A DNA stretch of 64,000 nucleotides, taken from positions 1,140 to 65,139 of the forward strand of contig CAZVXT010000002.1 of assembly GCA_964631145.1 (NCBI GenBank), in the 5' to 3' direction. The DNA comes from an uncultured Candidatus Saccharibacteria bacterium. GTDB taxonomy: Bacteria > Patescibacteriota > Doudnabacteria > UBA920. Of the stretch, positions 1 to 64,000 are shown piece after piece. Within the stretch, counting starts at the first letter, position 1. Every line of letters starts with the position of its first letter. The translations under genes were made by a program, and so were the position numbers. Below the pieces are notes generated by a model that saw only the letters and a list, made by a program, of their open reading frames with translations, was not told the origin of the DNA and did not search any database.

Positions 1-274
1 CAATACCAGAAATTTCTTTAGCCGCATCACAAAAACGTGCGTAATCTGCCTCCTCCGCTGTGTTTGTAGGTCTTTTTGAGAGGTCAGTTGTTCTAATAAC
101 CATCAATGATTTATTTGGAGCGTATTGATCAAGTAATTTCAAAATCCCTACAATTCGTTTTGAATCATATCGGTTGTGTTGCGAGAAATGAAGTCCTCGA
201 TACTTATCGTCAGAGATTCTTTTTGTAATAAACTCTAACGCTTTATTTCCTTGGTTAATATCAATTAATGCCAT
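1..274 (-). CDS. Hypothetical protein, 5' end only. ATG at 272-274 on the minus strand; the ORF runs open to the window start in a frame different from the upstream MTase. Possibly the partner (e.g. nuclease) of the methyltransferases.
   Basis: Manual translation of the reverse complement of 1..274 gives MALIDINQGNKALEFITKRISDDKYRGLHFSQHNRYDSKRIVGILKLLDQYAPNKSL... with no stop. It is not in the ORF track because it runs off the window edge. Confidence 0.3.
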   Translation of the reverse strand, partial: MALIDINQGNKALEFITKRISDDKYRGLHFSQHNRYDSKRIVGILKLLDQYAPNKSLMVIRTTDLSKRPTNTAEEADYARFCDAAKEISGI

Positions 275-1043
275 ATTCTTTGAGATTCTTTTTTGATAAT
301 TCTACATATTTTTTATCCATGTCTGAACACAGATAATTTCTTTGTAACCTGTTGGCGGCTACAGCAGTAGTACCACTTCCAACAAAACAATCCATAACCA
401 GGTCTCCTTTTTTTGAACTTGCCTTAATAATCCTTTCAACTAGGTCAAGAGGTTTTGGTGTTAAGTGACCCATCTTTTGTGTTTTACCGTTTACCTTTCT
501 TTTATGTCTTTCACTTGTTATGTGCCATACCTCGCCACAAAAACGACCCTCAGGGTTCGGAAACCATCTTTTACCATTTTTTAATATGCCTTTTTCTGCG
601 GCGTGTTGCATTCTTTCTGTCGATTCGTAAGGTATTCGAATATCGTTGTAGTTGAAAGTGTGCTTATTTGATTTTGTAAAAAAAAGTATTGTCTCCTGAC
701 CATTACTATATTTTTTCTTTGAAGCGCCCATACCGTCACGTTTATCCCAAGTTATCCAATTTTGAAATACCATTTTTTTTGAAACTAGATACTGCAAAAT
801 AAAAGCAGAGTTGTACGGCGTATTAAATACGTACAAACTTCCATTACTTTTTAATTTATCAATAACCAAATCAAGCCATGCGTAGGTAAAATCCAAAAAT
901 TCCTTTTGAGACCTGAAAGTATCCCAATCAGCCTTATGCATATTATAAGGTGGGTCAATTACAGCAAGATCAATAGAATTATTATCAACCTTTTTAAGGA
1001 AGTCGAAACAGTCTAGGTTGTAGATTTTATTAATTTCTAGCAT
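261..1043 (-). CDS. Beta-class DNA methyltransferase, N6-adenine type. Motif IV (DPPY) precedes a C-terminal motif I (FxGxG).
   Basis: Protein contains 'LAVIDPPYNM' (DPPY catalytic motif) near the N-terminus and 'DCFVGSGTTAVAA' (AdoMet-binding motif I) near the C-terminus. This order is typical of the PF01555 N6/N4 MTase family. Confidence 0.8.
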   Translation of the reverse strand: MLEINKIYNLDCFDFLKKVDNNSIDLAVIDPPYNMHKADWDTFRSQKEFLDFTYAWLDLVIDKLKSNGSLYVFNTPYNSAFILQYLVSKKMVFQNWITWDKRDGMGASKKKYSNGQETILFFTKSNKHTFNYNDIRIPYESTERMQHAAEKGILKNGKRWFPNPEGRFCGEVWHITSERHKRKVNGKTQKMGHLTPKPLDLVERIIKASSKKGDLVMDCFVGSGTTAVAANRLQRNYLCSDMDKKYVELSKKNLKEYGIN

Positions 1044-1045
1044 AA

Positions 1046-1876
1046 CTAGTCTTTTAATTTTAACTTAATAACCCTTTCATAACTTTTTGATATTTCGTAA
1101 CCTACATACTTTCTCCCTAACTCCTTTGCAACTTTAAGTGTAGTGCCTGAACCAGCAAATGGGTCCAAAACCGTTTCGCCAAAAAAAGTAAATAGTTTTA
1201 CACATCTCCTAACTATTTCCTCAGGCATAATTGCTGAGTGTTCTCCGAAAGCAATATCTCCCTTACCAGGGATCGGGATGTTCCATATTTGTTTCGTAAG
1301 TTCAACCCATTCTTTTTGAGTCAATTTACTTTTTTCTTTTATGTCTTTTGGAACATTATTTTCTGGTTGTCCATCTTTAACAAACACGGTAATAAACTCA
1401 ATTGTATTTTGGGCATAAAAATTACGTGGATATGGATAACTTCCAAACATTAACTTCTTTGAGGGATTGGTTCTATTCCAAATGTATACATCCATCAAAA
1501 AAAGACCTGTACCGTTCAAAATTGAATGTTCAATATCACTATTAATATTAAAAATATGTCTGTTGTAGTGAGTAATTAAATTCTTTTTTAACATCGGCAT
1601 TAACGGAGTATTAACAATTAATTTTCCGTTTGGCTTCAACACTCTTTCACACTCTTTCCAAACCGCTAACATTTCTTTAATATATTTTGAATAGTCAGAA
1701 ATATCTCCAATTTGTCCCTTGGCTTTTGCTGCTTGTTTTTTTTCTTGACGACCATCGAGAGAATAGTCTTTGATATTAAAATACGGTGGACTAGTTACGA
1801 TCAATTGCACAGAGTTATCAGGTAACTCCTTCATGTTTCTCGCATCCTTAAAAAATACTTTGTTGTTATATTCCAT
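1046..1876 (-). CDS. Beta-class DNA methyltransferase, N4-cytosine or N6-adenine type, with an SPPY motif.
   Basis: 'LIVTSPPYFN' (SPPY motif IV) is N-terminal and 'DPFAGSGTTLKVA' (motif I) is C-terminal. It lies 3 nt from the adjacent MTase and on the same strand. Confidence 0.8.
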   Translation of the reverse strand: MEYNNKVFFKDARNMKELPDNSVQLIVTSPPYFNIKDYSLDGRQEKKQAAKAKGQIGDISDYSKYIKEMLAVWKECERVLKPNGKLIVNTPLMPMLKKNLITHYNRHIFNINSDIEHSILNGTGLFLMDVYIWNRTNPSKKLMFGSYPYPRNFYAQNTIEFITVFVKDGQPENNVPKDIKEKSKLTQKEWVELTKQIWNIPIPGKGDIAFGEHSAIMPEEIVRRCVKLFTFFGETVLDPFAGSGTTLKVAKELGRKYVGYEISKSYERVIKLKLKD

Positions 1877-1880
1877 AAAA

Positions 1881-2087
1881 TTATTTTTTCAATTGCTTTT
1901 TTGCAATTTTCACATTTGAGGTTATTTGCAAAAAAATCTCAAGGTCTTTTTCATTAATTCTCCAATAGCCGACCTTTGATGCTTTTAATTTGCCCTCATG
2001 AATGTAGCGAAATACAGAGCGTTCACTAACACGGAGAACCTCTGCAACTTCTTTTGTATTAAGAAATTTTGTAGTCATATTTTTCAT
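1881..2087 (-). CDS. Excisionase / MerR-type HTH DNA-binding protein (Xis-like).
   Basis: 'LNTKEVAEVLRVSERSVFRYIHEGKLKASKVGYWRINEKDLEIFL' is a classic HTH_17/excisionase-family signature. The likely start is MKNMTTKF (ATG at 2085-2087), preceded by AGGAGG 7 nt upstream; the track ORF starts 15 codons earlier. Confidence 0.6.
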   Translation of the reverse strand: MKNMTTKFLNTKEVAEVLRVSERSVFRYIHEGKLKASKVGYWRINEKDLEIFLQITSNVKIAKKQLKK

Positions 2088-2150
2088 TTGGTCTCCTCCT
2101 TCCATTTTAACTTTTATGAAAACATATGTCAAAGTGTGTCATATTGTTTC

Positions 2151-2179
2151 TTGATTAAATAATACGGTGGAGTTATAAT
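2151..2179 (+). promoter_or_regulatory. Sigma-70-like promoter, TTGATT-17-TATAAT, driving the GC-rich RNA and cargo genes.
   Basis: ttgatt (2151-2156), a 17-nt spacer, then tataat (2174-2179). It is divergent from the Xis-like gene. Confidence 0.4.
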
Positions 2180-2186
2180 AAATATG

Positions 2187-2340
2187 CTACCCATAGAAAT
2201 TATCGTACCCGCATAGGGCAGACGCACGTTTTTTGTGTCCAACATAGTTGTGACCAAAGACGGGCAACTGTCCCTGCCACAACTACGCCCTTGCGGCGAT
2301 AGTCTCTGTGGGTAGCCAGGTCAACGGTTGCCCCTTTTTT
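2187..2340 (+). ncRNA. Candidate structured sRNA or cis-acting leader of ~155 nt. It is GC-rich, has a closing 12-bp stem, and ends in an intrinsic terminator.
   Basis: It begins 7 nt after the -10 element. The 5' gctacccataga pairs with the 3' tctgtgggtagc (G-U compatible), and tagttgtg pairs with cacaacta. It ends with gggcaac...gttgcccc+TTTTTT at 2326-2340. GC content is far above the ~33% surroundings. There is no ORF. Confidence 0.35.
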
Positions 2341-2396
2341 GTAATTAGTTAGGCGTACCGATAACTTGATTAATAATTAAAGTTATTCAAACGTCT

Positions 2397-2900
2397 ATGA
2401 AAAATATAATAAAAAATTTGGCGATTACATTTTTATTTGTCGCCATTATGTATGTTTTGTTTGCCTTTGAGAAAGACCTACTTCTTAAAATCGTATTTAT
2501 TTTATTCTTGATTTTTGTTGCAGATTGGATTTGGAGGGTTGTACAAAAAGAACGCATAAAAAATCCTGATTACGTTGCAAAACAGGTAGCAAAAAGTCTC
2601 AAAAAATGGAGAGAGGATGCTAAGTTTTGGATTGATAGACAGAACCCTGAATATATTCAAGCCAACAACCAATTTAATGAATTTGAATCAATATATTTCA
2701 AACTTTGGGAAAAGTTCCTTCATGACAAAAATAAACGACTTGAAATAGTTAGAGACTGGGCAACCTTTATCGAATCGCAGTTAAAAGCATTGGCTATTAA
2801 CTCAGACGACATAGATCCTGAATCAAAAAAGAAGTATGGCTATTTGCAAATAAGGATTGAGGAAATAAAAAAGCGTTTTGATAAGTTGAATAAGGAATAA
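2397..2900 (+). CDS. Hypothetical membrane protein with two N-terminal transmembrane helices and a cytoplasmic helical domain. It is cargo of the integrative element.
   Basis: 167-aa ORF. The N-terminus 'LAITFLFVAIMYVLFAF...IVFILFLIFVADWIW' is hydrophobic. No recognisable family. Confidence 0.55.
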   Translation: MKNIIKNLAITFLFVAIMYVLFAFEKDLLLKIVFILFLIFVADWIWRVVQKERIKNPDYVAKQVAKSLKKWREDAKFWIDRQNPEYIQANNQFNEFESIYFKLWEKFLHDKNKRLEIVRDWATFIESQLKALAINSDDIDPESKKKYGYLQIRIEEIKKRFDKLNKE

Positions 2901-2956
2901 TTTGCCCCAGGGCAAATGTTCGATAAATACTACGTAAAATAGTAAAATGAAGTGAT

Positions 2957-3841
2957 ATGGGTGCAGATTTAACCAAACCTAAATTAACCATTGCCGAAGT
3001 TTCTATGGGTTATACAAAACCTGTGGACCGTTCGGATCGAATGCTTATTGACCTTAAGCGTCTTTTGATTTTATTAAAAGATGAATCATTTTTTAACACG
3101 ATAGATAATTTGTGGTCAAAATTAAAACTCCCTGAGTTGGCGGCCCAGGAGGACTTGGAAAACAAAGGATTAGTAACCCTACCACATCGAGTTGGTATTA
3201 ATTCAAAATACTTAAATTCTATTTCAGTAGATGCTAGAGAGACGATCGAAAAAGAAGTTTATTCAAAAGTACTAAAGAAGTATGAATTGAGTTTTAATTT
3301 TTATCCTTTTATTGAATTTTATTTACTTTATCACTCACTCCTGAGGTTAAGAGAACCTATTTCGCCAGTACAGCCAAATCCCAAAATGTATAACCTATAC
3401 AAGAAATATCCTCTTGAGTTTTTAAGGAATCCTCACACGACAAGCGATATCAATTTTTTCATAATGAAAGCAAAAACAGCAATGTCTTTACATAAATACA
3501 AAGCAGATAAAGACGACCTTTCGCTATTGCGAGATTTGAAAACTATTCTACAAATTAACAAAAACAAAGAACGTGGCGGTAGTATTGAAAAAATAAATAA
3601 ATTCTTAATAGCCTTAAAATCTATCGAAGTTCATGGTAAGGAAATCGGTAGAGATTGTGATGGTAGAAAAGTCATAAACACATATGCAATGCTATCGGCA
3701 GATTTTATTCCATTGGATTTTGAACTGATACCAGGTAACAACCTTTCAATTTTTAAGAAAAAGCAAAAACTAGAATCTGATAACTTAAGAAAAGCAATAC
3801 AAAGAGCAGAAAAGTTAAAGAATAAATTACTAAAAAATTAA
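2957..3841 (+). CDS. Hypothetical cytoplasmic protein, cargo of the integrative element, with no recognisable domain.
   Basis: 294-aa ORF located 57 nt after the previous gene and on the same strand. A terminator follows at 3873-3898. Confidence 0.55.
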   Translation: MGADLTKPKLTIAEVSMGYTKPVDRSDRMLIDLKRLLILLKDESFFNTIDNLWSKLKLPELAAQEDLENKGLVTLPHRVGINSKYLNSISVDARETIEKEVYSKVLKKYELSFNFYPFIEFYLLYHSLLRLREPISPVQPNPKMYNLYKKYPLEFLRNPHTTSDINFFIMKAKTAMSLHKYKADKDDLSLLRDLKTILQINKNKERGGSIEKINKFLIALKSIEVHGKEIGRDCDGRKVINTYAMLSADFIPLDFELIPGNNLSIFKKKQKLESDNLRKAIQRAEKLKNKLLKN

Positions 3842-3872
3842 GTTCCACTTAGCGAATGAGCCGCTTGATATA

Positions 3873-3898
3873 ACTCCAGTATGAGACTGGAGTTTTTT
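3873..3898 (+). terminator. Intrinsic terminator.
   Basis: actccagt-atgag-actggag followed by TTTTTT. Confidence 0.6.
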
Positions 3899-4189
3899 CT
3901 TGTCTCAAGACGTCGGGTGCAAAGTGGATCTATTCCACTTCCGAGAAAAGGTCAACTGCACCCTGATCTCTATCGGAAGTGAAATAGGTCCATTTTCTAT
4001 TTCACCCAAATGACTAAAAGGTCGAAAAACATATGGTAAGCGATAAAGCACTACAAGAACTAAAAGAAGTATTCCAATTGGAAAAAGGATACATTCCTGA
4101 GGAAAAGGAATTAGTGCTTTATGCTACCAAATTATTAACCCTAATGGACCATGTCTTTAAGCCAATAAAAAAGGACTGGGTGCAGAAAC

Positions 4190-4726
4190 ATGAACAACAA
4201 CAAACAGGAAATAAAACCGAACCGTGATAAGCCTGGATACTCAGGTGGTAACACTTGGATTGATAGATTTGAAAGAAAAACTTTCAATGCAAGCGAATCA
4301 TACAAAAGGTTTGATAAATCCATTCTAAGAAAAAAAGATAAAGCTACTCGATTATTCATTGATAATGAATTTATTGAAAAAGGATATCTTGCTGCTTTAC
4401 CTCATCAAACAATATCCGTGTACATGGCACTTATTAAGCACTGCAACACTAAAACCCAAACAGCATTCCCTTCACATAAAACCCTACAAAGACTAGCTGG
4501 GATAAAAAACAAAAATTCACTGATTGCTAGCATCTCAATTCTTGAGGATCTGAACATAATTAAAGTCATAAGAAGTAAAGGAGGTGTGAATTGTTCGAAT
4601 CACTATGGGTTTGTAAATTCTGATTATTGGATAGGGATTAATCCTGCATATCGGTTCAAAAAATTCAGAATCAAACAGTATCAAAATAATAAAGATGAGT
4701 ATCAAAAAGATGATAGCAATGAGTAA
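4190..4726 (+). CDS. Winged-HTH replication-initiator-like protein (phage/plasmid DnaD/RepA-like HTH_36 type).
   Basis: 'ISVYMALIKHCNTKTQTAFPSHKTLQRLAGIKNKNSLIASISILEDLNIIKV' matches the pattern of phage replisome-organiser / replication-initiator wHTH domains. Confidence 0.45.
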   Translation: MNNNKQEIKPNRDKPGYSGGNTWIDRFERKTFNASESYKRFDKSILRKKDKATRLFIDNEFIEKGYLAALPHQTISVYMALIKHCNTKTQTAFPSHKTLQRLAGIKNKNSLIASISILEDLNIIKVIRSKGGVNCSNHYGFVNSDYWIGINPAYRFKKFRIKQYQNNKDEYQKDDSNE

Positions 4727-4810
4727 CAAAATTGATACTCTAACTAACCTAATGAAACTAACCGATTTAACTAACCGAAGTGCAAAAAATTTGCACTGTT
4801 TGGGAAAAAT

Positions 4811-5059
4811 ATGAGACCCAAATGGCTAGAGGAATATCAGAATAGAATCCTTAAAAAGTTCGAGTATCGAAACTTGAATGGAACTTTTGCTAAGGGAAAC
4901 CCAGGAGGTCCTGGCAGACCAAGAGTTGATTTCCTTAAGCGTGCTGGAATTTACCGCAAAGTACCTCTTGAGCATATGTCTCCTGAAATGAGAGAGATAT
5001 CACTTAGAGCAGAACGTGGTGATTACAAGGCACTCAAAATTATTAAAGACTCGTTGTAA
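4811..5059 (+). CDS. Small phage-like protein with a GNPGGPGRPR motif, possibly terminase small-subunit-like or DNA-binding.
   Basis: 82-aa ORF. A 'KGNPGGPGRPR' motif of this kind occurs in terminase small subunits and other phage DNA-binding proteins. Confidence 0.35.
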   Translation: MRPKWLEEYQNRILKKFEYRNLNGTFAKGNPGGPGRPRVDFLKRAGIYRKVPLEHMSPEMREISLRAERGDYKALKIIKDSL

Positions 5060-5247
5060 AAATTGCCCCAGGGCAACAAATAAACCGAGAAAACCGACAA
5101 ATTCATTCCCCCAAGGAAATCAAAATTTGTTCCCAGGAACAAAAATAAACGGTGAAAACGGACAAAATCACACAAAAGTCACTGGAGTTATGCCAATCCA
5201 CTAGACTTCTATTAAAAATTAAGGCATGTTCGTAATAAGAAAACCCT

Positions 5248-6909
5248 ATGAAAAACCCACAAGATAACACAATCAAATACTTTATTTACGCCCGTAAGTC
5301 GAGCGAGGATAAAGAAAAGCAGGTCGCCTCAATTGGTGACCAATTAGAAGTACTAAACAAGGTCGCAAAGCAAAACAAATTAAACATAGTAGAAATTTAT
5401 GAGGAATCACAATCAGCCAAAGAACCAGGCAGACCACAGTTCAATACCATGCTCGCACGAATTGCTAAAGGCGATGCTAATGGGATACTTTGTTGGAAAC
5501 TTGATCGGTTGGCTCGCAATCCTCTTGATGGTGGGCAAATAAACTGGATGGTGCAGAAAGGCATAATTCAAATTATTAAAACCAACGAGAGAGACTACTT
5601 CCCAAGCGATAACGTTCTCATGATGCAAGTTGAGCTAGGAATGGCGAACCAATACTTGCGAGACCTTTCAACTAACGTAAAGAGAGGTTTAGCAAAAAAG
5701 ATACGAGACGGCTGGCTACCAAGTCTTGCACCGATCGGATACTTAAACGATAGAACTAACGAAAAAGGAAACCGTACAATAATGAAAGACCCCGAAAGGT
5801 TTGATATTGTAAGGAGAATTTGGGACCTTGCACTTACTGGAACTTATACAGTCCCACAGTTATGGGAAATAGCCTACAGGGATTTAGGGCTAAGAACAGT
5901 TCAAAGAAAAAACAGTGGTGGTAGACCAATATCAAAAAGCGGAATGTACTCACTACTAACAAACCCTTTTTATTACGGAATGATTCGCTATCCTGAAAAG
6001 ACTGGCGAATTAAACCAGGGCAAACACGAACCAATGATAACGGTCCAAGAATTCGAGCGTGTTCAAGAGATAATGGGCAAACGTGATGCAATACGACCAC
6101 AAAAAGAAACCTTTGCTTTTACAGGGCTAATGAAGTGCGGAAGCTGTGGTTGCTCGATAACTGCCGAGAGTAAAGTAAAGAAATGCAAAAACGGGAATAG
6201 TCACTACTACACGTACTACCACTGCACTAAAAAGAAAGTAGACATTAAATGCGAGGAAAAGTGCGTTGAGGTTAGAAAGTTAGAAGTTATGTTCAAAGAG
6301 AAACTCGCAGATTTACAGATATCAGACGCTTTCAAAGCCTGGGCAATAAAACACTTGCATGAAGTAAGGACCGTGGAAGCAGACAGTAACAAAGTTGCGG
6401 TGAGCGCAGCCTCAAAGGAATTAACCAGCGTATTGGACCAAATACGAGCGTTATCACTTAACTACATGTCTCCGCAAAACATAAACAGATCAATAATGAC
6501 TGAGAGTGAATACCTTGAAATCAAAAACGATTTATTAAAAAAGAAAGGTGCTGCTGAGAATAGAGTTCAATCAACATCAAATGAATTAGAGTCATGGATG
6601 GAATTAAGTGAAAAAACTTTTAACCTCGCATACTATGCAAGCGTTTGGTTTGAAAATGGAACGAATGAGCAACGTAAAGCAATAATGTCTTGTTTAGGCT
6701 CGAACCTCACACTAAAAGACGGAAAAGTCCAACTATACCTGCATCCTTTCCTAGAAACGCTAATTGAAAACAAAAAATCAGTGAGTGTTGAAACGGTCCA
6801 CGCTCGAACCTCCAAAAAGTCAATGATACAAACACAAAACGCCGCTTTCGGCGACGTTTGTACTACTTGGCTCGGGAGCTGGGATTCGAACCCAGGACCG
6901 ATCGGTTAA
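5248..6909 (+). CDS. Large serine recombinase (phage-type integrase). Its 3' end overlaps tRNA-Asn.
   Basis: The N-terminal resolvase catalytic domain is 'YARKSSEDKEKQ...GDQ' with the catalytic Ser and 'LDRLARN'. A recombinase domain and a zinc ribbon 'CGSCGCS...YYHCTKKK' follow. The last ~14 codons lie within the tRNA sequence. Confidence 0.9.
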   Translation: MKNPQDNTIKYFIYARKSSEDKEKQVASIGDQLEVLNKVAKQNKLNIVEIYEESQSAKEPGRPQFNTMLARIAKGDANGILCWKLDRLARNPLDGGQINWMVQKGIIQIIKTNERDYFPSDNVLMMQVELGMANQYLRDLSTNVKRGLAKKIRDGWLPSLAPIGYLNDRTNEKGNRTIMKDPERFDIVRRIWDLALTGTYTVPQLWEIAYRDLGLRTVQRKNSGGRPISKSGMYSLLTNPFYYGMIRYPEKTGELNQGKHEPMITVQEFERVQEIMGKRDAIRPQKETFAFTGLMKCGSCGCSITAESKVKKCKNGNSHYYTYYHCTKKKVDIKCEEKCVEVRKLEVMFKEKLADLQISDAFKAWAIKHLHEVRTVEADSNKVAVSAASKELTSVLDQIRALSLNYMSPQNINRSIMTESEYLEIKNDLLKKKGAAENRVQSTSNELESWMELSEKTFNLAYYASVWFENGTNEQRKAIMSCLGSNLTLKDGKVQLYLHPFLETLIENKKSVSVETVHARTSKKSMIQTQNAAFGDVCTTWLGSWDSNPGPIG

Positions 6910-6942
6910 CAGCCGATAGCTCTACCGCTGAGCTACTCCCGA
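6868..6942 (-). tRNA. tRNA-Asn (anticodon GTT), 75 nt with encoded CCA.
   Basis: The reverse complement is TCGGGAG-TA-GCTC-AGCGGTA-GAGC-T-ATCGG-CTGTTAA-CCGAT-CGGTC-CTGGG-TTCGAAT-CCCAG-CTCCCGA-G-CCA. This is a canonical cloverleaf with a 7-nt anticodon loop and GTT at positions 34-36. Confidence 0.9.
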
Positions 6943-7067
6943 ATATTCAATTTTTTGATCCTTATTATATTACCAAACCTTTATATATTTTTCAATCCCT
7001 GTTTTAACATATGTAAAAAGTCAAATAAATGATATAATTATAATACAAAAAACAGTGTTGTATCGAA

Positions 7068-8876
7068 ATGAAAAATCAAAATTCATTCAAAAATAAAGAT
7101 ATTTTAAGTGGCGGTTTTACGATAATTGAAGTCGTTATTGGAATCGGTATCCTTATAATTTTACTTGTAGGAGTTTTGGGTGCATATAATTCTTTAACTC
7201 GTTCAACCTTAGGGGCAAGACAGCAGGCAATTATAACTTCATTAGCTGCTCAGAATAGTGAAATTATCAGGAATATGTCATACAGTTCTGTAGGGACTAT
7301 TAACGGTAACCCTAATGGAGTTTTGTCGGATTATAGCAATCCAACTAATGTTACGATTGAAGGTACGGTATATTCAACATATTATGAGGTGGCATATATA
7401 GATGACCCTGCTGATGGTACAATTTTGGCTGGAACAGATCCTGCTCCAAATGACTACAAACAAATAAAGATGTTTGTAAAGAATAATTCTACAAATGTAA
7501 TAACTCCTTTTATTACTAATGTTGCCCCAGCGGGATTAGAAGGACTTAATAATGCAGGGGCTTTAGTTATTAATGTTTTGGATTCTAACGGGCAAGCAGT
7601 TGCTAATGCAAATATTCATATCCAAAGTGTTGGAATATCTCCAGCAATTATTTTGGATCGTCAATCTGATTTAACTGGCAATTGGGTTGAAGTAGGGCTA
7701 CCGGCAGGAGCTAATGCCTATAATATCACTGTGACAAAAAATGGTTATTCTACTGATAAAACATACCCAATTACCTTAGGTAATCCTAATCCTACTAAAC
7801 CAGATTCAACAGTTGTCAATGGTCAGATAACTCAAATCAGCTTTGCTATAGATACGTTGGGTAATTTGACAATAAAGACTTTAAATCAAACTTGCCAGGC
7901 GATTAATGGAATAAATTTGAACGTTGCCGGATCAAAAATTATTGGTAGTACACCAACAGTTTTGAAATATAGCAATAATTTTACTTCATCATCCGGACAA
8001 GTTGCGTTAAATAATATTGAATGGGATACTTATACACCCACTTTATTAACTGGTCAAAGTTATATGGTTTATGGCTCATCGCCAATCCAGCAAATTACTG
8101 TTTTACCAAGTGCTTCCCAAACTTTTTCTCTAATATTAGGACCGGTGTCTACAAATAGTTTGCTAGTAATTGTAAAAGATTCGGCTACGAAGACTGCTTT
8201 AGAAGGAGCTTCGGTGAGATTGACTAATAGTAGTCCTAGCTACGATCAATCTAAAGTAACCGGCGGTAGTATTTGGCAGCAAACAGACTGGACAGGTGGT
8301 TTAGGTCAAGATAATTTTACCGATTCTACAAAGTACAAAACTCAAGATACTAATATTACCACTACTGGGGTGCCTAATGCATTGCGTCTTCAGCAGCTTA
8401 GTGGAAATTATGTTGCAAGTGGTTGGTTAGAATCGTCCAGTTTTGATACTGGTGCCTCAAGTAATTATACAACTATATCTTGGTCACCAGCATCACAAGT
8501 GGCAGGGGCAGTTGTTAAGTTCCAATTAGCTAGTAATAATGATAATACTACATGGAGCTATAAAGGTCCTGACGGAACCTCAGGTTCTTATTATACAATT
8601 GCGGGATCAAATATTGCTGCAGTTCACGACGGTGATCGTTATATTCGTTATAAGGTTTATCTATCAACTTCAGATACTACTAAGACACCTGTGTTAACAA
8701 GTATGGTGATAAATTATGTTTCTGGATGTTTTACTCCAGGACAAGTTATGTTTCCAAGCTTAACAGCTAATAATAATTATTCTGTTAATATTTCTTTACC
8801 TGGATACCAGGATAAAACAGTTAATAATTTAAATATTTCTGGAAATCAAACATTAGAAGTATTGCTTTCACAATGA
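7068..8876 (+). CDS. Large type IV pilin-like / pseudopilin protein with a prepilin-type N-terminus.
   Basis: The N-terminus is 'LSGG|FTIIEVVIGIGILIILLVGVLG': a class III signal, Gly followed by F at +1, Glu at +5, and a hydrophobic helix. It has 602 aa and is Thr/Ser/Asn-rich. Confidence 0.6.
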   Translation: MKNQNSFKNKDILSGGFTIIEVVIGIGILIILLVGVLGAYNSLTRSTLGARQQAIITSLAAQNSEIIRNMSYSSVGTINGNPNGVLSDYSNPTNVTIEGTVYSTYYEVAYIDDPADGTILAGTDPAPNDYKQIKMFVKNNSTNVITPFITNVAPAGLEGLNNAGALVINVLDSNGQAVANANIHIQSVGISPAIILDRQSDLTGNWVEVGLPAGANAYNITVTKNGYSTDKTYPITLGNPNPTKPDSTVVNGQITQISFAIDTLGNLTIKTLNQTCQAINGINLNVAGSKIIGSTPTVLKYSNNFTSSSGQVALNNIEWDTYTPTLLTGQSYMVYGSSPIQQITVLPSASQTFSLILGPVSTNSLLVIVKDSATKTALEGASVRLTNSSPSYDQSKVTGGSIWQQTDWTGGLGQDNFTDSTKYKTQDTNITTTGVPNALRLQQLSGNYVASGWLESSSFDTGASSNYTTISWSPASQVAGAVVKFQLASNNDNTTWSYKGPDGTSGSYYTIAGSNIAAVHDGDRYIRYKVYLSTSDTTKTPVLTSMVINYVSGCFTPGQVMFPSLTANNNYSVNISLPGYQDKTVNNLNISGNQTLEVLLSQ

Positions 8877-9505
8877 TAAAAAATAAAACTCGGCAAATAT
8901 TTAACAAAGGGTTTACTTTAATCGATGTGGTTATATCGGTTGCAATTTTTACTATGATTATTTCGGGAATCATTGCATTAACCTCATCGATATTAGTTGA
9001 TAGTAGTCGTCAAGCCATGACCTTATCTAATTCTGATCAGTCTCGTAAGTTAAGCTTTCAGATTATGCAAGAACTACGAAACGCTAACTATGGCAATGAT
9101 GGTTCTTATCCAATAGCTGGTGCTGATGATCAACAATTAATATTTTTTAGCAATATTGATAGTGATGTGCAAGTAGAGCGTATAAGATATTATTTATCTA
9201 ACGGAAAACTATATAGAGGGGTTGTAGAGCCAACAGGAACTCCACCAACTTATAATACAGCAAATGAAGTTTCTAGAGTTGTACAAAATGATGTAGCAAA
9301 CGGAAGTGTCCCTATATTTTATTATTATCCAGATACATACACTGGTACTGGTAGTGCGTTATCACAGCCTGTCAACTATACAAAAGTGAAATTAATAACT
9401 TTAAATTTACGTGTTTATACCAAAGTGGCAAAAAGCGCTTCGGATTATTTTACAATTCAAGCAAGTACAGCAATACGTAGTTTGAAAAGCAATATAGGAA
9501 GCTAA
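8873..9505 (+). CDS. Pilin-like (minor pilin / pseudopilin) protein.
   Basis: 'NKG|FTLIDVVISVAIFTMIISGIIAL' is a prepilin-like N-terminus with an acidic residue at +5 (D). It overlaps the upstream gene by 4 nt. Confidence 0.55.
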   Translation: MIKNKTRQIFNKGFTLIDVVISVAIFTMIISGIIALTSSILVDSSRQAMTLSNSDQSRKLSFQIMQELRNANYGNDGSYPIAGADDQQLIFFSNIDSDVQVERIRYYLSNGKLYRGVVEPTGTPPTYNTANEVSRVVQNDVANGSVPIFYYYPDTYTGTGSALSQPVNYTKVKLITLNLRVYTKVAKSASDYFTIQASTAIRSLKSNIGS

Positions 9506-10926
9506 TGAATATATTATTAAGCAAAAAATTTAAGCAAAATGGTTCTATTATAGTTTTTGAAGTGTTAATTATCTTTGTGTTTTCTGTAGTGATGCTGGCG
9601 GTAATGGCTATGGCAGCAGGGCAATTTAGAATTTTACGTTCGACTGCAGTTAAAGAACAAGCTTTTCAGATAGCCGAATCTGGTATTAATTATTACCAAT
9701 GGCATTTGGCTCATTTTCCTAATGACTTTAAAGATGGTACTGGGGCTGCTCCTTCTAATCAAACTAATTTTACAAACCCTTGTTATTTGCATTCTTATCA
9801 AGACAAAGATACTAACGCAACAATTGGTTACTATTGTTTAGAAATTACACCACCATTAGTAGGATCTACTATAGTTACTATTAAATCCACTGCTTATGCG
9901 GTATCTAATCCAAAAATTAAAAGAGTTATCACTTCAAGATATGGAATTCCATCTTTGGCTAAATATTCATTCTTAACTAATAGTGATGTCTGGATAGGTA
10001 ATACAGAATCTGTAGTTGGTGCTATGCATTCGAACGGAGGTATAAGATTTGATGGCTCATCAACCGGACCTACAACATCTGCTAAAACCACTTACACATG
10101 TCAGTCTTACCATGGGTGTAGTCCGGCTAGCACTAAAGCCGGGATATGGGGGAATGCTAACCAGGCAACTAAAAATTTGTGGTCTTATCCAGTGCCTAAT
10201 GTTGACTTTTCTGCTATGACTTCCAACTTAGCTTCTTTAAAAACTTCTGCTCAAAATGGGGGTTTGTACTTAGCTCCCTCTAATGCTCAAGGCTATTCTT
10301 TAGTATTTAATTCAAATGGAACTATCTCTGTTTATAAAGTAACTTCATTACGATCTACACCTACAGGTTATGATGTAAATAATGTTGCTCATAATGAAGA
10401 TTTGGATTATAACGCTCGTACCTTACTTTCTCAGGCTAGTATTCCAAGTAATGGAGTAATTTATATCGAAGATCAGGTCTGGGTGGAAGGAACCGTTGCA
10501 GGTCGTGCTATAGTCGCAGCCGCAAAATTGCCATACAATAGTTCTACTGCACCAAGTATTATAATTCCAAATAATATTAATTATACTGTTAAAGATGGTA
10601 CTGTATCGTTAGGATTGTTGGCTCAAAATAATATTTTAGTAAGTTATTATTCGCCCAATATTTTAAATATTGACGCTGCTTTAATTGCACAAAATGGCAG
10701 TGTGCAAAGATTTTACTATGCTAATGATGTGAAAACATCACTTACCACATATGGTACAGTTGCAAGTTATGGAACTTGGACATGGAATTGGTCCAGCGGT
10801 AATTCTATAGTTTCTGGTTATCAGTCTACTGTGACGACTTATGATTCTAATTTGTTGTACGCTCCACCTCCAAGTTTTCCTTTAGCTTCTAGTAGTTATC
10901 AGCAAATTAGTTGGGTTAGTAATTAA
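9505..10926 (+). CDS. Pilin-like large protein with an atypical prepilin N-terminus.
   Basis: 'QNGSIIVFEVLIIFVFSVVMLAVMAMAAGQ' is a G-hydrophobic-E pattern with the Glu at +6 rather than +5. It is translationally coupled to the previous gene by a 1-nt overlap. Confidence 0.45.
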   Translation: MNILLSKKFKQNGSIIVFEVLIIFVFSVVMLAVMAMAAGQFRILRSTAVKEQAFQIAESGINYYQWHLAHFPNDFKDGTGAAPSNQTNFTNPCYLHSYQDKDTNATIGYYCLEITPPLVGSTIVTIKSTAYAVSNPKIKRVITSRYGIPSLAKYSFLTNSDVWIGNTESVVGAMHSNGGIRFDGSSTGPTTSAKTTYTCQSYHGCSPASTKAGIWGNANQATKNLWSYPVPNVDFSAMTSNLASLKTSAQNGGLYLAPSNAQGYSLVFNSNGTISVYKVTSLRSTPTGYDVNNVAHNEDLDYNARTLLSQASIPSNGVIYIEDQVWVEGTVAGRAIVAAAKLPYNSSTAPSIIIPNNINYTVKDGTVSLGLLAQNNILVSYYSPNILNIDAALIAQNGSVQRFYYANDVKTSLTTYGTVASYGTWTWNWSSGNSIVSGYQSTVTTYDSNLLYAPPPSFPLASSSYQQISWVSN

Positions 10927-10931
10927 AATAT

Positions 10932-11318
10932 ATGAACAAAATTATCAGTTTAGCATTTGTTATTTTTATGTTCCCGAGCATAGCGTACGCTACGGCAAGA
11001 GTGCCAAGTGGACAAATGCCAAATTTACCACCATTGCAACAAATTGATTTTGGGGTGCAACCTAATTACAGTAATAATATTCAAACTGAGGATCAGGCTG
11101 AACAAAACTCTAGTACACAAACCCATTCTACAGAACAGTCATTTGATAAGCAAAATTTAGACAATGAAGGGGTGGCTGATGTCAAACAAGTGGTTGTGCC
11201 CAAAACAGAAACAAGTTCTCATAATTGGTTGACCTATTTAATTATACTCTTTTTATTAATGATTATAGGATTGGCTACCTTTTTGGTTTTTAAAAACTAT
11301 TCTAAAAATATTAAATAA
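10932..11318 (+). CDS. Secreted protein with a Sec signal peptide and a C-terminal TM anchor followed by a basic tail; pilus-cluster associated.
   Basis: The N-terminus is 'IISLAFVIFMFPSIAYA'. The C-terminus is 'WLTYLIILFLLMIIGLATFLVFKNYSKNIK'. Confidence 0.5.
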   Translation: MNKIISLAFVIFMFPSIAYATARVPSGQMPNLPPLQQIDFGVQPNYSNNIQTEDQAEQNSSTQTHSTEQSFDKQNLDNEGVADVKQVVVPKTETSSHNWLTYLIILFLLMIIGLATFLVFKNYSKNIK

Positions 11319-11358
11319 GTCTACTATAGAAACCATTTTATTAGTCAACTTATAAGTT

Positions 11359-11655
11359 ATGGTAATTATCAAGTTAAAATTTTATAAAATTATAATGCTA
11401 AGTTTGATATTTGTTGCAGGGCAATTATGGTTAAAACCTGTTTTAGCAGATAGTTCAGATAATATTCGATCACAACAAGCAAGTAGAGTGATAATAGATG
11501 AGACTGTAACTTCTCAACAGCAAGATGGCTCAACTAATATTGCAACTTTAATTTTTTCTGTGATTGGATCTTTGGGTTTGTTTGGCATTGCCTTTTTGGC
11601 AATTAGAAGTTTTTATAATAATTCTAAGCAGAATAAAAAACCAAATGATAATTAA
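11359..11655 (+). CDS. Small secreted protein with a C-terminal TM anchor and basic tail.
   Basis: A signal peptide is followed by 'LADSSD...', and the C-terminus is 'IATLIFSVIGSLGLFGIAFLAIRSFYNNSKQNKK'. Confidence 0.45.
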   Translation: MVIIKLKFYKIIMLSLIFVAGQLWLKPVLADSSDNIRSQQASRVIIDETVTSQQQDGSTNIATLIFSVIGSLGLFGIAFLAIRSFYNNSKQNKKPNDN

Positions 11656-12934
11656 GAACTTTATTCAATTAGCTACAACACCTGTCAGAAAGCAGGCTTT
11701 GTTAATTGCAGAAGCTGGATTAGAGGCAATTAACACGACCAGAATAATGCAAAGAGATTTTTCTTACGATGCTAAATCGGACACTTTGTATATTAAAGGA
11801 CAAAAGTTTGATTTATCAAAGTATAAGAGAGTTTTAGTAGTTGGCGGTGGTAAAGTGGTTGCAGAAGCTGCTGTGATTATCGAACAACAATTGGGTAGTA
11901 GATTGTCTGCGGGGTTGGTAATAGACTTAGTTGCTAGCAAGACTTCTATTATACAAGGCAGAATTGGCACTCATCCTTTGCCAAGTTCGGCAAATGTCTC
12001 CGCAACTCAAGAGATGATTTCTATGCTCTCGGAGTGCACGGAAAATGATTTGGTAATAGCAGTAATTGCGGGTGGTGGTAGTAGTTTGATGTGTGCTCCC
12101 GCAGAAATAACTTTAGATGAAGAGCGCCAGTTAACCAAAACTTTAATGCATAGCGGCGCAAGCATTATAGAAATTAATACTGTTCGGAAGCATATGAGTT
12201 TGATAAAAGGTGGTGGTTTGGCTAAGTTTGCCCATCCAGCTACAGTCATTGGTTTGATATTTAGCGACGTGCCTGGGGATGATTTAACAGAAGTGGCAAG
12301 TGGACCAACTTTTAAAGACGATTCGACTATAAATGACGCCATGGCAATATTGCAAAAATATAGTATTTTGCAAAAATGCAGTATGGATAGTTGTGGCTTA
12401 ACAGAAAGTCCAAAAGCTAGTCACTATTTTGATAAAGTTACTAATATTATGTTTTGTTCTGCCAAAGATGCTTTAAATGCAATGGTGGAGAAGTCAAAAA
12501 ATTTGGGATTGAAACCACGAATATGGCAAACCGCTTTTGAAGGCGAAGCTTCAGTCTTAGCTAAAACTATTTTGGATCAAGCAAAGCCAGGAGAATGTTT
12601 GCTTGCCGCTGGTGAAAGCGTAGTAACCATACCACCAGATGCAGTAGGGGGCAGTGGGGGGCGTAATCAAGAAATGGCTTTGTCGGCAATGACTTACATT
12701 GATGATAATGCGGTGTTTGCCGCGATAGCCTCTGATGGACATGATAATAGCGATGTTGCTGGGGCGATAGTAGATCTGCATACCAAGCGTCTAGCTCGAA
12801 AAACCGGAGTTAATGTGCAAGAATATCTAAAGAGGCACGATGAATATCAGCTAATGCTAGATTTATCTGCCAGCTTAGTTACTGGTTTGACCGGATCCAA
12901 TGTTTCAGATTTTATAATTTGTATTAAAGAATAA
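11645..12934 (+). CDS. Glycerate 2-kinase (MOFRL family).
   Basis: 'VLVVGGGKVVAEAA' and the C-terminal 'GGSGGRNQEMALSA' signature are characteristic of the MOFRL/DUF4147 glycerate kinase family. The start was chosen at ATG 11645 to avoid a 90-nt overlap with the upstream gene; the track starts at 11564. Confidence 0.65.
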   Translation: MIIKNFIQLATTPVRKQALLIAEAGLEAINTTRIMQRDFSYDAKSDTLYIKGQKFDLSKYKRVLVVGGGKVVAEAAVIIEQQLGSRLSAGLVIDLVASKTSIIQGRIGTHPLPSSANVSATQEMISMLSECTENDLVIAVIAGGGSSLMCAPAEITLDEERQLTKTLMHSGASIIEINTVRKHMSLIKGGGLAKFAHPATVIGLIFSDVPGDDLTEVASGPTFKDDSTINDAMAILQKYSILQKCSMDSCGLTESPKASHYFDKVTNIMFCSAKDALNAMVEKSKNLGLKPRIWQTAFEGEASVLAKTILDQAKPGECLLAAGESVVTIPPDAVGGSGGRNQEMALSAMTYIDDNAVFAAIASDGHDNSDVAGAIVDLHTKRLARKTGVNVQEYLKRHDEYQLMLDLSASLVTGLTGSNVSDFIICIKE

Positions 12935-12937
12935 TCT

Positions 12938-13900
12938 ATGAATATTACAACTTACGAGCTTTCTAAAGCTGATAATCTTTTTCTTAAAAATAATTTAAAA
13001 GGATCTGTTCTTCGTACTAATCAAAATGCTCTTATTAAATTAATTAAGCCAGATTTGTGGTCTGAAGGATTAATTGTTCATAGTGGCTCTCGAATTGGAC
13101 TTGATGTGCTTAAAAACTTACCTAATTTAAAATTCATATTAACCAGAACAGCTGGGGTTGATCATATCGATGAAAAAGCTTGTCAAAAATTAGGAATAAA
13201 GTTATTACATTTACCTGGTCAAAACGCACGCTCTGTAGCAGAGTTTGCAATGGGTTTGATTTTGACCACTTCTCGTCAGATCTTTGCCTCAGCAGCAGCT
13301 TTAAAAAAGCAATTAAAATTTCCAAAAGCAGTATATTACGGACATGAACTGCAAGGTAAGACTTTGGGTGTTGTGGGCACTGGTGCGATAGGAAAGAATC
13401 TTATTACTATCGCAAAGCTTGGCTTTGGTATGAATGTTATTGCTTTTGATGTTATGCAAGACAAGCAGGCAGAAAAAGACTTGGGTTTTGAGTACGTTAC
13501 ATTACCTGATTTGCAATCACAAGCAGACATAATTAGCTTGCATGCTCCATTAACCAAGCAAACTGCTGGTATGGTAAATGATGCATTTATTAATGCTTGC
13601 AAAAATGGATTGATTTTAATTAACACCGCCCGCGGCGGTTTGGTTAAAAGCTCTGCTATATTGAAGGCATTGCAATCCAAGAAAATGATTGGTTATGGTA
13701 CCGATGTTTTTGGAGAAGAATGTGGTCTTCGAGGACAAAAAATCACAGCTGCACAAAAAGCTCAGTTAGCTTTAGATAAAAAGTTGATCCGCCACCCTCT
13801 TGTTGTTGCTACTCCTCATATGGCGCATGCGACTGTTGACTCTAATGACCGCATAAATCAGCAAACAGTCAGCTTAATTTTAGATATAATTAAAAGCTAA
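12938..13900 (+). CDS. D-isomer-specific 2-hydroxyacid dehydrogenase (hydroxypyruvate/glycerate dehydrogenase-like).
   Basis: Contains the NAD-binding motif 'GKTLGVVGTGAIGKNL', 'DIISLHAPLTKQTAGMVN', and catalytic-region motifs of the D-2-hydroxyacid dehydrogenase family. Confidence 0.8.
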   Translation: MNITTYELSKADNLFLKNNLKGSVLRTNQNALIKLIKPDLWSEGLIVHSGSRIGLDVLKNLPNLKFILTRTAGVDHIDEKACQKLGIKLLHLPGQNARSVAEFAMGLILTTSRQIFASAAALKKQLKFPKAVYYGHELQGKTLGVVGTGAIGKNLITIAKLGFGMNVIAFDVMQDKQAEKDLGFEYVTLPDLQSQADIISLHAPLTKQTAGMVNDAFINACKNGLILINTARGGLVKSSAILKALQSKKMIGYGTDVFGEECGLRGQKITAAQKAQLALDKKLIRHPLVVATPHMAHATVDSNDRINQQTVSLILDIIKS

Positions 13901-14060
13901 GTTTTGCATATATCTTAACAATGCCCACAATAAATTAATACTCTAAAATATTTTTGTGGATAAGGCTTGTCGTACAATATTTAAGGCGCTTAAACTTTAA
14001 TGTTTAAGTGCTTTTTACTTTATTGAGTTCTACTATATCTAGCGTTATAATTTTAATAGT

Positions 14061-14076
14061 CACACTATATTTGGTG
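14061..14076 (+). promoter_or_regulatory. Candidate NrdR box (16-bp palindrome) ~25 nt upstream of nrdR.
   Basis: cACACTATATTTGGTGg matches the published NrdR-box consensus acaCwAtATaTwGtgt. Confidence 0.4.
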
Positions 14077-14100
14077 GCTGACAATATTAATAAAAATAAA

Positions 14101-14547
14101 ATGAAGTGCCCAAAATGCCTAAATTCGGACACAAAAGTTGTGGACTCTCGTCCTGTAGAAGACTTTGGAGCAATTCGTAGGCGTAGAGAATGCGAAAAAT
14201 GCGGTTTTAGATTTTCCACTTACGAACAAATCGAAATTTTAGATTTATCAGTACAAAAACGAAATGGCACCTGTCAGCCATATTCTAGAGATAAATTAGA
14301 AAGAGGTTTGCGAAGAGCTTTTCAAAAGCGAAATATAACAGATTTTATGTTTCGCAAAACAATCTCCGAAATAGAACAGGAAATTCAAAAGAAGTCTGGT
14401 TCTGGTCAAATCGCTAGTGATATTATAGGCGATATTGTAATGAAGACTATTAGGAAAGTAGATAAGGTGGCTTATATTAGGTTTGCCAGCGTTTATAGAC
14501 AATTTGAAGATATTGAAGAATTTAAACAGGCATTGTCTAAGTTATAA
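14101..14547 (+). CDS. nrdR: Transcriptional repressor NrdR.
   Basis: Contains the 'MKCPKCLNSDTKVVDSRPVEDFGAIRRRRECEKCGFRFSTYE' zinc ribbon followed by an ATP-cone. The start was set at MKCP (ATG 14101). Confidence 0.85.
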   Translation: MKCPKCLNSDTKVVDSRPVEDFGAIRRRRECEKCGFRFSTYEQIEILDLSVQKRNGTCQPYSRDKLERGLRRAFQKRNITDFMFRKTISEIEQEIQKKSGSGQIASDIIGDIVMKTIRKVDKVAYIRFASVYRQFEDIEEFKQALSKL

Positions 14548-14587
14548 TCTAATCAATTTAAAGAATTATTATTAAAAACCAAAATAC

Positions 14588-17500
14588 ATGTTTTATACCA
14601 AGCATACTCAAATCAAGAAGCGTAGCGGCGACGTTGTATCATTTGACCCTCAAAAAATTTATATTGCTGTCAGTAGAGCATATCAAGCTGTAACTAAACA
14701 AGAAAACCAACCTCTGTATCAAGAGGTAACCTTGGCTGTGTTATTAGAACTGGATCAAAATTATGCAGATAGATTGCCTAGTGTTGAAGATATTCAAAAT
14801 ATAGTAGAAAAGGAACTTATGGCAAAAGGCTTGTTCGATGTCGCGAAAGACTATATTATTTATCGCTACGAGCATGCTAAGCAGCGCGAAGAAAAAAAGA
14901 TTGAAACTCTAGAAAAATTAGTAACCATTGGTCTAACCATTACAAAGCGTAATGGCAATAAAGAAGTATTTTCTTCTGACAAGGTCCGCAAAACTTTAAG
15001 CCACTTTATCGGTGGTTATGAAAAAGAAATTGATTTAGACGCTGTTGTTACTCAGCTTGGTATGGAAATTTATGATGATATTACTACTGCCGAAATCGAA
15101 CGCGCTTTAATAATGGTGCTTCGCTCTTATGCCGAGCTAGACCCTGCGTATTCTTATGTTGCTGCAAGGGCTTTACTAAACAGAGCTTATAAGCAAGTTA
15201 TTGGTTTTGATAAAATTGACTTTAATAATTTGGATAATCAATTGCGCGATCAGCTTAAATTGAGTATTCAAAACGGTGTTGCTATTGGTAAACTTGATCC
15301 AAAATTGCTGCTTTTTGATATTGATAGATTGGCTGCTGCACTAAACCGTGAACGCGATAATTACCATACTTACTTAAGCGCTCAAACATTAATTGATCGT
15401 TACTTTATTTCTAATCCTGTAACTAAAGACTTGTATGAAGTGCCACAGTTGTTTTGGATGCGTGTAGCAATGGGATTGTCTTTAAATGAAGCAAATAAAG
15501 AAGAAGCTGCTATCCAATTTTATAGCATTATGTCTACTTTGCATTTTGTTCCATCTACCCCAACTTTATTTCATGCAGGAACTACTAGACCACAGCTTTC
15601 ATCTTGTTATTTAACAACCATTGAAGATTCTTTAGATCATATTTTTAAGTCTATTAGTGACAATGCACAGTTATCTAAGTGGAGTGGTGGTATTGGCAAT
15701 GACTGGACCAAAGTACGCGGTACTGGATCTTTGATTAAAGGTACAGGCGTAGAAAGTCAGGGTACTATTCCATTTTTGAAAATTGCTAACGATACTACAG
15801 TTGCAATTAACCGTAGCGGTAAGCGCCGTGGTGCAACTTGTGCTTACATGGAAACTTGGCACTATGACATTGAAGACTTTTTAGAACTTCGTAAAAACAC
15901 TGGAGACGAACGTCGCCGTACTCACGATATGAATACTGCTAATTGGGTGCCAGATTTATTTATCAAGCGTGTAAAGAGCGATGGCATGTGGACTTTATTT
16001 AGTCCTGACGAAACTCCAGATTTGCATGAACTTTATGGACAGGCATTTGAACGTCGTTACGAAGCTTACGAGCAAATGGTTGATGAAGGAAAGATTCGTA
16101 CTTTCAAGCGTATGCCGGCTAAAGATTTGTGGCGCAAAATGCTAACAATGCTTTTCGAAACTGGTCATCCATGGATTACTTTTAAAGACCCTTCTAATGT
16201 CCGCAGTCCTCAAGACCATTGTGGTGTGGTGCATAGCTCTAATTTGTGTACAGAAATTACACTTAATACTTCTGCGGAAGAAACTGCAGTTTGTAATTTA
16301 GGTTCTGTTAACTTGGCAAAGCATATTACCGGCGGTAAATTAGACATGGCGCGTTTACAATACACTGTTGCCACTGCAATGCGTATGCTTGATAATGTTA
16401 TTGACCTTAATTTTTATCCAACTATAGAAGCTCGTAATTCTAACATGAAGCACCGCCCTGTAGGTTTGGGTGTTATGGGCTTTCATGATGCGCTTTATAT
16501 GCAAGGTATTAATTTTGACAGCGAAGCGATGCTAGAATTTGCAGATCGTTGTGGTGAAGCTGTGGCTTATTATTCTATTTTGGGATCTTCTCAATTAGCT
16601 GCAGAACGTGGGAGTTATGCATCATTCCGTGGCAGTAAGTGGGATAGAGGATTGTTGCCATTGGATACTTTAGACTTGTATGAAAAAGAACGTGGTGTCC
16701 CAATTGATGTACCTCGCACTTCAACACTAGATTGGAGTATTGTCAGAGAATCTATTGCTAAATATGGTATGCGTAATTCTAACTGTATGGCGATTGCTCC
16801 AACAGCAACTATTTCTAATATTGCAGGAAGTATTCCTTCTATCGAGCCTATTTATAAAAATATTTATGTTAAGGCTAATCAAAGCGGAGATTTTATTGTT
16901 GTAAATGAATATTTAATTAATGATATGAAAGCTGCTGGTTTATGGAATCCTCAAATGCTTGCCATGCTTAAATATAATGATGGTAATTTGGCGGCTATCC
17001 CGGATATACCTCAGGAGCTTCGAGATAAATATAAAGAAGTGTTTCAAATAGACCCTCGTTGGTTGGTTAAAGCTGCTGCTTACCGCGGTAAGTGGATTGA
17101 CCAAAGCCAATCACTTAACATCTTTTATGGTGGCAAGAGTGGTAAGGATATTAATGATATTTACTTGTACGCTTGGGATATGGGCGTGAAAACTACTTAT
17201 TACTTGCGTACCATGGCGGCAAGCCAAGTAGAAAAGTCTACGGTTAATACTTCCGAATTTGGTAATACTCATTTACGCGGACAAAATATAGAAGTAGAAA
17301 CCATGGTTGTGACAGCTACAGAAAATTCTGCTCAAATAGTTGATGTTGTAGAAACTGTATCAGCGAGCTCTACAAATCCAGAACCTCAGATTCAAAAGAC
17401 TGTAGAAAAATATGAAGTTCCTGCTGTAACAGAGCAGCAGTCCACTGGTAATAATACTATCAAGGTAGAACCATCATTAAATGCTGGGATGGTAAATGGG

Positions 17501-17590
17501 GGATTTGCAGCAGCCGCGGCTTCAGTTCTTGGTACAGAGCAGTTTAAGGTTTGTAGACTTGACGATCCTTACTGTGAAGCTTGCCAGTAG
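14588..17590 (+). CDS. nrdA: Ribonucleoside-diphosphate reductase alpha subunit (class I) with an N-terminal ATP-cone and an unusually long low-complexity C-terminal extension ending in CxxC.
   Basis: It carries an ATP-cone N-terminus, catalytic-core motifs (e.g. 'NLCTEI', 'SNCMAIAPTATIS'), and the C-terminus '...CRLDDPYCEACQ'. A beta-subunit gene follows. Confidence 0.9.
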   Translation: MFYTKHTQIKKRSGDVVSFDPQKIYIAVSRAYQAVTKQENQPLYQEVTLAVLLELDQNYADRLPSVEDIQNIVEKELMAKGLFDVAKDYIIYRYEHAKQREEKKIETLEKLVTIGLTITKRNGNKEVFSSDKVRKTLSHFIGGYEKEIDLDAVVTQLGMEIYDDITTAEIERALIMVLRSYAELDPAYSYVAARALLNRAYKQVIGFDKIDFNNLDNQLRDQLKLSIQNGVAIGKLDPKLLLFDIDRLAAALNRERDNYHTYLSAQTLIDRYFISNPVTKDLYEVPQLFWMRVAMGLSLNEANKEEAAIQFYSIMSTLHFVPSTPTLFHAGTTRPQLSSCYLTTIEDSLDHIFKSISDNAQLSKWSGGIGNDWTKVRGTGSLIKGTGVESQGTIPFLKIANDTTVAINRSGKRRGATCAYMETWHYDIEDFLELRKNTGDERRRTHDMNTANWVPDLFIKRVKSDGMWTLFSPDETPDLHELYGQAFERRYEAYEQMVDEGKIRTFKRMPAKDLWRKMLTMLFETGHPWITFKDPSNVRSPQDHCGVVHSSNLCTEITLNTSAEETAVCNLGSVNLAKHITGGKLDMARLQYTVATAMRMLDNVIDLNFYPTIEARNSNMKHRPVGLGVMGFHDALYMQGINFDSEAMLEFADRCGEAVAYYSILGSSQLAAERGSYASFRGSKWDRGLLPLDTLDLYEKERGVPIDVPRTSTLDWSIVRESIAKYGMRNSNCMAIAPTATISNIAGSIPSIEPIYKNIYVKANQSGDFIVVNEYLINDMKAAGLWNPQMLAMLKYNDGNLAAIPDIPQELRDKYKEVFQIDPRWLVKAAAYRGKWIDQSQSLNIFYGGKSGKDINDIYLYAWDMGVKTTYYLRTMAASQVEKSTVNTSEFGNTHLRGQNIEVETMVVTATENSAQIVDVVETVSASSTNPEPQIQKTVEKYEVPAVTEQQSTGNNTIKVEPSLNAGMVNGGFAAAAASVLGTEQFKVCRLDDPYCEACQ

Positions 17591-17596
17591 GCGATA

Positions 17597-17713
17597 GGTT
17601 TACATTTTTCGATAACTACTTCGTTGTAAATTCCGTTCCTCGTTCGACGTAGTTATTACTACGTCTCACTCAGTACTCATTTACGCCTCGTATTTATTCG
17701 AAAAATGTAAACC
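17597..17713. repeat. Nested palindrome between nrdA and nrdB. A 15-bp perfect outer IR encloses a 12-bp inner IR.
   Basis: ggtttacatttttcg (17597-17611) pairs with cgaaaaatgtaaacc (17699-17713). The inner ataactacttcg (17612-17623) pairs with cgacgtagttat (17645-17656) with one mismatch. Confidence 0.5.
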
Positions 17714-17816
17714 TTAATGTATGCCTCAAACTATACAGTTTCATATAGAGAAAATTAATCAGAAATTATTTTTCATAAAGAGAAGTAAGATCAATAATTA
17801 GAAGACTATTAATAAA

Positions 17817-18851
17817 ATGCCAATTTCAAAAACAGATCAGAGAGTAAATATAAATGACCGCCGTATTATTAACGGTACTGATGCTGATGTAATTCAGCTA
17901 TATCCAATGAAGCATAAGTTTGCTTGGGAAGCATATAATGCGGGCAATGCTAACCATTGGTTGCCTACAGAAATTAGTATGCAAAAAGATATCGAGCAAT
18001 GGAAGTCTTCCGCAGTTCTTAGCGACGAAGAGCGCCGTGCCTTCGAAACAGTGCTTGGATTTTTTACCACAGCCGATTCTATCGCTGCGAATAATATTGT
18101 GATGGCAACATACAAGCACATCACTTCTCCAGAATGTCGCATGTATTTGCTGCGTCAGGCTTATGAGGAAGCCATTCATACTCATGCATATCAATATATT
18201 GTAGAGAGCTTAGCTTTGGATGAAGGAAAGATTTTTAATATGTATCGCGAAGTGGGGGCTATTTATGATAAAGCTTCTTTCGTTTTGACTTTTAATGAAG
18301 GTATTTTTGATCCAAATTTTAAAACAGGAACTCTTCAATCTGATCAAAAGTTCTTAGAAAACATTGTTGTCTTTTCTTTAATTATGGAAGGTATTTTCTT
18401 CTATAGCGCATTTGCTGTTATGTTTGGATTCCAACGTCAAAACAAAATGGTAGGTAGTGCAGAGCAAATCCAATACATCATGCGTGACGAATCTCAGCAT
18501 CTTAACTTTGGTATCAATTTGATTAATACAATCAAAGAAGAACAACCAGAAGTGTGGACTCCAGAGTTTCAGCAACACATCATTAACTTGGTTAAAGAAG
18601 CTGCTGTTATGGAATATACTTTTGCTCAAACTGTTTTCCCTAAAGGTATTTTTGGTATGAATGCTGAAGGTTTTAAGCAGTACATTGAACATATTGCAGA
18701 CCGTCGTTTAAATAGCATTGGCTTGTCAAGTCAATTTAATGTTCAAAATCCTTTCCCATGGATGAGCGAAGCTGTGGATCTTAACAAAGAAAAGAACTTC
18801 TTCGAAACTCGCGTTACCGAATACCAAACCGGCGGTACTTTAGATTGGTAA
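17817..18851 (+). CDS. nrdB: Ribonucleoside-diphosphate reductase beta subunit (class I, ferritin-like di-metal).
   Basis: Metal-ligand motifs 'EAIHTHAYQYI' and 'MRDESQHLNFG' are present, and the C-terminal tail has the typical R2 length. Confidence 0.85.
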   Translation: MPISKTDQRVNINDRRIINGTDADVIQLYPMKHKFAWEAYNAGNANHWLPTEISMQKDIEQWKSSAVLSDEERRAFETVLGFFTTADSIAANNIVMATYKHITSPECRMYLLRQAYEEAIHTHAYQYIVESLALDEGKIFNMYREVGAIYDKASFVLTFNEGIFDPNFKTGTLQSDQKFLENIVVFSLIMEGIFFYSAFAVMFGFQRQNKMVGSAEQIQYIMRDESQHLNFGINLINTIKEEQPEVWTPEFQQHIINLVKEAAVMEYTFAQTVFPKGIFGMNAEGFKQYIEHIADRRLNSIGLSSQFNVQNPFPWMSEAVDLNKEKNFFETRVTEYQTGGTLDW

Positions 18852-18866
18852 TATCCAGCTTAAACT

Positions 18867-18893
18867 AACCCCTAGATTTTTCTAGGGGTTTTT
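18867..18893 (+). terminator. Intrinsic terminator after nrdB.
   Basis: aacccctag-atttt-tctaggggtt followed by TTT. Confidence 0.6.
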
Positions 18894-18939
18894 AGTATAA
18901 TTGATAGGCTTTAGAGTTTAGCAATAAGGAGGTCTTATT

Positions 18940-19017
18940 ATGAAAATATTACAAAAATTTTGGGATTTGATTAATCCTTTAAACTGGTGCCCATTTAACT
19001 GGCGAAATATTTTTTAA
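18940..19017 (+). CDS. Candidate small protein of 25 aa, Trp-rich, with a perfect Shine-Dalgarno sequence.
   Basis: AAGGAGG (18926-18932) lies 7 nt upstream of the ATG. The product is MKILQKFWDLINPLNWCPFNWRNIF. A hairpin terminator follows at 19024-19058. Confidence 0.3.
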   Translation: MKILQKFWDLINPLNWCPFNWRNIF

Positions 19018-19036
19018 CAATAAAAAAGCGTTGACC

Positions 19037-19783
19037 TTACGGCAACGCTTTTATTTTTTGCAGTGAACCATTCTTTGATAGTAAACTTTTAATTTCCGGG
19101 TGTTTATTGAGATATTTTTTTAAAGATAAAGGAATAATATTTACCTGGTCAATTACTTTAAGATTAGGAAAGCGCGAGCTAATATATTTATTGAGGATTG
19201 AGTAGTGTGTGCAACCTAAGATTATTGATTTAATTTTCTTATCTATATTTTTTTGTATAATACTTAAGGCTTGCTGGTTCGCAAGCTTTTTATTTTTAAA
19301 TTCTATTATTGCAGCTAAATCAGGCATTGCTTGTTGTATTAAATTTACATCTCCCAGTTTTTTTTGGAGCTCAATTTGGTAAACATTGCTGCGAACCGTG
19401 CTTGGTGTTGCAAGTAATAGACAAGGGAAGTCATGTTGTGTAATATTTTCTATAGTCGGTACTATCACTCCTAATACCTTTTTATCAGGATGGTATTTTG
19501 GTAGCCATTGTTGCTGGACATACCTTAGTGCTTTAGCTGATGCGGTATTGCAGGCTATGATAACTAGTTGGCATTTATGCTGAAATAATATTTCTAAGTT
19601 ATTGATTACAATCCTTCGCAATTGTGTCTGGGTTTTATCACCGTATGGCAAATTTTTTGTATCTGATAAAAAACAGTAAGAATATTGAGGTAAAATCTTT
19701 CTTACTGCCTTTAAAATTTGCAAACCTCCTTTGCCAGAATCAAAGAATCCAATATTGTATTTATTGCTTTGCATTTTATTCAA
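19037..19783 (-). CDS. murI: Glutamate racemase.
   Basis: Contains 'IGFFDSGKGGL', 'NLPYGDK', 'VIIACNTASA' and 'ILGCTHYS', the hallmarks of MurI. Confidence 0.85.
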   Translation of the reverse strand: MNKMQSNKYNIGFFDSGKGGLQILKAVRKILPQYSYCFLSDTKNLPYGDKTQTQLRRIVINNLEILFQHKCQLVIIACNTASAKALRYVQQQWLPKYHPDKKVLGVIVPTIENITQHDFPCLLLATPSTVRSNVYQIELQKKLGDVNLIQQAMPDLAAIIEFKNKKLANQQALSIIQKNIDKKIKSIILGCTHYSILNKYISSRFPNLKVIDQVNIIPLSLKKYLNKHPEIKSLLSKNGSLQKIKALP

Positions 19784-20252
19784 ACAATTTATCCAAATCT
19801 TTGGTGTGATTAATGTCTGTAGTTTTAATCAATCTAATAAAGTAATGCTTGGCAAGCTGATTAAGTTCGTTTTCTATGTCTGGAGCAAGAGTGTAAGGGG
19901 AGATCCAGATGCTATTCTGCCACTTTTTAAACCCTAATGATACCAGTTTGGCACGGAGTACGGTTCGTACTTGGCGCTGAGCTTCTGGTATGTCAAAAAT
20001 TACTAGTTTCCATACACCATCTCGTTCTTTGGCAATAGTATGCAGCACTATTTCTGCTTCTTCTCCCAAACTGTAACGATCGTTATTAAATTCTGTAAAT
20101 CCAATACTGTTTAGTCTAAACAAAGTATCGTAAACTTGTTTTTTGCTGTAATCGGGTGTGAAAATTTTGTAAAGCTGGTGCAGCATTTGCGGACCATGCT
20201 GTTTTATATACATTAAAATTTTTTGAGATAGCTCTGAAAGTGGTCGAGACAT
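19776..20252 (-). CDS. PaaX-like regulator: an N-terminal winged helix fused to a Cas2/VapD-like domain.
   Basis: The N-terminus 'LSQKILMYIKQHGPQMLHQLYKIF' is wHTH-like. The C-terminus 'DGVWKLVIFDIPEAQRQVRTVLRAKLVSLGFKKWQNSIWISP' resembles the Cas2-fold core seen in PaaX-family proteins. Confidence 0.35.
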   Translation of the reverse strand: MSRPLSELSQKILMYIKQHGPQMLHQLYKIFTPDYSKKQVYDTLFRLNSIGFTEFNNDRYSLGEEAEIVLHTIAKERDGVWKLVIFDIPEAQRQVRTVLRAKLVSLGFKKWQNSIWISPYTLAPDIENELNQLAKHYFIRLIKTTDINHTKDLDKLFE

Positions 20253-20366
20253 AATATAAATTTAACTATTTGTATATTAACCATTCTATTTTTTTGGCGC
20301 AACTCTTTTTTTAAAGAAATCCACTATTCATTTGTGGTATAATTTATTAGAAAGTTAGTAGTAATT

Positions 20367-21179
20367 ATGGCAACTTCTAATACACTTATAATAAAATTTC
20401 CACATCGAATATCTTTGTCTCATGCTTCCAAGCTAACAGGCTATCATCAAGACTATTTAGGTCAACTTTGTCGTGTTGGTAGGATCAAAGCTACAAAAAT
20501 TGGAAGAAATTGGTACACTACCCAAGCTGAACTTCAAAACTTAGTTAGTCCTCAAGATTTTGATGTCTCTCAATTTGGCACAGAAGTCGAAATAGAAAAA
20601 CCAATTTATAGCATAGATGGAATTAAACAAAAAATAGAACCAGAACCAGAACAGTCAGTGTCTGCCGTTAGTAAGGTAGTTATTAAACCTATTGCTACAA
20701 CACAAACAGATCGAAAGCAACATCATTTACAAAGCCTTGTTAACAGAATTAAACTGGATCAATTGCAAGAGCGTATTGAGAGGATCGAAGGCGCTGTTGA
20801 GAAGCTAGAGAATGTTGTAAGTAAGCAAGACCAAACTTTGTCAGAACTTGGAACTAAGCACTTTGTTCCTTTACAACATCGATACTCTCCAAATCTAGAG
20901 ATTTTTATAAAAGATAGTCAAGGTATTAACGAGATGCTTATGCCTAAAAACCAGAATAAGATAATTGATCAAGATGAACATGATACTTGGTCTTTGCTAG
21001 ACTGGTTAAAATTTGTAGCTACTGCAGGATTTGCAGCAGTGGTGATGATTCTAATAATTTCTAGTATTACACACACAAGCAATCAGACATCAACTGCAAT
21101 ATATCAGAACCATAATATACTTTCAGGTAGTGTGGCTGGTGTGGTAGATGACTTGCAGGGCGGCATACAAAATAAGTAG
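20367..21179 (+). CDS. Membrane-anchored HTH protein: an excisionase/MerR-type HTH, a coiled coil, and a C-terminal TM.
   Basis: 'ISLSHASKLTGYHQDYLGQLCRVGRIKATKIGRNWYTTQAEL' is HTH_17-like. A coiled-coil stretch 'LDQLQERIERIEGAVEKLENVV' is followed by the TM segment 'FVATAGFAAVVMILIISSI'. Confidence 0.55.
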   Translation: MATSNTLIIKFPHRISLSHASKLTGYHQDYLGQLCRVGRIKATKIGRNWYTTQAELQNLVSPQDFDVSQFGTEVEIEKPIYSIDGIKQKIEPEPEQSVSAVSKVVIKPIATTQTDRKQHHLQSLVNRIKLDQLQERIERIEGAVEKLENVVSKQDQTLSELGTKHFVPLQHRYSPNLEIFIKDSQGINEMLMPKNQNKIIDQDEHDTWSLLDWLKFVATAGFAAVVMILIISSITHTSNQTSTAIYQNHNILSGSVAGVVDDLQGGIQNK

Positions 21180-21274
21180 GTTGTGGGTAATGTTGATGTT
21201 TTTTACAAACTTAGTGCTATAATTAATATATACGTAAAATAAAAACTAATATTTTATAAGAAAGGATTTTTTTA

Positions 21275-21856
21275 ATGTCAGGAGACATGAATAACAAACC
21301 TTTGACAGGCGATATGCCAAGTCAAATGCATAAATATGGTAATCGCAGTAACTTACCTTGGGTAATACTCGCAGTTATTATATTATTAGTCATCGTAGGA
21401 GCTGTGTTGTTTAGAGATAGATTATTCCCTAAATCAGAAATGATGGGTCAAAACTCTAAACAAGAAGAGAAGAGTTCTGGATACCAAGCTGTATTCTTAA
21501 CAAATGGACAAGTTTACTTCGGTAAATTATCTGATATGAGCGCTAGCTATGCAACCTTAAAAGATATCTATTACCTACAAGTTACTCAACCACCTCTACA
21601 AGGTTCTCAGAACGGACAACAACAGCAACAACAAAACCAATTAGCATTAGTTAAACTTGGTAATGAGTTGCATGGTCCAGTTGATACAATGAAGATTAAC
21701 AGAGATCAAATCTTGTTCTTCGAAGATATCAAAGAAGATGGTAGAGTTGTACAAGCAATTCGTGAATATCAAAAGAATCCACCACCTGCTAACAACAACC
21801 AAACTCAACAACAATCTACAACCCCAGCTACACAAACACCTACTGGAACTAAATAA
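21275..21856 (+). CDS. Hypothetical membrane protein with Gln/Thr-rich low-complexity regions.
   Basis: It has an N-terminal TM 'WVILAVIILLVIVGAVLF' and a poly-Q stretch 'QNGQQQQQQNQ'. A terminator follows at 21864-21886. Confidence 0.5.
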   Translation: MSGDMNNKPLTGDMPSQMHKYGNRSNLPWVILAVIILLVIVGAVLFRDRLFPKSEMMGQNSKQEEKSSGYQAVFLTNGQVYFGKLSDMSASYATLKDIYYLQVTQPPLQGSQNGQQQQQQNQLALVKLGNELHGPVDTMKINRDQILFFEDIKEDGRVVQAIREYQKNPPPANNNQTQQQSTTPATQTPTGTK

Positions 21857-21912
21857 TCAATTTAACCCCTTCATAGAAGGGGTTTTGATTTAATTAAGAT
21901 AACTTATAAAAT

Positions 21913-21940
21913 AAAAATCTCCGCATAAGCGGAGTTTTTT
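21913..21940 (-). terminator. Intrinsic terminator downstream of rplT.
   Basis: On the minus strand: aaaaaactccgc-ttat-gcggagatttt. Confidence 0.55.
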
Positions 21941-21941
21941 A

Positions 21942-22292
21942 TTATGCTGCTGCAACTTCTTTAACCATCTTATCAAATGCTTTTGGCATTCTGATTGCAA
22001 GTTCTGATAACATTTTTTTGTTAACAGTAATGCCTTGCTTTTTAAGGCGGTAAGAGAATTTGCTCCAGGTTGTATCGTTTTCACGAAGAGCTGCACCTAG
22101 TCTTAGTAACCATAATGCACGCATATCGCGTTTCTTAGTGCGACGATCTCTGTAAGAGTAAGAGTCAGCTTTTAAAAGAGCTTGTCTTGCTGATGCAAAG
22201 TTTGTAGAACGGCGGTTATCAAAACCTTTAGCTCTTTTTATAAGATTTTTACGGCGTTTGTGTGCTGCAACGCCACGTTTAATTCTTGTCAT
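21942..22292 (-). CDS. rplT: 50S ribosomal protein L20.
   Basis: 'MTRIKRGVAAHKRRKNLIKRAKGF...YRDRRTKKRDMRALWLLRLGAA' is a strong L20 signature. Confidence 0.9.
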   Translation of the reverse strand: MTRIKRGVAAHKRRKNLIKRAKGFDNRRSTNFASARQALLKADSYSYRDRRTKKRDMRALWLLRLGAALRENDTTWSKFSYRLKKQGITVNKKMLSELAIRMPKAFDKMVKEVAAA

Positions 22293-22295
22293 AGA

Positions 22296-22490
22296 TTATT
22301 TGTGAACAATTAAAGAGTTAATTCGACTGTTGTCTGTGCTTAGTGAAGTGTCACGGCGTTTGTTGGTTGTTACTTTGCCAGTTTCGCGAGAGTTGAAATG
22401 ATCTTGACCACTAACTCTGTGCATGACTTTTCCAGAAGCTGTTTTTCGGAAGCGCTTTGCAGTTCCTTGATGGGTTTTTGCTTTCGGCAT
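22296..22490 (-). CDS. rpmI: 50S ribosomal protein L35.
   Basis: 'MPKAKTHQGTAKRFRKTASGKVMHR' is the L35 N-terminal signature. The gene sits in the classic infC-rpmI-rplT order. Confidence 0.85.
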   Translation of the reverse strand: MPKAKTHQGTAKRFRKTASGKVMHRVSGQDHFNSRETGKVTTNKRRDTSLSTDNSRINSLIVHK

Positions 22491-22526
22491 ATTTATAAAA
22501 TTATTTTGTGAAATTAAAGTTATTTA

Positions 22527-23033
22527 CTACTTTGTAGGTGCAATGGTCATGCTTAGTGTGTTACCAGCTTTCTTTTTTTCAACTTCAACTCTATAGGGGA
22601 CAGTTAAAGCTGTAATAAAGGTTTCAAGCTGTTTTTCTGCAACACTGATAAATGCTTGTTCTCGACCACGCATGCGTAATTCTAGTTTTACCCAGTCTCC
22701 ATCGCTTAAAAATTCATCTGCCTTTTTGGATTTATTTTGAATATCTCCTAAAGCAATCTTTGTACTTAAGCGAATGGTTTTGACTTCAACTTTTTTGACC
22801 TTCTTTTTTTGCTGTTGTTCTAGCTTTTTCTGTTGATATTTAAATTTATCAAAGGCCATAAGTTTTACTACTGGAGGCTTTGCATTAGGGGAAATTTCTA
22901 TTAAATCTAGACCATGTTCTTCCGCAAGTGCGAGAGCTTTGTCTATAGAAATAATGCCTAATTGCTCACCTTCGTCATTTAATAGACGAACTTCCGGAGC
23001 AGTAATTTGTTTATTTATTCTTGTTTTAAACAA
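22527..23033 (-). CDS. infC: Translation initiation factor IF-3.
   Basis: Contains 'INKQITAPEVRLLNDEGEQLGIISIDKALALAEEHGLDLIEISPNAKPPVVKLMAF' and the C-terminal 'ELRMRGREQAF'. Confidence 0.85.
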   Translation of the reverse strand: MFKTRINKQITAPEVRLLNDEGEQLGIISIDKALALAEEHGLDLIEISPNAKPPVVKLMAFDKFKYQQKKLEQQQKKKVKKVEVKTIRLSTKIALGDIQNKSKKADEFLSDGDWVKLELRMRGREQAFISVAEKQLETFITALTVPYRVEVEKKKAGNTLSMTIAPTK

Positions 23034-23156
23034 TTTTTTGGGTAATTAATAACCATTAACTACGCTAAATTATAACTTTTATTAACAATTTTGTCAAAAC
23101 CTGTTTTTATGAGATAATTATTATAAAGATTCTGCAGTATTGTCTATAAAATATTT

Positions 23157-24563
23157 ATGTCGTTAGGCAATGCTCTCATTGATTATAGAAACAAAATGCA
23201 AAAAAAACCACTAGTTACTAAAATTGCTGAAGCGCCAGCAAGGGCTTTGGAAAATGCTGTTTTATCTAGCGAAAAAGCTTTATCAACCATTAACCGACCT
23301 TTTAAGCAGGTTGAAGGATTTTGGTATGCCCTCGGACCAGGATTAATTACTGGTGCTTCTGACGACGATCCAAGTGGTGTTGCTACTTATTCTCAGACAG
23401 GTGCAAAATACGGACTGTCTTTGTTATGGTTAGCTCCTTTAACATTTCCTTTGATGAGTGTGATTCAAGAAATGTGCGCCCGAATTGGTATGGCAACCGG
23501 TAGAGGGCTTGCAGCCAATATTAGGTTAAAATATTCAGCAAAGATTTTATATGTTTTAGCGGCAATGTTGTTTTTTACTAACACTTTCAATTTGGCTGCA
23601 GATATGGGAGCAATGGCAGAGGCAACAAAATTGATGTTTCCTTCTACTAATACAGTTGTAACGCTAGTTGTTTTTGCGATAGTAAGTTTGGGTTTGCAGA
23701 TTTTTGTTTCTTACTCTGGTTACGCTAAGGTATTGAAGTACTTAACTTTTGTTTTGCTTCTATATATTGCTACGGCACTTACTTTGCCAAATTTATCTTG
23801 GGCAAATATTTTTCACCAAACAATTTGGCCAAATATTACATGGAGTAAAGATTTGTTTATTATGATATGTGCTATTTTGGGTACAACTATATCTCCATAT
23901 TTGTTTTTCTGGCAGACTTCACAAGAAGTAGAGGAGCGTAAACAGCAAGGACACTTAAACCTTAAATTGCGTCATCAATCCTTAAAAAAAGAAGAAGTAA
24001 GTAGAATGCGCTTCGATGTTGTAGCTGGGATGTTTTTTTCAAATTTGGTCATGTACTTTATTATTGTTACTTGCGCCTCGGTATTATTTCCACAAGGTAT
24101 AGTAGTAGAAAGTGCTGCACAAGCTGCAGAAGCATTAAGACCATTAGCTGGAAATGAAGCTTATACCTTGTTTGCTTTAGGTATTATCGGAACTGGATTA
24201 TTAGCTGTACCTGTTTTATCTGGAAGCGCTGCATATGCACTAGCGGAAAGTTTTAAATGGTCCTCAGGTTTTAGTAAAGGACTTAAGCATGCGTATGCTT
24301 TTTATGGCGTGATTATAATTGCCATGCTGTTAGGGTTGTTATTTAATCTGTTTGGATTTAATCCAATAAAGATGTTAATTTACTCTGCAGTTTTAAATGG
24401 TATATTGGCTCCGGTAATAATTTATTTTTTGGTCAAAATTTCTGCTGATAAAGAGATTATGGGAAAATGGGTAAATGGTAAATTTGCCAACATTGTCGGA
24501 TCTTTAGTTTTTGTCTTAATGTCTCTTGCAGCAGTTGCTGCTATTTACTCAATTTTTATATAA
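23157..24563 (+). CDS. NRAMP-family divalent cation transporter with a non-canonical metal-binding site.
   Basis: 'GPGLITGASDDDPSGVATYSQTGAKYGLSLLWL' aligns to the NRAMP TM1 motif, but it has DDPSG where DPGN is expected. The TM6 segment 'GTTISPY' replaces the canonical A-x-M-P-H. The protein is 468 aa with ~11 TMs. Confidence 0.75.
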   Translation: MSLGNALIDYRNKMQKKPLVTKIAEAPARALENAVLSSEKALSTINRPFKQVEGFWYALGPGLITGASDDDPSGVATYSQTGAKYGLSLLWLAPLTFPLMSVIQEMCARIGMATGRGLAANIRLKYSAKILYVLAAMLFFTNTFNLAADMGAMAEATKLMFPSTNTVVTLVVFAIVSLGLQIFVSYSGYAKVLKYLTFVLLLYIATALTLPNLSWANIFHQTIWPNITWSKDLFIMICAILGTTISPYLFFWQTSQEVEERKQQGHLNLKLRHQSLKKEEVSRMRFDVVAGMFFSNLVMYFIIVTCASVLFPQGIVVESAAQAAEALRPLAGNEAYTLFALGIIGTGLLAVPVLSGSAAYALAESFKWSSGFSKGLKHAYAFYGVIIIAMLLGLLFNLFGFNPIKMLIYSAVLNGILAPVIIYFLVKISADKEIMGKWVNGKFANIVGSLVFVLMSLAAVAAIYSIFI

Positions 24564-24598
24564 AATAAAACAACCTAATTAGGTTGTTTGTAATTATA

Positions 24599-24889
24599 TT
24601 ATTGAAGTTCACCAACATAATACTTTTCTTGTTCTTTCCAGCAAAGCACTGCCGATTCTTGAGTATTACCTTGTCTAGGAACTTTCCATTCTTTGCCCTC
24701 CGACGCATATTGTCTGCTGTCATCTACACGGCAATTGTATAAAAGTTCGCCGTTTACATCTACTAAAGTATAATACTTCCCGACATAAGCTCCGCCAGGG
24801 AATCCTTCGTTGTAAGGAAATCCTGACATATCTCTTTTTCTAGTTAAGCATCGTAAATCCCAATTAGGACTTTTTTGTAATTCTGCCAT
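24599..24889 (-). CDS. Hypothetical protein.
   Basis: 96-aa ORF flanked by terminators; no recognisable motif. Confidence 0.45.
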   Translation of the reverse strand: MAELQKSPNWDLRCLTRKRDMSGFPYNEGFPGGAYVGKYYTLVDVNGELLYNCRVDDSRQYASEGKEWKVPRQGNTQESAVLCWKEQEKYYVGELQ

Positions 24890-24924
24890 AATGCTCCATT
24901 TGAAAAATGTTTAACCTTGATTTT

Positions 24925-25233
24925 TTAGTTATTTTTTAGGTAATAGGCACTGAATATTGCCAATCCATAGTAAGCAATGCCAAAAATTATAAATAGTGTT
25001 ATTAAATAAGAGGGCAATTCATAATATGTATTATAATAATATCCGGCAATTGCAACTGCGAATGCAATTGCTTCTATTACTATTCTTAAGGTGTTTTTTA
25101 TTTTTCCAGTAACGGCTAGTGTGCTTAATGTTATTAAGCTTATCGTAGCTAAATAATAGTTTAAGCTATAAATAGCCAAAAGTAATCCCATTACTCTAAA
25201 TAATACTACAGCAGTTGATGTAAATATTCTCAT
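24925..25233 (-). CDS. Small polytopic membrane protein.
   Basis: 102 aa with three hydrophobic helices and a Tyr-rich sequence. Confidence 0.45.
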   Translation of the reverse strand: MRIFTSTAVVLFRVMGLLLAIYSLNYYLATISLITLSTLAVTGKIKNTLRIVIEAIAFAVAIAGYYYNTYYELPSYLITLFIIFGIAYYGLAIFSAYYLKNN

Positions 25234-25447
25234 ATTTCCTCCATATTTTTAAAGACTTATTCAAATCCAAATATTCTTTGGATTTAATATCCTAACATTA
25301 TTTGACTAAAAAGTCAATGCTATTTATTTGGCATATTTTATTTTAATACCCTTGACAAATAGCTTAAAAAAACTTATTTTAATAAATCTGGAAGATTTGC
25401 TGAAAGGCAATTATTTTAGCAGATAAAAATAAATTTAGGAGGAAGTT

Positions 25448-26536
25448 ATGGAAACACATAAATCATTAGTATTGTCTATATATAATTCTATATTTGGCAA
25501 TGACAAAATTGAGGAAGACGACAAGGTTTGGAAAGAGTGGTCGGAGTTGCATGGTGAATATCATGATCTGTTAGATTTGATGAAAGCCGATGTGCGCGAT
25601 CAATTTAAGGCTCGTGCAGTATCCATATTATTGGCACCGGATTTAAATTATTTACCATTTAAATGGAAGGAAAAAATTTTTCGCGCTTCATCAAAAAACT
25701 ATTTATCTTTAATAGGTAAAATCCCGCTTGAGTTATTTTCAAGTGACTTATTGAGCTTTGCGACCCAATTATTATATGAAAATATTGGTTTTGTTAGAAA
25801 GCTTCCAGATGGAGAAACTAAAGATAAATTGTTATTTTACTATAACAGCTATATTATTTCTTTTCTTGGAGCAATTAAAGAACCTAATCCATATATTGGA
25901 GTTTTATTTGAATATTTTCAGATTAATGATATTTACCCATTTTGTGGGATGGATGATTCTTCTGGTTACAATCCGTTTGCCGATTTGTTAAGAGTTGAGA
26001 ATGTGTCAGAAAACTGGAAGAAGCTTGCTGACAAAAAGATGCGTGATGTTATTATGTCCGAAATTAATGCTGGTTGCGAACCTCGTGCAGATTGGGAAGT
26101 GGCATTAGATTGCTATGCTGATATAATTCAGCTTATGCTGCATTCTGATCATTATCCCTATAGTGACGCATTGTTTGCATCTCAGATCGAATTTATTTTG
26201 AGCTTGCCACAGATAGATGATCGAAAATTGTTTAACGAGTGGCATATTGAAAAAATTCTAAAACGTTTGGATGGAGAAGATAATAAGCAGCTTCGCCATC
26301 GTTTTGCAAGACATGTGGTTTTGGGAAAAAGCCCTGATAGTAATAGGTTTCCTGTATATAGCCCAGAAACCAAAGCTGCTGCTGAGCACATACTTGAAGA
26401 ATTTAAAGATGATGCCGAGCTTATAGCTATTTTGCAGCCTATATATAATGAAGGCTTAGAAAATATTCGCCAGAGTAATCTAAATCAAAAAAAGACCGCA
26501 GCAAAGAATGCTGCTGCCTTATCTAATATGAAATAA
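25448..26536 (+). CDS. Hypothetical cytoplasmic protein.
   Basis: 362-aa ORF. GGAGG lies upstream at 25437-25441. A terminator hairpin follows at 26559-26596. Confidence 0.55.
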   Translation: METHKSLVLSIYNSIFGNDKIEEDDKVWKEWSELHGEYHDLLDLMKADVRDQFKARAVSILLAPDLNYLPFKWKEKIFRASSKNYLSLIGKIPLELFSSDLLSFATQLLYENIGFVRKLPDGETKDKLLFYYNSYIISFLGAIKEPNPYIGVLFEYFQINDIYPFCGMDDSSGYNPFADLLRVENVSENWKKLADKKMRDVIMSEINAGCEPRADWEVALDCYADIIQLMLHSDHYPYSDALFASQIEFILSLPQIDDRKLFNEWHIEKILKRLDGEDNKQLRHRFARHVVLGKSPDSNRFPVYSPETKAAAEHILEEFKDDAELIAILQPIYNEGLENIRQSNLNQKKTAAKNAAALSNMK

Positions 26537-26649
26537 CGATTTATATAATCAAAAATAACAGCCGCAGATTGCTATCATTAGCAACTGCGGCTTTTTATTA
26601 TTCAAAAAACTATTAAGTCTTTATAATAATTTAAGTGGACATAATGTTA

Positions 26650-27138
26650 TTATGGTTCATCAGTCCAAATTACACCTACGCCAAATAAAACAATAGATAA
26701 TATACCCCAATAGAATACAATGGCGTTATGAGGGTAAACACTTATTCCTTGAGGCGCTGTAACTGATGAGGAATTATCAAGTAGTGTTTCTCTCAGCTTC
26801 ATTAAGACATTACTTTTTTCAAGTTGTGTTGCCTCTGGTTTAACTTGCTTTAATTCTTCTAAGGCTGATTTTAAATTGCTATACCAAAAACTAACATCTT
26901 CATCAGGTGCTTGCCACAAAACAGAAGTGTAGCCGCTAGTCATTTGTTCCTTTTCGATATAAGAAATAGCGGTCTCCATTTCTTTTGTCGCAATTTCTAC
27001 GGTGTTAGCATCACCGGCACGTTTAAGATACCCTTCACAATTACGATCAAAGACAAAATATGTTTGAATCCTGTATCCCGTCCATGCTAAGAATTACAAA
27101 AGCATTACTATTGTAAAAACTATAGCTTTAATATTCAT
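26650..27138 (-). pseudogene. Secreted/anchored protein gene interrupted by an in-frame TAA directly after its signal peptide. Either a pseudogene or a sequencing error.
   Basis: The minus-strand translation is MNIKAIVFTIVMLL*FLAWTGYRIQTYFVFDRNCEGYLKRAGDANTVEIATKEMETAISYIEKEQ..., all in one frame. The track ORF 26650..26979 (METAIS...) is its 3' portion. The C-terminus has a TM segment 'ILSIVLFGVGVIW'. Confidence 0.4.
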
Positions 27139-27419
27139 TATAATATTTCCTCCATTTTTAGAATACCAGCTTATGTTGACTAATGATATTAGTACATTTA
27201 CCTTAATACGTCAAGCATCGTTTAAATTAAAAGACCCAGCATTATACTTGCCAGGTCTTTGGTAAAAATTCAATCATCGTCTTTACTGCCGAAATGAGAA
27301 GTAGTCATTTTAATTATTTAATTTTTTATATATAAAGCCTTTACAAATATATTTATTTTATTTATAATTTATTTCAGAGTGCTTTTTACTCTAAAAATAC
27401 AAAATTTTAAGGAGATTTT

Positions 27420-27941
27420 ATGAAAAAAATGTTTTTGACATTTTCTGTGTTGTTTTTTGCTTGTTTGCTTGGGATGAGTTTTCTTTTGCCTATATCTAGT
27501 GCTTCAAATGATGGTGCAAATGGTTCGGCAAATGAAAAATTGAAATATGAAAAAGCAATCGTAGATCCTGATGGGTCCTTGGATGTCCCGGACGGTTATC
27601 GTAGAGTGCCGATCAATTTTACTGAAAAATCAGAAGCAAAAGCAAAAGATCAATGGTTGCAAGCTTATGGTAATATGGAAGGTTATTCTTTGGAAAAAGC
27701 TAAGAAAATTACCTTTATTGCAAAAAATGGAACAGCACCGTGTGCCTGTAGTATGTCTGGGGCGTGTTATGTTTATTACCCCAAAACTCGACAAAGTGCA
27801 GAGCATTGTGAACCAGACTGCAATACTGTATGTTTGACCGGAATGGCTTGCAAAAAACCGGAAGAAAATTTGGATAAAGCTCTTTCGTTGTCTTACGATC
27901 CGAAAAAGTATTTAAACCAAACAAACAACAACGTAGAATAG
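27420..27941 (+). CDS. Secreted Cys-rich protein.
   Basis: The signal peptide is 'MKKMFLTFSVLFFACLLGMSFLLPISSA'. The C-terminal half contains eight Cys (CAC, CY, CEPDC, CL, C). A terminator follows at 27963-27996. Confidence 0.55.
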   Translation: MKKMFLTFSVLFFACLLGMSFLLPISSASNDGANGSANEKLKYEKAIVDPDGSLDVPDGYRRVPINFTEKSEAKAKDQWLQAYGNMEGYSLEKAKKITFIAKNGTAPCACSMSGACYVYYPKTRQSAEHCEPDCNTVCLTGMACKKPEENLDKALSLSYDPKKYLNQTNNNVE

Positions 27942-27997
27942 TGTCATAAATAATTGAAAATTAAGGGTTTTTGCGCATTTTCAAAAACCCTTTTTTA

Positions 27998-28039
27998 TTT
28001 TGCCAAATTAAAAGCATCCTTAGAGGCTTTTTTGGTGGA
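27998..28039. repeat. Direct repeat copy A (~42 nt), a terminator-like element. Copy B is at 28535-28579.
   Basis: Copy A is ttttgccaaattaaaagcatccttagaggcttttttggtgga. Copy B is tttctgccaaattaaaagcagcctataaggctgctttttggtgga. They share the 16-nt block tgccaaattaaaagca and the tail tttttggtgga. Confidence 0.5.
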
Positions 28040-28171
28040 CATCATTTAAAAAATATAATTTAAATCTTGTAAATAAGCCTTTGATTAAATTTGGACAAAA
28101 CTGTATTAAAAATAAAAAGCCTAAGACTTTGTATGTCATAGACTTTGTTTTTGCTTTCTAGTGAACAGGAT

Positions 28172-28489
28172 TCAAAAATTCCAATTTAAATTTTGTGTTA
28201 CAGAAGCATCTAATTTATAAATTACTAATTCGGGCATTTTTCCAGAGTTAATGGTAACTCCTGGTCTTTGAATTGATTTTAGAATATCTTCCTCTGAAGA
28301 GGGGACCAGTTGGTAAGAATCTGGGCTGCCTACAAATTTGTATTCTCCGGTTTTTCCATTAACGAAGCTTCCATCCTCAAATTTTATTTCGCTATCATTA
28401 ATTTCTTTTAAAGGTTTGTCAGTAAAAATTATGACCGGACCTAGTTCTATAAGCTTAGCTGCGGCAATTTTTTGCATATTTTCCTCCAA
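28172..28489 (-). CDS. Hypothetical small protein flanked by the direct repeats.
   Basis: 105-aa ORF. Confidence 0.45.
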   Translation of the reverse strand: MEENMQKIAAAKLIELGPVIIFTDKPLKEINDSEIKFEDGSFVNGKTGEYKFVGSPDSYQLVPSSEEDILKSIQRPGVTINSGKMPELVIYKLDASVTQNLNWNF

Positions 28490-28534
28490 TTTTTAACTTG
28501 TGATATGACCTCAAACTTTAACATATTATATTGT

Positions 28535-28579
28535 TTCTGCCAAATTAAAAGCAGCCTATAAGGCTGCTTTTTGGTGGAG
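28535..28579. repeat. Direct repeat copy B.
   Basis: See copy A. It contains the hairpin gcagcctataaggctgc followed by a T-run. Confidence 0.5.
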
Positions 28580-28722
28580 TGAGTCGAGAGGGTTGGCAAA
28601 CTTTGATAAAGAGCATAACTATCTTCACTTGACATACATTAGCAAATATGCTATAATATGTCAAATACAAAAATCTGGTTTTGTGAGCCAAAAATACACT
28701 AAAATTTACTGGAGGAAATCAA

Positions 28723-29169
28723 ATGTTATATACTATTTTGGCTACTATCGCTTCAATCAATTCTTTCTTAGCTGTTATTCTTTTGCTGACTTTCTATTAT
28801 CTCAAGCTGAGATATGGAATATATGGGATGACTGAGAGAGTTAATCGGCTCGCCGGCACTCGTGCCATCGCTCTGGTTCAGATTTACGCCCATCTTTCGC
28901 TTGCGGTCTGGATTGCTTTAGCTCTTCCGTGGATAGATCTTTTCACGGTTCAAAAGCTCTCGTATTTCAAAGACGGAGGCGTGGACAGCTATCTCGGCTG
29001 GATGACGAGCAGACAGGCGAGCATTTACTTCGTGCTGATGTTCTTTAACATTCTCGGTGCGAAAGCTGCTCTGCCCGTTGGCGAACTTGCTTCTTTGCTT
29101 CGTAGAGGCAGAGTCCGCATGATGAAGTGGGGTATTTTCTTCGTTTGGAAGCCCGAAGAAGTGTCCTAG
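28723..29169 (+). CDS. Hypothetical membrane protein whose 3' two-thirds is markedly GC-rich; likely horizontally acquired.
   Basis: 148-aa ORF. From ~28840 onwards the sequence is ~50% GC against a ~33% background. A strong terminator lies at 29197-29233 (gaccgttc...gaacggtc + T6). It lies ~185 nt from the ssrA 3' end, a known island-integration hotspot. Confidence 0.5.
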   Translation: MLYTILATIASINSFLAVILLLTFYYLKLRYGIYGMTERVNRLAGTRAIALVQIYAHLSLAVWIALALPWIDLFTVQKLSYFKDGGVDSYLGWMTSRQASIYFVLMFFNILGAKAALPVGELASLLRRGRVRMMKWGIFFVWKPEEVS

Positions 29170-29353
29170 TATCCATGCGAGAATCATTTCGCACTGACCG
29201 TTCTGAACTTTCGAGTTTGGAACGGTCTTTTTTATATAAGATAAGTTAGTTTTACTCTCCCGCTATCTATCTCAAAAAAGACAATTTTGGTAAACTAAAA
29301 AACACCTATACAAAGATTGGTGTTTTTATCAAAAGGTTTAAACTTTTTTCATT

Positions 29354-29740
29354 TGGTGGAGATGGCGGGAGTTAAACCCGCGTCCAAAATTTCTTAACCA
29401 ATTTATTGTTCACAAGATTAGTTCGTTATTTTACTGCATGCCATTCAACGAACAACTAAGCATACAGTTTAAAATACTTCTTTTCGATATTGTTACGTAT
29501 TTCAAATAACAATATTATAGCTTCTATTGTCTAGCTAATCTTTACCCAAAGCAGAGGTAAAGGGCTAGTGCACGAACCAATGTTAGGCAAGTGCAGGTTG
29601 TAGGGTTGCATTAGAAAATGCAGCTACAACTTTGTTCCATGCGTTAGCACGTAAGATTGCTTGTAAGATTAATGAGCTTGCAAGCTGGCTCATCTTGCAT
29701 ATAAAGAGATTGTAAAATTCTGTCAAAATCCAACATCCCC
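29354..29740 (-). ncRNA. ssrA: tmRNA (SsrA).
   Basis: The 5' end GGGGAUGUUGGAUUUUGACAG matches the consensus GGGGcuGAUUcUGGAUUCGAC. The 3' tRNA-like end GGACGCGGGUUUAACUCCCGCCAUCUCCACCA contains the T-arm and ACCA. A candidate tag ORF ...ANAWNKVVAAFSNATLQPALA-UAA is present in the middle. Confidence 0.8.
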
Positions 29741-29800
29741 AAATTTTATGTTTGCAAGGTAATTACCCCGCAAAAATGTATTTTAAATATACGGTAAATA

Positions 29801-29829
29801 TTGACATTTGTCAAGGAGTCTGCTAATAT
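29801..29829 (+). promoter_or_regulatory. Consensus sigma-70 promoter, TTGACA-17-TAATAT, overlapping a TTGAC-ATTT-GTCAA palindrome.
   Basis: ttgaca (29801-29806), a 17-nt spacer, then taatat (29824-29829). The palindrome ttgacatttgtcaa overlaps the -35 element. The SD aagggagg lies at 29843-29850, before the ATG at 29859. Confidence 0.45.
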
Positions 29830-29858
29830 ATGACAAATTATAAAGGGAGGACAAAATT

Positions 29859-30533
29859 ATGTCATCAGATAGAATTATCTCTCAAATTAAATTTGAGAAA
29901 ATGTTTACCGCCAATAAATATTTTTTGATTGGTGCAAAGCTTAACTTAGCCTTAAAGGCATTGGAGTTTGGTAGAGAATATCATACTGGTCTTCGTAAAG
30001 ACGGCTCGCCAGAGTATAGTCATCAGCTTTCGCAGATGCTTTATCTGCAATCGCTCATTGGCTTGATGAAGCATCCGCAAGAAACCCTTGCCGCTGTGGC
30101 ATTGCACGATGTAAAAGAAGATTATGGTATTCAATCCAACAGAGTGCCGCCAGGCATGATGCCAGTTACTTACGAATTAATAGAAAAAGAATTTGGCAGT
30201 ATGGTAGCAGAATCCGTAGATTTGATGGATAAAAACCGCTTAGGCTCCAAAATGTCAGACGATCAATATTACGATCCTATTGCATTAAATCCAATTGCTT
30301 CTATTGTTAAGCCTGCAGATAGAGTGCATAACTTTTATACTATGGTCGGTGCATTTACCAAAGAAAAGCAAATTTCATATATGGAAGTTGGACGAAATTA
30401 TGTTTTGCCGCTCGTTAAAGCAGCCGGCAAAAACTTTCCTGAGCAACTGCCAGTGTATCAAAATTTAGGTTATGTTCTGAAGATGCAAATAGAATTAATT
30501 TCTGTAGGATTAGAAATACCAGCAGGAATTTAG
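29859..30533 (+). CDS. HD-domain (p)ppGpp hydrolase-like protein (SpoT/RelA-type HD, small alarmone hydrolase-like).
   Basis: 'RKDGSPEYSHQLSQMLYL', 'AAVALHDVKEDYG' and 'KPADRVHNF' align with the SpoT HD-domain motifs RKSGEPYIIHPL / ALLHDVIEDT / KLADRLHNM. Confidence 0.55.
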   Translation: MSSDRIISQIKFEKMFTANKYFLIGAKLNLALKALEFGREYHTGLRKDGSPEYSHQLSQMLYLQSLIGLMKHPQETLAAVALHDVKEDYGIQSNRVPPGMMPVTYELIEKEFGSMVAESVDLMDKNRLGSKMSDDQYYDPIALNPIASIVKPADRVHNFYTMVGAFTKEKQISYMEVGRNYVLPLVKAAGKNFPEQLPVYQNLGYVLKMQIELISVGLEIPAGI

Positions 30534-30580
30534 TTTACTTAAAGGCGTATAATTTACGTCTTTTTATTTTTATAAAAAAT

Positions 30581-31114
30581 TTGTTAGGGTGTATAATTAA
30601 AGTAACAATTAAAACATTTATTATGTTCAAGGATTTAAAACATAAAGCATTTGTGCCTTGGGTATTATTAATTATCCGGGTGTATGTTGGCTGGACATGG
30701 TTAGAAGCAGGATATGCTAAAATTACTAGTTCGGCGTGGGTGGGAAGTAATGCAGGAACTGCTCTGACTGGATTTTTAAAAGCATCCCTAGCTAAAACAT
30801 CGGGCGAGCATCCAGATGTGCAAGCTTGGTATGTATGGTTAATTCAGCATATTGCTTTGCCAAATGCGGCTGTATTTTCTTACTTAGTTTCGCTTGGAGA
30901 ATTATTTGTGGGCATTGGATTGATTTTAGGAATCTTCAGTTTGTTAGCGACTAAGTTTGGATTGTTTATGAATTTTAATTATTTGTTAGCTGGTGCAGTA
31001 AGTATTAATCCGCAATTAATTTTGCTAGAGTTAATATTATTGTGGGGTGGTAAGCGTACCGAAAAATACGGCTTAGATTATTTTAGACATAAGCATTTAA
31101 ATAAAAAGGATTAA
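30581..31114 (+). CDS. DoxX-family membrane protein.
   Basis: It has four TMs and a DoxX-like N-terminal segment 'WVLLIIRVYVGWTWLEAGYAKI'. Confidence 0.5.
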   Translation: MLGCIIKVTIKTFIMFKDLKHKAFVPWVLLIIRVYVGWTWLEAGYAKITSSAWVGSNAGTALTGFLKASLAKTSGEHPDVQAWYVWLIQHIALPNAAVFSYLVSLGELFVGIGLILGIFSLLATKFGLFMNFNYLLAGAVSINPQLILLELILLWGGKRTEKYGLDYFRHKHLNKKD

Positions 31115-31168
31115 TATATAATTTATATTAGGGTTATTTAAAATTTAACAAAAATCTGCAACAAGTAA

Positions 31169-31251
31169 GACATATGGTATTCTCACTAGTCCTCGCTCTA
31201 TTATATAAATTCAAAAATAGAACTGCGGAATTCGTTCGAATACTATATGTC
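31169..31251 (+). repeat. Conserved structured terminator-like element, copy 1: a long hairpin with a 14-bp outer stem, a conserved internal core, and a T-run.
   Basis: The outer stem is gacatatggtattc / gaatactatatgtc. The core is tcactagtcctcgctcta-[AT loop]-atagaactgcggaattcgttc. It is followed by tttcttttt. Copy 2 is at 38157-38244. Confidence 0.5.
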
Positions 31252-31277
31252 TTTCTTTTTATATCTGTCTTCTAGTA

Positions 31278-31305
31278 AAAAACCCGGCATAAGCCGGGTT
31301 TATTT
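31278..31305 (-). terminator. Intrinsic terminator for the minus-strand gene 31306..31722.
   Basis: cccggc-ataa-gccggg flanked by A/T runs. Confidence 0.55.
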
Positions 31306-31722
31306 TTACTTCTTTTTTGACACTGCCTTTTTTGCAGTTTTTGCTGCCTTGGCTACTTTTTTAGTTGCCTTTGGTAATACTTTTTTTACAGAGTTTTTAG
31401 CAGAATCAAATTGATCTTTAATCGCATCCCAATTAGACTTTAACTCGCTAGTCACCATCACTAATTCTTGAGTGTCGATATTCTTGATGTCTTTATAATT
31501 TTTGGAAATAGTGTCTACGATTTTGTTATAAGAACTTTTAGTTGCTTTTTGGGTTTTGTGTAATTCTGCAACCACATCGTTTTGAAGATCTTTAGCCCAC
31601 TTGCTAATCTTTTTTCTATTTTTAGCATTTTTGCCAGTAAGTAAATATACACTAGCTGCTGCGGCTGCAAGAGCGGTTAATCCTACACCTGCCGCGATAA
31701 TTTGTTTTTGTTGTTTCTTCAT
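31306..31722 (-). CDS. Hypothetical Lys-rich protein with an N-terminal TM/signal segment.
   Basis: 138 aa. The N-terminus is 'IIAAGVGLTALAAAAASVYLL' and the C-terminus is KKxAK-rich. Confidence 0.45.
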   Translation of the reverse strand: MKKQQKQIIAAGVGLTALAAAAASVYLLTGKNAKNRKKISKWAKDLQNDVVAELHKTQKATKSSYNKIVDTISKNYKDIKNIDTQELVMVTSELKSNWDAIKDQFDSAKNSVKKVLPKATKKVAKAAKTAKKAVSKKK

Positions 31723-31726
31723 AAAA

Positions 31727-32008
31727 TTACTTTCTTTTCTTATTTTTAAATATTTGCTTGAGGGACATGTTTTTTATAAAGCCCAGAATAGTTGAAATAC
31801 TAACTCCTTTTTCTTTGATATTGTTTCTTAATTCGCTTAAATCTTCCGAAACAATTTCAGCACCACGCTTGGCAGTATGTAAAACAGTTTTAATAGTCCT
31901 TAATAGGTATATTAAATAGAGTAGGGCAATAATAATTAATGCTGAAATAAGCACTATTGCACTGCCTGTGATTATAAAAAATAAGTCAGATATTGATAAG
32001 CCATTCAT
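31727..32008 (-). CDS. Small membrane protein.
   Basis: 93 aa with one TM 'IITGSAIVLISALIIIALLYLIYLL'. The stop and start are 4 nt from the neighbouring gene. Confidence 0.4.
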   Translation of the reverse strand: MNGLSISDLFFIITGSAIVLISALIIIALLYLIYLLRTIKTVLHTAKRGAEIVSEDLSELRNNIKEKGVSISTILGFIKNMSLKQIFKNKKRK

Positions 32009-32023
32009 AAAGTAATTATACCA

Positions 32024-32578
32024 CTATTTATCTAGATATCTCTTAAATAATTCTTCTAGAACAATTTGATACTGTTTTCGGATATTTTCATCGTAACCAA
32101 TTTCTATAACCTCATCATTAAGATTGGTGGCATTACTTGTCCAATTATAAGATCCGCTAAAGTAAGATTTTTCTGTTACTAAAGTTTTGATATGCATTAT
32201 TGCACTATGATCTTGAAATCCAATAGGAATACCAGCTTGTTGCAACTCTTTGATAATCGCAGCTTGTTCTTTAATTTGAGCAGTTTGATCTTTGTCGACA
32301 ACTCCTTTTATGGTTATGCCTCTATATTTTGCTCCTAGCAAAGCATCTTTAATATCTTGCCGAGTAAAAGTATAAATAGCAAAATAAATAAATTGATCAG
32401 CGTTTTGAATTTCTTTAATTAGCTTTTGATTGGCTTGTGTTTGCTGATTATAGTAAACCCGTACCGCGGGTTTGCTGTAGGAAATTGGTCTGTATACCCA
32501 CGAGTAATATAGCTGTCCAATAGTTGCTATAAGTAGTGCGATAATTACAAAATAAATAATGTCTTTATATATACGCAT
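32024..32578 (-). CDS. Phospholipase D / Nuc-like single-HKD-domain protein with an N-terminal TM.
   Basis: 'MHIKTLVTEKSYFSGSYNWTSNA' fits the HxK-x4-(D/E)-x5/6-GSxN (HKD) motif. The N-terminal TM is 'IIYFVIIALLIATIGQLYY'. Confidence 0.5.
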   Translation of the reverse strand: MRIYKDIIYFVIIALLIATIGQLYYSWVYRPISYSKPAVRVYYNQQTQANQKLIKEIQNADQFIYFAIYTFTRQDIKDALLGAKYRGITIKGVVDKDQTAQIKEQAAIIKELQQAGIPIGFQDHSAIMHIKTLVTEKSYFSGSYNWTSNATNLNDEVIEIGYDENIRKQYQIVLEELFKRYLDK

Positions 32579-32636
32579 GACTTAATTATATTACATACTT
32601 TTCAAGTTTTAATAAAACAGACCAATGCGATCTGTT

Positions 32637-33068
32637 TTATACAAGCTTTTTAATTTCTCTTTTAGTATCTCTGGTTTTGATATATTCTCGTTTGTCTTGC
32701 TTTTTGCGACCTCTACCAATACCAATTTTAATCTTTACTAAATTTTTATTTCCAATATAAATTTCTAATGGCACAATAGTAAAGCCTTTATCTAGTCCTG
32801 TAATTTGATTCAACTCTTTTTGGGTTAAAAGCAATGTGCGGGTGTGAGTCGGGTCGTATCCTTCAGCTGGGGCATATTTATACTGACCAATATGGGTATT
32901 TATTAGCACCACATTGTTGCCATTAATTTTGACATAGCTTCCAGTTAAAGAAACATTGCCTGATTTTGCAGCCTTAACTTCGGCACCAGACAACATTAAA
33001 CCGGCATCATAGGTGTCCTTGATGTCATAGTCTAACCTTGCTCGTTTGTTGGTAGCTAATATCTTCAT
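32637..33068 (-). CDS. smpB: SsrA-binding protein SmpB.
   Basis: Contains 'NKRARLDYDIKDTYDAGLMLSGAEVKAAKSGNVSLTGSYV' and 'DPTHTRTLLLTQKEL', which are SmpB hallmarks. Confidence 0.85.
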   Translation of the reverse strand: MKILATNKRARLDYDIKDTYDAGLMLSGAEVKAAKSGNVSLTGSYVKINGNNVVLINTHIGQYKYAPAEGYDPTHTRTLLLTQKELNQITGLDKGFTIVPLEIYIGNKNLVKIKIGIGRGRKKQDKREYIKTRDTKREIKKLV

Positions 33069-33147
33069 ATATGTATTTTACCAGTTTGAAAAAGCTTTTC
33101 AAATGATATATAATTGCTTAGAAATTTATATTAATAAAGGAGGTTTT

Positions 33148-33294
33148 ATGTCTTTAAAGAAATCTTTATTATTTAAAGAATTGGGAGAACAGCTTAGAAT
33201 ATTGTTTAAAAATATTATGAAAAATTCGGAAAATACCGATTATATTTATTCAGTTTTGAAGCATCTTAAAGTTTTAAATAAAAATCTATCTTAA
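33148..33294 (+). CDS. Candidate small protein of 48 aa with a strong SD.
   Basis: AAGGAGG (33137-33143) lies 4 nt before the ATG at 33148. The product is MSLKKSLLFKELGEQLRILFKNIMKNSENTDYIYSVLKHLKVLNKNLS. The track shows a longer form starting at 33046 that would overlap the smpB start. Confidence 0.35.
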   Translation: MSLKKSLLFKELGEQLRILFKNIMKNSENTDYIYSVLKHLKVLNKNLS

Positions 33295-33335
33295 AATAAA
33301 ACAGTCGCTAGTTTTTTAAGCGGTTGTTTTTATTT

Positions 33336-35711
33336 TTATTGCTTGCTGCTAAAGTTTTTCAAAGCGTTATTATCTTTTGTTGCCCCTAATATATAATAAA
33401 GTCTATTATTCTCTGTAAATGCGTATCCGTGCTCGTATATTCCTTTGATATTAAATTGATAAACATCTTTATTATCAATTTTTTCTTGTGTGATATTAGA
33501 GATATTGCTTTGTGAAGATAAGAAGTTTTTAAGTCCTTCCATATTTGCTCCCTGAGCTTGATATGTTTGAATGTCTATAACTCCATTTGCAGCCTGAAAA
33601 GTTACTTCATTAGCAGTTTGTTTGGTAACTTGCCAATCTTTTGGTTTATCAAAAGAGAATTTTAATTGGTCATTATTGTAATTTTCTACTTGAGGTTGGT
33701 TATCAGTTTGCGGTGCGGTTAAGTTTTGATTACTTGTATTGTTTGAATCTGATGGTTCTTGTCCTCGTAAAAATTCAATTGAATTTCTTGGATCATCTGA
33801 TGAACCGGTGACTACTATTTCTGGGTTAGAAGAATTTTTGTCTTTGGAGTTTTGGCTAGCAATTATAACCCCACCAATTATCACTGCTGCTAACAGAATT
33901 CCTAAGTATAATTTTGCTCTAGATTTTTTTGTAGGTGTAGGAGTACTGGTGTTGTCGTTTGATAGTGGCTGTGCCAGAGGAGTGTAAGAATTGCTCCCAC
34001 TGTTATTTTCTTCAGCATCAGTTTCTGGTCCTTGTTCTTCTGGATGCAGATTTTGGTTATTGGATAATTGGGTAGATACTAATATGCCCAAAACAATAAA
34101 GATAATGCCATAGACCATTACTGTTTTATTAGCATCTACAATACCTTGTTGGGTAATTTGCTTTAGCTCGTTAGTAATAGTTTGAGGTAGTGGGTTATTG
34201 TTGGTGCTAGCATTGCCTCCAAAAGATATATCAGAAATATTTTTGGATACATTTTGCTCAATGGTAGTCTTTGCTTGATCAGGAATTATTTTGCTATCTG
34301 CGATGCTGGTGTTAACATTGCTTGTTAAAGCTGAAAGAAGAACAGCTCCTAATATAGCAGATCCCAATGTTTGCCCAACCATACGTAAGGTATTGTTTAC
34401 TCCAGAAGCTTCACCTGCTTCTTGAGCAGAAACTGCTGACAAAGTAATGTTGCTAACTTGAGCCATAATTAGCCCCATGCCAAAACCAAAAATAATAAAT
34501 CCTGGAGCTAGGTGCCATGCAGTAGCATCAACTTTTAAGCTATAGATTAAAACTAAAAAAGCAAGAGCGCTAAGGCTTAAGCCAATTTGTACTAATCTTT
34601 TTGGTTTGATGTATTTGATTAAGACTGCAGATAGAGGTGCGGCAACTAAAAGAGCTAAGGACATTGGTAATAGTGTTAGTCCTGTGTGTAGAGCATCAAG
34701 TCCACGTACTGCTTGCAAAAATACTGGTATGGTAAAGAACAATCCAGATTGTCCTAGTGCTAAAATTGCTGTTGTTGCCGAGCCAACCACAAATTGTTTG
34801 TTTCTAAATAGATTTAAAGAGAGTAGAGGAGTGGATCCTCTGTTTTCGTAGTATCGTTCCCAAAACATAAAGCCAGCTAAGATAATCAAACCTAGAACGA
34901 TAAACAAAGGTGTGGCAGAAAGACTGCCTAAATTAAGAGTGTGGTGTAAAAATACCAATTGTTCTTTAGCCTTAAACCACCCAAAAGTAGATGCTTGGAT
35001 AAATCCAAAAACAATAGATAATAAACCTAAAGAGGATAATAAAATTCCAATAAAGTCGATTTTTGATTTTGTACGTAGTTGATGATTTTCTTTAATTAAT
35101 AAAGAGCCAATTAAAACTAAGGCTACTACTAAAATATTAATTCTAAAGCCCCAGCGCCAGCTATAATTGGTTGTTAGCCAGCCACCCAAAATTGGACCAA
35201 TTGCAGAAGAGGCCGCTGCGATTCCACCCCATACACCAAAAGCTACGGCACGGTCTCGTCCTTTATAGTTAGTAACCAATAAGGAAGCTGTTGCAGGCAT
35301 CATTAATGCTGCCCCAATTCCTTCTACTATAGCTTCGCCGGTTATCATAAAGCCAATGCTCTTACTGATAGAAGCTAAAAAAGATCCAATAGCAAAAATG
35401 ATTGCACCGATCACAAACATTTTTTTGCGACCAAAAAGATCGCCAAGTCTACCACCGGTAATAGTAAATGCAGCAAGAATTAATGAGTAGATTGTAATTA
35501 CCCATTGCATGCTGTGTAGATTAGTATTTAGATCTTTGATGATTGTTTTAAGGCTGACATTTAGCAAAGTTGTATCAATAACAATAATTGCTAATGCCAA
35601 GCTCAGCACTACTAAACCAGCCCATTTTTTAACAAAAGGCTGGTTGCTCATATTAATGTGCTCTGGTTGCTCATTTTGATCTGATTGAAGAATTGAATTG
35701 TCTACGTTCAT
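33336..35711 (-). CDS. MFS transporter (DHA2/EmrB-like, 14 TMs) with a ~300-aa C-terminal extracytoplasmic extension.
   Basis: 'GRLGDLFGRKKMF' and 'WRWGFRINI' are MFS motifs, and multiple TMs are present. The C-terminal 300 aa is hydrophilic and Asn/Ser/Gln-rich, and follows a final TM. Confidence 0.8.
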   Translation of the reverse strand: MNVDNSILQSDQNEQPEHINMSNQPFVKKWAGLVVLSLALAIIVIDTTLLNVSLKTIIKDLNTNLHSMQWVITIYSLILAAFTITGGRLGDLFGRKKMFVIGAIIFAIGSFLASISKSIGFMITGEAIVEGIGAALMMPATASLLVTNYKGRDRAVAFGVWGGIAAASSAIGPILGGWLTTNYSWRWGFRINILVVALVLIGSLLIKENHQLRTKSKIDFIGILLSSLGLLSIVFGFIQASTFGWFKAKEQLVFLHHTLNLGSLSATPLFIVLGLIILAGFMFWERYYENRGSTPLLSLNLFRNKQFVVGSATTAILALGQSGLFFTIPVFLQAVRGLDALHTGLTLLPMSLALLVAAPLSAVLIKYIKPKRLVQIGLSLSALAFLVLIYSLKVDATAWHLAPGFIIFGFGMGLIMAQVSNITLSAVSAQEAGEASGVNNTLRMVGQTLGSAILGAVLLSALTSNVNTSIADSKIIPDQAKTTIEQNVSKNISDISFGGNASTNNNPLPQTITNELKQITQQGIVDANKTVMVYGIIFIVLGILVSTQLSNNQNLHPEEQGPETDAEENNSGSNSYTPLAQPLSNDNTSTPTPTKKSRAKLYLGILLAAVIIGGVIIASQNSKDKNSSNPEIVVTGSSDDPRNSIEFLRGQEPSDSNNTSNQNLTAPQTDNQPQVENYNNDQLKFSFDKPKDWQVTKQTANEVTFQAANGVIDIQTYQAQGANMEGLKNFLSSQSNISNITQEKIDNKDVYQFNIKGIYEHGYAFTENNRLYYILGATKDNNALKNFSSKQ

Positions 35712-35858
35712 AAAATATAGTTAACGAATTTACATTATACTGTTTTTAAGCATATAAATCAAATCTTGAATTATTATAATTTAACACCCATTATTGGAGT
35801 TTCATAAAATAAAAGACCGTTAAAATTAACGGTCCGAGAAAAGTTTATTTCTCATTTC

Positions 35859-36287
35859 TTATAATCCCGGATCGTTTGTGCCCGGGTCTTCATAAAACAT
35901 TAAAAATATTTGCAGTAGCATAGGGACTGATTTTTTCAACTCAGCTTTTGTTGCCGGAATATTTTGAAATTTTATTTCGACTTGATCATAACCTGCAAAA
36001 AATATCATGCCGGTAAAATCATGATCTGTCATTAAACTTTCCGCTGTGTCTTTGGCTGCAATAACCGGTTGACCAGTTTTAATATCCAGCACAACGTAAA
36101 CTGATTCGCCAGCATCGGTAAAAGGTTTTGAAAATTTAACACTCAGTTTGTTTGGTGTATCGAAGTTAAAAGTTGCCGTAACATCATTTGGCATGACGTA
36201 GGTTTCGTCGTTTGCGTAAGCAAAAGAAGTGGTAGTTAAAACCAACATGGCGCACGCCATGACTAAAATTTTAATGTATTTTTTCAT
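35859..36287 (-). CDS. Secreted protein with a signal peptide.
   Basis: The signal peptide is 'MKKYIKILVMACAMLVLTTTSFAYA', and the protein is 142 aa. A terminator lies at 35808-35834. Confidence 0.5.
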   Translation of the reverse strand: MKKYIKILVMACAMLVLTTTSFAYANDETYVMPNDVTATFNFDTPNKLSVKFSKPFTDAGESVYVVLDIKTGQPVIAAKDTAESLMTDHDFTGMIFFAGYDQVEIKFQNIPATKAELKKSVPMLLQIFLMFYEDPGTNDPGL

Positions 36288-36383
36288 TGGTCCTCCGTTC
36301 TATAATAGAACTTATATTTCTAACATATTTATTATTATTTGTCAATATTGGGATAAAACTAAAATATTTAGTATAATTTAGCT

Positions 36384-38120
36384 ATGAAATTTTATATTGG
36401 ACAGTTAATTTCTGAGGCTATTAAACAAATTAGTCCTGAAGAAAGCGAAGCGATTTTATCTGCTGCTACTTTTGATGTGTCTTATCCAAAACCAGAGTTT
36501 GGTGACTATGCCAGCAATGCAGCTATGATGCTTTTCAAAAATTTTAATGTAAAACCTGCCTCAAACCCCGCAGAATTTGCCAAGTTGATTGCAAAAACTG
36601 CTTTTGAAATTGATAAAAATAAGACTTTTTCTAAAATTGAAAATGCAGGCGGTTTTATTAATTTTACTTTAGCTAATAGTTATTTGCTTTTTAATTTAAA
36701 TCAAATTTTAGAACAGAAAAATAATTTTGGACTGCAAGAAAAAAAGGATGGTGAAAAGATTCTATTAGAATATTTTCAGCCTAATGTTGCCAAGCCTCTT
36801 CATTTGGGTCATTTGGAAAATGGAATTTTTGGTGACAGCTTATTTAAGTTGTTAACAGCGACTGGTAAAATCGTTGAATCAGATACTCATCTAGGGGACT
36901 GGGGAACTCAGTTTGGTCTTTTGTTATTGGCTTTCAAAATGTGGGGAGATATGTCAGTTATCGAGCAGGATCCTATTGTTGAACTTAATAAATTATATGT
37001 AAAAATTAACCAAGAAATTGAAAGCAATCCCGGGCTTCGAGAACAAGGAAAAGCTGAATTTGTAAAGTTGGAGCAGGGTGATCAGCAAAACTATGATCTA
37101 TGGCAAAAATTTAAGGAATGGAGCTGGCAAGAATACGATTTTATGTATAAAGAGGTTGGTATAAGGCAAGCTGATCACGATTTCCCAGAAAGTTTTTATA
37201 TAGACTTGATGCCAAAAGTGTTAGACATGCTTAACTCAAAAGGTTTGCTTGTTCAGTCTGAGGGTGCACAAATTGTCAATTTAGAACAGTTTAATTTGGG
37301 TATTGCTGTTGTGGTAAAGTCCGATGGTGGTACAACATATCTGCTTCGCGATTTAGCCACTTATATTCACCGTAAAGAAATGGGTTTTGCTAAACAGTTT
37401 TATGTAGTTGATGTGCGCCAGTCTCATGCCTTGGCTCAGACATTTAAAATTTTACAGTTGTTAGGTGTTATTGATAATAATTTTGAAGCCAAACATATTG
37501 CTTACGGATTTTTAAAATTACCTGATGGTGCAATGAGTACTCGTAAGGGTACTGTTATCGGTGCCAAAGAGTTATATGAGGATGCGAGAGCTGCGTCTCT
37601 AAAAATTGTAGAACAAAAGAATCCAGATCTAGAAGATAAAGAAAGTGTATCTAAAATAATTGCAAATGCAGCGATAAAATATTTTATTTTATCGCGCAAT
37701 CTAAAAAACGATATTATTTTTGATAAAGAAAATTCTTTATCGTTTGAAGGAAACACTGGTCCTTATTTGCAGTATACTCATGCACGTATTTGTGGGATTA
37801 CCAGAAAGGTGGGGATAGAAGCTTCTAATATAAATCCTAGCTTTGATCAAATCAATACTAGCGAACAGTTAGTACTGAGAAAGCTACAGCAATATCAGGC
37901 AGTTGTTAATTCTGCGGCAGATAATTTCTTGCCAAACACCTTATGTTCTTATTTATTTGAATTGTCTCAAGATTTTAATAATTTTTATGAACATAACTCT
38001 GTGGTTAATGCTGATTCGGAAGGTTCAAAACAGCTTAGGTTGGCTATTTCTGTAGCCACTGCACAAGTTATAAAAAATGGTTTGGACTTATTGGGTATTA
38101 CTGCTCCACAACAGATGTAG
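36384..38120 (+). CDS. argS: Arginine--tRNA ligase.
   Basis: Contains the class I HIGH motif 'PNVAKPLHLGHLENG' and a C-terminal DALR anticodon-binding region. The length of 578 aa is consistent with ArgS. Confidence 0.9.
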   Translation: MKFYIGQLISEAIKQISPEESEAILSAATFDVSYPKPEFGDYASNAAMMLFKNFNVKPASNPAEFAKLIAKTAFEIDKNKTFSKIENAGGFINFTLANSYLLFNLNQILEQKNNFGLQEKKDGEKILLEYFQPNVAKPLHLGHLENGIFGDSLFKLLTATGKIVESDTHLGDWGTQFGLLLLAFKMWGDMSVIEQDPIVELNKLYVKINQEIESNPGLREQGKAEFVKLEQGDQQNYDLWQKFKEWSWQEYDFMYKEVGIRQADHDFPESFYIDLMPKVLDMLNSKGLLVQSEGAQIVNLEQFNLGIAVVVKSDGGTTYLLRDLATYIHRKEMGFAKQFYVVDVRQSHALAQTFKILQLLGVIDNNFEAKHIAYGFLKLPDGAMSTRKGTVIGAKELYEDARAASLKIVEQKNPDLEDKESVSKIIANAAIKYFILSRNLKNDIIFDKENSLSFEGNTGPYLQYTHARICGITRKVGIEASNINPSFDQINTSEQLVLRKLQQYQAVVNSAADNFLPNTLCSYLFELSQDFNNFYEHNSVVNADSEGSKQLRLAISVATAQVIKNGLDLLGITAPQQM

Positions 38121-38156
38121 TTTGATATTTAGCGTAATCACTAAGGTAAAATAAAA

Positions 38157-38244
38157 AGTATTTGATAATATTTTCACTAGTCCTCGCTCTATAAATAAAT
38201 ATATAAATAGAGCTGCGGAATTCGTTCAAATATTATCAAATACT
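38157..38244 (+). repeat. Conserved structured terminator-like element, copy 2. Its outer stem covaries with that of copy 1.
   Basis: The outer stem is agtatttgataatatt / aatattatcaaatact, a different sequence from copy 1 with the same geometry. The core tcactagtcctcgctcta-[AT loop]-atagagctgcggaattcgttc is conserved. It is followed by ttttt. Confidence 0.5.
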
Positions 38245-38689
38245 TTTTAAAAGATTGCAAAAAAAGAAGCCGCTGCGATATTTATTTGATCGCTAGCGGC
38301 TTTTGTCTACCCATTGGTAGACTGCGTCGAATTAGACAAGCGGTATTTCCGTATGCAGACTGTCTGCACTGTGCCCAATTGCACCGGCATCCGTTTGGCG
38401 TATCTATAGCCGGCAGTGTTCGCGGGCGAATCCGCTTCTCTTTTTATCGAAAGGGAACGTGGTTACAAGGAGCATTATAATCGCCGGCTAATATGGCGGC
38501 ATCTTCGCCGATCTTGTACCACATATTAGAATTTGTTCCCCCTTCATCGAAGGAAATATAATATCATAATAACAAGGTTTTGTCAACTGTGTATTGAGTT
38601 CTTTGAGAGAATCTATTTTATATAATCCAAAAAATAAAAAATTGTCACGATGGTAAATTTATTGTAAAATTAAGAAACTATAATTAAAT

Positions 38690-41680
38690 ATGTCTGATAT
38701 ACATATGAATACACAAGAATCAGAAACAAAAGCACCTGTTTCTAATAATCCAGATTTTGCAAAACTAGAACAAGAGGTTTTGGAAGGTTGGAAAAAAGAC
38801 AAAATTTTTGAAGAATCTCTTCATAAAACTAAAAACGGTAAGCCTTATATTTTTTATGATGGACCACCGTTTGCTACGGGGACTCCGCATTATGGACATT
38901 TATTAGGATCTACTGTTAAAGACGTTTTTGGGCGTTACCAAACTATGAATGGACGATTTGTGCGCCGTGTTTGGGGTTGGGATTGTCACGGTTTGCCAAT
39001 CGAAAATATAGTAGAGCAAAAATTACAAATTTCTGGCAAGAAGCAAATTGAAGAACTCGGCGTTGATAAATTTAATGCAGAATGTCGTACTAATGTTTTA
39101 ACTTATGTAGATGCATGGGGTGATATGATCGAGCGCATGGGTCGCTGGGTTGATTTTGACAATTCTTACAAGACCATGGATACCAAATTTATGGAAAGTG
39201 TTTGGTGGGGTCTAAAACAAATTTGGGATAAAGGATTGATCTACGAAGATAATAAAGTTTTGATGTATTGTAGCAGGTGTCAAACACCGGTTAGCAATTT
39301 TGAAGTGGCAATGGACAACAGTTATAAAGATGTCACCGAAAACTCTGTCTTTGTAAAATTTAAATTACTGTCTCGCCAGCGCATTGTAGATGACTTAATT
39401 GATGATAAAACTTATGTATTGGCTTGGACTACTACTCCATGGACTCTGCCTGGTAATACTGCGCTAAATATCGGCGGTGATATTGCCTATGTTATGGTAG
39501 AAAATAATGGCGAAAATTATATTTTAGCCAAAGATAGACTAGAAGTATTAGAGGGCGAGTACGAAGTTAAAGCAGAATTTACAGCTAGATCTTTGGAGGG
39601 TTTAAGCTATGAACCTCTCTATGCCGGAGTAATTGATAATCCAGATGGGACTGCTCATAAAATTTATATTGAAGATTATGTTACAACAGAAGACGGTACT
39701 GGTGTTGTGCATAATGCAGCGATGTATGGTGAAGAAGATTATGAAGCAGCAAAGCGCCGAAATCTTCCAAAGCAACATATATTGGATAACTCGGGAAATT
39801 ATACAGATCGTGTTCCAGAATATTTGCGAGGTTTGTTCTTTAAAGATGCAGACAAAGTCGTTTTAAAAGATTTGCAAAGTAAGCAGTTGGTTTACAAAAT
39901 TTTTGCTAATACTCATAGTTATCCTCACTGTTGGCGATGTAGTACTCCTTTGTACTACAGTGCTTTGCCGGCATGGTTTATTAATATTCAAAAGATAAAA
40001 TCTCGTCTATTAGAATTAAACCAAAATATTAATTGGTATCCAGGTCATTTGCGCGATGGACGTTTTGCCAAATCTGTAGAAACAGCTCCGGATTGGAATA
40101 TTTCTCGCAACCGTTATTGGGCAACAGCGTTGCCATTTTGGAAGTGCCAAACTTCTGGATGTAATAATCAAGTTTGTGTGGGTTCTGTTTCTGAACTAAA
40201 ACAGAAGTCGGTAAACTTTGATGAAGTTTATCCTAACTATCAAGCAAATAACCTAAACGCATTGGATTTGCACAAGCCATACATTGATCAAGTAAAGTTG
40301 TCTTGTGAAAGTTGTGGCGGCAAGATGAGTCGTGTTCCAGAAGTTGTAGATTGTTGGGTAGAGAGCGGCTCTATGCCTTTTGCGGAGCTTCATTATCCAT
40401 TTGAAAATCAAGAATTGTTTGCCAGTCGTTACCCAGCAGATTTTGTAGCAGAATACATAGCTCAAACCAGGGCGTGGTTTTATGTTATGCATGTAATAGG
40501 TACGATTATCTTTGATAAAGAGCCATTTAAGAATGTGGTAACAACAGGTAATATTTTGGCAGAAGATGGTAGTAAAATGAGCAAGAGTAAAAAGAATTAT
40601 CCTGACCCACAATTATTGATTGATAGCTATGGTATAGATCCAATGCGTTTTTACATGATGTCTGCTCCGGTAATGAATGCTGATGATCTTAGTTTTTCTG
40701 AAAAAGGTGTTGCAGAAATTAATCGCAAGTTGTCATTGATTTTATTTAATGTATGGCAATTCTTTAGAATGTATTCTTCAGAAAAAGTTAGTTTAGCCGA
40801 ACCTTCAGCAAATCATGTGTTGGATCAGTGGGTTTTAGCTCATTTAAAGCAAACCCAAATTGAAGTTACTAAACAATTAGATGCTTATAATACTGTCAAA
40901 GCATGTCGTGCTATCCAAGATTTTGTCACTCAACTATCTACTTGGTATGTGCGTCGCAGTCGCGATCGCATTAAGCAAGGCGGTGAGGCTGGTAAGCAAG
41001 CTTTACAAGTATTTGGTTATACGTTAGTTGAACTGACAAAGTTACTCGCTCCAATAATGCCTTTTATCGCAGAAAGATTGTACCAAGATTTAACTGGTAA
41101 TAAATCTGTTCATTTAGAGTCATGGAGTAAGGTTGAAAGTTTTGATCAGCAGTTATTGCAAGATATGGAAAGTATGAGATCTTTAGTCGAGTTAGGTTTA
41201 TCTCTTCGTAAAGAGCATAATCTTAAACTTAGACAGCCTTTAGCGGTATTACAATACGCTTTGCCTGATAGTGCAAATATATCTGATCAACTAAAAAATA
41301 TTCTTTTAGAAGAATTAAATGTAAAAGCTGTGAAGTTAATAGATGTCGATGTTGAAGATGGTTTTGTAGAAAAAGCTGATAATGGTATGGTGGTTAGATT
41401 AGATACAAAATTAACCCCAGAGTTAGAGCAAGAGGGGTTAGCTAGAGAAATTGAACGCCAGATTCAAGATCTCCGCAAGAAGAGTGGTTTGAAAATTGGA
41501 CAACAAGTTGTGCTTTATTACAATTCTTCTGATGAAGACATTGCTGCTGCTCTAAGTTTAGTAGACAAACAAAAAACTTTTATTACAGATATCAAGGTTG
41601 ACCCAGAAGTTGAAGCTGATTACGAAGCTCAGGTGGTTGTAAACAGTAAACCTTTATGGATTGGATTGAGTCTGGTTTAA
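38690..41680 (+). CDS. ileS: Isoleucine--tRNA ligase (type 2, lacking a C-terminal zinc-finger extension).
   Basis: 'PPFATGTPHYGHLLGS' is the HIGH motif, and 'GSKMSKSKKNYPDP' is the KMSKS motif. The editing domain is present. The protein is 996 aa. Confidence 0.95.
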   Translation: MSDIHMNTQESETKAPVSNNPDFAKLEQEVLEGWKKDKIFEESLHKTKNGKPYIFYDGPPFATGTPHYGHLLGSTVKDVFGRYQTMNGRFVRRVWGWDCHGLPIENIVEQKLQISGKKQIEELGVDKFNAECRTNVLTYVDAWGDMIERMGRWVDFDNSYKTMDTKFMESVWWGLKQIWDKGLIYEDNKVLMYCSRCQTPVSNFEVAMDNSYKDVTENSVFVKFKLLSRQRIVDDLIDDKTYVLAWTTTPWTLPGNTALNIGGDIAYVMVENNGENYILAKDRLEVLEGEYEVKAEFTARSLEGLSYEPLYAGVIDNPDGTAHKIYIEDYVTTEDGTGVVHNAAMYGEEDYEAAKRRNLPKQHILDNSGNYTDRVPEYLRGLFFKDADKVVLKDLQSKQLVYKIFANTHSYPHCWRCSTPLYYSALPAWFINIQKIKSRLLELNQNINWYPGHLRDGRFAKSVETAPDWNISRNRYWATALPFWKCQTSGCNNQVCVGSVSELKQKSVNFDEVYPNYQANNLNALDLHKPYIDQVKLSCESCGGKMSRVPEVVDCWVESGSMPFAELHYPFENQELFASRYPADFVAEYIAQTRAWFYVMHVIGTIIFDKEPFKNVVTTGNILAEDGSKMSKSKKNYPDPQLLIDSYGIDPMRFYMMSAPVMNADDLSFSEKGVAEINRKLSLILFNVWQFFRMYSSEKVSLAEPSANHVLDQWVLAHLKQTQIEVTKQLDAYNTVKACRAIQDFVTQLSTWYVRRSRDRIKQGGEAGKQALQVFGYTLVELTKLLAPIMPFIAERLYQDLTGNKSVHLESWSKVESFDQQLLQDMESMRSLVELGLSLRKEHNLKLRQPLAVLQYALPDSANISDQLKNILLEELNVKAVKLIDVDVEDGFVEKADNGMVVRLDTKLTPELEQEGLAREIERQIQDLRKKSGLKIGQQVVLYYNSSDEDIAAALSLVDKQKTFITDIKVDPEVEADYEAQVVVNSKPLWIGLSLV

Positions 41681-41685
41681 AATAT

Positions 41686-41714
41686 AAAAAACTTCCCAAA
41701 CGGGAAGTTTTTTA
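41686..41714 (+). terminator. Intrinsic terminator after ileS.
   Basis: cttccc-aaac-gggaag followed by TTTTTT. Confidence 0.65.
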
Positions 41715-41775
41715 TATTAAGACGCATCACTCGATAAAATTTATAGTTACATAACTATTTTGATATAATATACAT

Positions 41776-42480
41776 ATGCAAGCTAAAGATTTAATGACAA
41801 CTAAAGTAGTGACCGTGACTCCAGATACTCTTGTAAGTGAAGTGGCAGAAATCATGCACAAGTATCATTACAGTGGGTTGCCTGTTGTAAATGCAGATAA
41901 TCATGTTTTAGGTACGATCTCAGAAAGAGATTTTATTACTTCTGATTCTAATTTATACTTACCAACATATATCCAGATGCTTTCCAATATGGATTATGTT
42001 CAAGGTGCACATAAAAAATTGCCTTATGTGGTAGAACAGGTTGTTAATGCTAAAGCTAAAGATATTATGAATCAAAGTGTCCCTTTTGCTAGACCTGACA
42101 CTAGTATAGAAGACTTGGCTCGTATGTTTGGTGAGCAAAGAGCAAATCCTATACCAGTTACAGATAGCTCTAATCTATTGTTGGGTATTATTTCTCGTAG
42201 TGACCTGATTAAATTCTTTTCTCCATCAGAAGTAAGATCTACTTATGTCCCAGATACTCGACCTATCCCAAAAGAAAGATTAATTGATACTCAAGTTAAA
42301 TTTACTGAAAGCCATTTTTTAAAAAACTTTGCTTATATTGCAAAAGCCAAAGCAAATATTTGGTTAACAGCAACAGTTGTTTTGGTTTTGGTGGCATTTT
42401 TAGCAGGTGTGTTTTATGTCGCAGATCCTTTTGTTTTTGGTAAAAGCAATACTCCAAGCTCGCAAACAAAAAAACCATGA
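41776..42480 (+). CDS. CBS-domain pair protein with a C-terminal TM anchor.
   Basis: Two CBS motifs are present ('DLMTTKVVTVTPDTLVSEVAEIMHKYHYSGLPVV' and 'DIMNQSVPFARPDTSIEDLARMF'). The C-terminal TM is 'WLTATVVLVLVAFLAGVFYV'. Confidence 0.7.
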   Translation: MQAKDLMTTKVVTVTPDTLVSEVAEIMHKYHYSGLPVVNADNHVLGTISERDFITSDSNLYLPTYIQMLSNMDYVQGAHKKLPYVVEQVVNAKAKDIMNQSVPFARPDTSIEDLARMFGEQRANPIPVTDSSNLLLGIISRSDLIKFFSPSEVRSTYVPDTRPIPKERLIDTQVKFTESHFLKNFAYIAKAKANIWLTATVVLVLVAFLAGVFYVADPFVFGKSNTPSSQTKKP

Positions 42481-43196
42481 TGGATTTAAACTGCCAAGGT
42501 TTTTTGATTAAGCAACAAGATTTAGGCGAAGCTGATAAGCTTTGCACTTTTTTTACGCTCGAAAATGGAAAGTTTAGAGCCGTTGCAAAAAGCGTGAAAA
42601 AAATGCAAAGCAAGTTGGCGGGAAGTTTGCAATATGGACAATTGATCTCTCTCCAAACTGCAGGGAGATCCTCGCTTCCGACTATTATTGGTGCTTCGGT
42701 TTTAGAAAGTTATGATTCACTTCAAAACAATTATTTGTGTAGTTTAATATGGTTTGCTGTTGCAGAGATCATAAATATTTTGGTTGTAGATGGGCAAGAG
42801 CAGGAAAGACTGTTTAACTTTACGAAGGTATTTTTAAACAACCTTAACAATATAGATCAAAAAAAACAAGCTATGAATTTGCTAACTTGGTTTATAATTA
42901 TTGCCCTAGATTTAACCGGCTTTGGTATTAAGCAGTTAGAAAATCCGGCTCAGCAGATTTATTTTAGTTTAAGTGCTGGAGGTTTTGTAAATTCCTATGA
43001 AGATGGGGGAGTTTTGATAGATAAAACTGATTATCAAAAGTTTATTTCGCTTTTAGATTACAATAATTTTCACCCAGAAATTTTGTTTTCTATTTCGCTT
43101 TTACAACTAGTCGTCAAATTTACTGAATTTCAATTTGATAAGAAGCTAAAATCATTAAATATATTGCTATCGTGGTATAATGATAATAAAGAATAG
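42477..43196 (+). CDS. recO: DNA repair protein RecO, lacking the zinc-finger motif.
   Basis: The N-terminal OB-fold pattern 'GFLIKQQDLGEADKLCTFFTLENGKFRAVAKSVKKMQSKLAGSLQYGQLISL' parallels E. coli RecO '[50 protein letters not shown]'. Confidence 0.55.
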   Translation: MMDLNCQGFLIKQQDLGEADKLCTFFTLENGKFRAVAKSVKKMQSKLAGSLQYGQLISLQTAGRSSLPTIIGASVLESYDSLQNNYLCSLIWFAVAEIINILVVDGQEQERLFNFTKVFLNNLNNIDQKKQAMNLLTWFIIIALDLTGFGIKQLENPAQQIYFSLSAGGFVNSYEDGGVLIDKTDYQKFISLLDYNNFHPEILFSISLLQLVVKFTEFQFDKKLKSLNILLSWYNDNKE

Positions 43197-43215
43197 TAAT
43201 TAGTTTTCATATCTT

Positions 43216-45024
43216 ATGGCTGATTTTGAACCACAAGAAGTAAAGGGTCCTAGCAAAAATCCTACACAAGAAAATATAATAACACCAGCTGAGCCTTCAG
43301 AGTTTTCTTTGCCTGTTAGTAGAGCTTCTAGAATTAAGCAGTTTTACTCTGATAATAAATGGTATGTTTGGGCAATTATCGCTGGGCTATTAATTATCGC
43401 TGGTTTGGCGGTATATGCTTTTTATCCACGTAAAGTAGAGCGCACCCAGGAAGCAAAAGTACAGATTGATATAAGTAGTCCAGAAACAGTAGCTACTGGA
43501 GGAGAAGTGGTTTATAAAATTCGAGTTCAAAACAATGACAGTGCTAAGTTGACCGATATGCATTTGGAATTAGTTTATGATACTGGCATGTCGTATGTTA
43601 CAAGTAGTCCTAAGTCAGAAAATTTATCAGGCACGCAGTTTAATGTACCAGATTTATCAAGTGGACAAAACGCAGTAGTGATTGTAAAAACTTTGGCTCA
43701 AGGCAATGTAAATGATCAAAAACGTTTAGTGGTGAGGTTAAATTATAGATTTGAAAATTTCAACTCTCCTTTTGTTACAGAGCAATCTTCAACTGTTCGA
43801 TTAATTGCTGCTGATGTTAATCTGGATATCAATGGACCTGATAAGGTGAATAATGGAGATACGGTAAAATACGACATCTTCTACCGAAATAATTCTAAAA
43901 AAGATATTGATAATGCAAGAATTCAACTAACATATCCAGAAGGTTTTAGTTTTGATTCTAGTACACCGCAACCATCATTGGGTAATAATATTTGGAATGT
44001 GGGCTCTATAAAATCTCAAACAAGTGGAAAGATCTCACTTCAAGGTGTATTTAAGGGTGCAAAGGCTGGTCAAAAGTCCGATTTCAAAGCAGAATTTTTG
44101 GTTATTGATGACAGTGGAAATTTTTACACTCAATCCAGCGTTACTAATGAAATTGAAATTCAGGATCAACCATTAGTTGTAGAACAAAAATTTATTGACA
44201 ATAATGGGGGTATTGTAAAACCCGGTGATAGTGTCACTGTCGAAATTAGCTTCCGAAATAATACTTCAATAGCTAATACAGGCGTTCAGCTAGTTGCTCA
44301 AATTGACTCTAATAGTGTTGTTGCTTCATCTATTCAGGCAGAATCAGCTTATGTTCAAGATAAAACTATTACTTGGAATGGGTCTTCATTAGGAATCTTA
44401 GAAAGCCTTAACTCGGCAGATGAAGGCAAGGTGCGATATACGTTTACAGTTGCAAACCCTGCAAGTAAACTTGATACTAATATTACAATTAGTAATAAGA
44501 TTAAAATTAAATCTAATCAAAATACTACATTTATAAACGGCTCTCCAATTTCGGTTAAAGTTTCTAGTCCGTCGACAATGTCCGGTAAGGCAGAATATTC
44601 TTCTGGTCAAAACCCTCCTCAGGTAGGAAAATCTTCTAGTTATAAAGTTGCTTTATCTTTAACAAATTCTAGCAATGATTATCGAGAGGGTGTTGTGATC
44701 GCATATGTTCCTGTTGGTGTGACATTAGATGCTGCTACAATTTCTAATCAAGAAAAGAATTTGGTTAAATATGATTCTTCTACAGGAAAACTGGTTTGGT
44801 CCTTAGGCAAACTTTCTGCTTATAGCGGGGTAGGACAATCTCCAAGAACGTTAACTTTTAATGTTAAATTTACACCCGGAAGCAATCAGGTAGGAAAAGA
44901 AGTTGTATTATTAAAGACAATAACATTTACAGCTAAAGATGATTTTACCGATCAAAATATTAACCTTGATACGCAAGATTTAAGCTCTGATACTGGCAAT
45001 GGAAATGGACGAGTGATCCAATAA
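43216..45024 (+). CDS. Cell-surface protein with an N-terminal TM and repeated beta-rich (DUF11/CARDB-like) domains.
   Basis: It has a TM 'WAIIAGLLIIAGLAVYAF' and recurring ~100-aa segments, each with a 'G..V.Y.I...N' pattern. A terminator follows at 45029-45060. Confidence 0.5.
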   Translation: MADFEPQEVKGPSKNPTQENIITPAEPSEFSLPVSRASRIKQFYSDNKWYVWAIIAGLLIIAGLAVYAFYPRKVERTQEAKVQIDISSPETVATGGEVVYKIRVQNNDSAKLTDMHLELVYDTGMSYVTSSPKSENLSGTQFNVPDLSSGQNAVVIVKTLAQGNVNDQKRLVVRLNYRFENFNSPFVTEQSSTVRLIAADVNLDINGPDKVNNGDTVKYDIFYRNNSKKDIDNARIQLTYPEGFSFDSSTPQPSLGNNIWNVGSIKSQTSGKISLQGVFKGAKAGQKSDFKAEFLVIDDSGNFYTQSSVTNEIEIQDQPLVVEQKFIDNNGGIVKPGDSVTVEISFRNNTSIANTGVQLVAQIDSNSVVASSIQAESAYVQDKTITWNGSSLGILESLNSADEGKVRYTFTVANPASKLDTNITISNKIKIKSNQNTTFINGSPISVKVSSPSTMSGKAEYSSGQNPPQVGKSSSYKVALSLTNSSNDYREGVVIAYVPVGVTLDAATISNQEKNLVKYDSSTGKLVWSLGKLSAYSGVGQSPRTLTFNVKFTPGSNQVGKEVVLLKTITFTAKDDFTDQNINLDTQDLSSDTGNGNGRVIQ

Positions 45025-45128
45025 CATAAAAACACCTCTTAAACTAAGAGGTGTTTTTTTGATTGACTATTTATTGTATTTGTATTAAAATAATAAGCTT
45101 TAAGCATAAAATTTTAGGAGGAAAAATT

Positions 45129-45779
45129 ATGTGGTATTTTTTAGCTTTCATGTCAGGGGTTGTCTTTACTTCGGCAATATTTTTTGCTATTAAATCAAAA
45201 AGAAAAAATGAGATTATTAAAGCGATAGAGAAATTAGATCAGCCGGATCCAAATGATTTCGTTAACCCAGATTTTAATATGGAAGAACCTCTGCTGTTGG
45301 TGTGGAATTTATTTAATCGTGAATATAAAATGAAAAGATTTTTTTCTTATAAAATATTTGATGATAACAGAATCAATTGGGATATGTTGGCTACTTTAGA
45401 GACTAGGGAAATTGCTCGATGCGAAAATTTTGACTTAGCAGTTGTAAAGAATCATATGGATCGTGCAGTGTGTGCTATGGCTAGATCGGGTTTTAGTTTG
45501 CACGAATATCAATCAATTTACAATGAAGCCTTATATTATTATATTCGCCAACAGATTAAATATTTTGAAAAATTTGATTTATCCGAAGATAATAGCAATA
45601 AAAAATCTACCAAGATTGATAACGCTACTATGAGGCAAATTATTGGAAATATTAATTTGATGACTGGTGATGATAATTACGGTCTTGATCAGATATACAA
45701 ACATTTTTCTGTAGAAAACTATAAAGAAACGCTCCGTGATATTATTGGCATGCTCAAAAAAGCTCAACCACAAATATGA
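45129..45779 (+). CDS. Hypothetical protein with an N-terminal TM.
   Basis: The start was set at ATG 45129, where AGGAGG lies 8 nt upstream; the track ORF starts at 45063. The N-terminus is 'MWYFLAFMSGVVFTSAIFFAI'. Confidence 0.5.
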   Translation: MWYFLAFMSGVVFTSAIFFAIKSKRKNEIIKAIEKLDQPDPNDFVNPDFNMEEPLLLVWNLFNREYKMKRFFSYKIFDDNRINWDMLATLETREIARCENFDLAVVKNHMDRAVCAMARSGFSLHEYQSIYNEALYYYIRQQIKYFEKFDLSEDNSNKKSTKIDNATMRQIIGNINLMTGDDNYGLDQIYKHFSVENYKETLRDIIGMLKKAQPQI

Positions 45780-45871
45780 TTTATTAATCCAGGCAGTTAT
45801 AAGCTTGGATTTTTATTTTGTATAAATAGCTAATAAAAAACTACTAGATGCAATCTAGTAGTTTTAATTTT

Positions 45872-47095
45872 TTATGGATGGATAATTCCTTTAATTCTGG
45901 AATCGTCTATATCTAGTACGCGGTGAGTAGTAATAAACAATCCTTCATAATTCCATTCGCTAATATAAACTTGGTCGCCAACAACTTTTTCTATATAAGC
46001 AACGTGTCCATATCTGCGATTTTCATTTGTTACTAAGATGGCTCCAGCGGCAGGGTTCTTATCTACAGTGGCACCGTATGCCTTAGAGTTTGCAATCCAT
46101 TGGTTAGCGTTTCCGCCCCATTTAATACCTGCAACTTTTCTTGCAACATAATCTGTACAATATCCAGCAGCAAATTTATGGTTTCCGCTAACGCTTTGTG
46201 CTTTAGGAATGGCTGGTTTAAATTTAGCCGGAGTTTGTTGTTGATTATCAGTTGGCTTTTGTGGCTTAGGTTTTTCTTGAGGAAGGCTGCCACCAGGAAT
46301 TATTAAGTATTCGCCCAAATCAACGTTATCTTCTTCATCTTCTAAACCGTTATACGAAACTATTTTTTTGATATCAGCGTTATAAGTTTTTGCGATATCA
46401 GTTAAAGTTAAGTTTGGGTTACTGTATTGAACAACGATACCATCAATAGGGGGTATTATTAACTGCCATCCAGGCTTTAATGCATTATTCGGTAAGCTGT
46501 TAGTTTCTCTAATTGTTTTTGGAGTAACTTTAAACTTTTCTGCAACAGTGTAAACAGTATCAAAAGGTTGTGTCTCATAAACTTGAACTTGTCTACTAAC
46601 TAACTTTTGTATACTGTCTGGATTTGATTTACTTATCCCACTATCGTCAATAGTTGCTTCTGCGATCAAGTTGTTTTGTTCTGTAGAAGATAAGACTTGG
46701 TTAAAGTCACTTGCTTCTGCTTGAGAGAAGATTCCTTCAGAGCTGATAGTGGTTCTGATAGAATTTTGTTTATCAGCTAACTGAGGGTTTAAGCTTTGGT
46801 GTCCTTGCAAAAAATTATTTGCTAAACTTTTATCCAAATAATCTATTTTAGATTTTATTGGGTTAAATGCTATTAAGTTTGAAATTGCTACTACGGCAAC
46901 AATTGCAATAACTAATAATTCGCTAGAAAAGTTTAAACCAAAATCTAAAATATCGAATTTATGTTTTACCTGAACTGATGGGTAATGATTAGTGTAAGCT
47001 TTGCCTAAAAATGGTTGCTTACGTTTTATCAAATGCCAAATCTTTTTAAAATAATATTGGATCATAAACCAATATAATTTTATTTGTTTGTACAA
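45872..47095 (-). CDS. Peptidoglycan hydrolase with an N-terminal TM, two LysM domains and a C-terminal CHAP domain.
   Basis: The LysM-like segments are 'YTVAEKFKVTPKTIRETNSLPNNALKPGWQLIIP' and 'LTDIAKTYNADIKKIVSYNGL...GEYLIIPG'. The CHAP segment 'GYCTDYVARKV...YGHVAYIEKV' carries the catalytic Cys/His. Confidence 0.75.
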   Translation of the reverse strand: MYKQIKLYWFMIQYYFKKIWHLIKRKQPFLGKAYTNHYPSVQVKHKFDILDFGLNFSSELLVIAIVAVVAISNLIAFNPIKSKIDYLDKSLANNFLQGHQSLNPQLADKQNSIRTTISSEGIFSQAEASDFNQVLSSTEQNNLIAEATIDDSGISKSNPDSIQKLVSRQVQVYETQPFDTVYTVAEKFKVTPKTIRETNSLPNNALKPGWQLIIPPIDGIVVQYSNPNLTLTDIAKTYNADIKKIVSYNGLEDEEDNVDLGEYLIIPGGSLPQEKPKPQKPTDNQQQTPAKFKPAIPKAQSVSGNHKFAAGYCTDYVARKVAGIKWGGNANQWIANSKAYGATVDKNPAAGAILVTNENRRYGHVAYIEKVVGDQVYISEWNYEGLFITTHRVLDIDDSRIKGIIHP

Positions 47096-47442
47096 ACGAG
47101 ATAATATTTTTTTATAGTGCGTTATATTTTGACCTTTTCATTGAGAGGTAGTTAAGATAGATAATCTATATTAACAGATTAATAATTCCCAATGATTATC
47201 GATAATAAAATCTACAGAAACTCTAACCCTCTTATCTGTAACTTTATTAAAGATTTTAAGTAAAATAATCAATGACTTATCAAGTGTATCAAGCATTTAG
47301 AACCCAAACAAGGGTTTTTGTGGATACGTTTTAATTAGACCCATATTTGAGGCATCTTTTATTTAAATCCGCTTAAATAAAGCAAAAAATAGCTTATTTT
47401 AACCTATGATTTACTCTATATATTAATGTTATAATTTACTTA

Positions 47443-49557
47443 ATGAACTTAGATATTTTAAATCAACCACAACGACAAGCCGTTACTGCAGATCTTGGTC
47501 CGGTTTTGGTGTTGGCAGGAGCTGGCAGCGGCAAAACCAGAGTTTTGACATACCGAATTGCTTATTTAATAGAGCAGGGTATGATGCCTGCAGATAAAAT
47601 TTTGGCTGTAACTTTTACAAATAAGGCAGCCAAAGAAATGCAAACAAGGATTAATAAATTGCTTACTTCAAATAAAGTTATTAAATCTGCCGGTCAACCA
47701 TCTCTTGGTACATTTCACTCTATTGGCGCTCGTATACTTCGCCACGACATTGCAAATCTTGGTTATACTCCCAATTTTGTTATTTTTGATTCTGATGATA
47801 CCAAAAAAATATTAGTAGATATTTTAAAAGAGTTAGATGTTCCAAAGCAATATGGACCAGGATTATTTAAAGCGTATATTTCTGGTGCAAAAAATTTGTT
47901 ACAATCTCCATCTCAAATGGATTTGGGGCTTGAAGGTAATTTCCATAACATGGTACAAGAGGTTTATATCCGTTACCAAAATTTTTTGGTCAGACAAAAT
48001 GCATTAGACTTTGATGACTTGTTAATGCTACCTATTAAATTATTTGAAAATTTTCCAGAGGTTTTACGCAAGTATCAAACTAAATGGCAGTATATATTGG
48101 TAGACGAGTATCAAGATACAAACCAGGCTCAATATATGTTTTTGCATTTGTTAGCAAAAAATAAAAATCTTTTTGTGGTTGGTGATGATGCTCAGAGTAT
48201 TTATGGTTTCCGGGGAAGTAATATTGCTAACATTTTAAATTTTGAAAAAGATTTTGGCGGAAGCTTAGTAATTAAATTAGAACAAAACTATCGTTCTACA
48301 AAAAATATTTTAGCTGCAGCTCAAAAAGTTATAGAACTTAATAGCGAACAGAAACCTAAAAGCTTATGGACAGATAATAATAGTGGTGAGAGGGTAATTA
48401 TTAAAGAGGCTTATGATGGTCGTGATGAAGCTAGATATGTAGCAAAGAAAATTATTAAACTATCAAGCCCCGATCTTGATAATGAATTAGAGTATGAAGT
48501 GGAGCAAGAATCTACAAGCTCTTATTCCATTCTCGATCATTTTCTAAAAAAGAATAATCAATCATATGGCTCCGGCAGCTTTTTACAGTTACCAAGTAAT
48601 CATTCAAGTTTAAAAGAATTTGCTGTCTTGTATCGAACTCATGCTCAAAGTCGCCAGTTAGAAGAAGTTTTTATTAGTGCAGGAATACCTTATCAGATTA
48701 TCGGGGGCGTAAAATTTTATGAGCGACGTGAAATTAAAGATGTGATTTCATTTTTGCGCCTTATATCTAATCCTCAAGATTTGTTATCTATTAAAAGAGT
48801 AATAAATCTGCCTCCGCGAGGACTGGGTCCAAAAGCGGTAGACCAAATTTCTAATTTTATCTTGTCATTGCCTAATGGATTGTCTCATGGTGAACTAGCG
48901 ACATATTTACCAGGGTTGGGTTTACCTGCAAAACAGAAAACTTCTGTAAATGATTTTTTTGCCACCTTACATAAATGTACTATTATCCCAGCAGAAGCAA
49001 CATTATCAGAGTTGTTAAAAGTGATATTAAAACAGTTTAATATAGAGTCAATATATACCGATGGTACTGATGATGGAGAGAATCGCAAAGAAAACATTAA
49101 AGAACTAGTAACCGTTACGGCAAAATTTGATAACCAAAATTGGCAAGAGTCTTTGCCTGTATTTTTGGAAGAAGTTGCTTTAATAACAGATTTAGATACA
49201 ATGGGTGAAAAAGGTGATAGTGTAACCATGATGACTTTGCATGCGGCTAAAGGTTTGGAATTTGATACAGTATTTTTTGTTGGATTGGAGGAAGGTATAC
49301 TCCCTCACAGTCAAAGTTTATTAAGCGCTAGTGATTTGGCAGAAGAAGTTAGATTGGCATACGTTGGTTTAACTAGAGCAAGGCAAAGACTATTTTTATT
49401 ATATGCTCAGAGTAGGCAAATTTATGGAAGCACTCAGGCGAGCACTCCTTCAAGAATTTTGCAAGCTCTGCCTAGTGATGCAGTTAAATATGATGGACCT
49501 GTAAATAATTTATTATCTTCCTCAGAAGATGGAGAATTAAGCTACGAACCGTTTTAA
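47443..49557 (+). CDS. pcrA: ATP-dependent DNA helicase UvrD/PcrA.
   Basis: 'LNQPQRQAV', the Walker A 'GAGSGKTRVLTYRIAYL', and 'TFTNKAAKEM' are present, along with the UvrD-family motifs through VI. Confidence 0.9.
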   Translation: MNLDILNQPQRQAVTADLGPVLVLAGAGSGKTRVLTYRIAYLIEQGMMPADKILAVTFTNKAAKEMQTRINKLLTSNKVIKSAGQPSLGTFHSIGARILRHDIANLGYTPNFVIFDSDDTKKILVDILKELDVPKQYGPGLFKAYISGAKNLLQSPSQMDLGLEGNFHNMVQEVYIRYQNFLVRQNALDFDDLLMLPIKLFENFPEVLRKYQTKWQYILVDEYQDTNQAQYMFLHLLAKNKNLFVVGDDAQSIYGFRGSNIANILNFEKDFGGSLVIKLEQNYRSTKNILAAAQKVIELNSEQKPKSLWTDNNSGERVIIKEAYDGRDEARYVAKKIIKLSSPDLDNELEYEVEQESTSSYSILDHFLKKNNQSYGSGSFLQLPSNHSSLKEFAVLYRTHAQSRQLEEVFISAGIPYQIIGGVKFYERREIKDVISFLRLISNPQDLLSIKRVINLPPRGLGPKAVDQISNFILSLPNGLSHGELATYLPGLGLPAKQKTSVNDFFATLHKCTIIPAEATLSELLKVILKQFNIESIYTDGTDDGENRKENIKELVTVTAKFDNQNWQESLPVFLEEVALITDLDTMGEKGDSVTMMTLHAAKGLEFDTVFFVGLEEGILPHSQSLLSASDLAEEVRLAYVGLTRARQRLFLLYAQSRQIYGSTQASTPSRILQALPSDAVKYDGPVNNLLSSSEDGELSYEPF

Positions 49558-49558
49558 T

Positions 49559-50383
49559 ATGAATATAGAAACCTTAAAACAAAAACTTGCAGATTTTGGA
49601 CTTAGCCCAAATAAAACATATGGGCAGAATTTTTTAATGGATGAAATTGTCTTACAGGATATGGTTGATGAAGCTGAAGTTAATAAGGATGATATAGTTA
49701 TTGAAGTTGGTCCTGGTATTGGCAACTTAACTTCATTTTTAATTGCTAAGGCAAAGCAAGTTATTGCTATAGAAAAAGACGATCAATTTGTATCTGTTTT
49801 AAATCATTTAAAAAATAAAAATAAAAATTTCAATTATCAGTTATCCGATATCTTGCATACAGATATTGCAAATTTAGTAGGGGAGTCAAAATATAAAGTT
49901 GTAGCAAATATTCCATACTATATTACAGGTAAGATAATTCAAAAATTTTTATCTTTAAACAATAAACCTCAAAGTCTAACTTTGTTAGTTCAAAAAGAAG
50001 TGGCACAAAATTTAAGTGCTCCAGTAGGCAAATTAAACTTGTTAGCTATATCGGTTCAATTATACGCTGATGTAAAAATGTTAACGGTTGTTCCTGCTAT
50101 GAAATTTTACCCAGCACCGAAAGTTGATAGTGCTGTTGTGCAAATTATTTTGCATGATCACTCTAAGTATGTAAATTATGATGAAAAGAAGTTGTTCAAG
50201 ATTTTGAAAGCTTGCTTCTTAGGAAAGCGAAAACAACTTCATAACACTTTAGTTAATAATTTAAAATTAGAAAAGACTGTGGTAGAGACTGTATTAGATG
50301 AATGCAATATATCAGCCAACTCTCGTCCTCAGCAATTATCGATTGATCAATGGATAAATTTATCAAACAAAATTAATTTATAA
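49559..50383 (+). CDS. rsmA: 16S rRNA (adenine1518/1519-N6)-dimethyltransferase.
   Basis: 'YGQNFLMDEIVLQDMV' and 'VIEVGPGIGNLT' are KsgA/RsmA hallmarks. The start is 2 nt after the pcrA stop. Confidence 0.9.
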   Translation: MNIETLKQKLADFGLSPNKTYGQNFLMDEIVLQDMVDEAEVNKDDIVIEVGPGIGNLTSFLIAKAKQVIAIEKDDQFVSVLNHLKNKNKNFNYQLSDILHTDIANLVGESKYKVVANIPYYITGKIIQKFLSLNNKPQSLTLLVQKEVAQNLSAPVGKLNLLAISVQLYADVKMLTVVPAMKFYPAPKVDSAVVQIILHDHSKYVNYDEKKLFKILKACFLGKRKQLHNTLVNNLKLEKTVVETVLDECNISANSRPQQLSIDQWINLSNKINL

Positions 50384-50401
50384 TTTTAGATAATCAAATT
50401 T

Positions 50402-50494
50402 AAAACAAGATTGAATTTTTTGCAACACTTCCAGAACTCTATTATTAAAATTATTTATAGAGTGAGGATGAGTTTAAAAATTCAATCTTGTTTT
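50402..50494. repeat. Perfect 19-bp inverted repeat separated by 55 nt, in a convergent intergenic region. Possibly a bidirectional terminator or long hairpin.
   Basis: aaaacaagattgaattttt (50402-50420) pairs with aaaaattcaatcttgtttt (50476-50494). Confidence 0.5.
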
Positions 50495-50614
50495 TTATAT
50501 TTTATAAATATAAGATGCAAAACTGCGTACCAGAGATTTTGTCTATAATTATTCTGGAGATGGTTTGGTTAGAACTGTAAAAATTGTTACTTAAATATTT
50601 CGTAATAAGTTGGT

Positions 50615-51109
50615 TTAATATATCAACTTAACTTTATCTCCAACTCTAACATTATTTTTTTGACTCCAATTTCCGTTTACTTCTAAAACATAATCTATCT
50701 CAGATGGGGGATAGAAAACAGGAAGTTGATTGAGTGGAGTTTTGATGTCTGGAGCTGCAACGTTTTGATTTATAGAAATAATTACATTATCCTTAATCCA
50801 AATTAAATCTAAATTAAAGTTCATTTCTTTCATCCAAAACCCAGGAGTATTATTTGCATCTTTTGTAAAATCAAAAAGCATTCCGGCGTCATCATTTAGT
50901 TTGGATCTATTTGATAACCCTTGCTGTTTTTGTTTATCTGTCACAGCTAACTCAACGTTTAATATTTTTGAATTTATATCTAACTGTTTGACATATTTTG
51001 AGCTTGAGATTTTGGTTTGTTCAGTGGCTTGTGATGCGTTTAAGTTTGCTTGATTACTGCATCCAGAAGCCAAGAAAATCAGGCAGAGTAGGGGAAGTAT
51101 TTTTTTCAT
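50615..51109 (-). CDS. DUF192-family lipoprotein.
   Basis: The lipobox is 'LLCLIFLASGCS'. The C-terminal 'GFWMKEMNFNLDLIWIKDNVIISI...YVLEVNGNW...VGDKV' matches DUF192/COG1430. The start was set at MKKILPL (ATG 51109); the track ORF starts at 51325. Confidence 0.55.
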   Translation of the reverse strand: MKKILPLLCLIFLASGCSNQANLNASQATEQTKISSSKYVKQLDINSKILNVELAVTDKQKQQGLSNRSKLNDDAGMLFDFTKDANNTPGFWMKEMNFNLDLIWIKDNVIISINQNVAAPDIKTPLNQLPVFYPPSEIDYVLEVNGNWSQKNNVRVGDKVKLIY

Positions 51110-51206
51110 AAATATAACTTGATTTTTTTGTTTAAATCTGCTATAATTATAATATAAAGTGATAGATTTCTGAAATAAAAACCAAAAAACAACTAAATAA
51201 ATTGCA

Positions 51207-51575
51207 ATGTACAGTAAGTTTGAAAAAAATAAACTTATTAAAATAGCTACTTTTGTAGTGCTTTTTTTGTTGTCAATACAAATAATATCTTTTCCAAAAT
51301 ATACATTGGCTGCTGTTTTGAGCAAGCCATTTGGGGGAGTAATTATATCGTATGTTCCTTCAACACCGCTATGTCCAGTTCCTCATACTTTGATCTATGA
51401 TTTTAAAACAAGGTTGTCATTTGGGATTGCTGTTTTGCCATCGTCTGTAGTTTATGCGTATGCAAATTTATTTAAGCCTGGTACATTTGTTTTGGGTAAA
51501 GCTGGTACAGTAAGCATTACATGCGCATTGCCATATTTAATTTATCCAATTATACAAGTAGGTACTTCTAAATAA
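51207..51575 (+). CDS. Small membrane/secreted protein, the first gene of the T4SS-like operon.
   Basis: 122 aa with an N-terminal TM 'IATFVVLFLLSIQIISF' and a second hydrophobic stretch 'FGIAVLPSSVVYAYA'. Confidence 0.4.
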   Translation: MYSKFEKNKLIKIATFVVLFLLSIQIISFPKYTLAAVLSKPFGGVIISYVPSTPLCPVPHTLIYDFKTRLSFGIAVLPSSVVYAYANLFKPGTFVLGKAGTVSITCALPYLIYPIIQVGTSK

Positions 51576-51580
51576 AAAAA

Positions 51581-52276
51581 ATGAAATTATTTATTGAAAA
51601 ATTAAATAATGCTGGTTTTAATAAAAACCATTTCCAATTAATTGGATTGGCAATGATTGTTTTTGTCATTCTAATTTTTGCTAAATCAGAAATTAGTTTG
51701 AAGTCTCTAGTTACTCAAGCCGATTCTAAACCGGAGATACTTACTTATGAAGATGCTTTAAAGCAAGTATCATCTAATAATAAAGTTAACTCAGATCAGT
51801 TTAATAAAGATTTGGAAAATCAATTTGCTCTTCTTGATAGAGGGCAAGCAGATGGAAAGGTGTTAGGAGAGGCGATTGGGATTGGTGCAATTCCAGATTC
51901 TTCTGAGTTAGCTGTGCCCGAAGCTTTTAATGAATATCCGGTTGTAACTTCAAATGATAATTCTTCAGTTGCAATTGCTAATTATCAAAATGCCATTACG
52001 AATATCGAAGCAAGATATGGCACAGTAGAGATGTTGGCGGATTTAAATTCGGATGATAAGCAAATGATAAATTCTAGTTTGGCAAAGTGGAAAAATTTAT
52101 TATTAGAAATTTCAAAAATAAATGTTCCATCTAGTTTGGCAGAAAGCCATAAAAATAAAATCGTATACTACTATGCAATTATGAAAACCGGAGAAGTGTA
52201 TGCAGGGCAACTAGATGAATCTAAATTATCGTATTACTTAAAAATAATGTTAAGCTACGCAAATAAGGTGCAGTAA
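51581..52276 (+). CDS. Bitopic membrane protein: a short cytoplasmic N-terminus, one TM, and a ~190-aa extracytoplasmic domain. Possibly a VirB8-like scaffold.
   Basis: The TM is 'LIGLAMIVFVILIFA'. The topology and size match VirB8/TcpC-like components, but the assignment rests on architecture only. Confidence 0.35.
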   Translation: MKLFIEKLNNAGFNKNHFQLIGLAMIVFVILIFAKSEISLKSLVTQADSKPEILTYEDALKQVSSNNKVNSDQFNKDLENQFALLDRGQADGKVLGEAIGIGAIPDSSELAVPEAFNEYPVVTSNDNSSVAIANYQNAITNIEARYGTVEMLADLNSDDKQMINSSLAKWKNLLLEISKINVPSSLAESHKNKIVYYYAIMKTGEVYAGQLDESKLSYYLKIMLSYANKVQ

Positions 52277-52277
52277 A

Positions 52278-54269
52278 ATGAAAAACAAAAATAAAAAAAT
52301 TCAAAAAATAATTGCTAGCTCATTATTATTACTTGTAATGTTGCCAACTTTTGTATCTGCTCAAAGTTTGCTTGGAGGATTGGATACTGTACCTGTTAAT
52401 GATGGGAGTCTTAATTCTAAGTTTGGATTTGACCAAGGGGCTTTGGGAGGGACAGTTGGCACTATCGTTAAAATAGCAGACCAGATCAACAAGATTAAGG
52501 CAGGGCTATCTTCAGTGTGTGCTAAAACAATTGAAGCCTTGGGTACTGCTACAGATGTGAGTGATTATATTTCTAAAGCACAAAATAATCCAGCTTTCTG
52601 GCAACAGATTTTAGGTGGCAGTGCGGTAGAGGCTACAACTATTACAGTTCAAATCCAATTTTTGAATGCAACTTTTGCGTGTGTTAAAAATTTTAATGAA
52701 AGCTTAAAGGATGTAAAGCCTGGAACTTTTGAAGAGTCTCAAAACTTGCAAAAACTTATTACTCACTACGGAGATATACAAACTCAATTGAGTGGGAAGA
52801 TTGAAAGCTTAAATGCGAGAGCGAGTGCAAGCTGGAAAGATGTGTTAAAAGCTGTGATGGTTAAAATGATTTTAACCTTGAACAAAAATTTAACTACAGA
52901 ACTAGTGAATGGTTTAGTTCAGAAATACAGAATAGAGGACTACTTGGCATATGGAGATGCGGTAGCTACTCAGTTGTATTCTATGAAATACATTAATGAA
53001 AATTATTCTGGTGATGCGCGTACTCAAATGATGTTGCGTTCTTTAGTACAAAGCCAGAAGTTTCCAGAAAAAGCAGCGACTGCGATGACCTTTGCAAATC
53101 AAATGGCACAAGAGCAGTTAAATAAATCTTGCGATGGTGTAAAGGATATAGAATCATCAGATACAGAAAGTTATCTAAGATGTATATCAGCATATGGACA
53201 AGCAGAAACTAGCCCCGCTTATCAATACATGCAAGCTTTAGATAAAACTTCTGTGGTATTAGCAGCTGCAAAAAATAGTACTGCGCAAGAAATTGCAACT
53301 AGTAATGGTTTTGCACCGCCTCGCGATTGTAGTGGGTCTGTTGCAGCGCAGCAACAAATTGATAGTAGTTATGATCAGGCAGTAAGTGATTTGGAAACTG
53401 CAAAAAGAACTACAGAGCTATTGTTAGATGCTTATACCAAAAACCCAACTCCTGCTCAAGAGGCAGAGTACAATAAAGCTTTTGCCGCAGAGCAAATTGC
53501 AGAAGACAAATTAAACAATTTAAGCAAAAACACTAAAACCCCTGTCATAGATATTTGTAAAGCAATTACCGCACCAAGCAATTTTGTTTCTGATCAGATT
53601 AATAATTTCTTAAAACAACATTTGGATCAAGCTTCCCAATTAAAGAGTGATAACTTGCCATTTTATGCAAACTTCTTAAGCGACGTTGCAAGTAACTTTT
53701 TAACCAACTTAATTGTGGGTGGAAAAAGCACTGGTCAAGTATTTAAGGAAGCTGGTTATCAGGCATTAGGCGGCACAATTGTGGCATTGTCTGACGCTCA
53801 AAAGCAAGCTGCTAAAAATACAACTGGTCCAATTACTCCAGGTAAAATAACCGAAGGGTATGTAAAGATTTATGCTAGAGAAGTGGTTAATAGTGATTTG
53901 ACCGGTGATAATACCACTACTTTAAGTGCTGGCAAGAACTATGCGATCGTCGTAGACTTTAAAGACTTGGTTAGTACTGGTGACGCTAACTATACACCAG
54001 TAAGAATGGTTGTTAGCGGAGTAGCGGGCGGTCCGTTAAACTTTGATATTAGCTCTGCAGAATTGAATAGCGGTACTGTCACTTTTGATGTGAGTAACGC
54101 TACAAAATCCTTTACAGTTAAAGTTTTGTTATATTCTAAGTTGGCTGGTACACCAGAAAACTTAATTAGAGCTGAAGGTTGGAGTCAAAACTTTGGAGTT
54201 GGGGTTGTACAAGGCGTAAGTACTGTAAGTTTTTATCCACGCGGTACTTTTGCCCCTAGAGGGAATTAA
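52278..54269 (+). CDS. Large secreted protein of 663 aa in the T4SS-like operon.
   Basis: The signal peptide is 'IIASSLLLLVMLPTFVSAQS'. It starts 1 nt after the previous stop. A terminator hairpin lies at 54301-54332. Confidence 0.5.
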   Translation: MKNKNKKIQKIIASSLLLLVMLPTFVSAQSLLGGLDTVPVNDGSLNSKFGFDQGALGGTVGTIVKIADQINKIKAGLSSVCAKTIEALGTATDVSDYISKAQNNPAFWQQILGGSAVEATTITVQIQFLNATFACVKNFNESLKDVKPGTFEESQNLQKLITHYGDIQTQLSGKIESLNARASASWKDVLKAVMVKMILTLNKNLTTELVNGLVQKYRIEDYLAYGDAVATQLYSMKYINENYSGDARTQMMLRSLVQSQKFPEKAATAMTFANQMAQEQLNKSCDGVKDIESSDTESYLRCISAYGQAETSPAYQYMQALDKTSVVLAAAKNSTAQEIATSNGFAPPRDCSGSVAAQQQIDSSYDQAVSDLETAKRTTELLLDAYTKNPTPAQEAEYNKAFAAEQIAEDKLNNLSKNTKTPVIDICKAITAPSNFVSDQINNFLKQHLDQASQLKSDNLPFYANFLSDVASNFLTNLIVGGKSTGQVFKEAGYQALGGTIVALSDAQKQAAKNTTGPITPGKITEGYVKIYAREVVNSDLTGDNTTTLSAGKNYAIVVDFKDLVSTGDANYTPVRMVVSGVAGGPLNFDISSAELNSGTVTFDVSNATKSFTVKVLLYSKLAGTPENLIRAEGWSQNFGVGVVQGVSTVSFYPRGTFAPRGN

Positions 54270-54478
54270 GAACTTTAAAAACATAACAATAAAAACCGCT
54301 GATCATATAATCAGCGGTTTTTCTTATAAAAGATTTTTTAGATTGAAGAGTATATTTTTTGAATTTTCAATCCTTAAAATTGATTTTAAATTATATAAAA
54401 TTTAATTTGGGTTTTACACATCTAATATGGTATAATTATTTTAAGTTTTGAGATAAATTTTACCAAAATTTTAAGACC

Positions 54479-57400
54479 GTGAATCAGAAACAAACATCAA
54501 AATTACACAATAAATTTAGAAACAAATTTTTGATTTTTAAGAAGCCTTTACTCCTATTTTTGGCTTTTGTTTTGTTAATGCCGATTGTTATAACATTGAC
54601 AAACACTGCAAAAGCCGGGGCTTCTTTTAATTTTTCAGAAAGCGGAACTTTATCTGACGAATCAAAGACAGGAAATTGCCCTGTTAACAAAATGCCTTTT
54701 AAATCTGTGATTGAAGTGAATAAGCCTCAAAATGCAGGTGGACTGCTTTCTAATAGCACTTTTACTACAGGTATCAATCAGGATTTGAAGTTTTATGTTA
54801 GCATGGAGGTGACAAATAATACTGGAATAAGAGGTGCGGTAGATAGTGTATCTGGTGGTGCGGCAAACTTTCAAACGATAGTTGATAACTGTAAGGCTCA
54901 GGCAGAAGCTGGCAAGATTAACCTAAGGGCAGTTATAGATTATAAAAGATTTACAGTAGCTGGTAATAACCCTTATATTGCTGCTGGTCAATTGCGTACC
55001 CCAGCAGTAACAATGACTTTTGGGAATGGTAAATTAGAAGCCAATTTAACAACTAAAATCCCAACTTCAAGTTTGGGTGGAGCTATTGTTGGTGACAATA
55101 GTCCTAGTTCGACAGGTGATAGAATAATTGTTTCATTTGAGGTCACTGCAAATGTAGGGACTACTTGGAATCGAAATATTAGTGGAACTGGAATAACTGG
55201 ACTACTTCAAAAGGCTAATGTAAATGATGAATCTGTAACTCAGGCTGTAAATCAATCTAAAGAAGTTGGAACTAGTACAACTGTGGATTTGCAAGACGTT
55301 GCAAAATCTTTAACTTTGGATAGTACAAAAGATAAAAAAGGATTTGAAACAGTTTATAGATACGCTGAAGATCAAAAGGATACAGATTCTGCAAGGCAAG
55401 GTAAAATTCAAATTCCGTTTTATTTAAGCTGGAAAGGTACTGGATCACCTCCGTTGTTAAATTCTCCTTTGATTAGGCAACAAGACGCTCTTTTTAAAGG
55501 GGCTTTAGATGGCTTCTACTTGGGTATCTCTAAAGAGTATAAAAATGACAAATCAACTCCGCAATGTGGTAGTACTATCACGGATTTTTGGTGTACTTCA
55601 TTAATTTTAGATCAGGCTCCAAAACAAGCTAGAGAATTAGATGTTCAAGACACTTTGAATTTATCTTATGCAAATATATCTGCTTTAGACACAGATACCG
55701 CAGCTGCTTCTACTGCAACCACCAAACCAAAGTTGGTCAAAAAAGCCGTTGCTTTGCCTATGGTATCAGTTAAGGCAAGCAATGATAATGCAGTAATGAC
55801 TAATAATTCATCTGCTATTACTATCGAAGTTTATGCAACCTTTGAAGATTTGAAAAAAGCTTGCCAAGAAGCAGATGCAAATGCTGATTGTTCTAAACCA
55901 GAAAATTTATATTACGGACATAAATATACAGAAGTAACAACTACAGGAGCCCAAGATTCTAAAGATACAACCGCTAAAACTTTAATTGATTTTCTTCGTC
56001 GCGTTGTTGTTGATATTACATTGCTGCTTACAGGATTAATTTATAAGATTTTTTCATTCATTTTAGTCCCAGTATTAAAAGCACTCTTAAGTATTCATCC
56101 ATATGAAGATAAATTTGTAGATTTTATCTACCCTGGTTGGGTTATTATTAGAAACCTGACTAACATTGCATTTATCATTGCCCTTCTTGTTATGGGGTTA
56201 AAAGTTATGTTTAGACAAGAAGGGGTAGGTAATAGCCAAGGGTTTTTAGTTCGCCTAATTTTAATGGCATTGTTAGTTAATTTTAGCTTAGTTATAGGTC
56301 AAAGCGTGGTAGCCATAGCAGACACGGTACAGTCTCAATTTTTACCAGAAAATAATAAGGTACTCGAAGTTCTGGGTCAGAAATTAATGGTAGACCCTGT
56401 AATTATATTTAGAGATAGCTTAAATGACCCTAATAATAATTTTTCTGAAACCCCTGCTGCAAGTGATATTTTTAAACCAATAGTTTTGTTGGTGTTATCT
56501 ATAGCTTCATTTTTTGCTTTTGTTGCATTAGCTGGTCTTATCTTTGTACGTATTATTATGCTTTGGGTTTTGTATATGGTTTCGCCATTTGCATATTTTG
56601 GTAGACTCCTTAAAGAAACGCAAAAGTATGCTGATCAATGGTGGAGTGAATTTATAAAGCAGACCATGACAGTACCAATACTCGCTTTCTTCTTAAATAT
56701 CACAGCTTTAATGGCAACTACATTTGCTGTTCGCACAGGAAGCTCTGTAACTGTTTCTCCGGCAAACGAATATCTGCTTGGCGGTATTACTGGAGATTTG
56801 GCAACTTTTACCATCACAGTTATTTCTCATTTTGTTGTTTTGATATTTTTGGGCGCAGGAATGGTCTATGCAACATCTGCTGGAGGTATTGGCTCTAAAG
56901 CGGTTGTTAAATATGCTAAGAAAGGGTTTGATAACTTTACTACCAGACCTGCTAAATGGGCATATAATCAAGCTAAAGATTTGGGTAAGTATGGAGTTAA
57001 ACAAGGCAAACTATTTGGAAAAGACGCTGCAAATACTTTTTACGAACGCAATATCGCTGGTGGTATGCTTGACCTTAAAAAATGGAAAGATAATTGGAAG
57101 TCTTCTGTTGCAGAAACTACTAAAAGACGAAAAGCAGAGAGATTGGCACGTAATGCTCAAAAGCTTGGACCTGGAAACTTATTGCCTAAAGATGCGACAA
57201 GTTGGGCTGAGTTAGGTAAAAATTGGAAACAAGCTGGCAAGTATTTAGCAGCAAAAATTAAAGGACGTGGACCTGATGGCTTATTAAATAATGCTAATAA
57301 ATTCCAAGAAGCATCTCAGATATTAACAGATAATGATCGTGCTGCGTTAATGAGCAGATATGCAAATCATGTAAGTGACAAAGCAGATATTGATCATGAA

Positions 57401-58597
57401 AAGTATTTATTAGAAGATCACGGTGCTATTACTATTGAAAGAGCAACAAAATATAAAGATAATCTCCAAAAAATGGCAGATTCTGCAGACAAGCAGGCTA
57501 AAGATTTAGAAAAAGGTATGCAGAAAAAAATTAATAATGGCACTATTGATGCTAATGGAGAAGAAGCGACTAAGACTAAAAAGAAAATAGCTGATTTAAG
57601 ACAAGATGCACAGCAGTACCAAGATGGGGCTAAGAATCTTGACGCTGCTATTGGTAGAAGTCAGGCTGCAGGCAGCAATGAAGTATCATTAGAAAATAAA
57701 AATGTAGATTTAAATTTGGTCAGCCCGGTATTAAAAGTTGATCAATTATCTATAGACTTAGAGGATGATAGTAAAAAAGCAGCTAAAGTTATCAAAGCAG
57801 ATAAAGAATCTATAGATCTGGATGATAAACGTCGAGAGCAATATGGTATTCAACATATTACTGAAGATCAACAGAAAGATTTTAGGAGGCAAAGTGATTC
57901 TTATCGAGATGAAGCTAAGAGTGTAAATATGGTCACTTCAAAAGAAGGTCAAGCTGCACTTAATATACTTAAGAAAGATGCAGCAGAAAAAATTGAAAAA
58001 ATTGATGATGTGGATGGATTAAAAGAAATTTATAAAGAAGCATTGGCTAAAAATAACTCCGCGTTGGCAGCTGCCATAGCAGAAAAAATGGCTAAAATAG
58101 GTGGATTGGATGACTTGCTTAAGATGAGGGGATTTGATAATAACCTTAAAGATTTTCAAAGATTTATTGATCAAGAGTTTAAAAACTTGGCACCTCAGTT
58201 AAGGTTGCAATTAGGATCGCAAATTTCTTATATTGCTAAAGGTAATGGAAATGCTGTGTTAGGAAATGCAACAACATACGAATATAATAAAGGCACAGGA
58301 GAGGTTGTTGTTAATTGGTCTCAAGAAGGATTGGCTAGTAAAAAGTTGGATGCTAAGCAAAAAAGCGATCGTCCAGATGTTGCTTCTAAGTATAAAAAGA
58401 CAGATATTTCTAAAGAAGCTGGGGGACTATGGTATTTGAACCAAGGTTTTGTGGATGCTATGAATAACTGGAATCCTGCTGCAGTAGACAACTTTGTTAA
58501 GGATGCACCAACTTCATTAGTGAAACATATATTGGACTCGAAAGGTAGCGAGCAAATCAAAACTAGTGTGAAAAATATTTTAAGCAGCGTAGTATAA
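54479..58597 (+). CDS. Giant VirB6/TrbL-like polytopic membrane protein of 1372 aa. It has an N-terminal ~480-aa exported domain, a central multi-TM channel-like region, and a ~570-aa charged coiled-coil C-terminal domain.
   Basis: It has a GTG start and a signal/TM 'LLLFLAFVLLMPIVITLTNTAKA'. At least 7 hydrophobic helices span residues ~500-800 (e.g. 'VVDITLLLTGLIYKIFSFILVPVL' and 'PIVLLVLSIASFFAFVALAGLIFVRIIMLWVLYMVSPFAYF'). The C-terminus is Lys/Glu/Asp-rich. Confidence 0.5.
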   Translation: MNQKQTSKLHNKFRNKFLIFKKPLLLFLAFVLLMPIVITLTNTAKAGASFNFSESGTLSDESKTGNCPVNKMPFKSVIEVNKPQNAGGLLSNSTFTTGINQDLKFYVSMEVTNNTGIRGAVDSVSGGAANFQTIVDNCKAQAEAGKINLRAVIDYKRFTVAGNNPYIAAGQLRTPAVTMTFGNGKLEANLTTKIPTSSLGGAIVGDNSPSSTGDRIIVSFEVTANVGTTWNRNISGTGITGLLQKANVNDESVTQAVNQSKEVGTSTTVDLQDVAKSLTLDSTKDKKGFETVYRYAEDQKDTDSARQGKIQIPFYLSWKGTGSPPLLNSPLIRQQDALFKGALDGFYLGISKEYKNDKSTPQCGSTITDFWCTSLILDQAPKQARELDVQDTLNLSYANISALDTDTAAASTATTKPKLVKKAVALPMVSVKASNDNAVMTNNSSAITIEVYATFEDLKKACQEADANADCSKPENLYYGHKYTEVTTTGAQDSKDTTAKTLIDFLRRVVVDITLLLTGLIYKIFSFILVPVLKALLSIHPYEDKFVDFIYPGWVIIRNLTNIAFIIALLVMGLKVMFRQEGVGNSQGFLVRLILMALLVNFSLVIGQSVVAIADTVQSQFLPENNKVLEVLGQKLMVDPVIIFRDSLNDPNNNFSETPAASDIFKPIVLLVLSIASFFAFVALAGLIFVRIIMLWVLYMVSPFAYFGRLLKETQKYADQWWSEFIKQTMTVPILAFFLNITALMATTFAVRTGSSVTVSPANEYLLGGITGDLATFTITVISHFVVLIFLGAGMVYATSAGGIGSKAVVKYAKKGFDNFTTRPAKWAYNQAKDLGKYGVKQGKLFGKDAANTFYERNIAGGMLDLKKWKDNWKSSVAETTKRRKAERLARNAQKLGPGNLLPKDATSWAELGKNWKQAGKYLAAKIKGRGPDGLLNNANKFQEASQILTDNDRAALMSRYANHVSDKADIDHEKYLLEDHGAITIERATKYKDNLQKMADSADKQAKDLEKGMQKKINNGTIDANGEEATKTKKKIADLRQDAQQYQDGAKNLDAAIGRSQAAGSNEVSLENKNVDLNLVSPVLKVDQLSIDLEDDSKKAAKVIKADKESIDLDDKRREQYGIQHITEDQQKDFRRQSDSYRDEAKSVNMVTSKEGQAALNILKKDAAEKIEKIDDVDGLKEIYKEALAKNNSALAAAIAEKMAKIGGLDDLLKMRGFDNNLKDFQRFIDQEFKNLAPQLRLQLGSQISYIAKGNGNAVLGNATTYEYNKGTGEVVVNWSQEGLASKKLDAKQKSDRPDVASKYKKTDISKEAGGLWYLNQGFVDAMNNWNPAAVDNFVKDAPTSLVKHILDSKGSEQIKTSVKNILSSVV

Positions 58598-58600
58598 ATT

Positions 58601-59605
58601 ATGAACAATGAAGAACTATTAAAAGATGCTTTACAAAGATTGAATGCCAAAAGTGCAGTCGAGCTTTTAAATATGTCTGAAAAAAATCCAAGCATGAACC
58701 TGGATAATATTACTAAGATAAGATTATCTTATGTAAGGATGAATAGTCTTTCGTTGAACAGGCTTACAGATTTGATGCAGCAATCCATTTTGCAAAGCTA
58801 TACTCTGCCAGATTTTCTATTATCAGAAAAAATAGAAACATTTGCAGAGCTGTTATTTGATCCAGAGCAAGAAATTGAGCTTTACGATCGTATAGGATTT
58901 ATTTTGAGCGGCAGCACTGAACGCGTGGTAACGCAAAGTATTACTATTAATGGTAAGGCGGAAGTTGCTACAATTAGCAATTTTATTGCTGACTATATTA
59001 ATACCTTTAATGAAGTTGACCGAGATGCTTTAACTCAACTTAAATATATTAACAATTCTCCTAATGTTAAAGATTTATTAGAAGTTCAGAGAGCTGTAAT
59101 CAAAGATTTGCTTAAGCTATATGATAAAGCTGAAGATATGGTAGTAATGTGGCAAACTCTTCCTACTGTAGAAAATCCAAAACAAATTGAAGAGTTGTTT
59201 GATATACAAGATTATTACCCAGGAATAGAAAAAGCAGAAGAATCAACTGGTTCTAAGGATGCATTTAATGATCAGAGTCAAAATCAAAATGTAATAAAAG
59301 AAGAGCCGGCTAAGGCTGTTGTGCATCAACGCTCAGAACAGCCTGTACTTCCAAAACGTGTTGTCCAACCTATCCCAACAAGGGTAAATGAGCCTCGTGT
59401 TATAGAGGCTTTGACTCCTCAAAATAAAACAAGTACCCCAGCCATGGATGTCTTACGAGCAAATTATTCTCCAAAAGGAATTATGCAGAGCAATGGTACT
59501 AATATAAAAATTAAAGATGAAGTAGACAGATTACAGGAAGATCAAAAAAAATTTGCTGATATTCAAAAAAAGTTAGATGAATTAAAGACTAGAAAGTCTA
59601 AATAA
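58601..59605 (+). CDS. Hypothetical T4SS-operon protein.
   Basis: 334-aa ORF located 4 nt after the previous gene, with a charged C-terminal coiled coil. Confidence 0.45.
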   Translation: MNNEELLKDALQRLNAKSAVELLNMSEKNPSMNLDNITKIRLSYVRMNSLSLNRLTDLMQQSILQSYTLPDFLLSEKIETFAELLFDPEQEIELYDRIGFILSGSTERVVTQSITINGKAEVATISNFIADYINTFNEVDRDALTQLKYINNSPNVKDLLEVQRAVIKDLLKLYDKAEDMVVMWQTLPTVENPKQIEELFDIQDYYPGIEKAEESTGSKDAFNDQSQNQNVIKEEPAKAVVHQRSEQPVLPKRVVQPIPTRVNEPRVIEALTPQNKTSTPAMDVLRANYSPKGIMQSNGTNIKIKDEVDRLQEDQKKFADIQKKLDELKTRKSK

Positions 59606-59613
59606 ATTTTGTT

Positions 59614-60408
59614 ATGAACGAATTAAAAGTTCGACAATTAAAACAGCTGATAAATATTAGTACCGTGTTAAGCCCTCAAGAAAAACAAGAATGGCTTGGT
59701 CTTTTAGAATTGATGAATGATAAACAACTTACTGAATTAGAGCATATATTGGTGCCTAAACCTGCTGTAGAGCCTAAAGTAGAAACAGGTGAAGTAAAGA
59801 CACCGTCTTTAAGCCATATTTCTAGTTTGCCAAATAAAGTGACTATTCCTCAAAACTTTATTAAGTCCACAATTCCTATTAAAGAATCTACTACAGAACC
59901 GATAAAAGTTGCTGTAAATCCTTTAGAAGAAAAACAAAAACAAGCTATCATTAGCAATGAGTCAAATATGGCAGTTGCAGATGGGAAAAATATTGAAGTT
60001 TCTGCTGGGGTGCAACCAAAAAAACAAATTTCAATAATTAGAACTCCTCCTAAAACACCTGATATTAAAGCTGATTTAAATAATATCGAAAGAAATAATA
60101 CAGATATCCCTGAGGTTATACCACCTCCTGCAGAGTTATCAATCGAAGAATTAGAAAATTTATCAGTATCAAATCTAAGAAATTGGGGAGCAAAAGCATT
60201 TATAAAAGTCTTAAGTAAAACAGCATCTGTATATGGTTATTTTGTAACATTGCAAGAATTTGAAAAGAGCCAGTTATATAAAGATTATTTAGAGTATGGT
60301 AGAACCGGCTTGATGATGAATGGTGATTCTAATAAATTAAAGTTAACTCATTCGGAATTTGAGACAATCATAGATTCTATTGCTGCGATGCAGGTTAATA
60401 AGACTTAA
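59614..60408 (+). CDS. Hypothetical T4SS-operon protein.
   Basis: 264-aa ORF. Confidence 0.45.
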   Translation: MNELKVRQLKQLINISTVLSPQEKQEWLGLLELMNDKQLTELEHILVPKPAVEPKVETGEVKTPSLSHISSLPNKVTIPQNFIKSTIPIKESTTEPIKVAVNPLEEKQKQAIISNESNMAVADGKNIEVSAGVQPKKQISIIRTPPKTPDIKADLNNIERNNTDIPEVIPPPAELSIEELENLSVSNLRNWGAKAFIKVLSKTASVYGYFVTLQEFEKSQLYKDYLEYGRTGLMMNGDSNKLKLTHSEFETIIDSIAAMQVNKT

Positions 60409-60454
60409 AATGGTATAATTATTAAGGAGATGTTTATTTAAATTATAAGTAATT

Positions 60455-60901
60455 ATGCAGTTTCCTGTACCACAATTTACAGATGTAGAGGATAAAATTA
60501 TTGCCGGACTTACATTTAAGCAGTTTGGTATTATTTTTGGTGCCGCAGTATTTACATTTGTTATTTATGTTATAACTAAGAACATTCCTATTACCATAGG
60601 CTTTGGAGTATTAACTGGACTTCCTTCATTGGCATTAGTATTTGGTAAGCTCAATGGTAGACCTTTGTATGCTAGCGCCGGAGCATTTATTCAATATTTA
60701 TTTGGCGCAAAAGTGTATACATATCATAAAGCTGGATACAAAGAAGTAGAAATAAATACAGAGATACCTAAAGCAAAACCGGAAGTAGAGAAGATAGATC
60801 GATCTCCTTTAAAGTTGAAAGAACTAACTTATGCATTAGAACAAGGCAGAGAAGAAGAAAATAAAATTTTAGATATTATTAATAAAGATAAGCAAAAATA
60901 G
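60455..60901 (+). CDS. PrgI-family / VirB3-like small membrane protein.
   Basis: 'DVEDKIIAGLTFKQFGIIFGAAVFTFVIYVI' matches the PrgI-family N-terminal motif (..EDKIIgGLTlRQ..). It has two TMs and sits immediately upstream of the VirB4 module, as in Gram-positive T4SSs. Confidence 0.55.
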   Translation: MQFPVPQFTDVEDKIIAGLTFKQFGIIFGAAVFTFVIYVITKNIPITIGFGVLTGLPSLALVFGKLNGRPLYASAGAFIQYLFGAKVYTYHKAGYKEVEINTEIPKAKPEVEKIDRSPLKLKELTYALEQGREEENKILDIINKDKQK

Positions 60902-60906
60902 CTTAC

Positions 60907-61587
60907 ATGGCAGAAAAGAAAAACCAAAACCAAGGACAATCTTCAACTCAAGAATTTTTACAAGTTTCGGAAATTAGAGATAATATTATTATCTTAAAAG
61001 ATGGAACTCTGCGTGCTGTATTAGCTGTTTCTAGCACTAATTTTGATTTAAAGAGCGAAGAAGAACAAAATGCTTTGATTTATTCATATCAGAGATTTTT
61101 AAATTCGCTTGAGTTTAGTATTCAGATTTTGATGCAGAGTCGAAAAATGGAAATTGCTGACTACACAGAAAAGCTTAGGCAGATTATGGATAAGCAGACA
61201 ACCGAGCTTATGAGAATGCAAACCGCAGAATATATAGATTTTATAGATAGGCTCGTAGAATCTGCAAATGTCATGAATAAAAGTTTTTATGTAGTCGTTC
61301 CTTATGATATGAGCGTAAATCCAGGAACAACAAGCTTTTTTAGTAAATTATTTGGAAGCGGTAAAACAAAAGAAATCGAAGATAAAAGAGTAAATCTAGA
61401 AACGTATGGCAAGCAGTTAGACGAACGCGTTACGACAATCGAAAATAATTTAGCAGGCTGTGGTTTAAAAGTTATGAGACTTCAAACAGGGCAATTGATA
61501 GAGTTAATTTATAATTCTTACAATTTTAGTGCAGGTCCTTCTATAGATGCTAGCCAGCTTTCGCAAATCAATATTAAAGCACAGTAA
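60907..61587 (+). CDS. Protein resembling the N-terminal domain of Gram-positive VirB4 (PrgJ/ConE/TraE). It is encoded separately from the ATPase.
   Basis: 'VSEIRDNIIILKDGTLRAVLAVSSTNFDLKSEEEQNALIYSYQRFLNSLEFSIQIL' resembles the N-terminal segment of VirB4-family ATPases. Its stop lies 2 nt before the ATPase ATG. The combined length (226+614 aa) matches a full VirB4, with the Walker A at a position equivalent to residue ~490. Confidence 0.45.
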   Translation: MAEKKNQNQGQSSTQEFLQVSEIRDNIIILKDGTLRAVLAVSSTNFDLKSEEEQNALIYSYQRFLNSLEFSIQILMQSRKMEIADYTEKLRQIMDKQTTELMRMQTAEYIDFIDRLVESANVMNKSFYVVVPYDMSVNPGTTSFFSKLFGSGKTKEIEDKRVNLETYGKQLDERVTTIENNLAGCGLKVMRLQTGQLIELIYNSYNFSAGPSIDASQLSQINIKAQ

Positions 61588-61589
61588 TT

Positions 61590-63434
61590 ATGGGACTATT
61601 TTCATTAAATCAAACTGATTTAGATAAAAAAAAGGCGGAGTTAGCCAATTTAAAAGGGCAAATTTCTGCTGATCAAAAATTATCTGAAGTTGAAAAAGAA
61701 TATCAGGAAGGTATTACACAGCTTCAAGATTTGTTAGCCCCAGCTTCTTTAAAGTTTACTGGTTCTTCTTTCGAATTAAACGGTAAGTTTGGACGCAGCT
61801 TTTTTACTTTGGCTTATCCTAGATTTTTATCTTCCAATTGGCTTTCATTTATTATAAATTCTGAAAGTGCTTTAGATGTATCTATGTTTATCTACCCAAT
61901 AGATTCTGAGATTGTTTTAAAAAAGCTAAAGTCAAAAGTTGGAGAGATTGGCTCGCAGATCATGATTGAGCAAGAAAAAGGGTTGGCTCGCAACCCGATG
62001 TTGGAAACTGCTTATCATGATGTTGAGGATTTACGTGACCAATTACAGCAAGGTACCGAGCATTTCTTTAGATTTGGATTGTATTTTACTTTGTATTCCG
62101 ATAGTTTGGAAGAATTAGATAAGAACTCAAAAATATTAGAAAGCGCCCTTGGGGCTAAGTTAGTTGTAACTAAGAGAGCAATGCTTGCAATTGAACCAGG
62201 CTTTAATTCAACATTGCCTTTAGGACTTGATCAGCTAAATGTTGCAAACAACCTCAATACAAGTCCTTTATCAACGACATTTCCTTTTGTATCTTCTGAT
62301 TTAACTGGTAATGATGGTATTTTGTATGGAGTTAACAGGCATAATAATAGTTTAATTTTGTTTGATCGTTTTCAGATGGAAAATGCTAATTTTGTGGTTT
62401 TTGCTAAGTCCGGTGCAGGAAAAAGTTATGCTGTAAAACTAGAAATTTTGCGATCTTTAATGTTAGGTATAGAAATTATTGTCATAGATCCAGAAAATGA
62501 ATATCAGCATTTAGCCGAAGCTGTAGGTGGTACTTATATAAATATATCTTTAAATTCTGATTTTCGTGTTAATCCATTTGATTTGCCAATCGGTATTGCG
62601 GATGAAGACCCTGCAGATACTTTACGAAGTTCTGTAATTAACTTGATGGGCTTGATGGGGCTTGTATTGGGTAAGCTTGATCCTTCAGAGGAAGCAATTT
62701 TAGATAAAGCTATTTGGCAAACTTATGCTAAAAAAGATATTACCGAAAATACTGATTTTAGAAGTGCAGAAATGCCAATTATGAGCGATTTAATTGAAGT
62801 GCTTTCAGGTATGGTAGGTGGAGAAAGTTTGGCTCTTAGATTAGGTAAATTTACTGAAGGGACTTTTTCTGGATTGCTAAATCAACAAACCAACGTGGTT
62901 TTGCAAAATCAACTTTTGGTCTTTTCTATTAGAGATCTTGAAGATCAACTTCGTCCAATAGCTATGTATATTATTTTAGGACATATTTGGAATGTTGTTA
63001 GAAGTGAGCTTAAAAAGCGTATTTTGGTTTTGGATGAAGCCTGGTTGATGATGCAGCATGAAGATAGCGCTCGTTTTGTTTTTGGTATCGCCAAGCGTGC
63101 ACGTAAATACTACCTAGGTTTAACAACTATTACTCAGGATGTGGCGGATTTTATGGCTAGTCCATATGGAAAACCTATTGTTACCAACTCATCCATACAG
63201 CTATTATTGAAGCAAAGCCCTGCGGCAATTGATGTTGTTGCAGAAACCTTCTTTTTGACTGAAGGTGAAAAATATTTATTACTCGAGAGTGATGTTGGTG
63301 AAGGGATATTTTTTGCTGGATTAAAGCACGCAGCAATAAAAATTTATGCTTCTTATGTCGAAGATCAAATTATTACTACTGATCCAAAACAATTATTAGA
63401 AATAGAAGCCAGTAAAGAAGACTTTAATAATTAG
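61590..63434 (+). CDS. VirB4/TrbE/CagE-family type IV secretion ATPase (C-terminal 614 aa).
   Basis: The Walker A is 'FVVFAKSGAGKSYAV' and the Walker B is 'RILVLDEAWLMM'. 'TITQDVADF' and a CagE_TrbE_VirB-like region lie upstream. Confidence 0.85.
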   Translation: MGLFSLNQTDLDKKKAELANLKGQISADQKLSEVEKEYQEGITQLQDLLAPASLKFTGSSFELNGKFGRSFFTLAYPRFLSSNWLSFIINSESALDVSMFIYPIDSEIVLKKLKSKVGEIGSQIMIEQEKGLARNPMLETAYHDVEDLRDQLQQGTEHFFRFGLYFTLYSDSLEELDKNSKILESALGAKLVVTKRAMLAIEPGFNSTLPLGLDQLNVANNLNTSPLSTTFPFVSSDLTGNDGILYGVNRHNNSLILFDRFQMENANFVVFAKSGAGKSYAVKLEILRSLMLGIEIIVIDPENEYQHLAEAVGGTYINISLNSDFRVNPFDLPIGIADEDPADTLRSSVINLMGLMGLVLGKLDPSEEAILDKAIWQTYAKKDITENTDFRSAEMPIMSDLIEVLSGMVGGESLALRLGKFTEGTFSGLLNQQTNVVLQNQLLVFSIRDLEDQLRPIAMYIILGHIWNVVRSELKKRILVLDEAWLMMQHEDSARFVFGIAKRARKYYLGLTTITQDVADFMASPYGKPIVTNSSIQLLLKQSPAAIDVVAETFFLTEGEKYLLLESDVGEGIFFAGLKHAAIKIYASYVEDQIITTDPKQLLEIEASKEDFNN

Positions 63435-63442
63435 TTATCAAA

Positions 63443-64000
63443 ATGTCAATTGAGGATAATAATGCAATAACTGATAATTCTGTGGTAGAATCTCCAAATA
63501 ATTCTGGAGATTCTTTTGTAGACGACTCTGTAGATTTAATAGATAATCAACCTTCTGGACAGAAGGGGTTTTATGATATTGATACACAAAATCCAAGTAA
63601 GTGGGATATGGCTAAAGCTGCCGCATTTAGAAAGACTAGGCAAAAGTTGATGCGTGCTCCTATGGAGAAATTAGGAGAACAAGTGTTGGGTGATAAGTCA
63701 GGATTTTTGGATGGGCGCGAAACCCCCAGAGAAAAAGCTAAGGAGATTGCTCGTCAAAAAGCCCGTGATTTTGCTAAAAATAAACTAGCAAACAAAATTG
63801 GTAATGAGGGGATTAAAAAAGGTTTAGAAAAAGGATTATCTAAAGGAGCAAGTAAGTTAGCTAAAGATGGGGCAAAAAAACTTGGGAAGGAAGCTGGTAA
63901 AAAAGTTGCAGAAGAAGGCGTAAAGATGGCTGCTAAAGGTACTGCTCAGGCAGCTACCAAAGGGCTTCAAAGCATTATTTCTGGAGCAGCGGTTGCTTCT
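63443..64000 (+). CDS. Hypothetical protein, 5' part only. It has an acidic N-terminus and a Lys/Ala/Gly-rich repeat region, and runs off the window.
   Basis: It is open from ATG 63443 to the window end. The product begins MSIEDNNAITDNSVVESP... and continues ...KGLEKGLSKGASKLAKDGAKKLGKEAGKK... Confidence 0.4.
   Translation, partial: MSIEDNNAITDNSVVESPNNSGDSFVDDSVDLIDNQPSGQKGFYDIDTQNPSKWDMAKAAAFRKTRQKLMRAPMEKLGEQVLGDKSGFLDGRETPREKAKEIARQKARDFAKNKLANKIGNEGIKKGLEKGLSKGASKLAKDGAKKLGKEAGKKVAEEGVKMAAKGTAQAATKGLQSIISGAAVAS

Follow-up and report, generated by a model that had tools for sequence, protein, structure and literature searches.

Unusually large and conserved minor pilins in a probable type IV pilus tip module of Patescibacteria

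What is the role of three consecutive genes that begin like genes for type IV prepilins, when two of their products are 2-4 times larger than the usual core minor pilin? We addressed this question for a cluster of five ORFs, P1 to P5, all on the forward strand at 7068-11655 of the window, i.e., the whole 64 kb stretch of DNA that was analysed. A preliminary description had proposed a minor-pilin complex or a tip adhesin. We conclude that P1, P2 and P3 are very probably the core minor pilins that form the tip and priming complex of a type IV pilus in an ultrasmall, monoderm member of the Patescibacteria (CPR), probably one related to Doudnabacteria. This part of the proposal is borne out by HMM matches, gene order, synteny and a structural match to ComZ, whereas a function as an adhesin was not established. 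Judging from the models, the outer domains of P1 and P3 are unusual in both size and conservation, and that of P3 resembles ComZ, the DNA-binding tip protein of Thermus.

An ORF check verified the coordinates of the five genes (Table 1). The three coupled genes of 602, 210 and 473 aa described earlier were found with a 4-nt overlap between P1 and P2 (ATGA) and a 1-nt overlap between P2 and P3 (TAATG), and gaps of 5 and 40 nt separate P3 from P4 and P4 from P5. The prepilin motifs G/FTIIE, G/FTLID and G/SIIVFE (the slash marks the predicted cleavage site) read as had been reported, and the hydropathy of P4 and P5 agrees with two small signal-peptide proteins that end in a transmembrane (TM) segment.

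Table 1. Coordinates and predicted features of the five genes.
Feature	Position in window	Strand	Extent	Description
P1	7068..8876	+	602 aa	giant PilV/GspI/ComGE-type minor pilin
P1 leader			aa 1-16	ends at Gly16; predicted mature N-terminus FTIIE, Glu5
P1 pilin domain	7116..7523	+	aa 17-152	long alpha1 helix, then four-stranded sheet
P1 Ig-like region	7560..8282	+	aa 165-405	three Ig-like beta-sandwich domains (CarboxypepD_reg / CnaB / transthyretin-type)
P1 C-terminal domain	8382..8873	+	aa 439-602	jelly-roll-like
P2	8873..9505	+	210 aa	PilW/GspJ/ComGF-type minor pilin
P2 leader			aa 1-13	predicted mature N-terminus FTLID, Asp5
P3	9505..10926	+	473 aa	PilX/GspK/ComZ-type capping minor pilin
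P3 leader			aa 1-13	ends at Gly13, predicted cleavage site
P3 pilin domain	9544..9945	+	aa 14-147	alpha1 helix ending at aa 70, then four beta-strands
P3 beta-rich insert	9946..10839	+	aa 148-445	predicted beta-solenoid, ComZ / ice-binding-protein type
P3 C-terminal strand	10894..10923	+	aa 464-473	preceded by conserved PPP linker
P4	10932..11318	+	128 aa	small accessory protein, conserved; signal peptide of the Sec type, then a short conserved motif, a linker of low complexity and, at the C-terminus, a TM helix with basic tail
P5	11359..11655	+	98 aa	orphan small protein; membership of the system uncertain

The N-termini of P1, MKNQNSFKNKDILSGG/FTIIEVV (GG/FTIIE), and of P2, MIKNKTRQIFNKG/FTLIDVV (KG/FTLID), are of the canonical prepilin type, and a strict pilin N-terminus pattern matched only these two among all ORFs of at least 40 aa in the six frames of the window. 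P3 starts with MNILLSKKFKQNG/SIIVFEVL (NG/SIIVFE), which keeps the cleavage-site Gly, lacks Glu5 and has a Glu at +6. In all three proteins the single hydrophobic segment follows immediately after this Gly, which is invariant in the P3 family (Gly13, 78 of 78 homologs). Position +5 is occupied by Glu in 61 homologs of P1 (GFTxxE), and in 59 scored homologs of P2 against two with Asp, which makes Asp5 of P2 a rare conservative variant. The shifted Glu of P3 had been singled out as unusual. It is present, and 87 of 120 close homologs have it too. Most of the wider family lacks it, with Glu in only 10 of the 78 species-level homologs, where Leu is most frequent; by this count it is a trait of P3's close subclade only. 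We do not regard it as a displaced Glu5, because P3 falls into the capping PilX/GspK/ComZ class, whose members characteristically lack Glu5 (PMC12040237; bioRxiv 10.64898/2026.02.12.705559).

The window's own P1, P2 and P3 score below the Pfam and NCBIfam cut-offs of every pilin model, and their assignment is solid at the family level only, i.e., from the HMM matches of their relatives. At that level P1 appears PilV/GspI/ComGE-like, P2 PilW/GspJ/ComGF-like and P3 PilX/GspK-like. Relatives of P1 match N_methyl (26 of 30) and CarboxypepD_reg (30 of 30), while P1 itself gives weak PilV and ComGE matches. For P2 the relatives match TIGR02532 (36 of 40), ComGF (33 of 40) and GspJ (19 of 40), some of them additionally, and weakly, the HpsB and HpsC pseudopilin models; P2 itself finds ComGF (5.8e-5), ComGE, GspI and GspJ in NCBIfam. 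PilX_N was detected in 24 of 37 relatives of P3 (best 4.5e-8) and in P3 itself (E 1.1e-4). Full-length homologs of both large proteins number in the hundreds to thousands, with identities of 55-70%: P1 has more than 735 (55-66% identity), and a relative of P3 is carried by at least 570 species genomes, the P3 family comprising 346 clusters at 50% identity (E<=1e-30).

P1 is in every case the first and P2 the second gene of the module, and of 80 related loci in Patescibacteria about 70 keep the order P1-P2-P3, which is the PilV-PilW-PilX order of the core minor-pilin operon. A search for pilB, pilC, pilD, pilM/N/O, pilT and a major pilin gene found none in the 64 kb window or about 10 kb leftward, so that it is the relatives that connect the module with the pilus machinery. 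There, pilB and pilC, which the preliminary description had proposed to look for together with pilD, indeed adjoin the module in 13 loci. Six of them have the arrangement pilB-pilC-(P1-P2-P3-P4)-pilM-pilN-pilO (L023, L035, L051, L052, L053, L060), three have the module after pilB-C-M-N-O (L002, L003, L010), and in four it follows pilB-pilC (L024, L028, L036, L082). With a crude motif, pilD was seen neither in the window nor in the relatives' loci. The mean pairwise identity in 12 genomes is 59.9% for P3 and 51.3% for P1, compared with 58.0% for the ATPase PilB, 41.9% for PilC and 41.4% for P2. This conservation spans Doudna-, Staskawicz-, Magasanik-, Zambryski- and Adlerbacteria, and no domain is hypervariable.

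The C-terminal domains, whose modelling had been recommended, were predicted with AF2 and compared using Foldseek. In the P1 model a pilin domain (H19-68, E93-97, E100-111, E130-139, E145-152) is followed by an Ig-like region, which matches Pfam PF13620 (E 1.6e-11) and resembles the stalks of Gram-positive adhesins and pilins, namely TIE 6fwv (6e-10), PitA, SpaA and BcpA. A profile search of the PDB with P1 gave matches confined to pilin N-termini. The jelly-roll-like domain is the most confident part of the P1 model (pLDDT about 90) and equals the pilin core in conservation, with an invariant Cys554 that is paired in conservation with the invariant Cys276. Its weaker Foldseek matches are to factor V/VIII and the large sialidase 1eut, which we take to be lectin-type modules. 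Stalk and head together have the classic layout of an adhesin, which runs counter to a role in DNA binding.

The P3 model is of moderate quality (pLDDT 74.7; aa 148-240 low, mostly <55 over aa 150-240). It shows a pilin domain (H12-70, E93-100, E105-115, E124-132, E135-147), the beta-rich insert with many invariant residues, and a terminal strand (E466-472). The PPP linker (invariant P454-456) and this strand (invariant Y465 and W470) are the most conserved segments of P3, and we propose that, like its counterpart in ComZ, the strand would rejoin the pilin sheet. In the PDB, the three ComZ chains of 6qvi were the sole matches at E<=0.001 (E 1e-7 to 6e-7, probability 1.0), with a global TM-score of about 0.21 and an rmsd of about 19 Å; ice-binding-protein beta-helices (E about 0.1) and Thermus PilA2 came next. 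At the sequence level, the P3 family has no match at E<=10 among PDB chains, ComZ included.

The closest parallel is Thermus thermophilus PilA2-PilA3-ComZ (6QVI; PMC6561018), which has the same order of a GspI-like, a GspJ-like and a large GspK-like protein. As in the P3 model, ComZ has a beta-solenoid inserted before the last strand of a pilin fold, and it lacks recognisable prepilin motifs; it was argued to sit at the tip and was itself compared with ice-binding proteins (PMC6561018). The differences are that the diderm Thermus possesses a secretin whereas the present bacterium is a monoderm CPR, that PilA2 is a small pilin without the Ig-like and jelly-roll-like domains of P1, and that ComZ binds DNA, while P3 is known here from sequence and model. 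In the cyanobacterial PilX-Com and PilX-EPS sets, PilX likewise has a triangular beta-solenoid, which is placed between its last two strands; these sets show strict co-occurrence of PilX with a matching PilV and are proposed to form a 'tip plug' replacing PilY1 (bioRxiv 10.64898/2026.02.12.705559). They belong to a different phylum and the likeness is architectural; they include a FimT-type subunit, whereas a giant PilV and a P4 partner were not described there. That the solenoid also occurs in the motility (EPS) sets, with a structural plug as its proposed function, is a further point counter to reading it as a DNA binder.

With GspH-I-J-K (T2SS), FimU-PilV-PilW-PilX (T4aP) and ComGD-GE-GF-GG (monoderm competence pilus), in which the capping subunit lacks Glu5 and the others keep it (PMC12040237), the module shares the operon organisation, the HMM similarity and the pilB/pilC/pilMNO linkage. 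It differs in having only three subunits, with no GspH/FimU/FimT/ComGD-type pilin, and in a conservation far higher than usual for minor pilins. PilV1/PilW1/PilX1 and PilX2 of Saccharibacteria TM7x likewise belong to a type IV pilus of Patescibacteria, in which the major pilins are small and the minor pilins of the PilX type large; these PilX proteins have accessory domains, lack a predicted PilD signal and are proposed tip proteins (PMC11623550). Compared by domains rather than by homology, PilX1 has a jelly roll and PilX2 a seven-bladed beta-propeller, unlike the solenoid of P3 and the Ig-like stalk and jelly roll of P1; ComZ is not mentioned in that study. PilY1/PilC of Proteobacteria is also a large non-fibre tip protein that cooperates with core minor pilins and is a proposed plug, adhesin and sensor. 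PilY1 is a beta-propeller and not a pilin, lacking the class III signal and the alpha1 helix, whereas in the models of P1 and P3 the bulky domains appear fused to genuine pilin folds.

From the observed sequence features, homology, pil synteny and fold likeness we infer the following route to the tip. P1, P2 and P3 would enter the membrane by their N-terminal class III signals, and a prepilin peptidase, presumably encoded elsewhere, would remove their leaders up to the conserved Gly. They would then assemble on the PilC/PilM-N-O platform as a short right-handed helical complex, prime the polymerisation of a major pilin, whose gene would also lie elsewhere, and, by homology with GspIJK, ComGE-GF-GG and PilA2-PilA3-ComZ, end at the pilus tip. 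Because P3 lacks Glu5 and has a bulky ComZ-like solenoid in a pilin fold, it would be the first-in, topmost cap or plug. P1 would put its stalk and head beside P3, which would make the joint tip unusually large, and P4 may act as a membrane-tethered accessory factor.

What would such a tip bind? Across class-level lineages all distal domains match PilB in their degree of conservation, and the target of the tip is therefore most likely a universal one rather than a host-specific receptor. Our preferred, still tentative reading is that it captures extracellular DNA for uptake, as ComZ binds DNA in vitro. ComEA was detected in only 31% of CPR genomes, PilD being widespread (PMC6744442). Second in rank is adhesion to a common envelope polymer, which we consider possible. 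Equally possible is that the same tip complex serves host-cell attachment (episymbiosis) or surface motility instead of DNA capture, with the P1 stalk and head or the P3 solenoid binding a glycan or protein of the host envelope. This is consistent with the adhesin-stalk, factor V/VIII and sialidase matches of P1, with the lectin-like jelly roll of TM7x PilX1, with the need for the large minor pilin PilX2 in TM7x host binding while pilin mutants are unimpaired in competence (PMC11623550), with the cyanobacterial PilX-EPS solenoids as proposed adhesins (bioRxiv 10.64898/2026.02.12.705559), and with Saccharibacteria, in which type IV pili are essential for growth and competence is dispensable (PMC11665869). 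The solved structure nearest to P3 is, however, a DNA-binding competence pilin, and the uniform, very high conservation of the tip proteins, which have no variable domain in five lineages, argues against a host-specific adhesin; the ligand would have to be common to all hosts.

The pilus tip reading itself has two competitors. Together with PilB, PilC and PilMNO the module could build a short T2SS-like pseudopilus, a piston that displays the large head or drives it outward and does not carry a long fibre of major pilin. T2SS models (GspI, GspJ) were indeed matched besides pilin models, and in 78 of 80 loci the retrieved sequence on either side of the module, at most 10 kb in each direction, contains no further canonical pilin gene, also where the module is part of a pilB...pilO operon. 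We nevertheless hold this to be improbable, as CPR genomes have abundant pilins elsewhere and pili were seen on CPR cells (PMC6744442, PMC11623550), a 147-aa candidate for a major pilin lies shortly downstream of the pil operon in L060, and no outer membrane has to be crossed in a monoderm. Very unlikely are plain signal anchors, with which P1 and P3 would be surface proteins anchored in the membrane that have no part in pilus assembly. The scores under the curated cut-offs, the lack of a pilD hit with the crude motif and the failure of predictors to recognise P3-type proteins as PilD substrates in Thermus and TM7x (PMC6561018, PMC11623550) would fit, but the invariant Gly of P3, the GFTxxE motif of the P1 and P2 families, the fixed linkage of the three genes, their insertion between pilC and pilM in relatives, and the pilin-type helix and sheet in both models speak for pilus assembly.

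That the cluster is a recently acquired island, the cargo of an integrative element at tRNA-Asn, is scarcely credible. The preliminary description had placed the cluster next to a tRNA and insertion site, and a tRNA-Asn gene does lie about 125 nt from the module, with the end of a large serine recombinase gene reaching into its 3' half. But the element (recombinase, two methyltransferases, HTH protein; 261-6909) sits on the opposite side of the tRNA and runs on beyond the window's left edge. The region shows no shift in GC content, and in independent assemblies the break falls precisely at the tRNA junction, with the module staying on the right-hand chromosome. Hundreds of genomes without an adjoining tRNA or element share the module by vertical conservation, so that the nearness of the tRNA is incidental.

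Of the two small proteins, P5 has an architecture like P4 by hydropathy (signal-like N-terminus, C-terminal TM, basic tail) and found no homolog but itself among 5.8 billion proteins; a 92-aa gene without sequence similarity to P5 takes its position in locus L007. P4 matched no Pfam or NCBIfam family. Its relatives share the motif [FV]P..(S/P)LQPxP....PN[IY]SGN[IV]N in the family alignment, and in about 55 of 80 loci P4 comes after P3, mostly with a gap of at most about 40 nt; by this alignment and gene order it is a conserved fourth component of the module.

All five open reading frames P1 to P5 are co-directional and lie exactly where the preliminary description had placed them, in a window of about 35% GC (see table). 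P1 and P2 are joined by an ATGA overlap, and P2 and P3 have one base in common. We were also able to recover the prepilin-like N-termini claimed for P1, P2 and P3: a short leader ends in Gly16, Gly13 and Gly13, respectively, and the sole hydrophobic segment of each protein follows directly, with the predicted cleavage sites GG/FTIIE (P1), KG/FTLID (P2) and NG/SIIVFE (P3; the slash marks the cleavage). When a strict pilin N-terminus pattern was applied to all window ORFs of at least 40 aa, P1 and P2 were the only matches. A scan of positions 6850-12000 for promoters and terminators did not exceed the counts expected from shuffled sequence and was uninformative.

Table. Coordinates of the pilin-like module and of other annotated features in the window
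Feature	Position	Strand	Remarks
N6/N4 DNA methyltransferase	261-1043	-	
N6/N4 DNA methyltransferase	1046-1876	-	
HTH_17 excisionase-like gene	1881-2132	-	
Large serine recombinase	5248-6909		Resolvase, Recombinase and Zn-ribbon domains; 3' end over tRNA 3' half
tRNA-Asn	6868-6942	-	overlaps 3' end of large serine recombinase gene
P1	7068-8876	+	602 aa ORF
P2	8873-9505	+	210 aa ORF
P3	9505-10926	+	473 aa ORF
P4	10932-11318	+	128 aa ORF
P5	11359-11655	+	98 aa ORF
Glycerate kinase-like gene	11645-12934		DUF4147 + MOFRL
tmRNA	29354-29740	-	tag AFSNATLQPALA
DUF11-repeat surface protein	43216-45024	+	602 aa
LysM + CHAP peptidoglycan hydrolase	45872-47095	-	
Several proteins	51581-54269 and 58601-61587		no Pfam match
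1372-aa protein	54479-58597		several hydrophobic stretches
VirB4/TraG-type P-loop ATPase	61590-63434		TraG P-loop E 8.4e-25; CagE_TrbE_VirB match

As single sequences, the three proteins match pilin families below the cut-offs. P1 gave CarboxypepD_reg (E 1.6e-11) and sub-threshold matches to N_methyl, PilV (E 0.0052) and ComGE (E 0.0078), the latter two confined to the N-terminal helix. P2 gave N_methyl, ComGF, ComGE, GspI and GspJ, all sub-threshold; the ComGF match (E 5.8e-5) spans residues 11-73 only and scores 23.3 bits against an 80-bit cut-off. The N_methyl scores (PF07963) of P1 and P2, 10.0 and 18.4 bits, stay below the cut-off of 21.2 bits, while PilX_N (PF14341) covers residues 13-62 of P3 over the full model length with 22.5 bits (E 1.1e-4; cut-off 25.5). 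The relatives gave stronger signals. At E<=0.01, N_methyl was detected in 26 of 30 relatives of P1 (best 7.5e-8), TIGR02532 in 36 of 40 relatives of P2 (best 5e-8) and PilX_N in 24 of 37 relatives of P3 (best 4.5e-8); ComGF and GspJ were found in 33 and 19 of the 40 P2 relatives. Because of these family-level HMM matches we assign P1 as PilV/GspI/ComGE-like, P2 as PilW/GspJ/ComGF-like and P3 as PilX/GspK-like, which corresponds to the usual I-J-K order; for P1 the assignment rests mainly on this gene order. For P1 and P2, profile searches of the PDB returned only pilin N-termini.

P1, P2 and P3 each belong to a large and well-conserved Patescibacteria family. Full-length homologs at 55-70% identity number more than 735 for P1 and more than 2,973 for P3, and P3 relatives occur in at least 570 species-representative genomes, with Doudna-, Staskawicz-, Magasanik-, Zambryski- and Adlerbacteria and Paceibacterota among the named lineages. 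Clustered at 50% identity, the P3 profile search yielded 346 clusters at E<=1e-30, a number that rises to 1,438 at E<=1e-3. Many module-bearing genomes carry the titles 'uncultured Candidatus Saccharibacteria bacterium' or 'uncultured Gammaproteobacteria bacterium' (TPA), which are probably automatic mislabels. The P1 family is modular. Its members have 809-821 aa in the related loci L002 and L010, L052 has a version of 1091 aa and L063 one of 1322 aa, and in L063 the whole P1-P2-P3 module is present twice in tandem. In L002 (6899-9328) and L003 the P1 gene encodes an additional Ice_binding (PF11999) beta-helix domain.

The order P1-P2-P3 was found in about 70 of the 80 related loci, the rest being truncated contigs. 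The preliminary description had named pilB, pilC and pilD as genes to look for elsewhere in the genome. Indeed, pilB and pilC adjoin the module in 13 loci of relatives, but the window holds no pilB, pilC, pilD, pilM/N/O, pilT or major pilin gene, and none lies in the approximately 10 kb to its left. In six of these loci (L023, L035, L051, L052, L053, L060) the arrangement is pilB-pilC-[P1-P2-P3-P4]-pilM-pilN-pilO, in three (L002, L003, L010) the module comes after pilB-C-M-N-O, and in four (L024, L028, L036, L082) after pilB-pilC. A scan of the window and the loci for an A24 prepilin peptidase with the crude multi-TM pattern GxGD[VFIL]K found none, which with so crude a pattern does not speak for its absence; PilD is reported to be widespread in CPR (PMC6744442). 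Downstream of the pilB...pilO operon of L060, at 11949-16567, we detected a 147-aa canonical pilin, a candidate for the major pilin, together with a second, smaller group of four pilin-like genes (products of 204, 176, 235 and 409 aa, the last one without Glu5). In at least one Patescibacterium, two different sets of minor pilins thus accompany a single machinery, which recalls the Com and EPS sets of cyanobacteria. The fetched flanks of the other loci (up to 10 kb) gave no further canonical pilin gene.

Some neighbors of the operon recur as well. In five loci (L023, L035, L051, L053, L060), pilO is followed by the gene of a conserved TM protein (about 100 aa) and by one or two genes for response-regulator-like proteins, whose N-termini read, for example, MSKKIVLVEDD..., and upstream of pilB several of these loci have large ORFs of 535-683 aa, some with clearly hydrophobic N-termini, possibly sensor kinases. 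L023 and L035 have F-type ATP synthase genes a little farther out.

We next turn to position +5 of the predicted mature proteins. P1 has Glu5, as do all 61 of its scored homologs. In P2 this residue is Asp, a rare conservative variant within its family (E in 59, D in 2). P3 has no Glu5; Gly13 is kept in all 78 species-level homologs and +5 is Phe or Tyr. The Glu that had been described as shifted to +6 is real in P3, but it is not a property of the family. It occurs in 87 of the 120 closest homologs, a further 13 having Gln or Asn there. In the species-level set only 10 of 78 have it, and most members carry Leu, Val, Thr or Ala at this position, Leu being the commonest. It is therefore a trait of a subclade rather than a displaced Glu5, and we reject a register-shifted functional Glu5 as a family property, since most species-level homologs lack the +6 Glu. 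Absence of Glu5 is a hallmark of the capping subunit PilX/GspK/ComGG, where no subunit sits above that would have to be neutralised (PMC12040237; bioRxiv 10.64898/2026.02.12.705559).

The structure prediction of P3 gave a pilin-type N-terminal part and a fold like that of ComZ, the DNA-binding tip pilin of Thermus thermophilus. The AF2 model (pLDDT 74.7, part of it at low confidence) begins with a helix (12-70) and four strands (93-147), continues with some 300 residues rich in beta structure and a conserved PPP linker, and closes with an invariant strand (466-472); Cys199 is invariant. In a Foldseek comparison with the PDB, the only matches at E<=0.001 were the three ComZ chains of 6QVI (1.1e-7 to 5.7e-7, probability 1.0), with a global TM of about 0.21. 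Ice-binding-protein beta-helices (E about 0.1) ranked lower, and Thermus PilA2 further down. The likeness is one of fold and was not detected in sequence: the family profile of 37 relatives, searched against PDB sequences, returned no chain at E<=10, ComZ included. In ComZ, a solenoid resembling ice-binding proteins interrupts a GspK-like pilin domain ahead of its last strand (PMC6561018), and the order of secondary-structure elements in the P3 model fits this layout. ComZ is not recognised by PilFind and has been argued to be a tip pilin; it binds DNA and its GspI-like partner PilA2 and is needed for transformation (PMC6561018). A depolymerase role for P3, of the tailspike or pectate-lyase type, was considered and rejected: neither is among the best 50 PDB matches listed, and other beta-helix proteins in that list have E >3.

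ComZ-type PilX is already known from Thermus and cyanobacteria, and the solenoid-bearing PilX architecture now extends to CPR. This suggests a possible ancient alternative to PilY1. Our literature search gave no publication that connects ComZ with Patescibacteria; the 11 co-occurrences of the names stem from microbiome studies of gut, rumen and soil that are unrelated. At the locus of one homolog (P0020), about 1-4 kb upstream of the P1 homolog and on the opposite strand, we observed a sortase fragment and a 688-aa surface protein with Ice_binding and SpaA_2 domains. Several surface proteins of these bacteria thus have beta-helix 'ice-binding' domains.

In the AF2 model of P1 (pLDDT 75.5), the pilin domain (19-152) is followed by three Ig-like sandwiches and, at the C-terminus, by a jelly-roll-like domain predicted with confidence. 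Foldseek matched Gram-positive adhesin and pilin stalks (TIE, PitA, SpaA, BcpA) and, more weakly, factor V/VIII and a large sialidase, which we take to be lectin-type modules. P1 ends in ...NQTLEVLLSQ with no LPXTG and no hydrophobic segment at the C-terminal end, and is therefore not a sortase substrate; a sortase-dependent Gram-positive pilin or adhesin is rejected, the likeness being confined to the Ig-like stalk domains. Cys276 and Cys554 are both invariant, suggesting a disulfide that links the C-terminal domain with the second of the Ig-like domains. Such a predicted bond would give P1 a folded-back head and not a straight stalk. A membrane thiol-disulfide oxidoreductase is enriched in CPR genomes, and a role in serving pilins has been proposed for it (PMC6744442).

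Both P4 and P5 begin with a signal-like segment, and at the C-terminal end each has a TM helix followed by a basic tail. In P4, a Sec-type signal peptide is followed by the motif [FV]P..(S/P)LQPxP....PN[IY]SGN[IV]N and a variable linker ahead of the helix. A P4-like gene stands after P3 in about 55 of 80 related loci, and P4 is a conserved partner of the module; searches against Pfam and NCBIfam families gave no match. In L052, P4 has 365 aa. The homolog search with P5 returned nothing but P5 itself, and in L007 the equivalent slot holds a 92-aa protein with a C-terminal TM.

Over the 12 genomes with all five genes compared, mean pairwise identity is 59.9% for P3, 58.0% for PilB, 51.3% for P1, 41.9% for PilC and 41.4% for P2. 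P1 and P3 are conserved uniformly along their length, the accessory domains at least as well as the pilin cores. Conservation at the level of a cytoplasmic ATPase is unexpected for surface-exposed tip proteins. It speaks either for a ligand that is universal or for a strict structural role.

Taking together the family HMM matches, the I-J-K order, the linkage to pil operons and the ComZ fold match, we consider it very probable that the module is a core minor-pilin priming and tip complex; the preliminary description had suggested pilus-tip adhesin or minor-pilin complexes. P3 would be the Glu5-less, solenoid-bearing cap or plug of this complex, with P1 and P2 seated under it and P4 as a putative accessory factor. 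We infer PilD cleavage, the tip location and the assembly order of P1-P3.

As to the ligand, we lean tentatively toward DNA, to be captured by the module, because of the similarity to ComZ, the universal conservation, the reliance of CPR on scavenged nucleotides and the presence of ComEA in few CPR genomes (detected in only 31%; PMC6744442). A common polymer of the host envelope, which ranks next and is itself a possible though doubtful candidate, would fit the adhesin-like layout of P1, the precedents in Saccharibacteria (PMC11623550) and the solenoid-bearing PilX of cyanobacterial motility sets. DNA capture can be spelled out further, into a version that we regard as rather unlikely in its entirety: P1-P2-P3-P4 would form the conserved head with which the Patescibacteria pilus captures extracellular DNA, in which the ComZ-like solenoid cap and the giant PilV make up a large tip binding dsDNA, thereby supplying the 'alternative DNA-binding mechanism' inferred for the approximately 69% of CPR without ComEA, and P4 would be a new membrane-tethered assembly or docking factor specific to the system. 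If true, such a head would feed nucleotide scavenging in organisms unable to make nucleotides.

Patescibacteria account for a large share of bacterial diversity; they are unable to synthesize nucleotides and rely on pili, competence genes and host contact. To our knowledge, nothing is known of the composition of their pilus tips outside a few oral Saccharibacteria. Saccharibacteria are already known to have type IV pili whose large minor pilins bear accessory domains; new here are the ComZ-type architecture in CPR other than Saccharibacteria, the giant PilV that goes with it, P4 as a component and conservation at the level of PilB. The module is a concrete candidate for the Patescibacteria pilus tip, found in at least 570 species-level genomes and, in some lineages, within the pilB...pilO operon, and its three defined proteins make DNA and host grabbing by CPR testable.

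Upstream of P1, the recombinase, the two methyltransferases and the HTH_17 gene constitute an integrative element (261-6942) that runs past the left window edge. Within positions 1-7100 the 3' half of tRNA-Asn does not recur, and a convincing direct repeat that could mark an att site was not detected; the left end of the element lies outside the window. In other samples, a 411-aa ORF, possibly the restriction enzyme, comes next beyond that edge. The preliminary description had noted that the pilin genes adjoin a tRNA and insertion site. Both the tRNA-Asn and the element do stand next to the module, but relatives have no tRNA at this position and GC is flat across the region, so the adjacency is incidental. 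The pilin genes as cargo of an island are rejected on the same two grounds, together with the breaks of independent assemblies at the tRNA/element junction and the leftward extension of the element.

Directly downstream of the module lies the glycerate kinase-like gene, which shares 11 nt with the end of P5 in the L001 gene call and is also found in L007, L014, L019 and the P0020 locus. Toward the right end of the window, the genes from 51207 to 63434 form a cluster resembling a Patescibacteria type IV secretion system.

Follow-up and report, generated by a model that had tools for sequence, protein, structure and literature searches.

A low-copy hairpin repeat with copy-specific outer stems in an uncultured Patescibacteria bacterium

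An uncultured Candidatus Saccharibacteria bacterium carries a hairpin repeat of about 90 bases in which a conserved 54-base core is enclosed by an almost perfect outer stem that is specific to each copy. Three of the four known members lie in the 64,000-nucleotide stretch of DNA that we analysed (the window) and one, with an identical core, in L003, a Saccharibacteria-labelled MAG. Tentatively, we explain it as a palindromic REP/MITE-like repeat, dispersed at low copy number, restricted to one lineage and probably co-transcribed into 3' UTRs; its host is an uncultured CPR (Patescibacteria) bacterium. The repeats and non-coding elements of CPR bacteria are almost undescribed, and a search of the literature on these bacteria found nothing on elements of this sort. 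The family is also a warning case, in which one conserved core within unrelated perfect stems at different loci takes on the appearance of covariation.

Members and architecture of the repeat family

The original prediction described two copies of a structured element, after doxX and after argS, with a common core of about 55 nt. Both were found there, downstream of the genes for DoxX and arginyl-tRNA synthetase, and their cores measure 54-55 nt with a sole arm difference, TAGAAC in copy 1 and TAGAGC in copy 2. Within the window TCACTAGTCCTCGCTCTA has two exact occurrences, at 31183 and 38174 (shuffle expectation 0.04 at up to three mismatches), and CTGCGGAATTCGTTC also has two, at 31223 and 38213. 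This pair might have been all there was, but a covariance model recovered two additional members, a diverged third copy in the window and the copy in L003 (Table 1). The long hairpin between nrdA and nrdB (17596-17714) was rejected as a member, 159 of 500 shuffles having scored equally.

Table 1 Coordinates of the window copies and of the inverted repeats that follow copies 1 and 2
Feature	Position	Strand	Remarks
Copy 1, whole hairpin	31160-31260	+	inverted repeat I4; covariance model R1 101.8 bits, E = 3.5e-21
Copy 1, core	31183-31237	+	TCACTAGTCCTCGCTCTA, 17-nt AT loop, TAGAACTGCGGAATTCGTTC
Copy 2, whole hairpin	38152-38249	+	inverted repeat I1; R1 105.1 bits, E = 6e-22
Copy 2, core	38174-38227	+	
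Copy 3 (diverged), whole hairpin	50402-50494	-	inverted repeat I5; R1 50.3 bits, E = 4e-9; R2 86.9 bits
Copy 3, core	50421-50475	-	from covariance-model alignment and pair table
G+C-rich bidirectional terminator after copy 1	31280-31301		outside the repeat; orthologous to the L024 terminator at 1241-1268
G+C-rich inverted repeat after copy 2 (AAGCCGCTGCGA / TCGCTAGCGGCTT)	38259-38305 (approx.)		outside the repeat; between A-run and T-run

All four members share one architecture and a 54-55 nt spacing between outer arms, at four unrelated sites. The core is an imperfect palindrome in which two conserved 19-20-nt arms, containing a bulge and fixed mismatches, enclose a drifting AT loop. The outer stems, predicted to be perfect helices of 14-17 bp, proved to be longer, and perfection held for copy 2 and not for copy 1. 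The arms of copy 2 (38152-38173 and 38228-38249; 22 nt, 54 nt apart) are 100% complementary and those of copy 1 (31160-31182 and 31238-31260; 23 nt, 55 nt apart) 87%, the best-paired part of the latter (31167-31182 with 31238-31253) comprising 16 pairs, one of them G.T; the arms of copy 3 are perfect over 19 bp (19/19). Those of copies 1 and 2 rank among the longest inverted repeats of the whole window, and the hairpin edges mark the exact limit of similarity between copies by BLAST. A small ORF within the element was ruled out, as reading frames vary between copies. EcoRI and SpeI hexamers occur in the loops; GAATTC is rare in the window (6 observed, about 22 expected), and two of the six sites lie inside the element.

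Pairing, conservation and folding

The predicted covariation of the outer helix is real and now extends to four copies: 13 of 15 outer-stem pairs are altered on both sides, and pairing cells amount to 94.4% across the copies compared with 37-42% in slid-partner controls. In copy 3 one pair of the predicted inner stem has changed from G-C to A-U, a true compensatory change; the core of this copy keeps the helical skeleton (AC/GU, UCC/GGA and CUCUAU/AUAGAG, with that change) and has internal-loop sequences unlike those of the canonical core. In alignment A2 the core arms, unpaired positions included, differ at 0-1 of 38 positions and the loop at 4-5 of 16-17. The terminal 15-22 bp of the copies are 27-40% identical in register, about what is expected for their AT-rich composition (A2/A3).

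Compensatory variation had been taken as the signature of a functional RNA structure, and on this point our analysis departs from the original prediction. The four outer stems are unrelated and stand at non-orthologous sites, so that they hold no record of compensated substitutions within a lineage; their orientation is inconsistent, they have no common neighbours, and five syntenic relatives lack the element. Because the copies are paralogous and do not represent one locus, covariation statistics can overstate the evidence for a functional RNA. The stems are also near-purely Watson-Crick: of about 75 pairs, three are of the G.T/G.U type and 1-2 are mismatched. The strand favoured by the few wobbles varies by copy; in L003, two G.U pairs on the '- form' strand are A.C mismatches on the opposite strand. 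Scarce transitions, with G.U pairs on varying strands, are the pattern of initially perfect stems that are now decaying.

As RNA, the + strands of copies 1 and 2 fold at -27.0 and -33.2 kcal/mol (z = -6.0 and -9.1), better than every shuffle, and their - strands at -30.5 and -38.6 kcal/mol; copy 3 folds at about -31 kcal/mol on either strand (z = -7 to -8.5). The fold of the reverse-complement strand is more stable by 3-16 kcal/mol in three of the four copies; in copy 3 the two strands are equal. Folds of the single-stranded DNA are also significant (z = -4 to -10). No target-site duplication, common or copy-specific, borders the hairpins. When the arms were aligned locally with the 80-nt flanks, scores did not exceed the null in three of four copies and were marginal in copy 3 (p ~0.02), so that arms copied from flanking sequence, as in a TSD-like or template-switch footprint, were rejected as not significant save for that marginal case.

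Genomic setting and distribution

The neighbouring genes (doxX, argS, rsmA/DUF192, tRNA-Gln) are functionally unrelated, and convergent intergenic regions hold all three window copies. Copy 1 lies between the doxX stop (31114) and a bidirectional terminator that also serves a convergent ytxH-like gene, copy 2 starts 32 nt past the argS stop (38120), and copy 3 is flanked by the convergent rsmA (49559-50383, +) and DUF192 (50615-51325, -) genes. Orientation with respect to the flanking transcription units is inconsistent among copies. For the copies behind doxX and argS the transcribed strand is probably the '+ form', and for those behind rsmA and in L003 it is probably the '- form'; since copies 1 and 2 sit between a stop codon and a terminator, transcription of their '+ form' is, judging from sequence, almost certain. 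The L003 copy is placed in a 5' leader, 150 nt from a tRNA-Gln carrying a prophage with a large serine recombinase, and a sigma-70-like promoter site (10/12; TTGAAT-17-TATAAT, L003 44-72) reads into its '- form'. A link between orientation and replication direction was ruled out: GC skew is uniformly positive across the window and the copies face both ways.

The T-run reported after each of the first two copies is present, and a separate canonical terminator stands 10-25 nt further on. T-runs occur 3' of copies 1-3 and A-runs ahead of copies 2 and 3; the L003 copy has no T-run. By its sequence, the inverted repeat after copy 2 is the predicted terminator of a small minus-strand unit and probably of argS too. 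With a conventional terminator behind each of copies 1 and 2, the proposal that the element is a terminator module becomes superfluous there. The genome's regular terminators have G+C-rich stems of 6-10 bp and loops of 3-7 nt; the repeat has U-tracts 3' of copies 1-3, yet its stems are long and A+T-rich, and the L003 copy has no U-tract. Copy 3 is the sole strong hairpin in the rsmA-DUF192 spacer, where no second terminator-like site was found, and could be the sole bidirectional terminator for that spacer. Insertion of the repeat into the loop of an ordinary terminator was ruled out, given the short G+C-rich stems of the genome's terminators and an empty site in L024 that holds no long palindrome.

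Five syntenic relatives (L018, L019, L020, L024, L025) lack the element at the corresponding intergenic sites, the comparison covering two sites with 2-4 relatives apiece. The argS-ileS spacer is 570 nt in the window and 0-80 nt in the relatives: ileS directly follows argS in L018, L019 and L020 (spacers of 36-80 nt), and the two genes abut in L024. Copy 2 stands at one edge of a lineage-specific insertion of about 500 bp between these genes. The doxX-ytxH spacer measures 21 nt in L025 and 63 nt in L024, which keeps the orthologous terminator and is missing the element. Roughly 90 kb of the relatives' and other loci were free of members by covariance models R1 and R2. As these relatives are distant (ArgS 61-63%, DoxX 65-66% identity), the absence indicates lineage restriction and is not proof of recent insertion.

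Searching with the core pattern extended the family by one genome: among 185,579 species representatives, the exact two-sided core was found in one other genome, L003, and it was absent from JGI metagenome and IMG/VR contigs; the remaining matches to the exact pattern were G+C-rich chance matches. Among viral contigs, every match to a looser skeleton pattern or to either half-site 15-mer was a chance match, and the R2 model found zero members in 455 kb of them; BLAST against phage and plasmid collections gave no relevant match. The 7.6 kb to the right of the window on the same contig (L021) contain no further copies, which leaves three copies in 64 kb. On the left side, other genomes share a mobile island. 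From the names SRP285395 and SRR12712853, L003 and the window may derive from a single study, perhaps even from one population, in which case the two would not count as conservation between genomes. For the restriction enzyme of L003, the exact protein is absent from the collection, and the contigs of 88%-identical relatives end before the element.

Against Rfam 15 at the gathering threshold, the whole window returned tmRNA and tRNA only, with no ribozyme class (hammerhead, twister, pistol, hatchet, HDV-like or hairpin), riboswitch or sRNA. In E-value mode copy 1 gave generic hairpin matches only, the best being FasX at 29.9 bits compared with a threshold of 100, the copy 2 region gave no match at E <= 0.1, and L003 gave tRNA only. 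Neither a transposase nor a RAYT (Y1 transposase, PF01797), suitable integrase or reverse transcriptase was found in the 71 kb examined (window plus 7.6 kb), and there were no Y1 transposase, IntI or Xer-type genes near any copy.

Competing explanations and comparison with known systems

In the explanation that we tentatively prefer, the heritable unit would be the 54-nt imperfect palindrome of the core, copies of which would have been placed at unrelated intergenic sites and would survive mainly at convergent gene ends, because no promoter is interrupted there. Several dispersed copies, two of them at sites that are empty in relatives at 61-66% protein identity, are consistent with a mobile repeat, and the earlier idea of a small mobile RNA element came near to this, although we view the element as a repeat of DNA. 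Since each core has its own near-perfect 16-22-bp inverted repeat around it, an interrupted hairpin of about 35-40 bp is predicted in single-stranded DNA or RNA, and its position within transcription units or at their ends suggests that it is transcribed in mRNA 3' ends. Any effect would then be the generic action of a hairpin, as a 3'-end stabiliser, an auxiliary or (copy 3) bidirectional terminator, or an RNase III substrate. An origin at the DNA level would be simplest for the copy-specific flanks, and slow RNA-level compensatory evolution would fit them less well. They may have formed by replication template switching across a core hairpin already in place, a single event of which can form or lengthen a perfect stem (PMC8794818), or by an insertion mechanism that builds or requires a palindrome. 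Counting against a repeat of this kind are its variable ends, which are without MITE-type terminal inverted repeats, its few copies, about three per 64 kb, the lack of visible target-site duplications and the absence of mobility genes from the 71 kb examined.

A dedicated structured RNA, which was the main reading of the original prediction, is in our judgement less probable; it would be a protein- or RNA-binding module or processing site in mRNA 3' UTRs. Its internal loops would be the recognition surface, the outer stem having merely to pair and the apical loop merely to exist. The arms are near-identical in three copies even where unpaired and the apical loop differs at about 25%, a contrast that a sequence-specific partner, RNA or protein, would explain as well. 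Complete outer-stem covariation, the inner G-C to A-U change and the position of copies 1 and 2 ahead of a real terminator point the same way. The reverse-complement form has further merits: it allows tandem G.A pairs (5'-GA/5'-GA) beside the outer stem, folds better in three of four copies, suits the G.U pairs of the L003 stem and is the form into which the L003 promoter reads. However, the strand probably transcribed changes from copy to copy, the copies have no gene class in common, the orthologous sites are empty in five relatives, the element is known from 1-2 genomes out of very large collections, and no Rfam family matches it. Copy 3 preserves the helices and not the internal-loop sequences, and the supposed recognition surface is therefore not what the whole family conserves.

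It seems unlikely that the element is a DNA site that acts when folded, in a single strand or as a cruciform, whether a HUH/Y1 hairpin (RAYT, IS200/IS605-like) or an attC-like recombination site at junctions of acquired DNA. The element's build, an imperfect hairpin whose mismatches and bulge are fixed and whose loop varies, is also that of REP, IS608-end and attC hairpins; perfect Watson-Crick outer stems, significant single-stranded DNA folds, the insertion bordered by copy 2 and the tRNA-Gln prophage near the L003 copy are also in keeping with such a site. The attC consensus is missing, however, GTTCRAA having C where R is needed, and there is neither a cassette array nor a nearby gene for the enzymes concerned. 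Conserved housekeeping genes are flanked by the two direct copies; doxX is no recently acquired cassette, since element-free relatives carry it in the corresponding position; and orientation is independent of replication direction. That these are ordinary intrinsic terminators alike by accident, or products of chance or a very recent local duplication, is highly improbable. The T-runs and A-runs, together with the isolation of copy 3 between its convergent genes, might suggest terminators, but the regular ones are unlike a 54-nt conserved core and stand directly behind copies 1 and 2, and the L003 copy has no T-run; a local duplication would have copied the stems as well, and shuffles exclude chance. 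Shuffles, the members added by the covariance models, the terminator comparison and the pair table effectively refute this reading.

A more speculative proposal, which we also hold to be improbable, is that the 54-nt core is a very small mobile or self-propagating hairpin of a new kind, which on establishment generates a perfect, copy-specific inverted repeat of local sequence, for example by core-primed fold-back or template-switch synthesis, or else an RNA module specific to CPR bacteria that a protein of this lineage reads in either orientation. To our knowledge, no bacterial repeat family has an establishment that creates a perfect copy-specific inverted repeat. If establishment does make the perfect flanks, palindromes would form in bacteria by a mechanism that is new; if the flanks are not self-made, the family simply joins the other small hairpin repeats that are specific to a lineage, and any effect on mRNA 3' ends would be local at most.

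Among known systems, attC, k-turn, SECIS and retron ncRNA were ruled out on anatomy. Integron attC sites, whose boxes are R'' RYYYAAC and R' GTTRRRY, are likewise imperfect palindromes used as a folded strand, with fixed unpaired bases, a variable apical part and a position after genes. Their structure is conserved and their sequence variable except in these boxes, whereas the element conserves internal sequence and lacks the boxes: its right end is GTTCGAA, GTTCAAA or GTTCTTG, with C at position 4, and its left end has no AAC box. Integron sites also stand in an array with intI; the copies here are separated by 7 and 12 kb, lie among conserved housekeeping genes and have no such integrase nearby. 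In the TIGR arrays of CPR bacteria and phages, units of about 36 nt stand in tandem next to a Nop-domain gene, edge repeats alternating with loop repeats (PMC12045711); these arrays were ruled out because our copies are single and dispersed and the window has no Nop-domain ORF. Template-switch hairpins (Monttinen & Loytynoja 2022, PMC8794818) resemble the element in having perfect reverse-complement stems around or next to an existing hairpin, which mimic multi-base compensatory change, but template switching is a mutational mechanism and not an element family, would explain the outer stems only, and would require four independent events of similar size.

MITEs and palindromic repeats such as Correia/NEMIS, ERIC, RUP, BOX and Rickettsia RPE differ in having conserved terminal inverted repeats and direct target duplications, neither of which was found here, where the termini are variable and the core is internal. 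They are alike in being non-coding, dispersed, hairpin-forming sequences of about 100 bp that are intergenic, transcribed with their neighbours (as the element probably is) and empty at relatives' sites. REPs and REPINs are mobilised by RAYT Y1 transposases, whose gene is usually REP-flanked. They number tens to hundreds of copies, have a 5' GTAG-type tetranucleotide and have no copy-specific perfect inverted repeat around them, in contrast to three copies per 64 kb, a TCAC/GTTC foot and no RAYT gene in the 71 kb. The resemblance to REP, BIME and REPIN elements lies in a short imperfect hairpin whose sequence is lineage-specific, whose mismatches are conserved and whose loop varies. This hairpin is intergenic, lies at gene 3' ends, often convergent, in either orientation, and, as we would expect for the present element, is co-transcribed as a stabilising or terminating mRNA hairpin.

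A conserved core within copy-specific stems

The original prediction described two copies of a hairpin element, one after doxX and one after argS, each followed by a T-run. Both copies and both T-runs were present, and the upstream genes were confirmed as encoding a DoxX-family protein (copy 1) and arginyl-tRNA synthetase (copy 2). The left core block TCACTAGTCCTCGCTCTA occurred exactly twice in the 64-kb window, compared to 0.04 matches expected by shuffles even with three mismatches allowed, and the right core block CTGCGGAATTCGTTC also occurred twice. The outer arms of copies 1 and 2 ranked among the longest inverted repeats of the window, and similarity between copies stopped exactly at the hairpin boundary. 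On either strand these two copies folded far better than all 200 dinucleotide shuffles (-27 to -38.6 kcal/mol; z of -6 to -10 over both strands). Conventional terminators were found as well, 10-25 nt beyond the T-runs, and both copies therefore lie between the stop codon and the real terminator. Chance was excluded as an explanation of the element, and plain terminators are very unlikely as one. GAATTC is under-represented in the window (6 sites versus about 22 expected from base composition), and two of the six sites fall in hairpin cores.

Positions and properties of the hairpin copies and adjacent terminators in the window
Feature	Position	Properties	Setting	Source
Copy 1, outer arms	31160-31182 / 31238-31260	23 nt, 87% complementary, 55 nt apart	between doxX and ytxH-like gene	repeat scan
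Copy 2, outer arms	38152-38173 / 38228-38249	22 nt, 100% complementary, 54 nt apart	between argS and small minus-strand unit	repeat scan
Copy 3, outer arms	50402-50420 / 50476-50494	minus-strand copy; perfect 19 bp, new sequence	between rsmA and DUF192	
Terminator	31280-31301	bidirectional, G+C-rich	after copy 1	
Terminator	about 38259-38305	bidirectional, G+C-rich	after copy 2	read from sequence

No Rfam 15 family matched the element, at gathering thresholds or in permissive mode. The exact two-sided core pattern, run on 185,579 species with one genome each, gave four G+C-rich chance matches and one true match, on a MAG contig labelled Candidatus Saccharibacteria (L003) with 34% G+C, as in the window. 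The L003 copy has identical core arms, a different loop and, again, an outer stem of new sequence. JGI metagenome contigs and IMG/VR, scanned with this pattern, yielded no true match. A covariance model (R1), built from the alignment of these three canonical copies (A2) and run on the window without filters, added a minus-strand copy, the third in the window (copy 3, 50406-50490; 50.3 bits, E = 4e-9). Copy 3 retains the inner stem and the short helices AC/GU and UCC/GGA and shows a compensatory change from G-C to A-U, with internal-loop sequences that differ from those of the canonical copies. A four-sequence model (R2) added no member from the window, from the 7.6 kb past its right end (L021), from related and other loci totalling about 90 kb or from 455 kb surrounding half-site matches in viral contigs. 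The known family has four members.

A second long hairpin of similar general architecture lies at 17596-17714, between nrdA (14588-17590) and nrdB (17817-18851). Its perfect 17-bp outer stem (AGGTTTACATTTTTCGA / TCGAAAAATGTAAACCT) encloses an 85-nt imperfect palindrome, with folding energies of -39 kcal/mol on the plus strand and -49 kcal/mol on the minus strand (z = -6 to -8). It was seen as a single copy and had no significant sequence similarity to the core-repeat family.

Pairing and strand preference

The pairing of the outer stem, which had been predicted to covary, is real: standard pairs made up 94.4% of cells in the four-sequence alignment, compared to 75% in column shuffles (0 of 500 reached 94.4%) and 37-42% when the 3' partners were slid by 1-3 columns. 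Among the four copies, 13 of 15 outer-stem pairs were changed on both sides; in the inner stem one pair changed from G-C to A-U and seven were invariant. However, the sites are not orthologous and the four outer stems are unrelated in sequence, so this "covariation" shows that each site has a perfect stem and not that substitutions were compensated over time. The canonical copies differed at 0-1 of 38 arm positions, compared to 4-5 differing sites per pair of copies in the AT loop of 16-17 nt. This difference points to constraint on the arms, unpaired bases included, or alternatively to a hypermutable loop. The names SRP285395 and SRR12712853 suggest that L003 and the window may share a study or population, and identity of the core therefore does not establish conservation between species.

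The reverse-complement strand folded better than the other in three of the four copies (copy 1, -30.5 versus -27.0 kcal/mol; copy 2, -38.6 versus -33.2; L003, -39.5 versus -23.4) and equally well in copy 3 (-30.9 versus -30.8), partly because the 2x2 loop adjoining the outer stem becomes tandem G.A. Single-stranded DNA folds of the element were also significant. Two positions of the L003 stem are G.U on the reverse-complement strand and A.C on the other, while copy 1 is split, with one outer-stem position G.U on the plus strand only and one inner-stem position G.U on the minus strand only. About 75 outer-stem pairs in all contain about three wobble-type and one or two other mismatches; two of the stems pair completely (22/22 and 19/19). 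The outer stems look like stems that were perfect at formation and then decayed slowly through transitions, and unlike helices kept on one RNA strand via G.U intermediates.

Genomic setting of the copies

The window belongs to a CPR/Patescibacteria genome and matches a Logan contig of SRR12712853. Identity to ArgS is no higher than 61-63% in the nearest homologues and 56-60% in the closest named ones, from Ca. Doudnabacteria; Saccharimonadales are among the sources of DoxX homologues. Gene order around the sites is conserved in relatives, yet both canonical window sites were empty in every syntenic relative compared, all of them distant. The argS-ileS spacer of 570 nt in the window comprises the element, its terminator and a small minus-strand unit; ileS directly follows argS in three relatives (L018, L019 and L020; spacers of 36-80 nt), and the two genes abut in a fourth, L024. 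In L024, doxX is convergent with a ytxH-like gene as in the window, and the 63-nt spacer consists of about 25 nt and a terminator recognizably orthologous to that of the window (AAAAAACCAGGCGCAATGCCTGGTTTT versus AAAAAACCCGGCATAAGCCGGGTTT), with no hairpin element. The corresponding spacer in L025, a further relative, is 21 nt.

Each of the three copies in the window is flanked by convergent transcription units. Orientation varies: the form found after doxX and argS is replaced by its reverse complement directly behind rsmA, from 20 nt past the stop (copy 3), and in L003, where a 10/12 sigma-70-like promoter precedes it by about 30 nt and a tRNA-Gln fragment and an intact tRNA-Gln follow. As GC skew is positive through the whole window, orientation is not tied to replication either. 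The window and the extra 7.6 kb contain no transposase, Y1/HUH enzyme, reverse transcriptase, integron integrase or Nop-domain protein; the one recombinase encoded there, a large serine recombinase, belongs to an unrelated island.

Several neighbouring features were also observed. The small unit in the argS-ileS spacer (38255-38590, minus) is lineage-specific and absent from relatives (spacers 0-80 nt). It has a near-consensus promoter (TTGACA-17-TATTAT with upstream TG, 38586-38558), a Shine-Dalgarno-like AAGGGGGA, a 26-codon ORF (38444-38524, MWYKIGEDAAILAGDYNAPCNHVPFR), about 180 nt of G+C-richer, well-folding sequence (z = -4.1 for 298 nt) and a terminator at about 38305-38259. It had no Rfam match, and may be a new sRNA or encode a small protein or toxin-like peptide. 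Copy 1 is flanked by the tmRNA gene (29354-29740, minus; Rfam 108.6 bits; tag peptide AFSNATLQPALA) and its partner smpB (32637-33068, minus), at most 3.5 kb apart. About 4 kb downstream of copy 3, with no link found between the two, is a gene cluster for a type IV secretion or conjugation-like system, a kind common in Saccharibacteria-like CPR genomes; the cluster runs from about 54479 to 64000 and on into L021 to about 13600, with PrgI-like, TraC-like and VirB4/TraG-type ATPase genes and very large ORFs (1372 aa).

The integrated mobile island (1-6867) ends at tRNA-Asn (6868-6942, minus), whose 3' end is overlapped by the island's recombinase gene (5248-6909). It also carries two N4/N6 DNA methyltransferases (261-1043, 1046-1876), an HTH gene and a conserved 76-nt hairpin (3921-3996). 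The Logan contig of the same genome stops exactly at the island/tRNA-Asn boundary, and the island occurs on several other contigs (L014-L017), with different flanking genes in L014 and L016, where sequence beyond it was available. In L003, a duplicate of about 30 nt of the tRNA-Gln 5' half (about 228-258), followed by two small G+C-rich hairpins (within 228-345), precedes the intact tRNA-Gln (350-424). The region downstream of tRNA-Gln (350-7911) is prophage-like, with a MamI-type restriction enzyme, methyltransferases, a large serine recombinase and terminase subunits; the element lies on the far side of tRNA-Gln, outside this region.

Nature and origin of the element

The element is real, and its status as a structured repeat is well supported; it is absent from Rfam and known in four copies. 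It is most economically read as a REP/MITE-like palindromic repeat, dispersed and lineage-restricted. The propagated unit would be the 54-nt core, with copies persisting at convergent gene ends, where gene and terminator positions suggest that the long interrupted hairpin is co-transcribed into mRNA 3' ends, and in L003 into a 5' leader. Any effect would probably be generic, such as 3'-end protection, auxiliary or bidirectional termination, or RNase III cleavage; bidirectional termination by copy 3 is plausible because it is the only strong hairpin in its spacer.

The functional RNA of the original prediction remains unproven, and such a genomic repeat is the likelier reading overall. Conservation of unpaired arm bases would fit a dedicated module that binds protein or RNA, as would transcription of copies 1 and 2, which is almost certain from gene and terminator positions, but inconsistent orientation, unrelated neighbouring genes, orthologous sites without the element, extreme rarity and loss of the loop sequences in copy 3 make this reading doubtful. 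The anatomy also fits a DNA site recognized as a folded strand, such as an HUH target or attC-like site; with the attC consensus failed and no enzyme nearby, we regard this as less probable still.

The near-perfect flanking inverted repeat, different in each copy, is the unusual feature. Perfect stems can arise or lengthen in a single step when replication switches template across an existing hairpin, and the outcome resembles multi-base compensatory change (PMC8794818). Our preferred candidate is that such switching across the core hairpin generated the outer stems, although four independent events of similar size would be needed and no template-switch footprint was found at the copies. The terminators of this genome are short and G+C-rich, and L024 shows no long palindrome at its empty site, which makes insertion into pre-existing palindromes unlikely. 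The one aspect that merits follow-up is the odd architecture, with a conserved core enclosed by perfect stems unique to each copy. The element has neither the conserved termini nor the target duplication that formally define a MITE and, compared to REP sequences, is low-copy, without a GTAG foot and without a RAYT in the DNA seen. We therefore file it in neither family and say only that it behaves like them.

Follow-up and report, generated by a model that had tools for sequence, protein, structure and literature searches.

Gene content of the locus

The stretch of DNA analysed here (64,000 nucleotides, hereafter the window) comes from a Doudnabacteria-like ultra-small (CPR/Patescibacteria) bacterium. 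ORF calling revealed ten co-directional ORFs, A to J, on the plus strand at 51207-64000. They encode a translocon set, comprising an extended VirB6 (D), a PrgI/VirB3 protein (G) and a two-piece VirB4 motor (TrsD-like H and ATPase I), together with clade-specific partners: exported B and C, cytoplasmic E and F, and polytopic J. Translation showed that the ORFs of the cluster are all intact and that the VirB4 ATPase motifs are preserved. The features are as follows.

49559-50383, rsmA (RrnaAD, 184 bits)
50615 to about 51100, minus strand, DUF192 lipoprotein gene between rsmA and the cluster
51207..51575, plus strand, A, small exported protein of 122 aa with a signal-like N-terminal segment and two Cys
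51581..52276, plus strand, B, bitopic membrane protein of 231 aa with one N-terminal TM and a predicted extracytoplasmic all-alpha helical bundle
52278..54269, plus strand, C, secreted protein of 663 aa with a signal peptide
54291..54322, GC-rich palindrome forming a hairpin between an A-run and a T-run, in the 209-nt C-D gap
54423..54440, plus strand, extended -10 promoter-like motif TAATATGGTATAATTATT upstream of virB6
54479..58597, plus strand, D, extended VirB6/TrbL-like channel protein of 1372 aa
58601..59605, plus strand, E, predicted cytoplasmic protein of 334 aa
59614..60408, plus strand, F, predicted cytoplasmic protein of 264 aa
60406..60423, plus strand, second copy of the extended -10-like motif, TAAAATGGTATAATTATT, at the 46-nt gap before prgI
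60455..60901, plus strand, G, PrgI/VirB3-family protein of 148 aa (PF12666)
60907..61587, plus strand, H, TrsD/TraD-like protein of 226 aa, the VirB4 N-terminal domain as a separate ORF
61590..63434, plus strand, I, VirB4 ATPase of 614 aa, CD1110/MPF_FATA-like
63443..64000, plus strand, J, membrane protein of 361 aa, with its first 186 residues in the window and its end at window-equivalent 64528

A preliminary description of this DNA had named rsmA as the upstream neighbour; the gene is present, but the minus-strand DUF192 gene intervenes. It had also put all gaps at ≤50 nt, which is not so for the 209 nt between the 663-aa gene C and virB6. The hairpin in this gap is strong (fold energy -17.4 kcal/mol) and is followed by a T-run, and most related loci carry an equivalent hairpin and T-run, differing in sequence, in the same gap. 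We predict that it is an intrinsic-terminator-like element. Its positional conservation suggests two transcription units, B-C and D onward, the first of which would probably be transcribed separately and end at the hairpin. Another near-identical copy of the extended -10-like motif lies beyond the window, directly before a PD40 gene; the motif is a consensus match only and is statistically unsecured.

Translocon proteins and their clade-specific partners

ATPase I scored 350 bits against the VirB4-like CD1110 family (cut-off 325 bits) and matched P-loop_TraG at 8e-25, and its translation holds intact Walker A (GAGKS) and Walker B (LDEAW) motifs. It is 60-90% identical in the 80 loci retrieved and has 281 relatives in GTDB species genomes; the best plasmid-borne relatives, from Firmicutes and Actinobacteria, are ≤36% identical. 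The VirB4 is split into this 614-aa protein and the TrsD-like H, which was absent from the preliminary description. H matched NF041427 TrsD (E=7e-10) and VirB4_plasma residues 93-233 (E=4e-10), and carries a precomputed PF26593 TraC-like assignment. Since 77 of the 80 loci encode H as an ORF of its own, about 227 aa long, the split is not a frameshift. Protein G, present in 72/80 loci, has two TM (21-42 and 46-64) and scored 32.6 bits against PrgI PF12666, above the 27-bit gathering cut-off.

Protein D starts with an anchor/signal, followed by a hypervariable ectodomain (about 47-500); a polytopic core (about 501-810) and a C-terminal domain (811-1372) come next. Hydropathy gives the core 6-7 TM and places the large C-terminal domain in the cytoplasm. 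Alone, D fell below the TrbL threshold (E=0.0017, 18.6 vs 25.9 bits). TrbL was matched by 33 of 44 orthologous D membrane cores (best 1e-9), and the only match of the D family profile among PDB sequences was TrwI/VirB6 of R388 (E=1.4e-4). The initial reading of an operon with PrgI/VirB3, VirB4 and a giant VirB6 is thus borne out by the PF12666, CD1110-family and TrbL/TrwI matches; the HMM check of PrgI and VirB6, named beforehand as a point on which this reading could fail, supported both assignments, VirB6 via the orthologue set. Where VirB4 is 86-90% identical, the D core is 50-59% identical and the ectodomain has no detectable relative, and a phmmer search against 1.84 billion representatives returned four matches, itself and three partial ones. 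This hypervariable N-terminal domain is an orphan that is predicted to lie outside the cytoplasm.

The 122-, 231-, 663-, 334- and 264-aa products had all been described as exported. Localisation prediction by hydropathy agreed for A, B and C, which have signal or TM segments, but found no hydrophobic segment anywhere in E and F, which are therefore not Sec-exported. The sole hydrophobic segment of A spans residues 8-32, and A had no match in Pfam or NCBIfam. Its homologues among related loci are confined to L071 and L007, apart from a degraded copy in L005; gene B of the other relatives directly follows rsmA, without gene A. Being present in only two or three related loci, gene A is an accessory gene restricted to few lineages and not a conserved part of the cluster.

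Protein B, with orthologues in 22 loci, has one TM at residues 15-45. The AF2 model of residues 105-231 is wholly helical with a pLDDT around 90; a Foldseek search of the PDB gave nothing at E≤0.001, and the family profile had no match among PDB sequences. B is not VirB8-like. Protein C forms an elongated, helical molecule that ends in an Ig-like fold: residues 63-452 make up a long helical domain, 457-480 a hydrophobic helix that is conserved, and 530-642 a beta-sandwich of the Ig-like type at the C terminus. Both proteins are fast-evolving; a search for structural relatives of either revealed none known, and neither resembles a known pilin or adhesin fold.

Neither E nor F had a family or PDB match. 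An iterative HMM search recovered E in 61/80 loci; its N-terminal domain is conserved and is joined through a Pro-rich linker to a C-terminal helix. F, found in 65/80 loci, contains fourteen invariant residues. An invariant motif at its N terminus (…EK.EWL.LL.LMNDKQL.ELE.IL) and a conserved domain at its C terminus flank a Pro-rich linker, and the F profile matched only 15 unnamed proteins among 5.8 billion. In one genome, L077, E is fused to F. The full sequence of J was taken from L081 (12537-13622), which is identical to the window over 13,094 nt and also supplied the 7.6 kb of true downstream sequence. By hydropathy, the N-terminal half of J is acidic, Lys-rich and cytoplasmic, and about 4-5 TM are grouped towards its C-terminal end; J had no family match. 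The protein at this position in sister clades carries a C-terminal SLT lytic-transglycosylase domain, which is absent from J here.

Chromosomal position and inheritance

Downstream of VirB4 lie the 361-aa membrane protein J, a PD40 beta-propeller, RadA and, in convergent orientation, RecG. Gene calls across the 7.6 kb downstream contain no relaxase, coupling protein or integrase, and none of the large window ORFs, including those in the 51 kb upstream, has a T4CP or relaxase domain (71.6 kb in total). The loci of relatives likewise lack relaxase, T4CP and integrase, and we found no att-like flanks and no flanking direct repeats longer than chance. The absence of VirD4 and relaxase reported from the sequence first in view thus extends to all large window ORFs and 7.6 kb beyond, and the true downstream sequence has no relaxase, T4CP, oriT or integrase/att site directly after the cluster, the presence of which would have spoken for an ICE. 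A survey places VirD4-like genes far from virB4 in most Patescibacteria (PMC12102498), and a T4CP or relaxase may lie in this genome beyond the 71.6 kb covered.

About 60 species-level genomes across the class share the arrangement rsmA–cluster–PD40–radA–recG; the order of genes B to I is kept in dozens of species, and rsmA lies upstream of the cluster in several relatives. Among genomes with ≥5 kb downstream (n=61), 60 carry PD40, 56 RadA and 54 RecG. Median identity in the same genomes is 77% for VirB4, compared to 54% for RadA and 43% for RecG, and VirB4 identity co-varies with that of RadA and RecG (rho 0.66 and 0.53), which points to a strongly constrained VirB4. GC and composition of the locus are like those of its flanks, with no anomaly. 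The shared position in these genomes, the flank-like composition and a VirB4 that tracks housekeeping divergence, together with the downstream sequence, support the proposal made at the outset that the system is chromosomal and non-conjugative rather than an ICE, and indicate vertical inheritance. We conclude that the cluster is a real, relaxase-less, Gram-positive-type T4SS locus that is fixed in the chromosome.

Known systems and possible function

Two systems served as close comparators: SEML1_0006-0019 of Candidatus Southlakia epibionticum ML1 (PMC10633639) and the 'Patescibacteria clade' T4SS (PMC12102498). The homologous Southlakia cluster, which has no relaxase or coupling protein, is essential for epibiotic growth (PMC10633639, supplement), an essentiality established in one Saccharibacteria species only (PMC10633639). 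The phylum-wide survey described TrsD, PrgI, VirB6 and VirB4 without relaxase, and listed KsgA/RsmA near virB4 in most classes and radA and recG in class ABY1 (PMC12102498). Our locus shares with them its chromosomal location, the order VirB6-like … PrgI – TrsD-like – VirB4 (about 612-614 aa), the lack of a relaxase or coupling protein in the cluster and similar giant VirB6-like proteins. In contrast, the window has no PF18895/VirB2-like pilin array and instead carries the clade-specific B, C, E, F and J and the PD40 propeller; it also lacks a lysozyme/peptidase downstream of VirB4 and an NTF2-like (VirB8-like) protein. We detected neither a VirB2-like pilin nor a VirB1-like hydrolase or VirB8-like protein in the locus; such components appear as weak matches in sister Doudnabacteria clades and are present in the Saccharimonadia prototype (PMC10633639 supplement). 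The machine here is either reduced or built with unrecognised parts. Patescibacteria T4SSs were already described in 2023-2025 (Wang 2023; Quiñonero-Coronel 2025), and the kind of system is not new; the new details are the orphan hypervariable VirB6 N-terminal ectodomain, the missing VirB2-, VirB1- and VirB8-like genes, and B and C without structural relatives.

The preliminary description suggested a machine of episymbiotic CPR bacteria for effectors, DNA uptake or host attachment, and the literature makes the same proposal for this system (PMC10633639, PMC12102498, PMC12857230). We consider it probable that the locus is a Patescibacteria-type T4SS in a Doudnabacteria-like form, which would serve host-contact translocation or attachment. 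A VirB4 hexamer, docked on VirB6 through PrgI and TrsD, would power assembly of a surface structure and/or non-conjugative substrate movement. The substrate would most likely be a protein or other macromolecule exchanged with the host cell carrying the episymbiont, although no substrate, effector or transport direction can be read from the sequence. Host-specific contact would be made via the hypervariable, surface-exposed VirB6 N-terminal domain and the fast-evolving B and C. E and F may act as a cytoplasmic adaptor pair replacing the missing coupling protein, as their fusion in one genome suggests. These putative roles of B, C, E, F and J draw on topology, conservation and position. The fit with a pilus cluster in the window, raised in the preliminary description, adds little, as that cluster lies ~40 kb away and has a weak type IV (pseudo)pilin signature.

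The MPF_FATA systems (pGO1/pSK41 trs with TrsC, TrsD and TrsE, pIP501 tra, pCF10 prg and the CTn2 CD1110 family) resemble the locus in their CD1110-family VirB4 (350 bits), a TrsD-like ORF separate from VirB4, a PrgI/TrsC-type VirB3 and a monoderm architecture without VirB7, VirB9 and VirB10. However, they reside on mobile elements and have a relaxase, T4CP, VirB1-type hydrolase and VirB8-like proteins, whereas the locus is chromosomal and vertically inherited, with VirB4 identity ≤36%. That the locus is an ICE or its degraded remnant, with relaxase, T4CP and integrase outside the sequence seen, is already largely refuted and highly improbable. Firmicutes and Actinobacteria do carry the closest non-Patescibacteria VirB4s, on conjugative plasmids and ICEs, and a large serine recombinase sits by tRNA-Asn in the same window (5248-6942), but this recombinase is 44 kb off, with the housekeeping genes RNR, ArgRS, IleRS, UvrD and rsmA between. 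The lack of relaxase and T4CP in 71.6 kb, the identical chromosomal position in about 60 species, a VirB4 more conserved than the neighbouring repair genes, and intact ORFs and ATPase motifs without compositional anomaly or direct repeats longer than chance also argue against it.

VirB4, VirB3 and VirB6 without coupling protein or relaxase are likewise found in Helicobacter pylori ComB and archaeal Ced, and the neighbourhood of the locus is rich in recombination genes: radA follows co-directionally in 56/61 related genomes, recG is adjacent in 54/61, UvrD and RecO genes lie upstream, and comF, recG and radA adjoin the T4SS in class ABY1 (PMC12102498). We regard it as unlikely, though conceivable, that the locus is a ComB-like (Helicobacter) or Ced-like (Sulfolobales) importer of host or environmental DNA, which would feed recombination or nucleotide salvage. 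The weak CedB match (E=1.6e-12) scores 46.8 bits against a cut-off of 700 and thus reflects shared VirB4/HerA ancestry only, ComB belongs to the diderm MPF_T systems and includes VirB7-10, recG runs in the other direction, and the radA/recG adjacency may be plain conserved synteny of a small genome. Moreover, competence in Saccharibacteria requires type IV pili and ComEC, and comEC deletion stops transformation while viability is kept, whereas the T4SS is essential (PMC10633639; PMC12857230); the literature holds no experimental link between Patescibacteria T4SS and competence (PMC12857230). Somewhat less likely still, VirB4 and VirB6 would serve only to assemble B, C and the VirB6 ectodomain into an attachment structure, with nothing translocated into the host. 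VirB4 is established to drive pilus biogenesis (also PMC12102498), the coupling protein is absent, C is elongated with an Ig-like end, and exported B and C lie 5' of the positionally conserved predicted terminator, an arrangement typical of highly expressed structural subunits. Yet no VirB2-like pilin is detectable in the locus, B and C are unlike any known pilin or adhesin fold, and the large VirB6 cytoplasmic domain and conserved cytoplasmic E and F suggest substrate handling inside the cell.

Protein D also recalls the extended VirB6 proteins of Rickettsiales, such as the Anaplasma phagocytophilum virB6 paralogues, in which a polytopic core is joined to very large, strain-variable hydrophilic domains, in obligately host-associated bacteria with reduced genomes (PMC3556328, PMC12857230). 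Those belong to diderm MPF_T systems and their extensions are mostly central or C-terminal, whereas the variable domain of D is N-terminal, follows the signal/anchor, and is an orphan predicted to be extracytoplasmic.

Gene content of the T4SS-like cluster

Every long ORF within 51207-64000 of the window lies on the plus strand. These ORFs, labelled A to J, are listed below.

Genes of the T4SS-like cluster, in window coordinates
A, 51207-51575, plus strand: 122 aa, signal-like N-terminus
B, 51581-52276, plus strand: 231 aa, single N-terminal TM segment
C, 52278-54269, plus strand: 663 aa, signal peptide
D, 54479-58597, plus strand: 1372 aa, VirB6-like
E, 58601-59605, plus strand: 334 aa, predicted cytoplasmic
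F, 59614-60408, plus strand: 264 aa, predicted cytoplasmic
G, 60455-60901, plus strand: 148 aa, PrgI/VirB3 family
H, 60907-61587, plus strand: 226 aa, TrsD/TraD-like
I, 61590-63434, plus strand: 614 aa, VirB4 ATPase
J, 63443 to the window end, plus strand: 186 aa within the window, 361 aa in full (on the overlapping contig L081)

The preliminary description of this locus had proposed PrgI, VirB4 and VirB6-like proteins, and HMM searches back all three assignments, that of VirB6 by way of its orthologues. The product of I matches the Gram-positive CD1110 type (conju_CD1110, 350 bits, cut-off 325) as well as P-loop_TraG (8e-25), and its translation carries both Walker A (GAGKS) and Walker B (LDEAW) intact; it is the VirB4-family ATPase with intact nucleotide-binding motifs by which a T4SS is recognized. 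G scores 32.6 bits against PF12666 (cut-off 27) and has two hydrophobic segments, as does a PrgI/VirB3 protein of the MPF_FATA class. D by itself matches TrbL at E=0.0017 (18.6-21 bits), under the Pfam cut-off of 25.9; when the aligned orthologous membrane cores of D were searched individually, 33 of 44 matched TrbL, the best at 1e-9. A profile of the D family, run against all PDB sequences, returned TrwI, the VirB6 of plasmid R388, as its sole match (7o3v_F, E=1.4e-4). Judged by these similarities, D is the polytopic VirB6/TrbL/PrgH-type channel protein expected of an MPF_FATA system.

The product of H is TrsD/TraD-like and corresponds to the N-terminal domain of VirB4 (NF041427, E=7e-10). 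It ends 2 nt upstream of virB4, and a separate TrsD-like ORF in this position is characteristic of the Patescibacteria T4SS clade (PMC12102498). This two-piece VirB4, which the preliminary description did not mention, is kept in 77 of the 80 related loci retrieved by VirB4 likeness; a frameshift or sequencing artefact is therefore ruled out as the origin of the split.

The five proteins of 122, 231, 663, 334 and 264 aa had all been described as exported. This holds for A, B and C, with their signal-like N-terminus, TM segment and signal peptide, respectively; in E and F no hydrophobic stretch is present, and a cytoplasmic location is predicted for both. Homologues of A were found in no more than two or three relatives, and elsewhere rsmA lies directly 5' of B. 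We rejected A as a VirB2-like pilin on this distribution, together with its single hydrophobic segment and the lack of any pilin-family match. In a structure model, B consists of a TM anchor and a confident, all-alpha bundle of four to five helices, and C of a long helical domain followed by a C-terminal Ig-like sandwich; no known structural relatives were found for either. E and F are conserved and contain Pro-rich linkers, while J combines an acidic, Lys-rich N-terminal half with about 4-5 TM segments. None of E, F and J matched anything in Pfam, NCBIfam or PDB sequences, and a profile of F run against 5.8 billion proteins retrieved only 15 unnamed proteins. In one genome, the E and F families form a single 573-aa ORF (locus L077, 5753-7474), a natural fusion that points to a joint role of the two proteins.

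The genes are closely packed, as previously stated, apart from one gap of 209 nt between C and D that exceeds the 50 nt given as a maximum. This gap contains a perfect GC-rich hairpin between an A-run and a T-run (54291-54322), and most relatives have a matching hairpin and T-run of different sequence in the same gap. From this positional conservation, B-C and the genes from D onward are probably separate transcription units. In addition, a near-identical 18-nt extended -10-like motif (TAAWATGGTATAATWATT) occurs in three gaps, just upstream of virB6 (54423-54440), prgI (60406-60423) and the PD40 gene beyond the window end (L081 13620-13637). These copies may represent shared promoters; the pattern was drawn from the copies themselves, and at up to three mismatches it is no commoner than in shuffled sequence.

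Chromosomal setting and inheritance

Downstream DNA was obtained from L081, a 64.7-kb assembled contig that carries the TrsD-like protein, shares 13,094 nt with the window at full identity and runs 7.6 kb past the window end. Following VirB4 on this contig are J, a membrane-anchored PD40/TolB-like beta-propeller and RadA, and then, on the opposite strand, a small ORF, RecG, a DUF5673 protein and TspO. Upstream, the neighbor was said to be rsmA. This gene is indeed present about 0.8 kb away (49559-50383; RrnaAD, 184 bits), with a minus-strand DUF192 lipoprotein gene in between. The 51 kb upstream of the cluster encode ribonucleotide reductase, ArgRS, IleRS, an MFS transporter, UvrD, RecO and similar housekeeping functions.

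The absence of a relaxase and a coupling protein, noted previously for the 13 kb of the cluster, extends to the 71.6 kb now covered. Relaxase (MOB) families were matched by none of the ORFs scanned in the window and the 7.6 kb beyond, and in the same DNA no T4SS-DNA_transf, TraG-D_C or FtsK-like match (VirD4/TcpA) was found other than VirB4 itself. An ordinary ICE, with relaxase and T4CP directly downstream and integrase and att sites at its flanks, was looked for in the 7.6 kb and not found. This stretch contains no integrase, the cluster being flanked by rsmA/DUF192 and PD40/radA/recG, and direct repeats flanking the cluster do not exceed chance. A single recombinase was found, of the large serine type (5248-6909); it abuts tRNA-Asn (6868-6942, minus strand) and lies 44 kb from the cluster. 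The GC content of the cluster (0.30-0.36) is like that of the rest of the window. Rfam gave no match in the cluster, and the window holds only one tRNA and one tmRNA. Reading the locus as an ICE or an ICE remnant is essentially excluded.

Scanning one genome for each GTDB species yielded 281 loci with a relative of this VirB4. In the best 80 of these the VirB4s are 60-90% identical; they come from Ca. Doudnabacteria, 'Patescibacteria group', 'uncultured Ca. Saccharibacteria' and one Ca. Portnoybacteria, with a few labelled only 'bacterium'. Synteny across related genomes, a check that the preliminary description had called for, proved extensive: the order B-C-D-E-F-G-H-I is kept across dozens of species, and the cluster occupies the same position in about 60. 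Where at least 5 kb 3' of virB4 was available, PD40 was present in 60/61 genomes, RadA in 56/61 and RecG in 54/61; rsmA is upstream in every relative whose flank is long enough. The locus thus has the housekeeping context reported in a survey of Patescibacteria, with rsmA upstream and radA and recG downstream: the survey lists KsgA (= RsmA) as one of the frequent gene families around virB4 in most classes and places radA and recG beside the T4SS genes in class ABY1 (PMC12102498).

The identity of VirB4 is correlated with the identities of RadA (rho 0.66) and RecG (rho 0.53). Median identity was 77% for VirB4 versus 54% for RadA and 43% for RecG, which we read as a sign of strong purifying selection on VirB4 and as the one indirect hint that the locus might be needed for growth on a host. 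Collectively, the fixed synteny, the co-variation in identity and the conservation of VirB4 argue for a chromosomal locus that is old, passed on vertically and under strong constraint, rather than for a mobile element. The nearest VirB4s from plasmids or ICEs share at most 36% identity with it and belong to Firmicutes and Actinobacteria, which is consistent with an ancestry in the MPF_FATA conjugation systems of monoderms. Taken with the Patescibacteria origin of the best 80 relatives, this distance would fit a VirB4 of the Patescibacteria clade nested in MPF_FATA.

The PD40/TolB-like propeller (L081 13684-14808), encoded just past the window end, follows the T4SS genes on the same strand in 60 of the 61 related genomes. 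The propeller and VirB4 co-vary in identity (rho 0.81). Possibly the propeller is not just a neighbor but belongs to the system as an additional conserved extracytoplasmic component.

Missing parts, conservation gradient and possible function

For the saccharibacterium Southlakia epibionticum, Wang et al. (PMC10633639) described a T4SS cluster that epibiotic growth requires. This cluster is similar to the conjugative systems of Gram-positive bacteria, has no recognizable coupling or relaxase proteins and carries an essential pilin array; the core order in its supplementary table (VirB6-like, PrgI, TrsD-like, VirB4) is the same as here. In their survey of 3,035 Patescibacteria genomes, Quiñonero-Coronel et al. 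(PMC12102498) found VirB4 in 2,417, mostly as one clade nested in MPF_FATA, with TrsD as the commonest partner and PrgI/VirB3 and VirB6 nearby. Relaxases were almost absent and T4CP homologues lay far from virB4; VirB2-like proteins were near virB4 in 1,135 assemblies, fewer than half of those with VirB4, and are thus frequent but not universal (PMC12102498). A 2025 review lists the Patescibacteria systems as a new superfamily branch and presents theirs as the first T4SS that its bearer was shown to require for growth (PMC12857230).

Several parts were sought here and not found. No VirB2-like pilin (PF18895/PF04956) was matched by the operon proteins or by three further small two-TM ORFs of the window (10932-11318, 11359-11655 and 24925-25233), which as candidate T4SS pilins have no Pfam support; a hydropathy screen of related loci likewise revealed no small two-TM ORFs inside the cluster. 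The VirB8-like (NTF2-fold) bitopic protein of MPF_FATA systems (PrgL/TraM/TcpC) is lacking among the cluster proteins. B, the sole bitopic candidate for this role, was rejected: the confident part of its model is all-alpha, and Foldseek and profile searches returned no VirB8, TraM or TcpC. No operon protein contains a hydrolase domain (VirB1-like, SLT/CHAP). The only hydrolase nearby is a 407-aa LysM+CHAP peptidoglycan hydrolase with a weak PcsB-like match, encoded 4 kb upstream on the opposite strand (45872-47095, minus); it could be the VirB1-type wall opener that the operon lacks, or merely a cell-division hydrolase.

In sister clades, whose VirB4s are 74-83% identical, the protein in the position of J has a J-like layout and ends in an SLT lytic-transglycosylase domain (locus L024, 13459-15270; locus L050, 11917-14898), and is followed by a small bitopic protein (A7 members, e.g. 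L050 14910-15455) with weak VirB8, TcpC and NTF2 matches. Relatives of neither this SLT domain nor this bitopic protein were found in the window or L081. These comparisons show that not every locus of this kind carries the pilin array and VirB8-like parts of the Saccharibacteria prototype, or a recognizable hydrolase inside the cluster, and the minimal conserved set therefore narrows to VirB6, PrgI, TrsD and VirB4. L024 alone also encodes, directly after VirB4, a protein of 394 aa (12031-13215) that includes a PT-TG (pre-toxin) domain. Since PT-TG domains are typical of polymorphic toxins, this protein is a possible T4SS effector candidate.

Conservation is uneven along D. In genomes whose VirB4s are 86-90% identical, identity drops to 50-59% in the VirB6 membrane core, and the N-terminal ectodomain (residues ~47-500) has no BLAST-detectable counterpart. 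Ectodomain similarity was found in only 44 of 144 ortholog pairs with VirB4 at least 85% identical (median 29%). When 1.84 billion cluster representatives were searched in full with HMMER, the only hits besides the protein itself were three partial ones, all to other giant VirB6-like proteins. The C-terminal cytoplasmic domain likewise diverges fast. By these sequence comparisons, the ectodomain is an orphan and hypervariable. The system thus grades from a cytoplasmic motor under extreme constraint, through a moderately conserved membrane core, to orphan and hypervariable surface domains, and this gradient indicates which parts probably touch the host. Extended VirB6 proteins that vary between strains have been reported in Rickettsiales (PMC3556328). 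The Patescibacteria T4SS papers compared here, PMC12102498 among them, do not mention a variable-VirB6 pattern, and the words 'hypervariable' and 'extended' are absent from the text of that survey.

By analogy with known systems, VirB4, anchored by PrgI/VirB3 and completed by TrsD, would sit under the VirB6 channel and power either the assembly of a surface structure or the passage of a substrate. An outer face that meets a changing partner would fit the gradient from motor to membrane core to surface parts, and for episymbiotic Patescibacteria this partner would most plausibly be the host cell surface. Given the missing conjugation parts and the gradient, we favor a host-contact translocation or attachment apparatus. 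The VirB6 ectodomain would be a contact element, with B and C as hypothetical further ones, and E and F might serve as cytoplasmic adaptors. Conjugation is very unlikely, because no relaxase or coupling protein occurs in 71.6 kb and the chromosomal setting is fixed. The main rival is a DNA import machine, for which the ComB-like parts list and the conserved radA/recG neighbors speak; however, Saccharibacteria achieve competence through type IV pili and ComEC, and their T4SS is essential independently of ComEC (PMC12857230). Membership of the CedB/ComB4 family, as in ComB/Ced DNA-import T4SSs, was also not found (CedB, 46.8 bits against a cut-off of 700; CedD, 16 bits against 600). A second rival is a machine that only assembles a structure and moves no substrate.

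The earlier view of a chromosomal, non-conjugative machine of episymbiotic CPR bacteria is correct as far as the sequence goes and agrees with published conclusions. The locus is a real, correctly read feature of a recently described kind of T4SS, and its interpretation is already in the literature; the current picture of Patescibacteria T4SSs is unchanged by it. What it adds is a cleanly bounded Doudnabacteria example, with a full gene list, fixed chromosomal edges and a conservation pattern across parts. We consider it improbable, if worth stating, that Doudnabacteria carry a stripped-down Patescibacteria T4SS (no pilin, VirB1 or VirB8) in which the orphan, hypervariable VirB6 surface domain would determine host specificity, diversified by arms-race selection or cassette replacement, with E and F replacing the coupling protein as substrate receptor. 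If true, episymbiont host range would be set by one exchangeable domain of a secretion channel.

Other features of the window

Near the window start are two adjoining genes for DNA adenine methyltransferases, both on the minus strand (261-1043 and 1046-1876). Together with several unknown ORFs and the serine recombinase at tRNA-Asn, this pair occupies 261-6942, a stretch that may represent a small integrated element and in which neither a relaxase nor any T4SS part was seen. The adjacent 7068-11655 encodes a cluster of exported proteins, including a 602-aa protein with a CarboxypepD_reg domain, two small two-TM ORFs and a 210-aa protein whose match to the type IV pilin N-methylation motif is weak (E=0.0016, below cut-off). 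This is probably the 'pilus cluster' of the preliminary description; no pilus ATPase was found in the window. The tmRNA gene (29354-29740, minus strand; 108.6 bits) encodes the tag peptide AFSNATLQPALA. Between recO and the LysM+CHAP hydrolase, 43216-45024 encodes a 602-aa protein with DUF11 repeats (68 bits), which are typical of surface proteins.
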